From positions 244,962,001 through 245,026,000 of the forward strand of contig OZ024740.1 of NCBI GenBank assembly GCA_964016885.1: DNA of 64,000 nt, given 5' to 3'. Of this stretch, positions 1 through 64,000 are shown in pieces. This stretch comes from Eledone cirrhosa. Its lineage: Eukaryota. A program made the position numbers and the translations under genes. Position 1 is the stretch's first letter. Each line of letters starts with the position of its first letter. Under the pieces are notes generated by a model. It worked only from the letters and a program-made list of their open reading frames with translations. It was not told the DNA's origin and ran no database searches.

Positions 1-441
1 CAATTGTGTTATTTTTGTCGTTGCGGTGTTAGTGATGTTGGTGGTGTTGGTGGTGTTGGTAGTGTTGGTAGTGTTGGTAGTGTTGGTGGTGTTGGTAGTG
101 TTGGTGGTAGTGGCGGTGGTATTAATAGGGCTGCTGCTGTAGGTAAATGTAACCGTAATGGAGGGTGTATCTGTGAGGTGGGAGGTTGTAGGCATGATTA
201 AGGCTCCAGTAATATTTAGTTTCTGAAGATGCAGTAGCGATTGTTTAGTGCATAGTTTCACTTGACAAGGAAGGACAGGTACTCTCAGGTCTTCAATGAT
301 CGACCCCACCCTCCACCCCGATTATTTATCTTTCAGGCTCCCCCCCCCCCCTCCGCTTATTAAATTTTGCTACTCTATCTCCGACGAAATTTTATTGGGA
401 AAAGATTCCTATTGATACAGCAGCTGGAGAATCTAATAATA

Positions 442-623
442 ATTGTTTCTACTTTAGGCACAAGGCCAGCAAATACCCAGTGCATTACTGGTACTTTATT
501 TTATCGACCCCGTAAGGATGAAAGGCAAAGTCAACCTCGGCGGGATTTGAACTCAGATGGTAAAGGGACGTAACTATGCTGGAAAGCATGGCGTCCGACC
601 CTCTACCGATATTGCCAATCCAC
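442..623 (-). mobile_element. tRNA-derived SINE (octopus-type family), near full length
   Basis: Minus strand has A-box-like TGGCAATATCGG and B-box GAGTTCAAATCC, then the body GGGTCGATAAAATAAAGTACCAGT...GGCCTTGTGCC that recurs at 7.9k, 21.2k, 26.4k, 37.9k and 44.1k. Confidence 0.85.
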
Positions 624-854
624 CTAGTTTACATTAAAAACATTATAGATGACAAAAAAAAGAACATTACAACAAATCTCATATCTACGAACGTACACTA
701 TATAATTCCCGACCCCCACCCTTGCTTATTCCACTTCCCTCTATTATTTGGGACCCGAGAGTAGGCATAATCACCATCAGAATTATCATTATCTTCAGCT
801 GAAGCAGCAACTACAGCATCATCACTATCATTGTCACTTTTATCTTCATAATTA

Positions 855-3800
855 TCCTTATCACCACCACCGCTACCACCACCACCACTATCACCACCAC
901 CACTATCACCACCACCACTACCAATACCACTGCTATCACCATCACCACTATCACCACCACTGTTATCACCATCACCACCATCACCACCATCACTATCACC
1001 ACCACCACTATCACCATCACCACCATCACTATCACCACCACCACAATCACCACCACCACTATCACCATCACCACCATCACCACCATCACTATCAACACCA
1101 CCACTATCACCACCACCACTATCACCATCACCACCATCACTATCACCACCACCACTATCACCATCACCACCATCACCACCATCACTATCAACACCACCAC
1201 TATCACCACCACCACTATCACCACCACCACCATCACCACCACCACTATCACCACCACCACTATCACCACCACCACCATCACCACCACCACTATCACCACC
1301 ACCACTATCACCACCACTACTATCACCACCACCACTATCACCACCACCACTATCACCACCACCACTATCACCACCACCACTATCACCACCACCACCATCA
1401 CCACCACCACTATCACCACCACCATCACCACTATCACCACCACTGCTATCACCATCACCACCATCACCACCATCACTATCACCACCACCACCATCACCAT
1501 CACCACCATCACTATCACCACCACCACTATCACCATCACCACCATCACTATCACCACCACCACTATCACCACCACCACTATCACCATCACCACCATCACC
1601 ACCATCACTATCACCACCACCACCATCACCACCATCACTATCACCACCACCACTATCACCATCACCACCATCACTATCACCACCACCACTATCACCACCA
1701 CCACTATCACCACCATCACCATCACCACCATCACTATCACCACCACACTATCACCATCACCACCATCACTATCACCACCACCACTATCACCACCACCACT
1801 ATCACCACCACCACTATCACCACCACCACTATCACCATCACCACCATCACCACCATCACTATCACCACCACCACTATCACCACCACCACTATCACCATCA
1901 CCACCATCACCACCACCACTATCACCACCACCACCATCACCACCACCACTATCACCACCACCACCATCACCACCACCACTATCACCACCACCATCACCAC
2001 TATCACCACCACTGCTATCACCATCACCACCATCACCACCATCACTATCACCACCACCACCATCACCATCACCACCATCACTATCACCACCACCACTATC
2101 ACCATCACCACCATCACCACCATCACTATCACCACCACCACTATCACCACCACCACTATCACCACCACCACTATCACCACCACCACCATCACCACCACCA
2201 CTATCACCACCACCACTATCACCACCACCACCATCACCACCACCACTATCACCACCACCACTATCACCACCACCACTATCACCACCACCACTATCACCAC
2301 CACCACTATCACCACCACCACTATCACCACCACCACTATCACCACCACCACTATCACCACCACCACTATCACCACCACCACCATCACCACCACCACTATC
2401 ACCACCACCACTATCACCACCACCACTATCACCACCACCACTATCACCACCACCACCATCACCACCACCACTATCACCACCATCACCACCATCACCATCA
2501 CCACCATCACCATCACCACCATCACTACCACTGCTATCACCATCACCACTATCACCATCACCACCACTATCACCACCACCACCATCACTACCACCACTAT
2601 CACCACCACCATCACCACTATCACCACCACTGCTATCACCATCACCGCCATCACCACCACCACTATCACCACCACCACCATCACCATCACCACCATCACT
2701 ATCACCACCACCACTATCACCATCACCACCATCACCACCACCACTATCACCACCACCACCATCACCACCACCACTATCACCACCACCATCACCACTATCA
2801 CCACCACTGCTATCACCATCACCACCATCACCACCATCACTATCACCACCACCACCATCACCATCACCACCATCACTATCACCACCACCACTATCACCAT
2901 CACCACCATCACCACCATCACTATCACCACCACCACCATCACCACCACCACTATCACCACCACCATCACCACTATCACCACCACTGCTATCACCATCACC
3001 ACCATCACCACCACCACTATCACCACCACCACCATCACCATCACCACCATCACTATCACCACCACCACTATCACCATCACCACCATCACCACCACCACTA
3101 TCACCACCACCACCATCACCACCACCACTATCACCACCACCATCACCACTATCACCACCACTGTTATCACCATCACCACCATCACCACCATCACTATCAC
3201 CACCACCACCATCACCATCACCACCATCACTATCACCACCACCACTATCACCATCACCACCATCACCACCATCACTATCACCACCACCACTATCACCACC
3301 ACCACTATCACCACCACCACTATCACCACCACCACCATCACCACCACCACTATCACCACCACCATCACCACTATCACCACCACTGCTATCACCATCACCA
3401 CCATCACCACCATCACTATCACCACCACCACTATCACCACCATCACTATCACCACCACCACTATCACCATCACCACCATCACCACCATCACTATCAACAC
3501 CACCACCATCACCACCACCAATATCACCACCACCACTATCGCCACCACCACTATCACCACCACCAATATCACCACCACCACTATCACCACCACCACTATC
3601 ACCACCACCACTATCACCACCACCACCATCACCACCACCACTATCACCACCACCACCATCACCACAACTGCGATCACCACCACCACTATCACCACCACTA
3701 CTATCACCACCATCACCACCATCACCACCACCACCATAACCATCACCACCATCACCACCACCACTATCACCACCACCACCATCACCACCACTGCGATCAC

Positions 3801-6800
3801 CACCACCACTATCACCACCACTACTATCACCACCATCACCACCATCACCATCACCACCATCACCATCACCACCATCACTACCACTGCTATCACCATCACC
3901 ACTATCACCATCACCACCACTATCACCACCACCACCATCACTACCACCACTATCACCATCACCACTACCACCACCACCACTATCACTACCACTGCTATCA
4001 CCACCACCACTACCACCACCACCACCATCACCACCACTGCTATCACCATCACCACCATCACCACCACTGCTATCACCATCACCACCATCACCACCACCAC
4101 CATCACCACCACCACCATCACCACCACCACTATCACCACCACCACCATCACCACCACTACTATCACCACCACCACCATCACCACCACCACTATCACCACC
4201 ACCATCACCACTATCACCACCACTGCTATCACCATCACCACCATCACCACCACCACTATCACCACCACCATCACCACCATCACCACCACCACTATCACCA
4301 TCACCACCATAACCACCACCACCATAACCACCACCACCATTACCACCACCACCATCACCATCACCACCATCACCACCACCACCATCACCATCACCACCAT
4401 CCCCATCACCACCATCACCACCACCACTGTCACCACCACCACCATCACCACCACCACCATTACTACCACCACTATCACCACCACCACTATCACTATCACC
4501 ACCACCACCATCACCACCACCACCATCACCACCACCACCATCACCATCACCACCATCACCACCACAACTATCACCATCACCACCATCACCACCACCACTA
4601 TCACCATCACCACCATAACCACCACCACCATCACCACCACCACTATCACCACCACCACTATCACTACCACCACTATCACCATCACCACCATCACCACCAC
4701 CACTATCACCATCACCACCATCACCACCACCACTATCACCATCACCACCATCACCACCACCACTACCACCATCACCACCATCACCACCACCACCATCACT
4801 ACCACCACTATCACCATCACCACCATCACCACCACCACCATCACCACACCACCACCACTCATCACCATCACCACCATCACCATCACCACCATCACCACCA
4901 TCACCACCACCACCATCACCACCACCACTATCACCACCACCACCACCACCACCACCACCACCACCACCACCACCACCACCACCACCACCACCACCACCAC
5001 CACACCACCACCATCACCACCACCACCACCACCACCACTGCTATCACCATCACCACCATCACCATCACCACCACCACCATCACCACCATCACCATCACCA
5101 CCACCACCATCACCACCACCACCATCACCACCACCACCATCACCACCACCACCATCACCACCACCACCACCACCACCACCACCACCACCACACACATCAC
5201 CACCACCATCACCACCACACCATCACCACCACCACCATCACCACCACCACCATCACCACCACCTCTATCACCACCACACCATCACCACCACCACTATCAC
5301 CACCACCACTATCACCACCACACCACCACCACCACCACCACCACCACCACCATCACCACCATCACCACCACCACCATCACCACCACTGCTATCACCACCA
5401 CCACCACCACCACCACCATCACCACCACTGCTATCACCATCATCGCCAACGCTATCACAATCCCTGCTATCATCACTACTGTCATCATCATCATCATTAC
5501 AACTATCAACACAATCATCATCATCGTTAGTCATTATCATAATCGCTACCACCACCACCACCACCACCACCACCATCACTAACGCTATCACTACCACCAC
5601 CATCATCACAACCACCATAATCACCACCACCACCACCACCACCACTACCATCACTAACGCTATCACTACCGCCACCATCATCACAACCACCATCATCACC
5701 ACCACCACCACCACCACCACCACCACCACCACCACCACTATCACTAACGCTATCACTACCGCCACCATCATCACCACCACCACCACCACCACCACCACCA
5801 CCATCACTAACGCTATCACTACCGCCACCATCATTACAACCACCATCACCACCACCACCACCACCACCACCACCACCACCACCACCACCACCACCACCAC
5901 CACCACTTTCACTAACGCTATCACTACCGCCACCATCATCACCACCACCACCACCACCACCACCATCACTAACGCTATCACTACCGCCACCATCATTACA
6001 ACCACCATCACCACCACCACCACCACCACCACCACCACCACCACCACCACCACCACCACCACCACCACCACCACCACCACCACTTTCACTAACGCTATCA
6101 CTACCGCCACCATCATCACCACCACCACCACCACCACCACCACCATCACTAACGCTATCACTACCGCCACCATCATCACAACTACCATCATCACCACCAC
6201 CACCACCACCACCACCACCACCACCACCACCACCACCACCACCACCTCCACCACCACCACCATCACTAACGCTATCACTACCGCCACCATCATTACAACC
6301 ACCATCACCACCACCACCACCACCACCACCACCACCACCACCACCACCACCACCACCACTATCACTACCGCGACCATCATCACAACTACCATCATCACCA
6401 CCACCACCACCACCACCACCACCAACACCACCACCACCACCACCACCTCCACCACCACCACCACCACTAACGCTATCACTACCGCCACCATCATCACAAC
6501 CACCACCACCACCACCACCACCACCACCACCACCACCACCACCACCACCACCACCACCACCTCCACCACCACTAACGCTATCACTACCGCCACCATCATC
6601 ACAACCACCATCACCACCACCACCACCACCACCACTACCATCACTAACGCTATCACTACCGCCACCATCATCACAACCACCATCATCACCACCACCACCA
6701 CCACCACCACCACCACCACCACCACACCACCACCACCACCACCACCACCTCCACCACCACCACCACCACTAACGCTATCACTACCGCCACCATCATCACA

Positions 6801-7043
6801 AACGCTATCACTATCACCACTACCATTACAATTATCACCACCACCAGCACCACCATCACCACCAGCAGCACCAGCACCACTAGCACCACCACCACCACCA
6901 GCACCACTAGCACCACCACCACCACCAGCAGCACCACCAGCACCACCATCACCACCAGCAGCACCAGCAGCACCACCACCACCACCAACACCACCACCAC
7001 CAACACCACCAGCACCACCACCACCAGTACCACCACCACCACC

Positions 7044-7074
<31 letters not shown>

Positions 7075-7197
7075 CCAGCAGCACCACCCACCACCACCAC
7101 CACCACCACCACCAGCAGCACCACCACCACCACCACCAGCACCACCACCACCACCAGCAGCACCACCACCACCACCACCAATACCACCAGTACCACC

Positions 7198-7228
<31 letters not shown>

Positions 7229-7591
7229 CCACCACCACCACCACCACCACCACCACCAGCATCACCAGCACCACCATCAACACCACCACCTCCACCACCA
7301 CCACCATTACTAACGCTATCACTACCGCCACCATCATCACAACCACCATCATCACCACCAGCACCAGCACCACCACAACCACCACCACCACCACAACCAC
7401 TACCACCACCACCAGCACCACCATCAACACCACCACCACCACCACCACAACCACCAGCACCACCACCACCACCACCACCATCACCACCACCACCATCACC
7501 ACCACCACCACCACCACCACCAGCACCACGCCACTACCAGCACCACCACCACGACTAGCACCACCACCACCACCACCACCACCACGCCACT

Positions 7592-7622
<31 letters not shown>

Positions 7623-7625
7623 CTA
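855..7625. repeat. 6.8 kb (CAC/CAT/TAC)n trinucleotide-derived satellite with higher-order subunits
   Basis: Continuous CAC-based repeats. 15-mer ATCACCACCACCACT blocks occur to about 4.9k, a recurrent ACTAACGCTATCACTACCGCCACCATCAT unit at 5.58-7.33k, and a CAG-containing block at 6.85-7.6k. Confidence 0.97.
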
Positions 7626-7857
7626 TCCCCATTTGATGTTTACATAATCACAGTGCAATGGCTGTTATCAATTGAAAGTTATCTTCTGTAAACAATCTCG
7701 CCTCATTCATTAACAAGAATATAAACTTGTGTTGATAATTAAGTAGGAGATATTTCTGATGAAATTAACAAGAATGAACAATACCTCACTCATTATATAT
7801 AACAGCGTATCACTCACTCATTAGCTCATTCATTCCACTAATTATTATTTACTAATT

Positions 7858-7950
7858 ACTTTGCCTTTCATCCTTACGGGGTCGATAAAATAAAGTACCA
7901 GTAATACACTGAATATTTGCTGGCCTTGTGCCTAACGTAGAAACAATTAT
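7858..7950 (+). mobile_element. SINE 3' fragment
   Basis: ctttgcctttcatccttacggggtcgataaaataaagtaccagt...ggccttgtgcc matches the 442-623 family. Confidence 0.8.
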
Positions 7951-8059
7951 TTACTAATTACTTATGAATTTGTTTTCATTCCTTAGTTAAATTAGTTTCA
8001 AAATTATTTTCGCATAGCTTATGAAATGTTGAAGTGTTCATAGCAACATAGTATATAGG

Positions 8060-8852
8060 TGTTTGTGTTGGTGTGGTGTAGTGGTGTGGTGTTGTGGTGT
8101 GGTGTAGTGTTGGAGTGCTGTGGTGTAGTGTTGTGGTGTAGTGGTGTGGTGTAGTGTAGTGTTGTGTTGTGGTGTAGTGTAGTGTTGTGGTGTAGTGGTG
8201 TAGTGGTGTGGTGTAGTGTTGTAGTGTTGTGGTGTTGTGGTGTAGTGTAGTGTTGTGGTGTAGTGGTGTGGTGTAGTGTTGTGTTGCGTGTTGTAGTGTA
8301 GTGGTGTGGTGTAGTGGTGTGGTGTAGTGTAGTGGTGTGGTGTAGTGTAGTGGTGTGGTGTTGTGGTGTGGTGTAGTGTTGTAGTGTTGTGGTGTAGTGT
8401 TGTGGTGTAGTGGTGTGGTGTAGTGTAGTGTTGTGTTGTAGTGTAGTGTAGTGTTGTGGTGTAGTGGTGTAGTGGTGTGGTAGTGGTGTAGTAGTGTAGT
8501 GGTGTGGTGTGGTGTAGTGTAGTGTTGTGTGTGGTGTGGTGTAGTGGTGTGGTGTAGTGTAGTGTTGTGGTGTAGTGGTGTAGTGGTGTGGTAGTGGTGT
8601 AGTAATGTAGTGGTGTGGTGTGGTGTAGTGTAGTGTTGTGGTGTGGTGTAGTGGTGTGGTGTAGTGTTGTAGTGTTGTAGTGTTGTGGTGTTGTGGTGTT
8701 GTGGTGTAGTGCTGTGGTGTAGTGTTGTGGTGTTGTGTTGTTGTGGTGTAGTGTTGTGGTGTAGTGTGGTGGTGTGGTGTTGTGGTGTTGTGGTGTAGTG
8801 TTGTGGTGTTGTGGTGGTGGTGATGGTGGTGGTGGTGGTGGTGGTGGTGGTT

Positions 8853-8944
<92 letters not shown>

Positions 8945-8967
8945 GGTGGTGGTGGTGGTGGTGGTAA

Positions 8968-9000
<33 letters not shown>

Positions 9001-9016
9001 CAGAAGCAGCAGCAGC

Positions 9017-9065
<49 letters not shown>
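8060..9065. repeat. (GTGTA/GTG)n then (GGT)n/(AGT)n microsatellite tract
   Basis: Direct inspection. Confidence 0.95.
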
Positions 9066-9441
9066 ATATAAGTAGTATCATGTACATTTAGTGACTCAGA
9101 GCTAACAATGTATGTATTGTACTACGTACAGTTTTTTGAGATGAAACGATTGGAATAATAAATTAGGAACTTGAATCATCTTTATCAATTATCTCATCTT
9201 ATATGTACGTAGAATATATGTGGGTGTTTGTGTAGTTGTGTCTGCGTCTGCGTGCACGCGTGCGTGTGTGGGTGTTGGATGTTGTTTATTTTTGTAGTAG
9301 TTTCTCTTTGTATATATATATATATATATATATATGTACATATGCTTGTGTGTATACACACACACACACACATATATTTGCATAATTTTGTAGTAGTTCC
9401 TCTTTGTATATATATATATGTACATATACCTGTATGTATAA

Positions 9442-9512
<71 letters not shown>

Positions 9513-9517
<5 letters not shown>

Positions 9518-9644
9518 TCTGAAGACAGCATATATATGTGTAGGTATGTATATTCCCTCTGATAGTTTGTAAAAATTTTACATAGATCTATATGATATAC
9601 ATACCAACACAAACATATATATCCTAGAAACGATCGTAAAATGA
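9513..9644 (+). ncRNA. type I hammerhead ribozyme with long helix II, in a short insert between (TA)n tracts
   Basis: Helix I TTATTT/AAATGA; core CTGAAGA at 9519; helix II ATATATATGT/ACATATATAT plus GGTATGTATAT/ATATACATACC; GAAAC-GATC-GTA with palindromic helix III. Confidence 0.65.
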
Positions 9645-9701
9645 TGAATTTTTTAATATAAGGAACTGTTTCTTTGTTTTTATTCATTATTTTTATTAAT
9701 T

Positions 9702-9777
<76 letters not shown>

Positions 9778-9984
9778 CATATGTGTGTGTGTGTCTGTAT
9801 GTGTAGGTCTGTTACTGTATATGTGGATATTTAATACAGGGGTGTTTTAGGTGGAATGTTTTTCTAGATACGGTTGTCGTAAATGATATGTGTGAGATAT
9901 AGCAGAATTGTTGTTGATTAGAGATAGATTTAAGTAAAGTGATGTCATCTATGTTATATATAATGTGGATATATCCAGAGATTA

Positions 9985-10145
9985 AAGGCGTCGTATTGGT
10001 AGAGTCACTGGAACCTCAGATAAATTGCTCTGCAGTATTCGTTCCGGTTCTTTCTGCTCTGAGTTAATATCCCGTCGATGTCAACTTTGCCTTTCATCCT
10101 TTCAAGGTCGATAAAAAAAAGTACCATTTTAGTACTGGGGTCGAT
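9985..10145 (+). mobile_element. diverged SINE copy
   Basis: ctgagttaatatcccg...gcctttcatcctttcaaggtcgataaaa...gtactggggtcgat. Confidence 0.7.
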
Positions 10146-10189
10146 TCTCTCTCTCTCTCTCTCTCTCGCTCTCTCTTTCTCTATCTATC

Positions 10190-10277
<88 letters not shown>

Positions 10278-10447
10278 CTTCTTTGTAAGAAATCGGTTGT
10301 GTTTAGACCTGGAGAGGAGTTGGGCTCCACCAGTTTTAAAATGAGATGGCCCACTCTGTACGTTAATCAGATAGGCCCGGATTCTAGATGTTACAAAGAC
10401 AAACTATAAAAGCGTATTTGAACCCATCTACAATGGATCTGCCAGCT

Positions 10448-11065
10448 ACACCAATGTCGCTGCGGTTCCACCGTGGACTCTTTCGGCCTCCACCCGCTTT
10501 CCTGTCGCCACATTGCCGGCCGCATTCCACGCCATACTGCCCTCAACGAGGTCATTAAGCATGGCTTGGACGCTACCGGCTTCCCTTCCCAGCTCGAGCC
10601 GGTGGGGCTGGATCGAGGGGACGGCAAAGGCCAGATGGCATGACCATCTTCCCGTTCCGCGGTGGCAAACCCCTCGTCTGAGATGCCACTTGCACCGACA
10701 CTTTCTGCAGCCGCAACCTGGTGCAGTCTGCGACTGACCCAGGTTCTGCTGCACGTCGAGCTGAGGGATGCAAACTCCTCAAATACCGGTCGCTCTCCGA
10801 CAGGTTTGCAGTCGTTCCCCTGGCAGTGGAGACTTCTGGTGTCCTCGGCCCCAGGGCTACCTCCTTACTCACCACCATAGGCGCTGAGCTGGCCAGCCGT
10901 AGGTGTGAGCCCCGCGAGTTGGAGTGGCTTTTCCAGCGCGTCTCGCTTGCCGTCCTCCGGGAAAAGGCCTTCTCCATTCTGTCCGCCGGGGCTGTGGGTG
11001 GGCCCCATCGCGTACCAATACATTAGTTAAATACCATTCTTTCACCTGATACAACACAATAAAAA
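10448..11065 (+). pseudogene. 3' fragment of a CRE-like non-LTR retrotransposon (zinc knuckle + restriction-like endonuclease), inactivated
   Basis: GC-rich island reading HQCRCGSTVDSFGLHPLSCRHIAGRIPRHTALNEVI...EPVGLDRGDGK / PDGMTIFPFRGGKPLV*DATCTDT...VPLAVETSGVLG...FQRVSLAV. There is a 1-nt frameshift near 10628 and a TGA at the expected Trp; AATAAA near 11058. Confidence 0.8.
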
Positions 11066-12004
11066 CCTACCTCTTATGTGTATATGAGAAACACATTAAG
11101 TCTCACTGTGAATATTCACGTCATTACCGTTCGTCAACACTCGCTCGCTTACTCCCAAATGCCGAAGCATGATAAACAATATCGTCTTATAGATTTTGTA
11201 AACAAACTATTCTTGTTGAAAACTTATTTACATATAGAACAAGCTTTACTGACTAGACTAAATGTATGTTTATCCTACATAAATGTATGTTTATTATAGC
11301 TAAACATATTATATTAGGGTTCATATACGCCTTTATTCTGAATCACGTGTTAGTGCTACCGCTAATTAAACATACAGTAATATATATGTTTCTACAAGCT
11401 ATTTTTTTCCTTTTTACATGTTCTGAAACTGGTGGGTGTGAGAGAGTTAAGTGAAATTTACTAACATAAAATGAAAGAAAGGTTGGGCCATTCAATTTTA
11501 CTGATAAACTGAATTAGGGAAAGAAAATTATCTTTGAATGCATAGTGATTGAGGGTTTTCTTCGGAGTACATTGATATTTCTTTATGGCTAACAAAATTC
11601 TTCAACTAACAGAACATTAGTCTATTAGAGATGAGCACATGGTATTCGGTGCAGCATATAGAAGGAGCCTTCTTGATTTTCATTCTGTGCAGTATTTCAC
11701 ATCAGGCCGTCCTTAGACTGTGCCAGTAGCAAAACTTTTTTTTTTTTTTTTTTTTTTCAGTGAGTTGGGATTCCTAGCATCTCGCTCAACGCATCTCCAG
11801 TCCTGGCAAAAGAGACACCATGAGATGTCATACACGACCCCGTTCTAAGGCTCAACAACGTAGCTGATTCATGGAAAGAGAGCAAGAGAGTTAAGAGAGC
11901 AAGAGAGTTAAGAACGTTAGTTACAATGTCTTTTACAAACGCCAAAGATGTCAATTTAAGCATCACAAAGATGCCCCTTTTCTTTCCTTCTTTCTTTCTT
12001 TCTT

Positions 12005-12165
12005 TCTTATTTATTTTCTGCATATTTGCCGGTGGCTCTACGTTCTGAGCTCAAACCCCGCCGAGGACAACATTGCCTTTAATCCTTCCGGGATCGATAA
12101 ATTAAAGAACTGAGGTCCATACAATTGACTTCCCTCTGCCCACAAATTTCTGGCCTTTATGTATA
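12005..12165 (+). mobile_element. SINE fragment
   Basis: ctgagctcaaaccccgccgagg...gcctttaatccttccgggatcgataaa. Confidence 0.7.
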
Positions 12166-12550
12166 TCTTTGACGGTGCCCCTCCGCCTCTATCAGGAGTT
12201 GCGAGTGGATACATACGAAGGGGCTTCAAAATGTTCGTGGAAAATGTACATAGCTAAAAATCCTATGGAGGGATCTTGATTTCAATGCACCTGTACGTTA
12301 AACTAATATATTTCCTCGTTGTACTACGTCACTTACTTTGTTATTTATATTTACTGTTTACATATATATATATACACACACACATATATATAAATATAGC
12401 AAAGCTAGAACTATACAAACAATTCTCGACGGAAAGTAGAGAATTATAAAAATAGTATGTAATTGCCACGTTTTAAAAAATGATCAGCTCAATGTATAAT
12501 ATACACAGGTTTGAAGAGAAAAAGATATTAATGAGTAAGTGTAGAGCAAA

Positions 12551-12713
12551 TATAAACAAGAGTATCAATGGAAAAATTAATTTCTTTCGTCCAAAAACTA
12601 TATTTATTCTCTTACATATGCAAAGAATGCATATCTCTTTCGAAACATGTAAGAGAATAAATATGGTTTGGGGATGAAAGACGTTAATTTTTCCATTGAT
12701 ATTCCTGTTTATA
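12551..12713. repeat. imperfect ~160-bp palindrome ending in a TA/TG microsatellite
   Basis: tataaacaagagtatcaatggaaaaattaa ... ttaatttttccattgatattcctgtttata, with inner arms atatttattctcttacat / atgtaagagaataaatat. Confidence 0.8.
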
Positions 12714-12719
12714 TATATG

Positions 12720-12797
<78 letters not shown>

Positions 12798-12814
12798 CGT
12801 GCGTGTGTGCGTGC

Positions 12815-12879
<65 letters not shown>

Positions 12880-13323
12880 TTAAAAGGGACAAGGTGGTGT
12901 GTGGTTAATAATAAAGAGTGTTTTGAAATGTAAGGGGAACTCAAACATAAGACAATTCCCTCTTCAGTTGTATGCTGTGGGTCTCGGATGTTTCGACGCA
13001 TTAAAGACAATACATCTATCCACAGTGCGTTAATAACTTCGGGAAGTTATTAGGGAAGGAAAAGACAAAAAAGAGACGATAGTGAAGAGAAAGAAAATAA
13101 ACAGAAGAAAGAAACATACCGATAGAGAGGGGGAAACATGAGACAGTAGTACATGTATGTAGCAGTAACCAAGGGGAGGGGAGCGGAAGAAGTTAAAAAG
13201 GCACCCGGGTGTAAGCCCTGAGACCTTATTAACAGCATGAACAGGCGTAAAGCGGGAGAGACGAAGGAAAACGGAAGTAGTAAGGGAGCAAAGAGAGAGG
13301 GGGAGAAAGGGGATAGATGCCGG

Positions 13324-13373
<50 letters not shown>

Positions 13374-13859
13374 TATTTTAATGGAATTTGCTATATTATG
13401 TAGTCCTTTCTTTTTAACATTAGCATAAGGCCAATCATTTTGGGAGTGCTTTATTTTATTGATCTTGGCGAGATTTGAAACCAGAATATAGAAGACCGTA
13501 GCGAAATACTGGAATGCTTCCTCCAACGCACTACCGATATTGCATATCCACTGCCTCTGCTACATTAAATAGTGAAAAAATATTGTGAAGGGTAGTTGTT
13601 AGTGAAATCAAGGTAGAACAACAGAGTGATGTTGCCTAAAGAAATGTTTCATTGAGAGAGGCAACTGTGAATAACAGGAGGGTGATGGTGATGGTAGTGA
13701 TAGCTGGTCTTAAAGTGAAGGAGGATCATGATTTGATTAGTAGGTGAGTTTGTGTGGGGAAGGTGCAAGTTATGCAGGGAGGAGAGGGATTGATGAAGAA
13801 AAAAATATCTTTTGGAATTTATGAATGTGTTTCTAAATTTAGAACTTAGGAAAATAAAT

Positions 13860-13950
<91 letters not shown>

Positions 13951-14105
13951 CAACTAGAAATTGATTTACATATAAATAAACATATGAAACAATCACATTC
14001 GGGTGATATGGCGCATGCCTTTCTGGCATGACACCCATAATTTTGATTTAGATTAAATTCATTTTGATTTATCTTAATTTTGGATATATATATATATATA
14101 TATAT

Positions 14106-14272
14106 AATGAAGGAAATGGGGTAAGGAACCAGGTGGACCATAACGCACCAAAGTACTCAATACTTAGGGTAGTAGAGTGGGTAATAGGAATGAGTAGGAC
14201 CCCGACGGCTAATTCTGGAATTAGCCGTCGAAACGGCTTGAGCTCAGCCGTCGGGGTCCTACTCATTCCTAT
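14106..14272. mobile_element. short fold-back element (copy 1 of 4) containing the 3' half of a hammerhead
   Basis: Same sequence as 15277, 17331 and 52396; inverted arms; GAAACGGCT-tgagctc-AGCCGTC; flanked by (TA)n. Confidence 0.75.
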
Positions 14273-14329
14273 ATATATATATATATATATATGCATATAT
14301 TGTATTTATTTTCCTAAGTTCTAAATTAT

Positions 14330-14397
<68 letters not shown>

Positions 14398-14404
<7 letters not shown>

Positions 14405-14580
14405 TATTTGGGGAGGGTCATATTGTTATAATATTGCCAGAAATAATAATAAAATACACTCACTGTTTGGTTTGGATTGGTTTTTACTTCTGTATATTTT
14501 ATATCCCTATGGTTAATTTAGCTGGCAATCAATGCTTATCATTGATTGATCAACGGTTAAAAATAAAAATGTTGTAGACA
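14398..14580 (-). mobile_element. solo 3' end (pLTR) of the Naiad-like PLE family
   Basis: Reverse complement is homologous to 23950-24120 (caatatgaccctcccaaatataac terminus) and abuts (TA)n. Confidence 0.8.
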
Positions 14581-14666
14581 TTACAATACAACGGGAAGAA
14601 ACATAATAGTATCATTGATGATGCCACAGGTGTGTGAGGAAAGAACATTGATAAACTATATATATA

Positions 14667-15188
14667 TTATTACTCCGAGATTCCTCATTGAGTGCTTGGC
14701 TGCACAAGCCTCAATGTATTTCGTTGGCTTGGCTACAGCCGAAGCTTCTATTTTACTAAACTTCCATTTGTATTATCTCCTAGGCCTAATAATTAATTAA
14801 TTAATTTAATTAGACAATTCCATTGATTGATTAATTATTTATGTTTGTTTAATAACGCCTGGCCGAGTGCTTCTTATTCGGTTTGTGCAGGGAACACAAT
14901 TCCCTTGTCCACATTTTGAATTTGGCCGCCAAGAAACCTGGGGTTATTTCACTTGTTGGGAAAAAGCACGTGATCTGCCTCCGAGACGGCCCAGGTTTGT
15001 TTTTATTAACTTGTTGGTTTTTTCGTTGCTTCCCTGTTGTGGCGAGGCTTGCCTGCCACAGTTTTCAATTTGTCATGCCGTCAAACGAATGTTATTACTC
15101 TGAGATTCCTCATTGAGTGCTTGGCTGTACAATTCCTCATTATTCTCGTTGGCTTGGCTACAGTCGAAGCTTCGATTTTACGAAACTT

Positions 15189-15192
<4 letters not shown>
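14667..15192 (+). mobile_element. 425-bp unit plus ~95-bp partial tandem repeat (non-autonomous PLE-related unit)
   Basis: tactc(c/t)gagattcctcattgagtgcttggctg...aaacttccat at 14671 and 15096; homologous blocks at 53.9-54.4k and 56.3-57.3k; (TA)n on both sides. Confidence 0.7.
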
Positions 15193-15884
<692 letters not shown>

Positions 15885-16260
15885 GTATAAAGCGGCGTTC
15901 TACTATCCTCAATAAAATACACACACACAAAAACACATGCAAATACAAATTCACAAACAAACACACAGTTGCCCACTGCCCTCCTCTACCACATTTATTT
16001 ACTCCCACGGCTTCAACAATAAACATCGAAAGGCGCTCAAAGAGTTACTACTACTTCCTATACATCACCACTATGTTACCCCATTTATACCCACCCTAAC
16101 CTTCACCTGTCCGACATGTTACTACCTCAAACACACCTTCATTGTGTATCTTAATGTTTGATAAATTCAGTGGCCAAATTTTAAAGCAATGCGCTCACTT
16201 CTCTAACACTCACTCTCTTTCTCCGTTTCCCCTTTCTTTCTCTCTCTTTATATATATATA

Positions 16261-17320
16261 TAAGGTAATGGATTCTTTTACAATGGAATTAGCTCGAAGG
16301 AGGAAAATACCCACTGAGCCGTGTATAAACTAATATGTATGTGATGAAACACAGATACCAACACATCTGTATATATATTGCAAAAGTAAATTTAGCCAGA
16401 TTGAAGTATTCTAATTATTATACTACAGTTTGTCCATATCGATTTAAAATAATAAATCAACAAAGACGAACTGCATTGCCAAGAGGCTATGATGTTTAGA
16501 CACATTTAAATTTCAAAATCAAACCTGTTCCGATTTTAAACTTTAAAATCCAAATATGTTTCGAGTTAAATAAGTGTAGGAATATCATGTCCTGCTCTCC
16601 TCAATAAACATCCAGGGACAAATTGATATGCTTCACTTCTAAATAATTTAAAAGACTGCGTGACGCACATGGTTTAACAGTATCTAGCTAGTCTCATAAC
16701 CGTACTGCTAGAAATAACAGTCGTATATATTTTAAATCGATATGGACAAACTGTAGTATAATAATTAGTATACTTCAATCTGGCTAAATTTTCTTTTGCA
16801 ATATATATACAGATGTGTTGGTATCTGTGTTTCATCACATACATATTAGTTTATACACGGCTCAGTGGGTATTTTCCTCCTTCGAGCTAATTCCATTGTA
16901 AAAGAATCCATTACCTTATTAATAACTGCTCCTAGTCTGAGCTGAAAGCCGCCTCATATATACGACTGTTATTTCTAGCAGTACGGTTATGAGACTAGCT
17001 AGATACTGTTAAACCATGTGCGTCACGCAGTCTTTTAAATTATTTAGAAGTGAAGCATATCAATTTGTCCCTGGATGTTTACTGAGGAGAGCAGGACATG
17101 ATATTCCTACACTTATTTAACTCGAAACATATTTGGATTTTAAAGTTTAAACTTATCTACGGAACAGGTTTGATTTTGAAATTTAAATGTGTCTAAACAT
17201 CATAGCCTCTTGGCAATGCAGTTCGTCTTTGTTGATTTATTATTTTAAATCGATATGGACAAACTGTAGTATAATAATTAGTATACTTCAATCTGGCTAA
17301 ATTTTCTTTTGCAATATATA
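16261..17320. mobile_element. two-armed insertion of a circularly permuted 513-nt hammerhead-containing unit
   Basis: The right arm repeats tttaaatcgatatggac at 16731 and 17244. The left arm 16261-16730 is the reverse complement of a different permutation of the same unit. Both ends lie in (TA)n. Confidence 0.8.
17077..17152 (+). ncRNA. type I hammerhead ribozyme
   Basis: Helix I GTTTA/TAAAC; CTGAGGA at 17082; helix II closed by GAG/CTC; GAAAC at 17124; GTT triplet at 17145-17147. Confidence 0.6.
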
Positions 17321-17330
17321 AATATATATA

Positions 17331-17481
17331 GAAAGGAGTAGGACCGCGACGGCTGAGCTCAAGCCGTTTCGACGGCTAATTCTGGGGTCCTACTCGTTCC
17401 TATTACCCACTCTACTACCCTAAGTATTGAGTACTTTGGTGCGTTATGGTCCACCTGGTTCCTTACCACATTTCCTTCGTT
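17331..17481. mobile_element. short fold-back element (copy 3, internally deleted)
   Basis: Same family; the centre of the palindrome has collapsed. Confidence 0.75.
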
Positions 17482-17735
17482 ATATATATATATATGTATA
17501 TATATCATAAAACATGTCTATAGAATCACAAGATAAAATATATACTATTTCCTCTCCCAATTAGCATAATTAACTATATAAAAAAATCGAATAGACCAGG
17601 CTATAAGAATGAGGCTTCTATGAAGAAATCTCCGACAAATAACCAAAATGAGCCCTTCGCGTCGGTCGTAGCGGAATATTTATCGAATTTTTCGACAGCG
17701 TAATCGCCCAGATACAGTCAACTAAACAGAATTAG

Positions 17736-19828
<2,093 letters not shown>

Positions 19829-20009
19829 TGTTCACTCTGATTCTACTTTACTCTCCATATCCTCACTCTCTCCTCTCTCCCACGCTCTTTCCCCCCACCT
19901 CTCTCCCCCAATCCAGTTTACTTATTTACAATCTTTTACTCTCGTCATTTCTCAACATTTCCAAATATTTCTCAACATGTTATGTACTAATTCTGCCTCC
20001 TTCGCCATC

Positions 20010-20159
20010 CCCTCACTACCACCGCTACCACCATCACTGCAACTACCACTACAATCACCACTATGGCTAGCCATAGCATTCCTCCCCTCCTATCATCACC
20101 TTCAACAACAACAACACTATCACTAATCCTACCATCCCCCATTATTATCACCACTTCTT

Positions 20160-20193
<34 letters not shown>

Positions 20194-20501
20194 CAACACC
20201 CCTGTCTCTATCACAACACCACAACCAACAACACCACTATCACTATCCATACCATCCCCCCACGATTATCACCACCTTTACCACCAACAACGCCACCACC
20301 ACCTCCACCTCCACCGCCACCACTTCCACCACCACCACCACCACCAACACCACAACCACCACCACCAACAACAACAACACTACCACCAACAACAACAACA
20401 CCACCACCAACAACAACAACAACACCACCACCACCAACAACAACAACAACACTACCACCACCAACAACAACAACGCCACCACCACCGACACCACCACCAC
20501 C

Positions 20502-20556
<55 letters not shown>

Positions 20557-20700
20557 CTACCACCAACAACAACAACACCACCACTACCACCACCAACAAC
20601 AACAACAACACTACCACCACCAACAACAACAACGCCACCACCACCACCACCAACACCAACACCACCACCAACACCACCACCACCAACAACAACAACACCT
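20010..20700. repeat. (CAA/CAC)n trinucleotide tract
   Basis: Direct inspection. Confidence 0.93.
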
Positions 20701-21119
20701 CTATCTTCTAATGCCCTTCATTCCCAGACATTTTGAGACATTCATTCACTTGAGTGTTCTGTTTGTCAAAAGACGATGTTAGATGTGATTATTTACGGAA
20801 ATAAACCCATTCATAAGACGAGACTCTATCAATAAGACGCTATGTGAGGAATTTTTGCTTTTAATCTATATTTTTGAGGTTGAAAAATTTAATTAGCATG
20901 ACTTCCTGCATACTGAGGCGGTGTAGTGGGGGTAACAATGCGGGGGAGGGAGACCGGAAACTGATAAATTGTTGACTGTGATGTAAACGTAGCAGAACAG
21001 ACATTTCGATCAAGTTTAGACGTTGTATAAAGCAATGTTTTTTGGTGTTTTTCTAATGTTTTTTTTATTATTATTATTATTATTATAGAGATGGTGAATG
21101 TGATGATTGAAACAAGCTG

Positions 21120-21330
21120 GCCATACTGAGCTACAAATAGCAATTTACGCTACCTTTCTTCACTGCACAGGACGCCATGCTTTGACGTATAGAGTTACGG
21201 CCCTTTCCATTCTGAGTTCAAATCCCGCCGAGGTTAAATTTGCCTTTCATCCTTACGGGGGTCAATAAAATAAAGTACCAGTAATGTACTGGATTATTTG
21301 CTGGCCTTGTGCCAAAAGTAGAAACAATTA
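21120..21330 (+). mobile_element. tRNA-derived SINE
   Basis: B box GAGTTCAAATCC followed by the family body and tail. Confidence 0.8.
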
Positions 21331-22202
21331 TTTTTTCAGCTTTTTAATTATTGTTTGTTTGTGTTTGTTGGTTTGTTTTTGTTGTTTTTTTTGTTTTTTT
21401 GGACTACTTGATACTTTAAAATTATAATTTTTAAAGGATTGGGGACATCCAAGGGAATTGAAATCACGAACTAGAAATAGATCTAAGGCGTGCAGATTGT
21501 GCATCGATGAAAAATCAAATATCTTACAGAGGTAACGCAACAATACTTAGCTGAACACGAAAGCCGATTTTTTTCCAAACGCTGTCCCCATGCCTCAAAT
21601 TATGGCTGCTGCTTTTGGTGGCCTTTTTTTTTCTTTTTTTTTTTTGAATCACACTTTATTAATGTTTGTGTTTATTCTGGACGATAATGTATTAACTTCT
21701 CGCTCCAATTAGTGTTTCGTGACTGCCTCAAACAATTCCATTAATACCTGCTATATTGGTGGCTACAACTTCGATTCATACCTAATATATATATATTTGT
21801 TTTGCGAGGTTTTTGATATGAAATCGTGTGTCGAAACAAATATTGTTATACTTGGGGAGAGTCATATTGTAATACTATTACCAGAAATAATAACAGAACA
21901 CACTCACTGTTTGGTTGGTTTTCGCTTCTGTATCTTTTATATCTCCATAGTTAATTCATTTGGTCCGCAATGTTTATCATTATTAAAATACATATATAAT
22001 ATAGATACAAACACATATATATATAGTCTAACAAAGTTCTTTCGTTGCACATCTGCAACATCATCAGTGGGCCTCCTACTTAGACTTACCTATGACACAG
22101 AGTACCTAGACAGCCATGATCTTAGCCGTTTCTGCCCCAGTAGACCCATAAAGGTAGACCCCCCCCCCCCACACACACACACATACACACACCATAACCT
22201 CA

Positions 22203-23605
22203 ATGGCAAAAAAGACTCCCATGGAAAGGTGGATTGGGTGGACCAAAGCCTTACGGACCCCCCAAAACAATGATCAGGTAAGAAAAATGGTCGCGCATGC
22301 AATAGGGGCTAGTATTAAAACTACCCTAAAGGGCCACATATTCAAATTCAACGAAAAGATCTACACCCAAAATGAAAGAGCAGCCATTGGCGTCAGCATA
22401 GCCGGAGACGTTGCCAACCTTTTTATGGTATGGTGGGAAAGGAAACTCAAAGATCTCCTTGATGAGAGCTCCATAGACCTCATGTACTCTCGTTACGTAG
22501 ACGATATTAATATAGTAATAAGGACACCCCACAAGAGAGTACTAACAAATATGAGTTAGAATGTAGCACAATGGAAAGCATCCAGCAGATAGCTAACTCC
22601 ATACACCAGAGTATAATTGTAACTATCGACTACCCTTCCAAACACCCTAACAGTAGGCTACCTGTATTAGACATGAAACTCTGGATTAACACTATAGACG
22701 AGAGGGCCCAAATTCTCCACTCACACTACGCTAAACACATGGCCTCCAAATACCTGATACTCAAAAACTCAGCAATGTCCAATAGTGCTTAGTTTAATAT
22801 TCTGATCGCAGACTTGGTACGAGTGATGAAGAACGTGTCCAGCATGTGCGACCCAACAGAAATGGAAAGACACATCCAACACTTCATCAACCGCATGCAG
22901 TTCTCTGGCTACAACCAAAGAGACAGAGTCAGAGTATACAAAGGAGCCATGGAGAAGTATAAGACCCTCATAGAACTGGACATGAAAGGAATTTGCCCAT
23001 TATACAGGAGCAAATCATGGAATAGCTTAGATAGGGCTAGACATAAGATAGGGAAAGCCACCTCATGGTACGACAACCAGAGATACCAGAGTGTCATGTT
23101 CGTGGACGCTACCTCTGGAGGGAAATTAGCTAACCAGTGTAGAAAGGCCCTGAGAAAGACCCACTTAAAGATTAAAGTGGTAGAAAAGCCAAGAACTACC
23201 ATAAAATCCCTGATCAGCAAATATACCCTTTTAAGAAAACCCACTGTACTAATAGGAAATATGTTATATGTAAAGTAAACCCCCAGCTAAACTGTAAAAC
23301 TAAAAACGTAGTCTATAGCATAAGATGTACAAAGGGTACTTGCAGAAACATGACAACAACATACATAGGTGAGACAGCTCGAAGCATAGGAGAAAGGATA
23401 CATCAACACTGGGGGGAATTAAAAGGACGAAAAAACGATTCAGTACAATACGAACACGCCAGACAACAACATGACGGTAACATAGACAACATAGAAATTA
23501 AAATAATATCTAAACAGAAATGACCCAGCAGGTAGGCAAATCAGAGAGGCAAGCGAAATAAAGCTTAGCAAGCCAAAGCTAAACAGAAAAAAATGAATGG
23601 AATAA
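22203..23605 (+). pseudogene. PLE reverse transcriptase (palm/thumb) + GIY-YIG endonuclease, frameshifted
   Basis: IYTQNERAAIGVSIAGDVANLFM...RYVDD; DYPSKHPNSRLPVLD; MQFSGY; NCKTKNVVYSIRC...YIGETARSIGERIHQH. Several stops and frameshifts. Confidence 0.9.
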
Positions 23606-23871
23606 CAACAACAACCAAACAAACAATACTGACTTAAGAGAAATATAAATAAATAAATAAATAAATATATACACAAGCACAATAGCAACGAACACATATA
23701 AACACACACTAGTAAACTAAGATAGAATACAATAACCAAAACAGTCACCCAAACACTATACACACACGCAAACGCATGCGCAGAGAAGAAGGCAAAAATA
23801 AATAAATAAATAAATAAACAGATAAAATAGAGATGGCGTAGACATACAATACAACAGGAGGAACATAATAG

Positions 23872-23915
23872 AACCACTGATGATGTTGCAGATGTGCAAC
23901 GAAAGAACTTTGTTA
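23872..23915 (+). ncRNA. minimal PLE-type hammerhead, degenerate helix I (inverted copy at 22030-22070)
   Basis: CTGATGA-T-GTTGCA-gatg-TGCAAC-GAAAG-AA-CTT; homologous to the better-paired copy at 55045. Confidence 0.65.
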
Positions 23916-26413
23916 GACTAAATATATGTTTTTATATCTATATTATATCTGTATTTTTGACCGTTGGTCAGTCAATGATAAACATTGAGGACCAAATGAA
24001 TTAACTGTGGAGATATAAAAGATACAGAAGCGAAAACCAACCAAACAGTGAGTGTGTGTGTTCTGTTATTATTTCTGGCAATATTATTACAACAATATGA
24101 CCTTCCCTAAGTATAACAATATATATATATATATATATATAGGAAAAGTAAATAACAACAACAATGAGTACAGTTACGAAAGGTGTTGGGTATTAGGTTC
24201 ACTCTTGAGAGTGGGGTGTGGGGGACGACGTTTATTCCAAGTATTAACAAATGTTTCATTGGTCCGGTGTGTCTAAAAACCGCTATCTGCAATGTGCCAC
24301 GACACTCGATTTTAAGTACAGTTTATGCCAACCAAATTCTCCAAATACTATTTCGGTTTAGATACTACAACGCGTTTGTATTTATAGTTACATGAAAAAT
24401 AACATGAATAATAACAAGAATGAAAGTATAGTGAGGAGGGGGATATTAATATTAGGATAATGGCATGAAATAATAACATGAAAAAAAGTGGTATGAAAAG
24501 ACAATAAGATATAGATTTCTTTCTCAAATAAAGTGAAATTTATTATATATATATATATATATATATGATAAATTTCATTTTATTTGAGAAAGAAAAATAC
24601 CCAACGACAGCTATTAGTGACTCCCAAAGGAAAGGGGAGATAATTTTGAGCATGCTTAGGGAAAGGCAAATTTGGACTATGCAGGCAAGGCACAACTATC
24701 GACATATTTCGGTCTTTGTTGATAGTTCGACATAAACACACACAACAGAGCTGTTCTTTTTCACTTCTTTACCTTCTTCTGACAGATGAGGAGTGTCGGA
24801 AGACTCCTTGTCTTATCTATCAGACAGAGCAGCGCCAGTGAATTAGATGTTGTGTACGTGGTCGTGGAGAGAGATGAGGATACTAGAGACCGACTCTTAA
24901 TTCGCCCGGCTATTAAAATATTATACCTGAACAGTTACTAACAAATTTGAAAATCACAAACAAAACACAACCATATGAAAAATGATGTACACAGCACTGA
25001 ACGATTGAACGTAGGATCAACGTAGAGTTATATATAAACTATATATAACATGTAGTCGGCAATAACACAGTCTAATATTGCAATATATCTACTGGTGTTC
25101 GTTCAAACTTACTTCCTCCACTTTGTACCGAAGCATTTTTTAATTCATTTAATATGTAACGGAATGGAATTTTGATTATTTTTTTAACCATTAAGATATT
25201 CAAATTTATTTAATCTGGTAATTACACTTCGGGGTCTTCGGAATTTCTTCTTGTACAGAAAACATCTATAAATGTCGTCGCTGGATGGAATTAGTGCAAT
25301 ATTGTACACATAAACACACACTGACATATAAACACAAAAATACGGTTAGATTGAGAGTCAGTAGTAATATTAAGATATACATTTAAATTGTTAAATGGAC
25401 ACAAATTAAATTACTCATTCTTTTTCTCTTTGTCTCAAATTTCCCTCAAATCACACTCTGTTGTCTTGAAAGAATGACATTAGAAAATATAATATCTTAG
25501 ATTCATTATATGAACATTTTTGCTAGAACGGGTTTAATCATAGATATGTTTGATCTCGAGTCTAAACAATGACATCATAATTACAATTTTGATGGAACAG
25601 TCCTATGAATTGTGAAGAAAGGATAATCAATTTAGCTTCTTCTCAGAATTTAACGATTTTTCTGTTTCTGAAGATGAAACTCTGTCTTTGGGATGCAAAT
25701 TTTGTTATGGCAAATATATATTCAATCAATGTTTAATCAATTTGGATTTTGAAGCTGTGTCGTTTGGTTTTGCTATCATTAAGCTATCTCTTCATTACGA
25801 GTATGATTATAATTGATTAACATTTTATGTGGTCTCACTACATTAAATATGTTAGCTACCTCTTAACTAAATGTTCTTCACGTAGAAGTTATCGCTGGGA
25901 AATTTTCGTATATCATTAATTCAAATCAAAGTCACTAGATTAAATATGTTTAATAGCAAACATAGTTCAGTAAAGCAGAAATATATGGCTAGCTTTTATG
26001 AACATTTATCAAAGGAAAATTCTTTTCTAAATCGGATTTATATCAGATTCATTACAGAAATATGAGCCCTTAAATCAATAAAGAGAATTTAATGAGGCGC
26101 TGAAACCTACATATCTTCATCAAATTGTGGCGTGTAGTTAATCGATGTGATTTTTCTAGTTATCCTCGAAATTAAGAATCGTAGGGTCTTGAAAACAGCA
26201 GTTCCCGAGGTCTAGTGTTGTTGCTACTTTAGTGTCATTAGCCTCACTCCACCATCTCCTCGATTTGTTTGCAGCTCATCTGCAGTGGACACTCATATGA
26301 GTTCTACTGCAACAGCCATATTAACTTAGCTTCCTTTTTGTACCATCAATCTTATTGTTTTTATTTTACACCCACAACAGGAATTGCATGTCCATACAGA
26401 CCTCACTTGACCA

Positions 26414-26492
26414 CATACGGGGTCGATAAAATAAAGTACCAGTAATACACTGGGTAATTGATGGCCTTGTGCCAAAAGTAGAAACAATTATT
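26414..26492 (+). mobile_element. SINE 3' fragment
   Basis: ggggtcgataaaataaagtaccagt...ggccttgtgccaaaagtagaaac. Confidence 0.8.
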
Positions 26493-26788
26493 TAGTGTAA
26501 CCTCTGTACTCACCAACTAGCCATACTGTACCACTAATGTTACGACAAATTAAGAGTCAATATCACTATCAATATCTCTAGCCTTGAAACTAGCTCCCCG
26601 TTGCTTCATATACTGCGGTACCAACGTCTAAGCAGATGTATGGGGCAACGGCGTTCGTACTCTTGTCATGTCCTTAGTTACTCTGCCCAAGGACATATTC
26701 CCATATGCCTTTCTGTTGCCACACTACTGGTCAGTGACCCTCGCCGATACCCAAGAATATAGAACCATATTAAAACAATGGAAAACAG

Positions 26789-28830
26789 ATCTTCTTCTTC
26801 TTCTTCTTCTTCTTCTTCTTCTTCTTCTTCTTCTTCTTCTTCTTCTTCTTCTTCTTCTTCTTCGCCCCCTTATTCCTGAGTGGGTAATGAGGGAAGAGTT
26901 CACAAACACTCCTTCCAGCAGGTCCTGTCAGAAGCAACTATCTCTAACAAATCCGACTGGATCCCCAAGTGAAACCAGCCAAGCTCATGGATGTTATGCA
27001 ACCATCTTGCTCGGGGTCTGCCCCTGGGTCTCCTGCCGATTGGTTTTGCCCGTAAATCTGTCCAGCGATTCTTTTCTGAGACGTTCTAACCACATGCCCT
27101 GAGTATCGGAGCTGTGATATCTCAGTTCGGAGAAGTAGCGGCCCTACCTGGAGTGACTCTCCAATCTCCGAGCTTCGCACTCTATCGGGTAACGTTATTT
27201 CAAAGACCCTTTGGAGGAACCCCATTTCGGCCGCTTGTATTCGCGATTGAATTCTTTCGTTCATTACCGAAGATTCATGACCCTAGGTAAGGGTTGGCGC
27301 AAATACCGAATTGAAGATAGTGAGTTTGGCTTTTACACCCACCTCCCTTCTTCTGATTACTGAAGCTGACGCGTTACTGCACCAGCTCCTGCTATTCTTG
27401 CACTAAATTCAGCCTCCTGCTTTCCATCACTCGTGAACACGGACCCGAGATACTTGAACTGCTCTACCTGCTTCAGTGGAACTCCATTCACATGTAGAGT
27501 GCACTATGCAGGCTTCCTTGTGAGGACAAGTGTCTCAGTTTTCGCAACACTGATTTTCATTCCAACCATGCAGCACTCGGCATCAAACCTATCGAGTACA
27601 AGTCGGCATCAAACCTATCGAGTTAAGTAACACCATGTCGTCTGCAAATTCCAGTCGACTGATTTTACACCCGCCAGTCGTGATAACACTTCCAACCCAG
27701 CAGCGCATGTCAATCCTGTTCATATAAGAAAGGAACAGGAGAAGTGACAGTATGCACCCTTGTCGGTGTCCGACTCCCACATTGAATGGTTTCGATTTAT
27801 CCGAATACAAATACTCGGGCATTCGAAAAGAGACATCAGAGCTGCAAGAAGCTGAACATCCCATACTCCTGCATAACATTCCACGACAGGTCCCGAGGGA
27901 AGCGGTCTTATGCCTTTTCAAGGTCGACAAAACAAGAATATACCTCTTGGAAATACTCCCACGATTTCACGAAGATCTTCCGCAGTGTGAATATTTGGTC
28001 GGCTGTGCTGTTCATCCGGTAGCTTGGACTCGACAATCTCCCTGCATTTCTTTGCCAGACACTTAGCATAGACGTTACCGTGGAATTGGAACAATCTCTC
28101 TTGTGTCTCCCTTTTTGAAAATTGGGTTTATCACTTCCGATCGCCATTGCTTCCAGAGATCCAGTCCACACGGCCACACGAGTCAACAAGAGAATACCTT
28201 CTCTATTTAAGGCTTTTAACATCTCGGACCTGATTTGATCTTTCCCAGCGGCTTTGCCACATTTGAGCTCTTTAACTGCTCTTGTGACCTCAGCCTGTGT
28301 GAGATTAGTCACCGCTCCCAGATGTACCTCGTTTACACCCGAAGATTGTGTTGTGATCATTGTGATGTTGTGATCATGTTTAGGAGATCAGCAAAGTATT
28401 CTCTCTACCTCGCGAGTATGCAACTTTCTGAAGAGAGAACCTCAGACGCGTACCTGATAGCAGGTGTGGAAGAAGGCTTCTTATTATGAGGTCGGTGGAT
28501 TGTCTGCCAGAACACTTTCTTTGCTGATCTGAAGTCGGATTCCAGCTTAACTTCAAAGTTCTCCCATGTCTTAACTTTGGACGCCTTTACTGTCTCTGCT
28601 GCGATGCTTCTTGCCTGCTTGTACTGCAAGTGCAAGAAGGAGGACTTATTTCCAAGCCAAGCTTTGTAAGCCTCCGTCTTTGCTCGGATGGAATCTTTGA
28701 TCTCTAGATTGAACCAAGTGGTCTTCCTACCATCCGGTTCCACACCAAGCCTCTTTCGCCCGCAGCAGTTAACAGCTGAACCAGAAACATCTTCAGTTTG
28801 CTCAGGGAGTTCTCTGAATTACGTTGTATC
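26789..28830 (-). mobile_element. decayed RTE-clade LINE (RT region) with (GAA)n tail
   Basis: KCGKAAGKDQIRSEMLKAL; STADQIFTLR..FVDLEKA; GHRQGCILSLLLF..FADD; IQAAEMGFL..QLRYSGHVVR. The (CTT)n at 26789-26863 is the 3' tail. Confidence 0.9.
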
Positions 28831-31515
28831 GCTCGATGTGGAGGTTATCGTGTATGGACCTGGTCGTGATTGCACAAGCTTGCGCTCACCACCTACCAGA
28901 TCCTCGATAAGTGCCAACCACTTCGCTTATACCTTGACCAAAATATTAAACTCTATGTTTAGCAGAGTTATGGGCCTGAAATTGTCTAAAGTATCCCTCT
29001 AGCTCATCAGCGTCACGAGGAGATTGCTTCGAGGAGATCGGAGAACAAGTCTGGCATAGCTATGTAAAACTCGTAGGGCAGACCATTCAAACCTAGTGAC
29101 TTGCGCTTCGTGCAGTCGACTAGGGCATCCCGAATCTCGGCTGATGTTATCAGCTTTTCGCAGCACTCGGCATCGGCTGGCTAGAGCCGCGGGAGACCGT
29201 CGAGGTAGAAACAGAAGTCCCCTACCGTCTCCGATACCCAACTCCCCACAAATAGTCGAACAACCGAGCAAAGTGCTAGAGAAGGGCCGCACACATCTGC
29301 CTGGAATCGTTCAGCACGTGTCGGTCCGTCAAAGACCGAATCGTGGTTTTGTTTACCTTGCCTCTCCACCATTCGGACCCATCAATGCAGCCTTCGTGTT
29401 TCACATTGAAGAAATGGTCTAATGTCATTCTCACCGCTAGCACTTCAGTTGCAATGCTACTTCTAATAGCCTCATCTAATTTAGCTACCAGCTGCCCCTC
29501 CTTTCTACTTTTTTTTCTATCACTACTTCTTTACTAAAACCTATTGAAACTACTCTAAACTCTCTCTTGAGAACACCCCGCCACCTGTTGTTGATGTCAC
29601 TCCCTGTCAATTTAAACTTAACTTAAGTGGTTACCCGGTCTCTGTATGCTTTACGCGCCGGGAATGACATGTTATGCTTTCAGTAACCAGCTCCTAGCCT
29701 ATATATTCTATCTAGATCGACCATGCAGATCACACATTTGTGATCTGAATAAGAGGCCGTTCGGAAATGTGGACAACATAAACTATCCTTATCTGCTGAC
29801 ACAACAAAAAACCTATCTATGCACGATCTAGATGACCCTACGCGGTTGGTCCAGGTCCATGCTAGCGCATTGGGGAAATTTAGTCGGTACCTGTCAAACA
29901 TTTGGAACTGGCTGATCAGGTACTTGAGGCTTTTGCACTCCTCGCTTCTATCAGCTACTCCCACACAATCCCAACGTGCATCTAAGATGCTGTTCCAGCA
30001 AACAGTAAGGGAAAAGACGTTCCCAGAAGAGCTTACAGACGCCTAAAAAAGTCCAGCCATACGGCCCTGGTAGACGACCAACTGTCTAAAGGCACCACTT
30101 TCACTATTGTTCATATCCAGGACCATCAACTTACCGTCCTGGTCAAGGAAGATTATCCAGGCCTTTCCTAAACAACACAACCACGCCACCTACCAGTCCC
30201 TGGTGACTAGGAGATGCGAAGACCTCTTAGTCGTCGAAAATGGGGGCTATTACGTGTTTGGCGGAAATCCTGGTCTCGCTGACGGCAGTCACATCCATAT
30301 TTAGTGACTTGAGGTCATTCAGAAAGCGACCCTACTTCCAGGACGACCCAGGCCACGAACAATTATGCAACCTACTTTTAAGATAGCCATATTGGCAGGT
30401 TGATCAAAAAAGACAAAAACATGGTGGGGCTACGTACCCTTCAGGCTCTGTTGGAGATCGGGTGGTTTGCTCTCCATATCTGGGAACCCTTTTAAAAGCC
30501 TGCTTGTCACTTTTACATTTGTGGTTGCCACTTCTTACGGGAACCTCTCCTTATTTGTTTTTGTATAGTATGTTTGTGGTGCCATTCGCACCATCATCTG
30601 TGAAGGTGCTGGTGGTAAAAACCTCCCCTCTGTCTCAATTTCCTCGCTTTGTGCTATGAGGGCCATCAGCTCTTGTCTGGCCCTTCTTATTAGCACAAAG
30701 TTTGGTATCTGTGTGTGATTAGTTGTTGTGGTTATGCTGTTTGTTGTCTGTGTGGTGTCTGCGTTTTCTGTTGTATGTGTGTGATATTTAGAAGACAAGG
30801 TCTCTGTGTCACTTTAAGATGTTTGTGCGTTTGTGTTTATGTGGGTGTTTATGTGTGTATTTGTTTAGGGAGGGAGATAGAGCGTGGGAAACTTTCCTCA
30901 TCTTTTACTTGCATTGATTCTGTCTTGGTTGTGGTTGGTGGTGGTTTAGCTGCTGCTGCTGCCGGTGCTGGCGTTGTTCGTTGTGCGGTTGTTTGTCCTG
31001 GCACCGGTACTGGCAGCAATGGAGGTTTGGGGCTCCCTGCCTTTTTCACCTATGGGCAAAAAGCTCGCAGCTGCGTGGCATCACCACAAATGAAACATTG
31101 CGACCTTTTGCTTTCAGTAATCACCTGTATCTCGTACCCGTTTGGTAGTTTGACGTGGTCGGGAATGTTTGTATGTCCTCTGGTTTGATCTGGGGAAGAA
31201 TCTCCATACCAGGGACGAACAATTTATCCCGCTTTGTAAATTTCATATCAAAGAGGGTGTCAGGGCCCTCTGCAGCCATGTAACTCAGGCTCCACCATAG
31301 GTCCAGTCCTGGTGAGATCCTGGGAACGCGTACCCTTACACTTCTCCCCATTTCGGACGGGTACATTATAATTTGGTACGACTTGCAGGGGACAACTGGA
31401 TGCTTGATAGCAAGGGCCTCAGTTTTGAAGAGCACCGAGAAACTCCCGGATTGTTTGACCCTTGCTATGTACCAAAATCATTTATGATGCATCTCAGTGC
31501 TTCCTCCACTTGTGC
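28830..31515 (-). mobile_element. decayed Tx1/L1-like LINE (ORF1 zinc knuckle, APE endonuclease, start of RT)
   Basis: ORF1 CFICGDATQLRAFCP at about 31.05-31.1k; probable ORF2 ATG at 30390; WTWTNRVGSSRSCIDRFF..SDH; FRPITLLNIEFNILVKV at about 28.95k. Confidence 0.8.
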
Positions 31516-31864
31516 TTATATATATATATATATATACACATAACGTATGTATATATATTTACAGCAAGCTTTTTCACATTTTCCGTTTCTCAGATTCCAC
31601 TTACTAGGTATAAATTAACCCTAGGCTATTTACTCACCTAAGTTACCCTGTAGTGACATCAAATCTACCACTACACGTTTGTTTACAAGGCCAATCACAC
31701 TTCTTAACCATATATGTATATATGGACGCGTAGCTACTTGTATAGTTGTAGTGGCACCATAATGACATGCGGCGTTTCTTAGGCATCTTAAACCTGGTAG
31801 AGCTCATCCCCTCTACAGGCGATTTCATCCAGAGAAGGGGAGAAAGTGAGAAAGAGACTAGTGC

Positions 31865-31995
31865 TTTATTTATCGACTTCGTAAAAAATGAAAAGTATAG
31901 GTGACAGATTTGAACTTAGAGGACAGAGAGCCGAAACGAATATTGCAAAGCATTCAAGCCGACGTTCAAATGGCTCTGCAAATTCGCCGCCCTTC
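31865..31995 (-). mobile_element. old SINE fragment
   Basis: gtgctttatttatcgac...agatttgaacttag resembles the family head and body. Confidence 0.6.
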
Positions 31996-32574
31996 TTAAC
32001 CACACAGTATGCACTTAAAACAAGATTCGCGATAAAATTGTTGTGATTGATACTATCTGAATACATAGATATTTGGGCGTTTGCAATATAGAGTGGTGTG
32101 AAAAGAACATTACCTCTCCTAAAATAATCACAAATAATAGAGATATAGTACACGGAATGTTATAGTAATCAAGTGGACCATAGGTAGAATTTAGAAGAAA
32201 ATTCCAAGAATGTGTTAACGTCGGGAATTTTATAAGTTTAATGTAAAAAGAGCAGCAGAGGTTTAGCGTTTAAAGGTGAAATTAATATCTTTGGAGATTC
32301 TATGTGCCTCACATGTAAGTCATGACTCGATAAACAGCAGCTTAATACTCTTCAGATCATATACACAGCCATCTAAAAAGAAAAAGCATAGAAACAAAGA
32401 AGTTAATGTAATTCTGGATATTTTCCTCTGAAATATCTGGAATATCTTTGACCTGGGGCTAAACAACTCCAAGGAGAGAGCCTCTACACAGTTTTTCAAC
32501 CTGCTTGAAACACTCTTAAAAAGGAGAAAGGACCCATTATGAAATGCCCCTTATGTATGTACGTATGTATGTGT

Positions 32575-33106
32575 TACTGGTAACAACCTGTCTCATAGTC
32601 GGGACCAGTACAACCTGTCTCATGGTCGGGTCGTCGGCGACTAAACCGGCAACCCCACCAAGATAGCTTGGTGAGGAGGGTGAAATTTGGACATCCTGCG
32701 GGATGAAATACAAGACCCGGCAAAGGGCGGAGAAACTCAGTAGCGCCAACAGCATTCCAAATGGTAATTTTTTTTTTTTTTTTTTTTTTTTGACCTAGGA
32801 GTGAAAGGCCCCCAATTATTTTCACAACACCTTTCTAAGAGAGAGAAACTCTGAAAAAAACCTGCGGCTTCGGAAGCATCCAATGATGTTGATCAGCTCT
32901 CCTTTTCGGGTACTGTTTTCGATGCTCAGAGAGTGGGATTGGTCAAGTTCAAGACCTTTCCCCGCTTAAAAAACCTTCAAAGCACAGGCATTGGTTGTTC
33001 AGGATATGATACAGGTTCGTGTGGCTGGCCGTAGTCTAAAGGTGCACCAGTTTCTGTAATCTGACAAGCGATTGGAATACTCTTAGCAGAGTTTGCAGCC
33101 ACCATA
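32575..33106 (+). mobile_element. non-autonomous RTE-related short element ending in (ATGT)n
   Basis: Shares aaactctga, atccaatgatgttga, gagagtggga, gcacaggcattg and the terminal gagtt(t/g)gcagccaccat with 35603-36060. Confidence 0.5.
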
Positions 33107-33120
33107 TGTATGTATGTATG

Positions 33121-35538
33121 TTCTTCTGGTTTTATAATTTCACATTTCACAAAGTTTTACCAATAGAGAGAGAGTCGGTTTCTAACATAGACACAAGACT
33201 CTCTCATTGGAATTTACACAACATCAACTAGGTAGATATGTATGCATGCATGTGTAGATATGGATGTTATTGTATGTGTGGATGTGGATGTTTTGCGTTG
33301 TATGTGTGCATCAGTACATGTGTATATGCAGTTATTAGATGCACAATTTTTAGAATGTTTTACATATTTTTACTGTTCCATTAATGGATTGTACTTGTAA
33401 TTTCCTAACTAGTTGTGTTCTTTCTGTTCCTGTGAAGCCTAGCTTCTCAAGATTTGTATTGAGGCAGTTACTAACATACCCCAGTGCCCCAATAATCACA
33501 GGCATAAATCTGAAGGTATAATCAGGGTGGAGTATCTGCAGATTTCTCATCAGTTCTGCATAAATATTCTTTTTTTCACTAATCTTTGATATTATATTGG
33601 CATCTGCAGGACAGCTAACTTCCACTACTGTGCATGCCTTCTTTTCCCTGTCCTATATCATTATATCTGGTCTGTTATGCCTGCATTTTATTGGGGTTTT
33701 TACTGGAACATTCCACCAGTACTCTTTCATATTATGTACATGGATGTCTTCCACATTGCTGTAACTTTTAATGTGTTTATTATCGGGGCTATCTTTTTTA
33801 CGAACTGCATTGTACAGTGTTTTGGCCACGACATCATGCCTCATAGGTAGATAGTGCCGCGATGACATCTTTGGACAGCTGCTGATGATATGGGTGATAT
33901 CCTCTATGTTAGTTCTGCAGAGTCTGCACTTGTTATCATATCTAGGTGTTTTGCTTGCATCCCTATCTCTTTTGTGTATCAGGTATTTCGTGTTGATTTC
34001 CTGTTCTTGGATTGGTCCAAGATAGACTACTTTCCTTATTTATATTACTCTCACTCTGGAGCTTCCTGGCAACATATCTATGCATGATTTTTTGCTGATA
34101 AGTATGCAGTTTTTCATCCATGGATTCACTGTGATACTGTTGAGCGACTTCCCTGAATGTGAGTTTTTGATTATCACACAGGGAATATCTCTCGAGCAGT
34201 TCCTTCCCAACTCTCATAATCTTATCTGTTTCATGCAGATAAACTTGCTCGAGAAACGGGCTCCTACGCTTCGAGGTACGTAGATGTTGTCGGAGAGATA
34301 TGATGCGACATTCAAATGCTGTCTGGACTGATGTTAGGCCTCTACCTCCCTGCTTACGTTTCAAGTAAAGGCGGTCTATGTCATTGTTGATGTGGAAGTT
34401 TCCGGTGTTGTTTAGTATTTTTCGAGTTCCAACATCAACTGCTCGGATTTCGTCTATCGTCCAATTGAGTATTCCAAACGTTGGTGTTAGGACAGGCACA
34501 GCAAACACATTGTGAGCCACTGTTTTGTTTTGCGCAGAGAGTTCCGATGACCAGATCTTTCTTAATCGGGTGTAGTATTCCCTGGTTACGCGTTCTTTAT
34601 TACAGATACCATTATAGGATATGTTCTCATCTATCCCCAGGTATCTGTAGCAGTCCTCATCAGATATCGGTGAAACAGTTAAGCCATTGATGACAATGTT
34701 GCTAGATTGGGCTGTTGTTTTTCCCCGCTTTACAGTCATGTATGAGCATTTATATTGGCCAAACTCCATTCCTATATCCTTTGAGAAAGTTGTAACCAGG
34801 TCAAGATTTTTCTTCATCCCATCCATGTTCTTGGCATAGAGTTTCAGATCGTCCACAAAGAAATTATGGGTTAGGTTCGTATTTCTGTCCCCTTGTGAGC
34901 CAATGATGTATCCCTCATATTTCTTGAGCAGAAAGGACAACGGGTTTAATGACAAGATGAATAATATCACAGAGAGACTGTCTCCTTGAAATATGCCCCT
35001 GCAATATTTTATTTTATCAGTGAAAATAGAGTCCTCCCTCTCTGTCTTTAACCTTAGGATAGTAGCCCAAGAAGAAGACAGCCTCTCTATGGCTCTGACA
35101 ATAATGTCTGGGACTTTAGAAAGTTGGAGGGCCTCTATCATCCAAGAGTGGGGAACAGAATCGAAAGCTCTCTTGTAGTCCAGCCAGACTGTAGTCATAT
35201 TCCTCCTAAGTTGTCGCACCTCCGACATCGCAGCTTTGTTGATTAGGAGTTGTTTAGCACATCCCCAAACCCCTTTTTTCCAGCTGCTTGTTTCATCTGT
35301 GATGATGTTATTATTTTCACAGTGATCTTGGAGGAATAGGTTCAGGGAGGCTGTATACATTTTATACATCAGGTTCTGGCATGCAATGGGTCGGTAGATT
35401 TGTGCTAAGTGGGTGTCTTTGTTCTTGGGGACCATTAATGTTTGTGCTAATGTCAACCACTCTGGTATAAGTGTATCTCCCTTAAGAACTTGTTGGTAGA
35501 GGTCAGTAAGATACCTCCGATAGAATATCAGTTTTTTG
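33121..35538 (-). mobile_element. 5'-truncated R4/Dong-like RLE non-LTR retrotransposon inserted in (CATA)n
   Basis: YRPIACQNLMYK; WLDYKRAFDSVPH; GIFQGDSLS; FFVDDLKLY; RLYLKRKQGGRGL; RHDVVA; HNRPDI; PVIIGALG. (TATG)n at both ends. Confidence 0.9.
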
Positions 35539-35602
35539 TATGTATGTATGTATGTATGTATGTATGTATGTATGTATGTATGTATGTATGTATGTATGTA
35601 TG

Positions 35603-36060
35603 TCAAAGGGCAAAGGAGCTCTTAAGAGTCAATGGCCATCCAAAATCACCGGGAGAGATGACCCCTTAGCCTTTGTCAAAGCAGAATTCTAGGAGAAGGA
35701 AAACTCTGATATAACACCTGCAACCCTGATGGTATCCAATGATGTTGACTTGTTCTTCTTTTTGGTAAATATCATCTTGGTTAGGAGAGTGGGACTGGCT
35801 TTGTGCAGTGCCTTTGCTCACTATAAAAGCTTCACGGCACAGGCATTGCTTTATATCTGGAGATCTCTCTGCACTTGTCGTCACATGGTACCATTGTCCC
35901 AGCTCTATGTGTCAATAATTGTCACAAGTGTAGTGTCTGTACCAGAGTTTTCAAGTCGCTGGCTGGACTAAAAAGTCACACGCGTTCAGCGCACCGGTAG
36001 GGGTTCTCCTACATGGATATAAAGTAGTGGCCATACTCGAAAACGAGTTGGCAGCCACCA
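35603..36060 (+). mobile_element. non-autonomous RTE-related short element between (TATG)n tracts
   Basis: ctaggagaaggaaaactctga motif, which I recall from RTE 5' UTRs; homologous to 32575-33106. Confidence 0.5.
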
Positions 36061-36454
36061 TGTATGTATGTATGTATGTATGTATGTATGTATGTATGTA
36101 TGTATGTATGTATGCATTTGTATATCTAGCGATATACAGTATGTTTGTGAATACACATTTGTTTATGAATAGACATTTGAAAGCCTTAGCTATGAATTTA
36201 GGAAAGTGATAGCTAACGCCATCAGGTTGATTCGAGCTAAAGCAGGCGCGGGTAATCTGCTGACGGTCGACTGTTTCTCACAATGCTCGTTATCAAGAAA
36301 TCGCTTTCTCTCCTTGCTCACCGCTGGAATCTAATGTAGGCTAAAATATAGTTTTGATACCTATGTACATGGACTGATAAGTCTATTTTGCATATGGAGC
36401 AGTCGGCAACTATATATATATATATATATATTATTCTCATCGCGGGAACAATTT

Positions 36455-36925
36455 TCCGAAAGCTTTCCTGTAGTCCAGCCAGACTGTAGCCATATTCCTT
36501 CTAAGTAATCGCACCTCCGACATCGCAGTTTTGTTGATTAGTTGTTCAGCACATCTCCAAACCCCTTTCTTTCCAGATGCTTGTTCATCTGTGATGATGT
36601 TATTATTTTCACAGTAATCTTGGAGGAATAGGTTCAGGCAGGCTGTATACATCTTATACATCAGGTTCTGGCATGCAATTGGTCGGTAGATTTGTGCTAA
36701 GTGGGTGGCTTTGTTCTTGGGGACCAGTAATATTTGTGCTAATGTCAACCATTCTGGTATAAGAATTTGTTGGTAGAGGTCAGTAAGATACCTCCGATAG
36801 AATAACGTGTTTTTTGTACCAGTAGCAATCATGTCTCTTTCTGGTGTTTTCTTATCTTGGAGTTTTCCTATCACAGCCTCAAGGGTATCCTCACTTATTT
36901 CGTATGTTTTTGTTGTAGTGTTGTA
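36455..36925 (-). pseudogene. second R4/Dong-like RT fragment
   Basis: [38 protein letters not shown]...WLDYRKAF; close paralogue of 35.2-35.5k. Confidence 0.88.
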
Positions 36926-37614
36926 TGTATGTATATATGTACTTTTGTGTGTATGTATGCATATATACACACAGTTTTACATACATATACCTACAGACAT
37001 GAACACAAACCTAAAAACACAAACAGCTGTATCAAATATTAATCCACTGCTTTAGTCCACATATATGCGTGTGTGTATATAAATATATATGCATGTTCGA
37101 GTGGGAATATGTGTCTGTGTGTGTTAACGCTAATACATTTGTTTATGCCATCATGTCACATTGTCTTCTATTTCCTGACTACATATTTCTTAATTACTTC
37201 CAATCCCAGTCTACTGTCAATATCCAATCAACAGCGGTTAAAAATGAATCGGAAAGATTGTAAACAGGATCCTAGGAACGACTTGAAGATGCTGTTACTG
37301 TTGTATACCAGGCTGTATAAATTATATATCTGACTAGGCTGGAACCTAGATAATACGCCCCAGTTGTTACTGTAAGACCAGGTAATTAATTCTAGCTATT
37401 TGTGAAAATTACTAAGTCCATTTAAAAAATATTTATACCGTGAAAGGTAGGCTGTGTCCATGGCCATTTTCTGGTGGGAATCTGGTGGGAAAAAAACCTC
37501 CAACCGAAGATCTGGCCGGAACTATTGCAGCCATGTAGACTCCGCTAATGGACCAAGAGCCCAGATAGTAGGGTTAAAATGAACGATGCCTTAGTTCTAC
37601 TACCCAAACGGAAA

Positions 37615-37830
37615 GAATCGCTGGACAGATTTTACAGGCAAAACCAACCGACAGAAAATCCAGGCGTAGACCCGAGCAAGATGGTTGGATAACATCCATA
37701 AGCTTGGCTGGTCTCGCTTGGGGGTCCAGCCAGATCAGATGGAGGTGGTTGCTTCTGACAGGACCCGCTGGAAGGAGTGTTTGTTGATTCTTCCCCCCAC
37801 GACACGCTCAGGAATAAGTGGGCGAAGAAT
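37615..37830 (+). mobile_element. RTE LINE 3' end fragment
   Basis: Homologous to the reverse complement of 26865-27070. Confidence 0.8.
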
Positions 37831-37863
37831 TCTTCTTCTTCTTCATCTTCTTCTTCTTCTTCT

Positions 37864-38125
37864 TGGTGGATTGGCAGTAACGGTAGAGCGTCAGACACCA
37901 TGATTTGCAGCAAAGAGTTACGTCCCTTTACATTCTCAGTTCAAATCCCGCCGATGTTAGCTTTGCCTTACAAGGTCCATCAAATCACGCCGATGTTAGC
38001 TTTGCCTTTCATACTTACAAGGTCCATAAAATAAAGCACCAGTAATGCTCTGGGGTTAATCTAATCGACTTTCCCGTCTCTTCAAATTGCTGGCCTTGTG
38101 CCGATAGTAGAAATCATTGTTATTA
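37864..38125 (+). mobile_element. tRNA-derived SINE with internal duplication
   Basis: TGGCAGTAACGG A box and CAGTTCAAATCC B box; caaatc(c/a)cgccgatgttagctttgcct occurs twice. Confidence 0.8.
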
Positions 38126-38339
38126 TTTTTATTGTTTTTCCTTTTCCTTCAGTATTATATCTGATATATGCCGAGTGTCTTCCTGACACCCAGGACAAAT
38201 AAACTCACTGTATACATTGGTAAGCCAGTTAATACACCACATTGAATATAATTTATAGCTTATCCTTCTTACAGAGGGATATCATTCTTACAGAGATAGT
38301 TCTCTACTCACACACACAACCACATGGGGTGGGGGGTAT

Positions 38340-38681
38340 CATTCTTACAGAGATAGTGTTCTTCTTAATACGTGTGCAGTATCAGTAAAAATAATTTTTG
38401 TACCTCTTGCATAGAGGGTAAACCAGGAATCATTTGCAAATACTGTTCTGTTCCTTTCTTGATCATTCCCAGTCCTCCCACAATCACTGGTATTGTAACG
38501 GCCTTGAGGTGCCACATTTTTTCCGATTTCAATAAGTAGATCTTTATATTTTCTTAGCTTGTCAAATTCTTTTGCCGCGATATTGTGATCACATGGGATG
38601 CTCATATCAATCAATAAACAGACCTTCCTATGTTGGTCTTTTACAATGATATCTGGTCTATTAGCTTTTATGGTCCGGTCA

Positions 38682-38719
<38 letters not shown>

Positions 38720-38813
38720 TGACCGGACCATAAAAGCTAATAGACCAGATATCATTGTAAAATACCAACATAGGAAGGTCTGTTTATTGATTGATATGAG
38801 CATCCCATGTGAT
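38340..38813 (-). mobile_element. R4/Dong-like RLE 3' fragment with a ~95-bp inverted duplication around a (TA)n loop
   Basis: TDRTIKANRPDIIVKD..LIDMSIPCDHNIAAKEFDKLRKYKDL. 38588-38683 is mirrored at 38718-38813. Confidence 0.85.
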
Positions 38814-38997
38814 TATATATATATATATGGATTTCACTAAATTCTGTGGATGAATTTATATCCTGATTCTCTTTGAGATGAGTTTGAATTATTTTTCCCA
38901 CATCTTACGTTAACTATTTTTCCCATTTTGACGCTATAGTCGCATATATGTTATGGAATACTGTTAGCTTCTCGCTACAACAATTTCTATACCTTTC

Positions 38998-39052
<55 letters not shown>

Positions 39053-39428
39053 TAAGTTTAAAGAATAGTCAGACAACATTTATCCAATTTTTTTCTCCTT
39101 AGTCCGTAGAAATTAAGTAGAGAAATAATCAATTTAAAGGAGCTAAGTCTAAAATGTAAGTTTGAAGAAAAAAATGTAGATAAACATTACCAAAAATTCT
39201 CCCAGTCCCGACTATCGATAGTTTCGCTCGTACGTTGTGCATATGTTTAACCATTGCATTATCCATGATATATATATATATATATATCAGCATATTTGAG
39301 TCATCCACTCACTGTCAAAGCGGTAAGAGCCCACCCAAAAGGGTGGAAAATCAATACAATACCTACTCTGTACTTAGTATCAAGTACTAAGCTGAACGAT
39401 GGTCTTCCTTGTCTTAACTAGTAACTCC

Positions 39429-39535
<107 letters not shown>

Positions 39536-39662
39536 AGAAGGAAATATATATATATATATATATATTTAAATAGAAGAAGGAAAAACATGTATTTTAACCC
39601 ACCTTTTAACTCTGAGGTCCTCACTAACCCCCCCCCCCCCCCCCAGAGTATTCTTCTCCTTA

Positions 39663-40385
39663 TTGGAAAAAAACTTCCCACCAGGCAATAGATACCGCAA
39701 CATAATTAACAAAAACGTAATTAAATTATCCTATTCGACCACACCTAACCTCGCATCACACCTAGCACGTACGAACATTAGGAAAACTAAGGAGGGATTC
39801 GAAGCAATTAAAATGGCAGTTAACCACCAGCAACCGACTACACTAGAAAATGGGCAACATAATAGCATCAATGAGCCATCTAATAATATAGAGGCACCTA
39901 GTGATAATGCGAGTAACCAAACTTCGGGAGGTAAGCTAACTAATCGAACCCGCAGTTGCAATTGTAGGCGGAGTAGTAACTGTCCCCTAAGGGGGGATTG
40001 CCTCACGAAAAACATAGTATATGCATGTGACGTAACCACATACAACTCTACCAAAACATATATAGGAGCAACGTCCAATACATTTAAAACTAGATTTAAC
40101 GCGCATATGTACACATTTAGACACGACAGACATAAGAATGCCACCTCACTGGCGGGATACATCTCCTTCTTAAAAAATAATAGTACCCCATACAAACTTT
40201 TTGGGAGGAAGCTTACTAAATCCACGCCATACCGACCGCAGAGCGGAAGTTGTGACCTGTGTTTACTGGAATGCCATGCCATAATACACTCTAAACTGAA
40301 CCTGCTTAACAGGAAATCGGAAATTTTCTCCTCATGCCAACACAAAATCCTGAGTTCCTTCTTCTATTTTAAACCTAGCACATAG
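39663..40385 (+). pseudogene. PLE C-terminus: RT end, linker and GIY-YIG endonuclease
   Basis: IKLSYSTTPNL; CNCRRSSNCPLRGDCLTKNIVYACDV..YIGATSNTFKTRFNAH..CDLCLLE..LNRKSE..CQH. Confidence 0.9.
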
Positions 40386-42658
40386 ACGTAACATATATCA
40401 CGCACCCCCCACCTAGACTATAGTTTCCCCCCCCAACCCGTAACCTAGATAGATAGGTACCATAAGGGTGGTGCAGTCTCCTACAAGGTTGGTGCTCTTG
40501 CGTGTGTGTGTTTGTGTGTGTGTATTCTCCTTTTATCTCTCACACGCACGCGCACGCAGACATATGTGTGTGTGTGCGTGCGTGTGTGCATGCATGCACG
40601 CATGTGTGCGTGCATTCTGTGTAAGTATATTGTGTGTACATGTATGTATATATATGTATGTGTATATATATGTATATGCATGTGTGTGTGTGTATATGTA
40701 TATTGTATGCATGCGTATTATATTGTGTGTATGAGTATGTGTGACATGTATGTGAATATATGTATGTAGGCGTATGAGTGGGTAGGTGTAAGTGTATAAT
40801 GTATGTATGTGTGTATATATGTATGCATACTCTTCTGTAGAAATTCTCTCTATGTGTGCTGTGTGGCATGAATTCCCCCTATAATACTCTTCTCTGAGAG
40901 GAGCACGATATGCAGAGTAACACATATGTATTGTCGAAGTTGAAACTGAGAACCACCACCCCTCCTGCTGACCTGGATGTTTACTGAGGACCAGAACACC
41001 ATTCTACGCAATATAAGAGCGAAATGCGCTTGCCGAACTATTGATGACCATAACATCACATTCCAATGTAGTGGCAAAATACAGTGAATGATATGCACGA
41101 CCAGAACACCACAGCATGCATATCCAAACAGCACAGATATGATATCAATGGGGGAATCAACTGAAACTTTTTGGGTTGAAATACATGTGGATATGTGTCT
41201 GTGTGTATCGAACACACGGACACATAAGGAGGCTCTTGACCTAAATATACCTGTCATGCCTGTCTGAATCCCTAAGGGAACTGTCGGCCAGTTACTGTCT
41301 TGACCGATCGTAGTACCACTGGGTGAATCATTTGAGTTTTTGGGGTTGAAATACATATAGATATGTGTCTGTGTGTGTCGGACACACATACACACAAAAA
41401 AGCTGTTATGGCTGCCTGAATTTTCGGTCAGTTGCTGACTTGACTGATTGACCCCACAATTACTACGTAGCGGTTCTTGCACGTGACTACTGGACCCGGA
41501 TGAAACGAAGACGAAGAATTTCCTTCCGTACCGTTTTGTACCACAGATGCGATATCACCCTGCTTCGTTGATGTCCTATCGACACCAAAGTTCAACGTTT
41601 GGGCGAATAGATTTGAATCCAACCACCAACAACATAGCTGGATGACCGATAATCACACCAAACCGGGGTACTGTGATCCTTGTGACTTCTAAATATACAA
41701 CCAATGACACTGTCACGAAGACCAGGAAACCATACTCCATATATTGAACCAATTGATTGATTTGTGCGAACAAAATAACACCAAACACATATTGAACTAG
41801 GAATATTGGATCCTCGGTCAATGTCCGGGTGAGCAAAAATTGACTTCTATCTGCATTGGAATTTACAAACTTGTGCATCTGCTGTGGTGTCAAAAACAAA
41901 CGCACATGACCGCACAGATAAACAATGGACCATGCCACGTGGCTTGAACCCGTAAGTGAATTGAAGGTTCTGCAACTCTGATACACATATTGTTTATTAT
42001 TTATTATTAAGATGTATAAACTGGACACAACTGTTATCATCCTATATTCTCTCAACGAATCACACTTGATCATATTTCTCTATCCTGTTTTCTCCCCCCA
42101 TAATTATTATATTTTTATTATTTTTTATTATTGTTTGAAAAAAATCGGTTTTGTTACATTGTGTTTTCCCCTCCAAATATTCGCTTATATTTCCTTATAT
42201 ATTCTCTATATATTTTTTATCTTTAGTATTATTTCCACTTTTATCCTCCTTTATATTTTACCTTATTCTTACCTTTACACCTTATTATAGTGTAATCTTC
42301 CCCATGCCTCATTATACACTATTAATTATAGATTATTATTATTACTCTTTTTCCATTTCTAATTACCTCATGTACCTTCTCCTCCGCTATATGTATATAT
42401 GTATTCTACGCCCTTTGTGTTTGCGTAGCCTCTGCGCACCCTCTGCACCATACTACCCACGCCACCCCATCTATGGTTCAGCTAACCACCCGACCCCCGG
42501 GAATGAATATGACCGCAGCTAGTAAACAAGGACCAACACCCCACCCTCCCGCACCAAAATTAGACTTATCGTCCCCTACTTTTGCTCTTTACTCTCTCTA
42601 CCCTTTGTTCTTGGGTGTTTGGTTGGTAGAGTCCATAAGACCAATCAAACCCCTTTTA

Positions 42659-42708
42659 TAGCTCTGATGAATCCTACGGTTACACGTAAGGAAGAAACAT
42701 TGTTAGCC
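42659..42708 (+). ncRNA. minimal PLE-type hammerhead
   Basis: GCT-CTGATGA-A-TCCTACG-gttaca-CGTAAGGA-A-GAAAC-ATT-GTT-AGC. Confidence 0.65.
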
Positions 42709-42831
42709 AATAAAACTCTTTTGATGTTGTAGACGCTCTTGTGTTCTTTTTCATATATATATATTTATTTATTTATTTATATGTGTGTGTGCGCGTGAGA
42801 ATATGTGTGTGTGTGAGTGTATGTGAGTATG

Positions 42832-42884
<53 letters not shown>

Positions 42885-42897
42885 GCGTGTGTGTGTG

Positions 42898-42944
<47 letters not shown>

Positions 42945-43799
42945 CACGGCTTAGGTGATGAGTGTTCCAGGTGTTCGTGAAATTAATGTATAAGTGGCTG
43001 AGCACTCCATAAACACGTGTATTCTTAATGTAATTCTCGGTGAGATTCAGGTTTGCCTAATTTTACAACCCGAGGCTAGGGTTTGACACTTATCCAAGAT
43101 AGCGCGCAGTGGCCTGTCGATTGGTTGTTTGCCATTCAAAGCACTGTGAACTTCATAACTTTCCAAAGTTAGAAGACCGCCTCTTCGCGATTTTTGCATG
43201 ATTTTTGCCTCGGTTTTATTTATTTATTTATTTATTCATTTATTTATTTTCCTGTGAGTCTTTAAAGCTTTTTTTTTATTTTTCAACTGATCTTGACAAT
43301 TTGTCACCCCTGTCTTCCTCATTATCACAAGACGCTCTGAAAACTGAGTTCCCATGACTCACTCATGTTATAGCTGTCATTGCTTTGGCTAACATTTCCT
43401 GTTTTTCTGTTTTTCCAAATCCTCTATGCAAAAAGCCTACAAGTGGATCTTACTACCATACGTGGAACAATTTGACTTTCTGTCCTGTACCATCACCCTC
43501 ATCATTTTTCCAGCTCCGGGATCGTTGTCAACTTCTTGAGAGTGGTGGGTGTGACATTAGTACTTGAAGTCTATATACAGATCCCAGCCAGCCATCAGTA
43601 ATTCTGAGTCACCTCTGCCCTCACCACATGTCTGTTTTGTGCCGCTAAGGTGACAAGCTGAAATCATCATGTTGCATTCTTCTTTTTTCATCCAACACCA
43701 GGTAGGCCTATGGTCCGCCAGTCTGAATGTTCCCTCAGAACGAAACCTGTTTGTTTTTCAGTAGCAGGTTTATTTTCCATTGCCAGGTTATTAGGTCTG

Positions 43800-44000
43800 T
43801 CGCGACTGATGTCACAGATGTTGTCCAAGGGAAAGGCAAAGGCTGATACAGCTTGGCACTAGTGACGTCGCAACTCATTTCTACAGCTGAGTGAACTGGA
43901 GCAACCTGAAATAAAGTGTCTTGCTTAAGGACACAACGAATCGTCCGGCCCGGGATTCGAACTCACGATTGTGAATCCAACTCTCTAACAACTAAGCCAC
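43800..44000 (-). mobile_element. second tRNA-derived SINE family
   Basis: Minus strand TGGCTTAGTTG A box and GAGTTCGAATCC B box, then gttgtgtccttaagcaagacacttt core. Confidence 0.75.
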
Positions 44001-44104
44001 GTTTTGCACACTCCCCATATATTTGGAGCTCCAGTCTATGATGGCGCCACTACACAGAGGCACTTTCTTACCATGAATGACAAACATACTAAATAAATGC
44101 ATAA

Positions 44105-44498
44105 ATAATTGTTTCTACGTTTGGCACAAGGCCAGGCAATTACCCAGTGCATTACTGGTACTTTATTTTATCGACCCCGTAAGGATGAAAGGTAAAGTTA
44201 ACCTCGGCGAGATTTGAACTCAGAATGGCAAGGGCCGTAACTCTATGCGTCAAAGCATGGCGTCCGAGCCTCTACCGATACTGCCAATATGATTACTAAT
44301 TTAGGCGCAAGATGGTGGGCTGGAAAAAGTCGATTATATCGACCCAGTACTTCACTGGTAATTTATTTTATCGACCCCAGAAGGATGAAAAGCAAAGTTG
44401 ACCTTGGCAGGTTTTGAACTCAGAACATACAGAACCGGAACAAATACTGCGAAGCATGTTGTCCGACGCTCTACCGACTCTGCCAGCCCACCGCCTCA
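44105..44498 (-). mobile_element. two adjacent SINE copies (44105-44288 and 44298-44498)
   Basis: Each has ttgaactcagaa and atcgacccc..ggatgaaa family motifs. Confidence 0.85.
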
Positions 44499-45888
44499 AA
44501 ATGAATAAATAATAACAACGATCGAGCGATTTCTCTATTTTCCACAAGGGCAGTGGATGGGGTTTCATTACAAGAACCAATTGCAGCAGCATGAAACCTT
44601 CCCAGTTCTTCAGTTGTCCACATTGTGTTCTGTTTTCTGAGATATAGCAGCATCAATTTGATTGCAGCAGCAGCAGCAGCAACAACAGCTGCAGCAGCTA
44701 TTCAGTAGAGTCTTGCGAAAAGATCAGTTTTTGCGTCATTGACAATTGTGTGAGGAAGTAATTTGGAAGGTGAGTTCCGGAGTTATTTCAGCCTCAAATG
44801 TTAAACTGTTGCTACCATTGACGTACGTCAAAGTTCAATGAGAAGTTGGCAGTGTGGGGAAGGAAGTAAGAGTGGGAGGTGTGATGGTGGGTTGGGGGGG
44901 GGGGGGCAGTAGAGTTATTGTTAATGGTGGTGGTGTTAATGTTAATATTGGTGGTGGTGTTTGTGTTGGTGGTGGTGGCGATGGAAGTGTTAGCTTTAGT
45001 GATGGTGGCGGCAGTGGTGGCAGTGATAAATATAGAGTGGTGGAAGGGTGTTAGGTCAAGAGAATGGATAATGAGAGAATGATTAAATAGGTGTGGGGGT
45101 GTGAAGAGAATAAAAAAGGGCGATTATAAGGCAGATTGTTAGGGACAGAGAGAGAAAGAGAGAGAGTGTGTGTGGTTGAGAGAGAGGGAGAATGTGTGTG
45201 CCTGTGGATAAAGAAAAAGAAGGAAAGTGTGATAGATAGATAGAATATATATGTACATATATGTAGCGAAATCCGTAGATGTGAAAAGGAAAAAGGAAAA
45301 CAATTTAAGATGAGACCATTAATCAACAGAGTACTCGATAGTTTGGATAGTAGAGTATGGGTATATTATAAAGAGTCTCTTTATTATATATATATATGTT
45401 TACCGAGGCTATAGGAAAAACATTTTCTATAGCTCGGCTGCTCACAATTACTCACTCAATAAGAAATAGTTTGAACGTATAAGCGAGACAACCATTCTCA
45501 GAGTGTTAACAAGATGTATATTTGTAATGGAGCGGTTGCACGTAGATTTGTCCCGGACACAATGTGTTTCTACAAGTGCAGGCTGCACTGACAGATGCAC
45601 CTCGCAATCTGTTAGTTACAGTGGCAGCATAAGTGCAAATATACATGCCAAAATACTGCAAGTCTTCGTCACCGGATGTTATTAAAATGCGAGAAACTCG
45701 AGGTATCCATGTCCAGCTCCGTGCGTAGGTCAGTTTCTACTATCATGGCTAAGGTAGTTGGCAGCATGTAACGACGTCACGGGTGGAAGAACGACCTTTT
45801 GTTCGCCTAGGGACTCTGCTGGCAGGAAAATGGAAGTTAGGTAAATTTTGAAATAAATGGCCGTTATAGATCTTAACCATTTGAAAAA

Positions 45889-45951
<63 letters not shown>

Positions 45952-45957
<6 letters not shown>

Positions 45958-46118
45958 AGTTTCAGAAGATCCCGTTAAGGGTGAAAGCAGCGATTCTTTG
46001 CTTAAACTTTAATCTGTTATTTTAATAAATATTTGCTCTACGGTTCTTATATATTTGATATATATTTATCCTTATCGAGCCCTCTTTGGATTTTAGTCTT
46101 CAAATTTATTATTATTAT

Positions 46119-46122
<4 letters not shown>
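45952..46122 (+). mobile_element. solo 3' end of the PLE at 60.6-63.6k, starting right at its hammerhead-like motif
   Basis: Near-identical to 63411-63577; (TA)n on both sides. Confidence 0.9.
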
Positions 46123-46151
<29 letters not shown>

Positions 46152-46158
<7 letters not shown>

Positions 46159-46895
46159 GACTATATGAGAGAGATGAACACAGATATAAGTATTTAACGA
46201 AGGGTATAAATATGTAATTGTTATTGTTGGATGAGGTAACATGGTTATTAGATGAAATAACATGAATAATAAGAATAAATGTTTTTAGTTTATATATGGT
46301 TTACTTCACGTGAATCAATTAAAAAGTACAGTAAAACAGTTACCAAGAGTGGAGAGGGTTGACAATGTTATTCTGTTGTTAATGTAAAAACAGCGAACGA
46401 CCAGATAAAATTTGTTGGTGGTTAAAGTTTGTTGCAGTCCCTCGTAGTAGTTCTCGTGTTGAGTCTATGACCATAGTGTGTGAGAGAGAGTAACGGTTTG
46501 TATACCTCTGAATGATCTGTAGATGACTGTAGACCAGTGTGGTCTGTTGATAGTGGTGAATCTTTCACATAGCTTGTTCTGTAGTGGGGGTGCTCCGATG
46601 TCTCTGTGTCTAAGGTGGGAAAATATAGGCTTTATATACCTGTCGCTTTCTGCCTCCCACCTTTAGGGGATAGCCCACGCATGAACCTGTTCACTCCAAA
46701 AGGGTGATGACCTAAAATTTGACCTTTAGGTGTCACCCAAGGTTCAAGGCGCGGACAGATTTCACTACAAGTATACATGTGTTCCAATTGCAAAGCACCA
46801 AGTTAGCTAGGTTTCAACCTAGCTAACTTGGTCCTTGCAAATGGAACACATGTATACTTGTATCGGTGTTCATCCCTCTCATATATTCAATTATA
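46152..46895. mobile_element. non-coding element with ~42-bp imperfect terminal inverted repeats and a subterminal ~97-bp palindrome
   Basis: tataattgactatatgagagagatgaacac..tataagtat versus atacttgtatcggtgttcatccctctcatatattcaattata; hairpin at 46766-46862. Confidence 0.55.
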
Positions 46896-46997
46896 TGACA
46901 CGGCTCGGAAAGATTCACTTCTTTGAGCTATTTAATTGTAAAAGACTATTTTGAGTTTCTAACTCAATGTATGATATATATATATATATATATATAT

Positions 46998-47090
46998 ATT
47001 GTTATATTTGCGGAGGGTCCTATTGTTGTATTATTGCCAGAAATAATAATAAAACACACTCACTGTTTGGTTTGGATTGGCTTTCGCTTA
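46998..47090 (-). mobile_element. solo 3' end of the Naiad-like PLE family
   Basis: Matches 14398-14490. Confidence 0.75.
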
Positions 47091-47164
47091 GGGTATATAT
47101 ATTAGGATATATATATATACTATACATACACATACATACATATGCACACACACACATATATATA

Positions 47165-50100
47165 TATAAATATGTGAATATAGACATAGAATATTCGAAA
47201 ATATTCTGTATGTTTATAATAAACATTTTGAAGACCTAATCGCTATAGAATAGAATACGTCACGTATTACAATTAGATTCTCGATAAAAGCAAGGGAAGT
47301 AATCTACGCGTTTCATTCTCGTTAGAAATCATCAGGACTACATATCCAGTGCTTTTATCGAGAATGACACAGCTAGAGACTTATAGAATACTTAGCTGTG
47401 TACAGGAACTGGTTTGAAAGAGCGGTTGCCGGTCCGGCAGAAATTAGAAATTGGAATAAATGCTCTGAAATAGCGATATATATGTGAATATAGACATAGA
47501 ATATTCGAAAATATTCTGTATGTTTATAATAAACATTTTGAAGACCTAATCGCTATAGAATAGAATACGTCACGTATTACAATTAGATTCTCGATAAAAG
47601 CAAGGGAAGTAATCTACGCGTTTCATTCTCGTTAGAAATCATCAGGACTACATATCCAGTGCTTTTATCGAGAATGACACAGCTAGAGACTTATAGAATA
47701 CTTAGCTGTGTACAGGAACTGGTTTGAAAGAGCGGTTGCCGGTCCGGCAGAAATTAGAAATTGGAATAAATGCTCTGAAATAGCGATATATATGTGAATA
47801 TAGACATAGAATATTCGAAAATATTCTGTATGTTTATAATAAACATTTTGAAGACCTAATCGCTATAGAATAGAATACGTCACGTATTACAATTAGATTC
47901 TCGATAAAAGCAAGGGAAGTAATCTACGCGTTTCATTCTCGTTAGAAATCATCAGGACTACATATCCAGTGCTTTTATCGAGAATGACACAGCTAGAGAC
48001 TTATAGAATACTTAGCTGTGTACAGGAACTGGTTTGAAAGAGCGGTTGCCGGTCCGGCAGAAATTAGAAATTGGAATAAATGCTCTGAAATAGCGATATA
48101 TATGTGAATATAGACATAGAATATTCGAAAATATTCTGTATGTTTATAATAAACATTTTGAAGACCTAATCGCTATAGAATAGAATACGTCACGTATTAC
48201 AATTAGATTCTCGATAAAAGCAAGGGAAGTAATCTACGCGTTTCATTCTCGTTAGAAATCATCAGGACTACATATCCAGTGCTTTTATCGAGAATGACAC
48301 AGCTAGAGACTTATAGAATACTTAGCTGTGTACAGGAACTGGTTTGAAAGAGCGGTTGCCGGTCCGGCAGAAATTAGAAATTGGAATAAATGCTCTGAAA
48401 TAGCGATATATATGTGAATATAGACATAGAATATTCGAAAATATTCTGTATGTTTATAATAAACATTTTGAAGACCTAATCGCTATGGAATAGAATACGT
48501 CACGTATTACAATTAGATTCTCGATAAAAGCAAGGGAAGTAATCTACGCGTTTCATTCTCGTTAGAAATCATCAGGACTACATATCCAGTGCTTTTATCG
48601 AGAATGACACAGCTAGAGACTTATAGAATACTTAGCTGTGTACAGGAACTGGTTTGAAAGAGCGGTTGCCGGTCCGGCAGAAATTAGAAATTGGAATAAA
48701 TGCTCTGAAATAGCGATATATATGTGAATATAGACATAGAATATTCGAAAATATTCTGTATGTTTATAATAAACATTTTGAAGACCTAATCGCTATAGAA
48801 TAGAATACGTCACGTATTACAATTAGATTCTCGATAAAAGCAAGGGAAGTAATCTACGCGTTTCATTCTCGTTAGAAATCATCAGGACTACATATCCAGT
48901 GCTTTTATCGAGAATGACACAGCTAGAGACTTATAGAATACTTAGCTGTGTACAGGAACTGGTTTGAAAGAGCGGTTGCCGGTCCGGCAGAAATTAGAAA
49001 TTGGAATAAATGCTCTGAAATAGCGATATATATGTGAATATAGACATAGAATATTCGAAAATATTCTGTATGTTTATAATAAACATTTTGAAGACCTAAT
49101 CGCTATAGAATAGAATACGTCACGTATTACAATTAGATTCTCGATAAAAGCAAGGGAAGTAATCTACGCGTTTCATTCTCGTTAGAAATCATCAGGACTA
49201 CATATCCAGTGCTTTTATCGAGAATGACACAGCTAGAGACTTATAGAATACTTAGCTGTGTACAGGAACTGGTTTGAAAGAGCGGTTGCCGGTCCGGCAG
49301 AAATTAGAAATTGGAATAAATGCTCTGAAATAGCGATATATATGTGAATATAGACATAGAATATTCGAAAATATTCTGTATGTTTATAATAAACATTTTG
49401 AAGACCTAATCGCTATAGAATAGAATACGTCACGTATTACAATTAGATTCTCGATAAAAGCAAGGGAAGTAATCTACGCGTTTCATTCTCGTTAGAAATC
49501 ATCAGGACTACATATCCAGTGCTTTTATCGAGAATGACACAGCTAGAGACTTATAGAATACTTAGCTGTGTACAGGAACTGGTTTGAAAGAGCGGTTGCC
49601 GGTCCGGCAGAAATTAGAAATTGGAATAAATGCTCTGAAATAGCGATATATATGTGAATATAGACATAGAATATTCGAAAATATTCTGTATGTTTATAAT
49701 AAACATTTTGAAGACCTAACGAGAATGAAACGCGTAGATTACTTCCCTTGCTTTTATCGAGAATCTAATTGTAATACGTGACGTATTCTATTCTATAGCG
49801 ATTAGGTCTTCAAAATGTTTATTATAAACATACAGAATATTTTCGAATATTCTATGTCTATATTCACATATATATCGCTATTTCAGAGCATTTATTCCAA
49901 TTTCTAATTTCTGCCGGACCGGCAACCGCTCTTTCAAACCAGTTCCTGTACACAGCTAAGTATTCTATAAGTCTCTAGCTGTGTCATTCTCGATAAAAGC
50001 ACTGGATATGTAGTCCTGATGATTTCTAACGAGAATGAAACGCGTAGATTACTTCCCTTGCTTTTATCGAGAATCTAATTGTAATACGTGACGTATTCTA

Positions 50101-52380
50101 TTCTATAGCGATTAGGTCTTCAAAATGTTTATTATAAACATACAGAATATTTTCGAATATTCTATGTCTATATTCACATATATATCGCTATTTCAGAGCA
50201 TTTATTCCAATTTCTAATTTCTGCCGGACCGGCAACCGCTCTTTCAAACCAGTTCCTGTACACAGCTAAGTATTCTATAAGTCTCTAGCTGTGTCATTCT
50301 CGATAAAAGCACTGGATATGTAGTCCTGATGATTTCTAACGAGAATGAAACGCGTAGATTACTTCCCTTGCTTTTATCGAGAATCTAATTGTAATACGTG
50401 ACGTATTCTATTCTATAGCGATTAGGTCTTCAAAATGTTTATTATAAACATACAGAATATTTTCGAATATTCTATGTCTATATTCACATATATATCGCTA
50501 TTTCAGAGCATTTATTCCAATTTCTAATTTCTGCCGGACCGGCAACCGCTCTTTCAAACCAGTTCCTGTACACAGCTAAGTATTCTATAAGTCTCTAGCT
50601 GTGTCATTCTCGATAAAAGCACTGGATATGTAGTCCTGATGATTTCTAACGAGAATGAAACGCGTAGATTACTTCCCTTGCTTTTATCGAGAATCTAATT
50701 GTAATACGTGACGTATTCTATTCTATAGCGATTAGGTCTTCAAAATGTTTATTATAAACATACAGAATATTTTCGAATATTCTATGTCTATATTCACATA
50801 TATATCGCTATTTCAGAGCATTTATTCCAATTTCTAATTTCTGCCGGACCGGCAACCGCTCTTTCAAACCAGTTCCTGTACACAGCTAAGTATTCTATAA
50901 GTCTCTAGCTGTGTCATTCTCGATAAAAGCACTGGATATGTAGTCCTGATGATTTCTAACGAGAATGAAACGCGTAGATTACTTCCCTTGCTTTTATCGA
51001 GAATCTAATTGTAATACGTGACGTATTCTATTCTATAGCGATTAGGTCTTCAAAATGTTTATTATAAACATACAGAATATTTTCGAATATTCTATGTCTA
51101 TATTCACATATATATCGCTATTTCAGAGCATTTATTCCAATTTCTAATTTCTGCCGGACCGGCAACCGCTCTTTCAAACCAGTTCCTGTACACAGCTAAG
51201 TATTCTATAAGTCTCTAGCTGTGTCATTCTCGATAAAAGCACTGGATATGTAGTCCTGATGATTTCTAACGAGAATGAAACGCGTAGATTACTTCCCTTG
51301 CTTTTATCGAGAATCTAATTGTAATACGTGACGTATTCTATTCTATAGCGATTAGGTCTTCAAAATGTTTATTATAAACATACAGAATATTTTCGAATAT
51401 TCTATGTCTATATTCACATATATATCGCTATTTCAGAGCATTTATTCCAATTTCTAATTTCTGCCGGACCGGCAACCGCTCTTTCAAACCAGTTCCTGTA
51501 CACAGCTAAGTATTCTATAAGTCTCTAGCTGTGTCATTCTCGATAAAAGCACTGGATATGTAGTCCTGATGATTTCTAACGAGAATGAAACGCGTAGATT
51601 ACTTCCCTTGCTTTTATCGAGAATCTAATTGTAATACGTGACGTATTCTATTCTATAGCGATTAGGTCTTCAAAATGTTTATTATAAACATACAGAATAT
51701 TTTCGAATATTCTATGTCTATATTCACATATATATCGCTATTTCAGAGCATTTATTCCAATTTCTAATTTCTGCCGGACCGGCAACCGCTCTTTCAAACC
51801 AGTTCCTGTACACAGCTAAGTATTCTATAAGTCTCTAGCTGTGTCATTCTCGATAAAAGCACTGGATATGTAGTCCTGATGATTTCTAACGAGAATGAAA
51901 CGCGTAGATTACTTCCCTTGCTTTTATCGAGAATCTAATTGTAATACGTGACGTATTCTATTCTATAGCGATTAGGTCTTCAAAATGTTTATTATAAACA
52001 TACAGAATATTTTCGAATATTCTACGTCTATATTCACATATATATCGCTATTTCAGAGCATTTATTCCAATTTCTAATTTCTGCCGGACCGGCAACCGCT
52101 CTTTCAAACCAGTTCCTGTACACAGCTAAGTATTCTATAAGTCTCTAGCTGTGTCATTCTCGATAAAAGCACTGGATATGTAGTCCTGATGATTTCTAAC
52201 GAGAATGAAACGCGTAGATTACTTCCCTTGCTTTTATTGAGAATCTAATTGTAATACGTGACGTATTCTATTCTATAGCGATTAGGTCTTCAAAATGTTT
52301 ATTATAAACATACAGAATATTTTCGAATATTCTATGTCTATATTCACATATATATCGCTATTTCAGAGCATTTATTCCAA
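47165..52380. repeat. 310-bp hammerhead-containing tandem array (retrozyme-like): ~8.2 units on minus, then ~8.6 units on plus
   Basis: tatgtgaata recurs at 47171, 47481 ... 49651. Polarity switches at 49716-49719. gagaatgaaa recurs at 49721, 50031 ... 52201. Confidence 0.97.
49986..50074 (+). ncRNA. type I hammerhead ribozyme (representative of 16 complete copies)
   Basis: Outer helix ATTCTCGATAAAAGCA/TGCTTTTATCGAGAAT; internal loop with GGA/TCC; helix I GTAGTC/GATTAC; CTGATGA at 50016; helix II TTCT-aacg-AGAA; GAAAC-GC-GTA, with predicted cleavage after 50046. Confidence 0.88.
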
Positions 52381-52395
52381 TATATATAAATATAT

Positions 52396-52593
52396 AACGA
52401 AGGAAATGTGGTAAGGAACCAGGTGGACCATAACGCACCAAAGTATTCAATACTTAGAGTAGTAGAGTGGGTAATAGGAACAAGTAAGACCCCGACGGCT
52501 GAGCTCAAGCCGTTTCGACGGCTAATTCTGGACTCAGTCCAGAATTAGCCGTCGAAACGGCTTGAGCTCAGCCGTCGGGGTCTTACTTGTTCC

Positions 52594-52596
<3 letters not shown>
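52396..52596. mobile_element. short fold-back element (copy 4, best preserved)
   Basis: Perfect arms 52474-52534 / 52536-52596 centred on ggact-c-agtcc. Confidence 0.85.
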
Positions 52597-52634
<38 letters not shown>

Positions 52635-52637
<3 letters not shown>

Positions 52638-53660
52638 TTGGAGATGCGACAGTAGTGAAAGTCAGGCTGTTTCAAATAGAATCCGGCGGACGATTAACAG
52701 ATTGTCTGCAGAGATAAGATAGCCGACCGTAGAAAGGAATTTTCCAAAAGCAAGAATGTATAAACAAGTTGGACATGTGCCCATATGTTGTGATTGTTTA
52801 TGTGTGTGTTTTCCGCGTGCGTTTTACGTTGTGTAAGATGTTATGTACTATTCCGTAGTACATACATAGGAAAGTCCCTATGTATGTGTGCGCTCAAATA
52901 ATTGTTAATTTGTGCATGCAGAGTGTGCCCAAAGATCGGTTCAGGTGATCAGCAAACCGCCGGGCCCCAGTGCTCAGGTGGGCCTGCCTCCCATTGTCCA
53001 AATGCACCATGCGCTCGTTAAGCTCCTATCCAGGAGCATTCAGAGTAAAAAAAGTGCAATTCCGGTGGTGCCTGCAAGCCATTAGGATCTCGGACTTGAG
53101 GTTAACGAAATTATGTTTTAATTTTACTATTTCCATAGCTTCCACCACACAGAGTTTGCAACCGCCAGCGCCCAATGAATACACGAGCGTGCATTGCACT
53201 ATACTCCAGTCAAGCTTGAAGTCTGTGCTATTGTCTTTTAACGTTCAGGTTAAGTCTGACAGTCTTGTGGAGTGCCTCTTTGGCGGTTATTGAAAGAGTT
53301 CGTTTGGTTATATATCCTTGACTTAAAGCTCGTGAATGTTGCGCCGATATAGTTATGCATCGTATTCTGCGTTTCAACCAAACATTTGTACGCGGTGTTT
53401 GTTACCATGCAATTGCCCTGGAGAGAGCATTGCACTTTATTACAGCAGTTACAAGGCCAGGTGTCAGGGTGCCTACTCCGATTTCATGCTCCAGAGCCCG
53501 TGGTGTCATGTGTTGCGCCTCCTCCTTACCGGTTCGTTACCGCATTGTGGACCACGGTCGACGTTGCAGTCCGTTGGGTGTCAATGTCAAGGCTCACGGT
53601 GGGTCGCGGCATAGTGGAGGATATATTTATCCTCCGCTTATTCCAACCCTTCCTATTATT
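52635..53660 (-). mobile_element. PLE fragment with frameshifted GIY-YIG endonuclease (about 53025-53450)
   Basis: QCSLQGNCMVTNTAYKCLV..YIGATFTSFKSRIYNQ, then LKDNSTDFKLDWSIV..CKLCVVE..NLKSE..CRHH in another frame. Confidence 0.8.
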
Positions 53661-53879
53661 TGGGACTCATATATATATATGGAATAAGCGGGGATGTTGG
53701 ACATTTCCTTAAATTGTTATAAACGGGGTGGTTGTAATAAACGTGGAGAGGGAATCGGTAATTGTATAGTGTACGTATGGGATTTCTTGTAATGTTCTTT
53801 TTCTGTCATATATAATGATTTGATAGTGTAAAATAACATTATGATTAGACTCTCCAGCTGCTGTATCAATATGAATCAC

Positions 53880-54386
53880 TTATAATAAAATTTCGTCGGA
53901 GATAAGCAAAATTTAATAAGCGAGGAGAAGGGTTGGAATAAAAGTTATTTCCCTTGCCGGAATTAACACGTGATAACTATAGATGCGATTAGCAGCCATG
54001 TGGAGCAGCAAAATATAATTTATCACTCCGGTCCTAGACAGAACGAAATACCTGTTGATAAACTGAATCCTCCGTTCGATCACCAATACCATGAGCTTGC
54101 CATTCACGTAAGTCTGATATTTGATTTCGGATTCAAAGAAACATTTTAAACGATTGTTCGTTTGATTTATCCAGGTGTTCTTTTCTCAACCTGATTAGTT
54201 CTATCGTTACTTTGGTATATATTGTGTGTTAGTTTCGCCTACCACAATGTTCGATTTGTCAAGCTATTTAAACGTATGTTATTACTCTGAGGTCATATCT
54301 TATCGAGTGCTTTGCTAACTCATCATTTCATATAAGTAGGCCGAATTTACTTGCAAACCGCCCGAGATTCGATTTTACTGATTTCC

Positions 54387-54390
<4 letters not shown>
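53880..54390 (+). mobile_element. diverged member of the 425/647-nt unit family with a relic hammerhead
   Basis: gttatttcccttg..cacgtg and aacgtatgttattactctg..gagtgct blocks; CTGATA-TTTGA..TCAAA-GAAAC..GTT at about 54115-54160. Confidence 0.55.
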
Positions 54391-54446
<56 letters not shown>

Positions 54447-54448
<2 letters not shown>

Positions 54449-55237
54449 CGTTTCTGAATTTGTTTAGCAAGATTCTTTATCTGAAATCGTGTGTTGAAAC
54501 CGATATTGTTATACTTTGGGAAGGTCATGTTGCCAATAAGATGTACTGAAGGACAATGTAGAGACAAAAATATAGTGTACATAGGTGAGACAGCTCGTAG
54601 TGTAGGGGAACGGATAAATGAACACTGGCGAGACCTTCAAGATAATAAAGAATCATCTGTACTCTACCAACATGCTAAAATAGAACACAAGGGTAAATTA
54701 GAGAACATAGAAATAAAAATAGAATCTACACACAGAAAAGATGCAATGTTTAGACAAATTACAGAGGCAATAAACATAAAAGAATTACAACCAAAATTAA
54801 ATAGAAACTATGAGTGGAACAGCAACATCACAACTTACAATTAAGGACAAAATGAAAACACACACACACATAGAACAAACAACCAACCAGTAACATGTAA
54901 ATAAACAAATAAATAAATGAACATAAACACACACAGACACCCGGATGTGGCGCATGCGCAGACTGAGCACACAACACATACACAGAAACAAAATGGCGTA
55001 GGACAGAACAAAGGAGAGGCACAGAAACAAAGAAAGGAATCCCCAGTCACTGAAGAGGTCACAGAGTGTGTGACGAAAGAACTATGACTATATATAAACA
55101 ACTATCTGGTTGTGGAACCAACCAACCAACCAGAAATTTATAAATTTATAAATTTATAATAAATTTATTATAATAAATTGAAGTGAAAGCAACTGGTGCG
55201 TGTGTTTCTTATTGGCAACATGACCCTCCCAAAGTAT

Positions 55238-55243
<6 letters not shown>
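54447..55243 (+). mobile_element. short Naiad-like PLE (GIY-YIG C-terminus 54533-54844) with inverted 5' terminus
   Basis: IRCTEGQCRDKNIVYIGETARSVGERINEH..RQITEAINI..LNRNYEW. 54505-54541 mirrors 55207-55243; (TA)n at both ends. Confidence 0.88.
55045..55089 (+). ncRNA. minimal type I hammerhead
   Basis: AGTCA-CTGAAGA-G-GTCACA-gagtg-TGTGAC-GAAAG-AA-CTA-TGACT. Confidence 0.75.
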
Positions 55244-55326
<83 letters not shown>

Positions 55327-55439
55327 TTGGTGAGTGTGAGAGAGAGAAATAGGAGTTTGAGAACTGAAGACAAAGTTAAATGTGAATCGATCTGTCAGTT
55401 TTGGTGATGCTGGAGTTGGAGGTAGAAATATAGCTAAAT

Positions 55440-55705
55440 GGGGTGGTGGTGGTGGTGGTGATGGTTGATGTTGTGACTCTAATGGTTATAGTATTAGTGG
55501 TGGTAATTATGGTGATTACGGCAGTAGTGGCGGTGTAAGGATATTTACGGCAGTGGACTAAGGCAGTACTTTATGGGGTCAGAGGTTGTGGTTGTGTTGT
55601 TAATAATAGTGACTGTGATGGTATTAGTGATAGTAGTGGTGGTGGCGGTGGTGGTTCTGGTGGTTGTGGTGGTGGTAAGAAGTGTGAATGGTAATGTTTG
55701 TGGTA

Positions 55706-55774
<69 letters not shown>

Positions 55775-55802
55775 CAGCAGCAGCATCAGCAGAAGCAGCA
55801 GC

Positions 55803-55843
<41 letters not shown>

Positions 55844-55871
55844 CAGCAGCAGCAGCAGAAGCAGCAGCAGC

Positions 55872-55935
<64 letters not shown>

Positions 55936-55960
55936 ATGTTGGTAATATTGGTAATATTAT
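55440..55960. repeat. (GGT)n/(AGT)n/(AGC)n tract
   Basis: Direct inspection. Confidence 0.92.
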
Positions 55961-56255
55961 CAATATATGTAGTAAAATGGTGAATGATTCCATTCTAATT
56001 GTCTCCAGTAAGGTGAACTCAATATGATTAATGTTAGAGATAGGACGTAAACCAGATAGGCTCTCTGGTGTTTTCACCTCTATTGTCTTCACAGAACGGC
56101 CCTATCAAATTTTTCTCACCAGAACATGTTTATGAATTACTGTTGGCATTGTTGCTGATGTTGTTCTTGCTGTCGTCATCGTCGTCATTGTTGTTGCCGT
56201 CGTTATCGTCGTCGTCGTCGTTGCTGAAGTAGTTGTTTTTGTATTTATCTATTTA

Positions 56256-57268
56256 AAAAACCATTATATTGCAGACTCCTGCAATAGGAATTTGCCGATC
56301 TTGGATTTGCAGAAACTTAGCGCTGATGTTGGATGCGATATGTGATCTATATTGTTGATATACGATGTAAGTTATATATTTTGCACTCAGCCTCACCGCT
56401 ATGTCCGGGTCAGTATATCATCTTTTCCCGGGTCCTGTATTTTCGTTGCTCTAGTAATGCGGCTGGACTGCCGACCGCTATATATGATTTGCTAAGCTGT
56501 CTGAACGTAATGTTATTACTCTGGGGTCTTTCCTCATCCGAGTGCTCAAGCTACAGACCGATTATGCATATACGCTAGCTTGGCCGTATTCTAAAGCTTC
56601 GTCAATGCTGTACTAAAATTTATATTTACTCCTAGAATTAACGATTAACTGATTAATTTAATTAGATGATTATATTGATTGATTAATTGTTTAAGTTTGT
56701 TTGATAACTTCTGGTCGAGTGCTTTATTCGGTTTGTCTAAAGGGATTCATTCCTTTATCTCAAATTAGAATTCACCGCCTAAACGGGGGTTACCTCCCTT
56801 GGAGTAAACCACGTGTCTGTGGCGACATTTAAAGCTACAACATACCCGCTCTGGCTAAGAACAAAAGACTTGCTGAAGAAGTAAATCCTATGTTCTGTCG
56901 TCAAAAACCATTATATTGCAGACTCCTGCAATAGGAATTTGCCGATTTGGGATTTGCAGAAACTTAGCGCTGATGTTGGATGCGATATGTGATCTATATT
57001 GTTGATATACGATGTAAGTTATATATTTTGCACTCAGCCTCACCGCTATGTCCGGGTCAGTATATCATCTTTTCCTGGGTCCTGTATTTTCGTTGCTCTA
57101 GTAATGCGGCTGGACTGCCGACCGCTATATATGATTTGCTAAGCTGTCTGAACGTAATGTTATTACTCTGGGGTCTTTCCTCATCCGAGGGCTCAAGCTA
57201 CAGACTGATTATGCATATACGCTAGCTTGGCCGTATTCTAAAGCTTTGTCAATGCTGTACTAAAATTT

Positions 57269-57270
<2 letters not shown>
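56256..57270 (+). mobile_element. 647-nt unit in ~1.55 tandem copies with a hammerhead-like core
   Basis: Repeat offset 647 (56333 vs 56980). CTGAAGA at 56873, GTAAATCC/GGATTTGC helix II, GAAAC-TTAGCGCTGA-T-GTT; helix I pairs poorly. Confidence 0.7.
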
Positions 57271-57337
<67 letters not shown>

Positions 57338-57660
57338 TTGTTTCTTTCTTTCTCTCCCCCATATTTTTCTCTCTCTCTTTCTCTCTCTCGTAATCATTTA
57401 AAAAGCTTAAGAAATGAGTGTTCGCCTGTAGTTCCACTACTCATTTCCCATCTGTTAACATGAGAAAAAAGAAAAACAATGTATTCATTGGGCTTCTAGT
57501 AAACTGTGGTTGAGAGTTCCCTATGACAATATCAGAAACATACTTATTTTAGATGTTTTCTTAGTGAAAAAGCTTAAAGGAATCATTTTGCACGGCTAAA
57601 AGTGAGGGAGAGCGTGATGCTTCAATCGATCTTATATGTATATACACGCACACAAACACA

Positions 57661-57785
<125 letters not shown>

Positions 57786-57867
57786 TAAACAACCAAAACA
57801 CAGGAAGCAATTTTACACAGTTATATTAGGTTCACGCTTGGAGGAAGGGGAGGAAGTTTCAACGTTT

Positions 57868-57930
<63 letters not shown>

Positions 57931-57933
<3 letters not shown>

Positions 57934-58240
57934 TATGTAATAAACAGCATAAGATAATTATTTCATTTACCAGTGGTTTCTTGAAAGCAAACAAAATTTG
58001 CTTTCAGTCATCAGAATGAAAAAATCCTGGTGTATTTATTGACAGTGGTTTTTAAAATCCACTGTCAATAAATACACCAGGATTTTTCATTCTGATGACT
58101 GAAAGCAAATTTTGTTTGCTTTCAAGAAACCACTGGTAAATGAAATAATTATCTTATCTTGTTTATTACATAACTAATAAGCTCTGTAACCTACATTGAG
58201 CACTCTTTTTTCCTGGACCTTTCCGTCGGAATTACTTCAC

Positions 58241-58245
<5 letters not shown>
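57931..58245. mobile_element. fold-back pLTR-like insert with a hammerhead in each arm
   Basis: Arms 57931-58048 / 58058-58176; (TA)n at both ends. Confidence 0.85.
58085..58145 (+). ncRNA. canonical type I hammerhead (inverted copy at 57961-58021)
   Basis: TTTCATT-CTGATGA-C-TGAAAGCAAA-ttttg-TTTGCTTTCA-A-GAAAC-CACTG-GTA-AATGAAA. Confidence 0.88.
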
Positions 58246-58296
<51 letters not shown>

Positions 58297-58304
<8 letters not shown>

Positions 58305-60472
58305 TCCTTCATCAGTGATCTTCCAACCGTCATTGGTATTTCTTCGCATTAAAGATCATATACCTCTGGTTGGTCCGAGCAATAACTAAAGAATGTTAAA
58401 GTGAGCGAGACATGTAAACAAATAGAGATGGTAATGCAACAGAAAGAGAGGAAGAGGAGAAACAAGTCCGTGATATCTGGTTAAGATTCAGTCATGGTAG
58501 TGAATATGATATGACAAGATTCAATATTCATATACCTTAAGATTGAGACAAGAAAAAATTTACATATAATACAGAGGGTGCGTGTGAGAAAGCTTAAAAA
58601 TACATATTAGCAATTTACATAACTGTTAGAGATTCAAATAATTTAAATTATTGAAGAAAGAAGAAAGAAAGAAGAAAGACAGAGAGAAACAGATGAGGAA
58701 AAAATATAGTTACTAGAAGTATAGAAAGCAAAAGAGAATTGATCAAAGATAGAGAGACAAAAAGGAATAATTTTTATAGCATAAAGCTTAGATAAATACA
58801 TGAATATACATTTGGTCATAGCTTTGTGAAAGAGTAAACTCGAATCTTTGAATTATCTAGAAGTATCTATTAATCTAAATATTAAATATATCTGGGTGTA
58901 ATTATATGAGGGTTTAATTTCGAGTCCATAGTTAACTAGAAATATACTAACAATTAATTATATACACTATATATATCCAAACGTATCCGGCTGACCGTTA
59001 AATTTCGAATTCTTTATGTTAGTTCAGAATAATGAATTAATCTAAAGGTATAATATTTCAGGCTATACAAGTTTATAAATATCTATATTAATATTAAAGT
59101 TTACTAAGATATTTAATTTATAAAATCATATTTAAAGTATTTGCAAACATGAGAAAGAAACTTAGTATGTTCATCTACACGAAGGTAATCCATATTAAAT
59201 TATATTATCTAATATTATTTTCCTATATTAAAATAATTCTCATTATATAATTTAGAAAATAATTAGTTATAACTTTAAAAATTTTAAATTAACAATTAGA
59301 ATGCCATAAAATATCTAAAAGCCTTATAATTTAACTTAAAAAAGTTATTATTAAATTAGATATATGCATTTGTCTAAATATATACAAAGAGTATATTGTC
59401 TAAAGTTCAAGACGATATTAGTCAGTTATACATAACATAATATAATATAATATAATAAATAAGTTACTGTTAATATTGTTAAAATTAAGGTTTTAGATCA
59501 ATTATTATATTAGGATCATGTAATATATATATACTATAAACATTTCATGAATCATAAGGATACGAACCAGATTCAAAATAAATAAGTAAATTGTTTGCGA
59601 TCATATAAGTGCCAAATATTTAAGCTATATAATTTTAAAATACAAGAACATTTTTAAGGATCTATATTGTAGTATAATATCATATTTAAAGTGTCTGCAA
59701 ACATGGGAAAGAGAAAACTTAAGATTTTCATCGACCCGAAGGTAACCCGAATTTAATTAAATTTAAAAAATAATAATCGTTATATAATTTAGAAAATATT
59801 TAACAATTATAACACTAGAATGTCCTTAAGTATCTAAAGTACTTATAAATGTAGCTAGAAGCCTGTTATTGTTATAAAAATGTTCTTGTATTTTAAAATT
59901 ATATAGCTTAAATATTTGGCACTTTTATGATCGCAAACAATTTATTTATTTATTTTGAATCTGGTTTGTATCCTTATGATTCATGAAATTTTTTATTGTA
60001 TATATGTATTACATGATCCTAATATAATAATTGATCTAAAACCTTAATTTTAACAATATTAACAGTAACTTATTTATTATATTATATTATATTATGTTAT
60101 GTATAACTGACTAATATCGTCTTGAACTTTAGACAATATACTCTTTGTATATATTTAGACAAATGCATATATCTAATTTAATAATAACTTTTTTAAGTTA
60201 AATTATAAGGCTTTTAGATATTTTATGGCATTCTAATTGTTAATTTTAAATTTTTTAAGTTATAACTAATTATTTTCTAAATTATATAATGAGAATTATT
60301 TTAATATAGGAAAATAATATAAGATAATATAATTTAATATGGATTACCTTCGTGTAGATGAACATACTAAGTTTCTTTCCCATGTTTGCAAATACTTTAA
60401 ATATGATTTTATAAATTAAATATGTTAGTATACTTTAATATTAATATAGATATTTATAAACTTGTATAGCAT
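58297..60472. mobile_element. very AT-rich non-coding two-armed insertion
   Basis: 59062-59656 is mirrored at 59875-60470. The left end is homologous to 63838-63915; (TA)n at both ends. Confidence 0.7.
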
Positions 60473-60482
60473 ATTATATATG

Positions 60483-60635
<153 letters not shown>

Positions 60636-62027
60636 TAAAATAACAGATTAAAGTTTAAGCAAAGAATCGCTGCTTTCACCCTTAACGGGATCTTCTGAAA
60701 CTAACAAAGTCAATCTGTAAACGCAGAACTGGATATTTCAAAAAACGTTGCAACCGGAGGAAGACAGGAAGACGATATTTTGGTTCATGGTGACGTTCGC
60801 TGGCAAAGAACGGGAAAAAACGAATAATACGTCATTAATAGGAGCGGTGAAAAACAATTACGTGCAAGGACAGAACCACGTTTATGGTATAAAAGAGGTC
60901 GTAGACTAATGTTCTCTAAGTGGTGCATAGAGACGTTTTCTGGCAATGAACGAAAAAACGAAGATAATAAGTCATATGTGGAGCGTGGAGAACAATAGCA
61001 CGCAAAGACAAAACCACGTAAATGGTATAGCAGAAGTCGTAGACTAAAATTCTAACTAGGAGACCGAATGAATCTCCGCTACAGAGTTAAGAACAAAGTA
61101 AATAAATACAATACAGAAGTAATAGGAACAAATAAATACATACACGCAAACAGATACGTACATACACAAGCATACGCAAAACCTTACCATAGGTATACAA
61201 AACCACGCACATATAAATATGTGTATGTGTGTATGCTTGTGTACAAATAAATAAATAATTATATAAACGTATATAAGTAAATAAATACGTATATAACAAT
61301 CGCACACACATACCTACAAATAAATACATGAAGGTTCGGAGACGTAAGTCAACTAAAACAAGAAGTACACATATACACACACCCACCATACGTACGAACC
61401 TGCATACTCACGCAGACGCAAAACTCCCATATACACATAACCAAGCCCTAAATACCAGAATATGTAAAAATTATACGCCAAAACAGTCAAATATACGTAC
61501 GAGAAGGTATACATACCTTCACAAAACATACGGGTAATATATACTTACCTATGCAAAAAGTAAAGGAATAAACAAAACATATACTTAGCTCCCACATCAA
61601 GACGTAAATATCCACGTATAGATCGTGCTATCCGTTAGGGTATAACGTAGGGCTGTAATACAGGAAAGTTTTGTGCAATTTATGTTTACAAGCCGAAATT
61701 GCCTCAGATTTTTTGTTTAAGATGTGGTCTGTGGCGTAGAGTATTTCCAGGGCCTCGGCGGCGCAGAGGTCACATGGTCTTTTATTTCCGTTATACGATC
61801 TAACCCTAGCTAGGATCTCCCAGTGTAACTTATATTGGGTGTGGTTGTCTTTTAGACTCCAGATATAAGCTGAAAGTGACGTCATATTCCTTCTTAGAGG
61901 GTAACGAAAAGAATGGGTATGCATGTAAAGACGCTGCTTGAAACTATTGGCGGTTAACCCTATGTAGGCCCTACGGGACGTGGGTGTTACAACCTTACAT
62001 TTGTAGACAATGTTACTAGAGAGGCAT

Positions 62028-62489
62028 AGCCCTGTAGTTAGTACTAACTGTAATTGTAGGAATCGGGCTGATTGTCCCCTATCCGGGAAATGCCTCTCTA
62101 GTAACATTGTCTACAAATGTAAGGTTGTAACACCCACGTCCCGTAGGGCCTACATAGGGTTAACCGCCAATAGTTTCAAGCAGCGTCTTTACATGCATAC
62201 CCATTCTTTTCGTTACCCTCTAAGAAGGAATATGACGTCACTTTCAGCTTATATCTGGAGTCTAAAAGACAACCACACCCAATATAAGTTACACTGGGAG
62301 ATCCTAGCTAGGGTTAGATCGTATAACGGAAATAAAAGACCATGTGACCTCTGCGCCGCTGAGGCCCTGGAAATACTCTACGCCACAGACCACATCTTAA
62401 ACAAAAAATCTGAGGCAATTTCGGCTTGTAAACATAAATTGCACAAAACTTTCCTGTATTACAACCCTACGTTATACCCTAACGGATAG
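62028..62489 (+). pseudogene. 5'-truncated but uninterrupted PLE GIY-YIG endonuclease (mirror copy 61628-62027 on minus)
   Basis: NCNCRNRADCPLSGKCLSSNIVYKCKV..YIGLTANSFKQRLYMH..TSLSAYIWSLK..CDLCAAE..LNKKSE..CKH. Confidence 0.9.
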
Positions 62490-63415
62490 CACGATCTATA
62501 CGTGGATATTTACGTCTTGATGTGGGAGCTAAGTATATGTTTTGTTTATTCCTTTACTTATTTGCATAGGTAAGTATATATTACCCGTATGTTTTGTGAA
62601 GGTATGTATACCTTCTCGTACGTATATTTGACTGTTTTGGCGTATAATTTTTACATATTCTGGTATTTAGGGCTTGGTTATGTGTATATGGGAGTTTTGC
62701 GTCTGCGTGAGTATGCAGGTTCGTACGTATGGTGGGTGTGTGTATATGTGTACTTCTTGTTTTAGTTGACTTACGTCTCCGAACCTTCATGTATTTATTT
62801 GTAGGTATGTGTGTGCGATTGTTATATACGTATTTATTTACTTATATACGTTTATATAATTATTTATTTATTTGTACACAAGCATACACACATACACATA
62901 TTTATATGTGCGTGATTGTGTATACCTATGGTAAGGTTTTGCGTATGCTTGTGTATGTACGTATCTGTTTGCGTGTATGTATTTATTTGTTCCTATTACT
63001 TCTGTATTGTATTTATTTACTTTGTTCTTAACTCTGTAGCGGAGATTCATTCGGTCTCCTAGTTAGAATTTTAGTCTACGACTTCTGCTATACCATTTAC
63101 GTGGTTTTGTCTTTGCATGCTATTGTTCTCTACGCTCCACATATGACTTATTATCTTCGTTTTTTCGTTCATTGCCAGAGAACGTCTCTATGCACCACTT
63201 AGAGAACATTAGTCTACGACCTCTTTTATACCATAAACGTGGTTCTGTCCTTGCACGTAATTGTTTTTCACCGCTCCTATTAATGACGTATTATTCGTTT
63301 TTTCCCGTTCTTTGCCAGCGAACGTCACCATGAACCAAAGTATCGTCTTCCTGTCTTCCTCCGGTTGCAACGTTTTTTGAAATATCCAGTTCTGCGTTTA
63401 CAGATTGACTTTGTT

Positions 63416-63466
63416 AGTTTCAGAAGATCCCGTTAAGGGTGAAAGCAGCGATTGTTTGCTTAAACT
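63416..63466 (+). ncRNA. hammerhead-like motif with CAGAAGA core (also 60652-60702 on minus and 45958-46008)
   Basis: AGTTT-CAGAAGA-TCCC-gttaa-GGGT-GAAAGCA..TGCTT-AAACT, with outer helix ACAGATTGA/TTAATCTGT. Confidence 0.6.
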
Positions 63467-63575
63467 TTAATCTGTTATTTTAATAAATATTTGCTCTTCG
63501 GTTCTTATATATTTGATATATATTTTCCTTATCGAGCCCTCTCTGGATTTTAGTCTTCAATTTTATTATTATTAC

Positions 63576-63712
<137 letters not shown>

Positions 63713-64000
63713 CGAATTTAAATTCATAGAAATCTGGGACTTGTCTCTTTCTTCATCACTTTCTGTTGCTTCACCATTTTGTTTGTTTACCCTCGCGTCC
63801 CCTTCATTTACGTGTCCCAACGACTTTTTTTAGCCGTTGCTCGCACCAACCGGAGGTATATGGTCTTTAAAGCGATGAAATTCCTATGATGGTTGGAAGA
63901 CCACTGATGAAGAACAAACTTTTTTCATATGTAACCCATTTGCAACTCCGCAGCGTCCTTATTATCATATATATATATATATATATACACCATTATATAT

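Follow-up and report, generated by a model that had tools for sequence, protein, structure and literature searches.

How does a tandem array of a short non-coding repeat come to change strand in its middle? The question is raised by a 310-nt unit present in 8.2 copies on the minus strand followed by 8.6 copies on the plus strand in the window analysed here, a stretch of 64,000 nucleotides from the genome of Eledone cirrhosa. The first-pass annotation, made from the sequence alone, had proposed that two cDNAs were primed from opposite strands of one (TA)n target and joined by microhomology, as in L1 twin priming but on a repetitive or circular template. Our analysis supports this scheme with the exception of the L1 analogy, which points to the wrong family: three features, namely the lack of poly(A), the fixed position of both start sites and a tail of about 30 nt at one side only, agree with insertions of Penelope-like elements (PLEs). 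The genome holds about 1,300 insertions of this hammerhead-bearing 310-nt repeat, the window array among them, and we propose, with a probability of about 0.72, that a PLE reverse transcriptase-endonuclease acts on both strands of (TA)n and makes two cDNAs from one RNA, probably a monomer circle.

Structure of the Window Array

Unit positions are numbered from the base that follows the predicted ribozyme cut (window position 50047). The left arm (47170-49719; ribozyme sense on the minus strand; 2,550 nt with one mismatch to the unit) extends from unit position 66 at its 5' end to position 135 at its outer 3' end, hereafter the short or "A" end. The right arm (49716-52381; plus strand; 2,666 nt, two mismatches) extends from position 290 to an outer 3' end at position 165, the tailed or "B" end, and a 30-nt tail (unit 136-165; 52352-52381, plus strand) is present at this right outer end only. 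The ribozyme-sense strands point outward, as the first-pass annotation had noticed, with the 3' end of each arm outermost, and the right arm does end at CCAAT; the left arm had been said to end at ATATAT, of which the exact match to the unit reaches only ATAT.

The two arms meet 5' to 5' at a 4-nt microhomology (49716-49719), and the bases that they have in common are exactly CTAA, as had been claimed. Its assignment to helix II of the ribozyme is correct for the right arm, in which CTAA (unit 290-293) comprises the last two stem bases and the first two loop bases of that helix, and incorrect for the left arm, in which it corresponds to unit 66-69, outside the ribozyme. A random junction of the unit with its own reverse complement has a 2.2% chance of sharing at least four bases. 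The 82 nt that follow (49720-49801, plus strand) have no inverted partner and make up the loop of the quasi-palindrome; they open with a hammerhead broken off inside helix II, without the CUGAUGA core. The strand switch in the window array is confirmed. A 14-bp direct repeat, likely a target-site duplication, bounds the array on the plus strand (47160-47173 and 52380-52393), the last four bases of its left copy and the first two of its right copy also being part of the unit. This word holds an interruption of the TA run and occurs three times in the window, against 989 14-mers at most one mismatch away from pure (AT)7. In a paralogue of the flanking element (15237-15478), the place where the array is inserted is occupied by no more than a short TA tract. 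The array lies between two other repeat fragments (46996-47089 and 52386-52634), the right one being itself a hairpin element of asymmetric form in which the centre of the hairpin differs among paralogues, and paralogues of the flanking fragments are found in the window at 14060-14600, 15200-15860, and 17230-17520.

The 310-nt Unit and its Hammerhead

The unit is tandemly repeated, non-coding and poor in GC (33-35%), and no open frame of at least 120 codons was found in the array. Lacking a reverse transcriptase/GIY-YIG ORF, it can only be non-autonomous. Each unit carries one minimal type I hammerhead, the first complete copy of which in the right arm is at 50010-50052 (plus strand; predicted cut at 50046/50047). 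As read from the motif, its parts are a 6-bp helix I, CUGAUGA, a 4-bp helix II, GAAA, and a palindromic mini helix III. Minimal hammerheads with such a helix III are described as working in dimers (PMC4209133), and a dimer fold of the unit hammerhead pairs the helix III strands. No match in the unit reached the Rfam gathering level, Hammerhead_HH9 scoring 15.8 of 52 bits (E 0.5), below threshold, and the usual G10.1-C11.1 pair is absent. None of 31 array-fixed variants falls on any of the 14 positions that make up the core and helix III (1.4 expected, a weak deficit when taken alone), and those within the ribozyme affect N7, loop II or helix I, or give A-U in place of the basal U-U of helix II. 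By its size, GC content and layout, the unit fits a non-LTR retrozyme.

Other minimal hammerhead families occur in the genome (L113 upstream of 4729; L031-L130; further loci), with the same T-stem-loop-stem-T helix II and palindromic mini helix III; both helices differ from those of the unit. Words of the unit are also found in 16 public studies under 17 organism labels, for which related hosts, environmental DNA, and transfer are indistinguishable. Unit depth is very high in runs X3 and X4, many variants occur at lower depth in X20, and one 340-base self-closing contig is found in X2, X6, and X11, a contig being unable to tell a circle from a tandem array.

Layout of the Family across the Genome

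Across the 3.0-Gb genome, 4,198 exact copies of the 38-base hammerhead are present; of the 10 first-listed arrays bearing this exact pattern, 9 switch from minus to plus. All 50 loci listed on C1:1-86.3 Mb were then read one by one: 39 are simple inversions, 2 are complex, 7 are single-armed, 1 runs into N, and 1 has a second arm of 11 nt, recognized by eye. Inversion therefore concerns 41-42 of the 49 readable loci (about 85%), and every inversion in this sample is (-)(+), joined 5' to 5' with its 3' ends outward. Two head-to-head arms are thus the usual layout of the 310-nt repeat family. The first-pass annotation, which had proposed to tabulate other arrays, had left room for these never being inverted; this is excluded, since nearly all of them are.

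The flanks of the arrays are AT-rich or (TA)n. The duplication measures 14 bp, longer than 4 bp, both at the window array and at L032; it is readable at only a few loci, because most flanks are pure (TA)n, in which automatic duplication calling is unreliable. At L031, L032, L047, and L170, each flank of the insertion contains several repeats of interrupted TA motifs, which looks as if the target had been copied repeatedly or had slipped. The single-armed arrays in (TA)n (L033, L056, L058, L066, L069, L073, and L078) have a short end in six cases and a tailed end in one. The array at G000:C1:97461504-97476482 (L168, L169) is 15 kb long, with about 45 copies in one arm and 3 in the other.

Outer Ends of the Arrays

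The outer ends cluster at two places in the unit, at about 130-139 (short) and 163-170 (tailed), end calls below 128 arising where the exact match is cut short by variants specific to one array. One short and one tailed end were found in 40/40 sequenced inverted arrays of our first set, which includes the window array. We also compiled end lists over 218 Mb (100 short and 95 tailed ends) and paired neighbours within 20 kb, which placed 126 of the 195 ends in pairs. All 63 pairs of (-)(+) neighbours combine a short with a tailed end, with no short+short and no tailed+tailed pair; this set overlaps with the 40 arrays. A further 37 arrays were selected as short+tailed (except L170) and so add no weight to this count. 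Genome-wide, the two classes are nearly equal in number, with 1,301 tailed and 1,240 short ends.

Junctions and Arm Lengths

Junctions were analysed in 77 arrays, that is, the first 40 and the 37 further ones. This set excludes L041 and L064, which are complex, nine loci without a called second arm, L134, which contains an extra fragment, and L168/L169, two stretches of one 15-kb array; revised calls at L034, L053, L067, and L156 depend on the anchor. All 77 junctions differ from one another, indicating that the palindrome forms anew at each insertion, and a shared palindromic master is rejected on the same count. Microhomology is present at 46 junctions, 10 are blunt, and 21 contain inserted bases. 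Among the 56 without insertion, 36 share at least two bases (null expectation, 18%) and 13 share at least four (2.2%). Complex junctions include those with short templated fillers (L077 and L052) and one with 272 nt of unrelated filler (L054), and at L041 an identical junction is present twice.

The positions of the junctions are spread across the whole unit (chi-square, p 0.51) and are close to random, helix II included. A role for this helix, which the first-pass annotation stressed, is not borne out, as 5 of 154 junction ends fall within it against 7.0 expected, and we reject it as a junction hotspot. An apparent depletion over the whole ribozyme in the first set (5/80 ends, 13.7 expected) was not replicated in the second (11/74, 12.7 expected), and we do not claim it from the pooled value (16/154, p 0.02). 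Junctions do not pile up at the cleavage site (2/154 ends, 5.5 expected). The similar length of the two arms, stressed along with helix II, is true of the window array (2,550 and 2,666 nt), which is among the 3 most even of the 77; across these the median ratio is 1.76, and equal arms are rejected as a family rule. Both details are thus incidental. The longer arm is the short-ended one in 35 arrays and the tailed one in 42. The correlation between the lengths of the two arms is weak (rho 0.27, p 0.019), with a non-significant 0.16 in the second set.

A Probable Single Template per Insertion and Alternative Explanations

Variants fixed throughout an array provided a further source of evidence. 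In 55 arrays whose arms each contain two or more copies, 21 fixed haplotypes were distinguished, 15 of which were seen once, and the two arms carry an identical fixed haplotype in 52 arrays, compared with a mean of 9.5 and a maximum of 17 after shuffling. A discordance at L137 was discarded as a threshold artefact. At L141, haplotype X occupies the two outermost copies of both arms and haplotype Y the inside, and the X/Y switch is offset between the arms by 35 nt, the exact distance between the two ends. L080 has one mirrored variant at a 26-nt offset, and each of its arms overreaches the other at one end; this variant might alternatively be due to conversion, the two arms being nearly even. 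A simple monomer circle does not explain either array, for which a multimer of heterogeneous units or a joint switch of template is required.

The best surviving alternative to two primed cDNAs, which we nevertheless consider unlikely, is that one cDNA (or an antisense template) folds back on itself at its 3' end and is copied from there, the endonuclease then resolving the ends at the tail boundaries. Self-priming has been proposed for rotifer Penelope inversions (PMC3846280) and endonuclease resolution as an explanation of the tail (PMC8557442). Such a process accounts for the shared haplotype and for microhomology at junctions, and also for L141, whose short arm could have copied the outer 3 copies of the long one. 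However, either arm may be the longer (35 vs. 42), yet the end classes are always complementary, and the overreaching arms of L080 imply that neither is a copy of the other in mirrored register. There is also no hairpin-like excess, the distance between the 5' ends being 15 nt or less in 7 of 77 arrays against 7.7 expected, and among 111 non-fixed variant calls in the 55 arrays only those of L080 and L141 are mirrored.

L067 is truly discordant, four outer copies of one arm differing from the other arm. It needs two templates or a later conversion and counts against a single-template model. Its arms start with different haplotypes, as would be expected if each enzyme subunit primed on its own RNA molecule, both molecules originating at a single source locus or in a cell dominated by one haplotype. 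Such dual priming has been proposed for L1 (PMC2837659) and, because arrays are internally uniform, two molecules from one source would look identical. It gives no reason, however, for the strict short+tailed rule or for the in-register switch of L141, and, given some 1,300 loci and no fewer than 21 haplotypes, one would expect discordance in more than 1 of 55 arrays unless each cell were dominated by a single source; we regard it as a still less likely explanation than fold-back.

A short inverted insertion of PLE type might also come first, its arms then growing locally by unequal crossover or slippage, in line with the local amplification after insertion proposed for retrozyme arrays (bioRxiv 10.64898/2026.07.22.740005). 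Block duplications in L050, L053, and L054 indicate that some arms did change length after insertion. As a general explanation, local growth is slightly less probable again: the 766 copies contain 104 singletons and 13 variants at intermediate frequency, a star-like rather than stepwise pattern, and junctions reach unit 171-310, a region accessible to a sub-unit arm only by crossing the cleavage site. A total of 31 distinct variants are fixed through whole arrays, across up to 28 copies, and this, together with the scarcity of block duplications, suggests that arrays went through a bottleneck of one copy and were then synthesized in one long run, as from a monomer circle. Finally, an assembly or library artefact (fold-back chimeric reads) is highly improbable in spite of the window junction being spanned by no contig of four public runs (X1, X2, X3, and X11), which is uninformative for a single-locus junction, since the flanks are not mirrored, the 14-bp direct repeat bounds the array, polarity is always 5' to 5' with complementary ends at 63/63 loci, and the family's outer ends followed by TA recur in public contigs of X3 and X4 (possibly from the assembly's own sample); strand-change joints on the unit are not listed in the public contigs.

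A Coding Element with the Same Layout

The window also contains a 5'-truncated copy of a young coding element (60628-63590) with the same head-to-head layout, its short end on the left and a tail of about 90 nt on the right. This element is abundant and has a 713-codon frame, intact elsewhere (e.g., in L113). From its reverse transcriptase and GIY-YIG motifs, recognized by eye, and from its layout, we take it to be a Neptune-like PLE. The frame gave no match to Pfam or PDB; it has 97 unnamed homologues, many with PF26215. A (-)(+) junction was found in 12 of 21 loci of the element, and where both ends are intact they are short+tailed in 9 of 10 cases, L122 having two tailed ends. The tail is about 90 nt long in this element. 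A blastn comparison of the unit with one copy of the coding PLE and with the remainder of the window showed no similarity, and a relaxed hammerhead pattern returned no autonomous partner. The coding PLE therefore indicates the type of machinery and not the partner itself.

Among the retroelement pieces of the window (22158-23278, 39570-40385, 33963-35621, and 27589-28818) are reverse transcriptase fragments (RVT_1, E 2.7e-5 and 1.6e-22) and, by eye, a second GIY-YIG-like frame. Many other fold-back elements are found, at 59049-60478, 17911-18672, 16260-17320, 57931-58175, 38588-38813, 52474-52596, 46766-46862, 24516-24595, and 15275-15390. Most of them touch (TA)n, and they probably reflect the same insertion route acting on other families. 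A 6.8-kb CAC-type array (862-7631) and a GTG-type array (8069-8965) have opposite polarity and face each other; they lie about 440 bases apart with other sequence between them and do not form a direct junction.

Proposed Mechanism of Insertion

The preferred reading, synthesis of both arms by a PLE enzyme from one RNA, can be detailed as follows. Transcripts of an array would self-cleave and circularise. A PLE protein, probably a dimer, would bind the stretch of the unit between about 135 and 165, and staggered nicks in the (TA)n target would account for the 14-bp duplication. Each nick would prime at one of two adjacent start sites on one RNA, and each polymerase would circle the template a variable number of times, until the cDNAs join at their 3' ends by 1-6 bases in common or by a short filler; second-strand synthesis would then finish the palindrome. 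Double priming of the PLE type is, in our view, the firmest part of this scheme and very probable. That the usual template is a circular monomer is likely, with less assurance, and the cleavage of the transcripts and the partner enzyme are presumed as well.

A broader proposal, for and against which we see about even odds, is that PLE insertion is obligate twin priming, in which the subunits of the dimer each take one of the two start sites that bound the tail of a single RNA; on a circle made by the ribozyme, both would go round repeatedly and yield multi-kilobase palindromic arrays in one step. If true, it would explain together the inverted pLTR and the one-sided tail, and obligate twin priming on a circle would provide evidence, from genome sequence, that an animal circular RNA undergoes rolling-circle reverse transcription. 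How PLEs make tandem or inverted insertions and the tail has been called undefined (PMC8557442), and how retrozymes move, unresolved (bioRxiv 10.64898/2026.07.22.740005). In this respect, a natural experiment is provided by young insertions, about 1,300 in number, of a unit that is short, uniform and marked by haplotypes, and the strict rule that they follow (one short end, one tailed end, one template) is directly testable with a PLE protein and a 310-nt circle. The genome has also gained roughly a thousand multi-kb near-perfect palindromes, which may be a source of dsRNA or instability.

Comparison with Known Systems

Animal non-LTR retrozymes are described as tandem arrays of a 150-450-bp non-coding unit of low GC content, with a type I hammerhead in each unit and a duplication longer than 4 bp, and their dependence on PLEs has been proposed (PMC7229834; bioRxiv 10.64898/2026.07.22.740005). 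In the texts available to us these arrays are not said to be inverted, the word "inverted" appearing 0 times in that of PMC7229834 and in one reference title in that of the 2026 preprint. The post-insertion amplification set out in the same preprint text also contrasts with the arrays described here, which look as if born long and two-armed, with fixed PLE-type ends. Retrozymes are here tied to PLE machinery through insertion anatomy, rather than through distribution or ribozyme phylogeny.

The window array resembles the product of L1 twin priming in having two inverted pieces inside one duplication and microhomology at the junction. Inversion affects a minority of L1 insertions, whereas it is the default for 310-nt arrays, which further differ from L1 by the absence of poly(A), by two fixed start sites, and by arms that repeat one unit. 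In L1, cDNAs from opposite strands at one target give a 5'-to-5' microhomology junction and a target-site duplication; initial priming on poly(A) is followed by a second priming at an internal site that varies, with two non-overlapping pieces as a result (as outlined in PMC2837659).

Closer similarities are found with PLEs. Their insertion units, as described in PMC3846280 and PMC8557442, combine a head-to-head inverted copy, truncated at its 5' end, with a tail of 30-40 bp that is often confined to one end, and they lie in (TA)n targets, with duplications of 8-10 bp in the rotifer. Compared with these accounts, the 310-nt family differs in that its arms are multi-copy non-coding arrays, that about 85% of its loci are inverted, and that the pairing of a short with a tailed end has no exception in 63 pairs. 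In vitro, the anole Poseidon protein, a predicted dimer, nicks and extends both strands of an AT-rich target, and two adjacent internal start sites, downstream of a hammerhead, bound its tail (PMC11167929). That assay used a linear template and, as reported there, showed no difference in start site between strands. The main text of the anole work leaves the two sites unlinked to the ends of one inverted insertion, whereas the genomic rule found here couples them. In the main texts of the open literature, we found neither inverted retrozyme arrays nor twin priming as the PLE default, and part of the end rule may already be in supplements or in the PLE reviews of 2005-2006. What seems to be new here is the PLE insertion anatomy on retrozyme arrays and the unusual strictness of the end rule.
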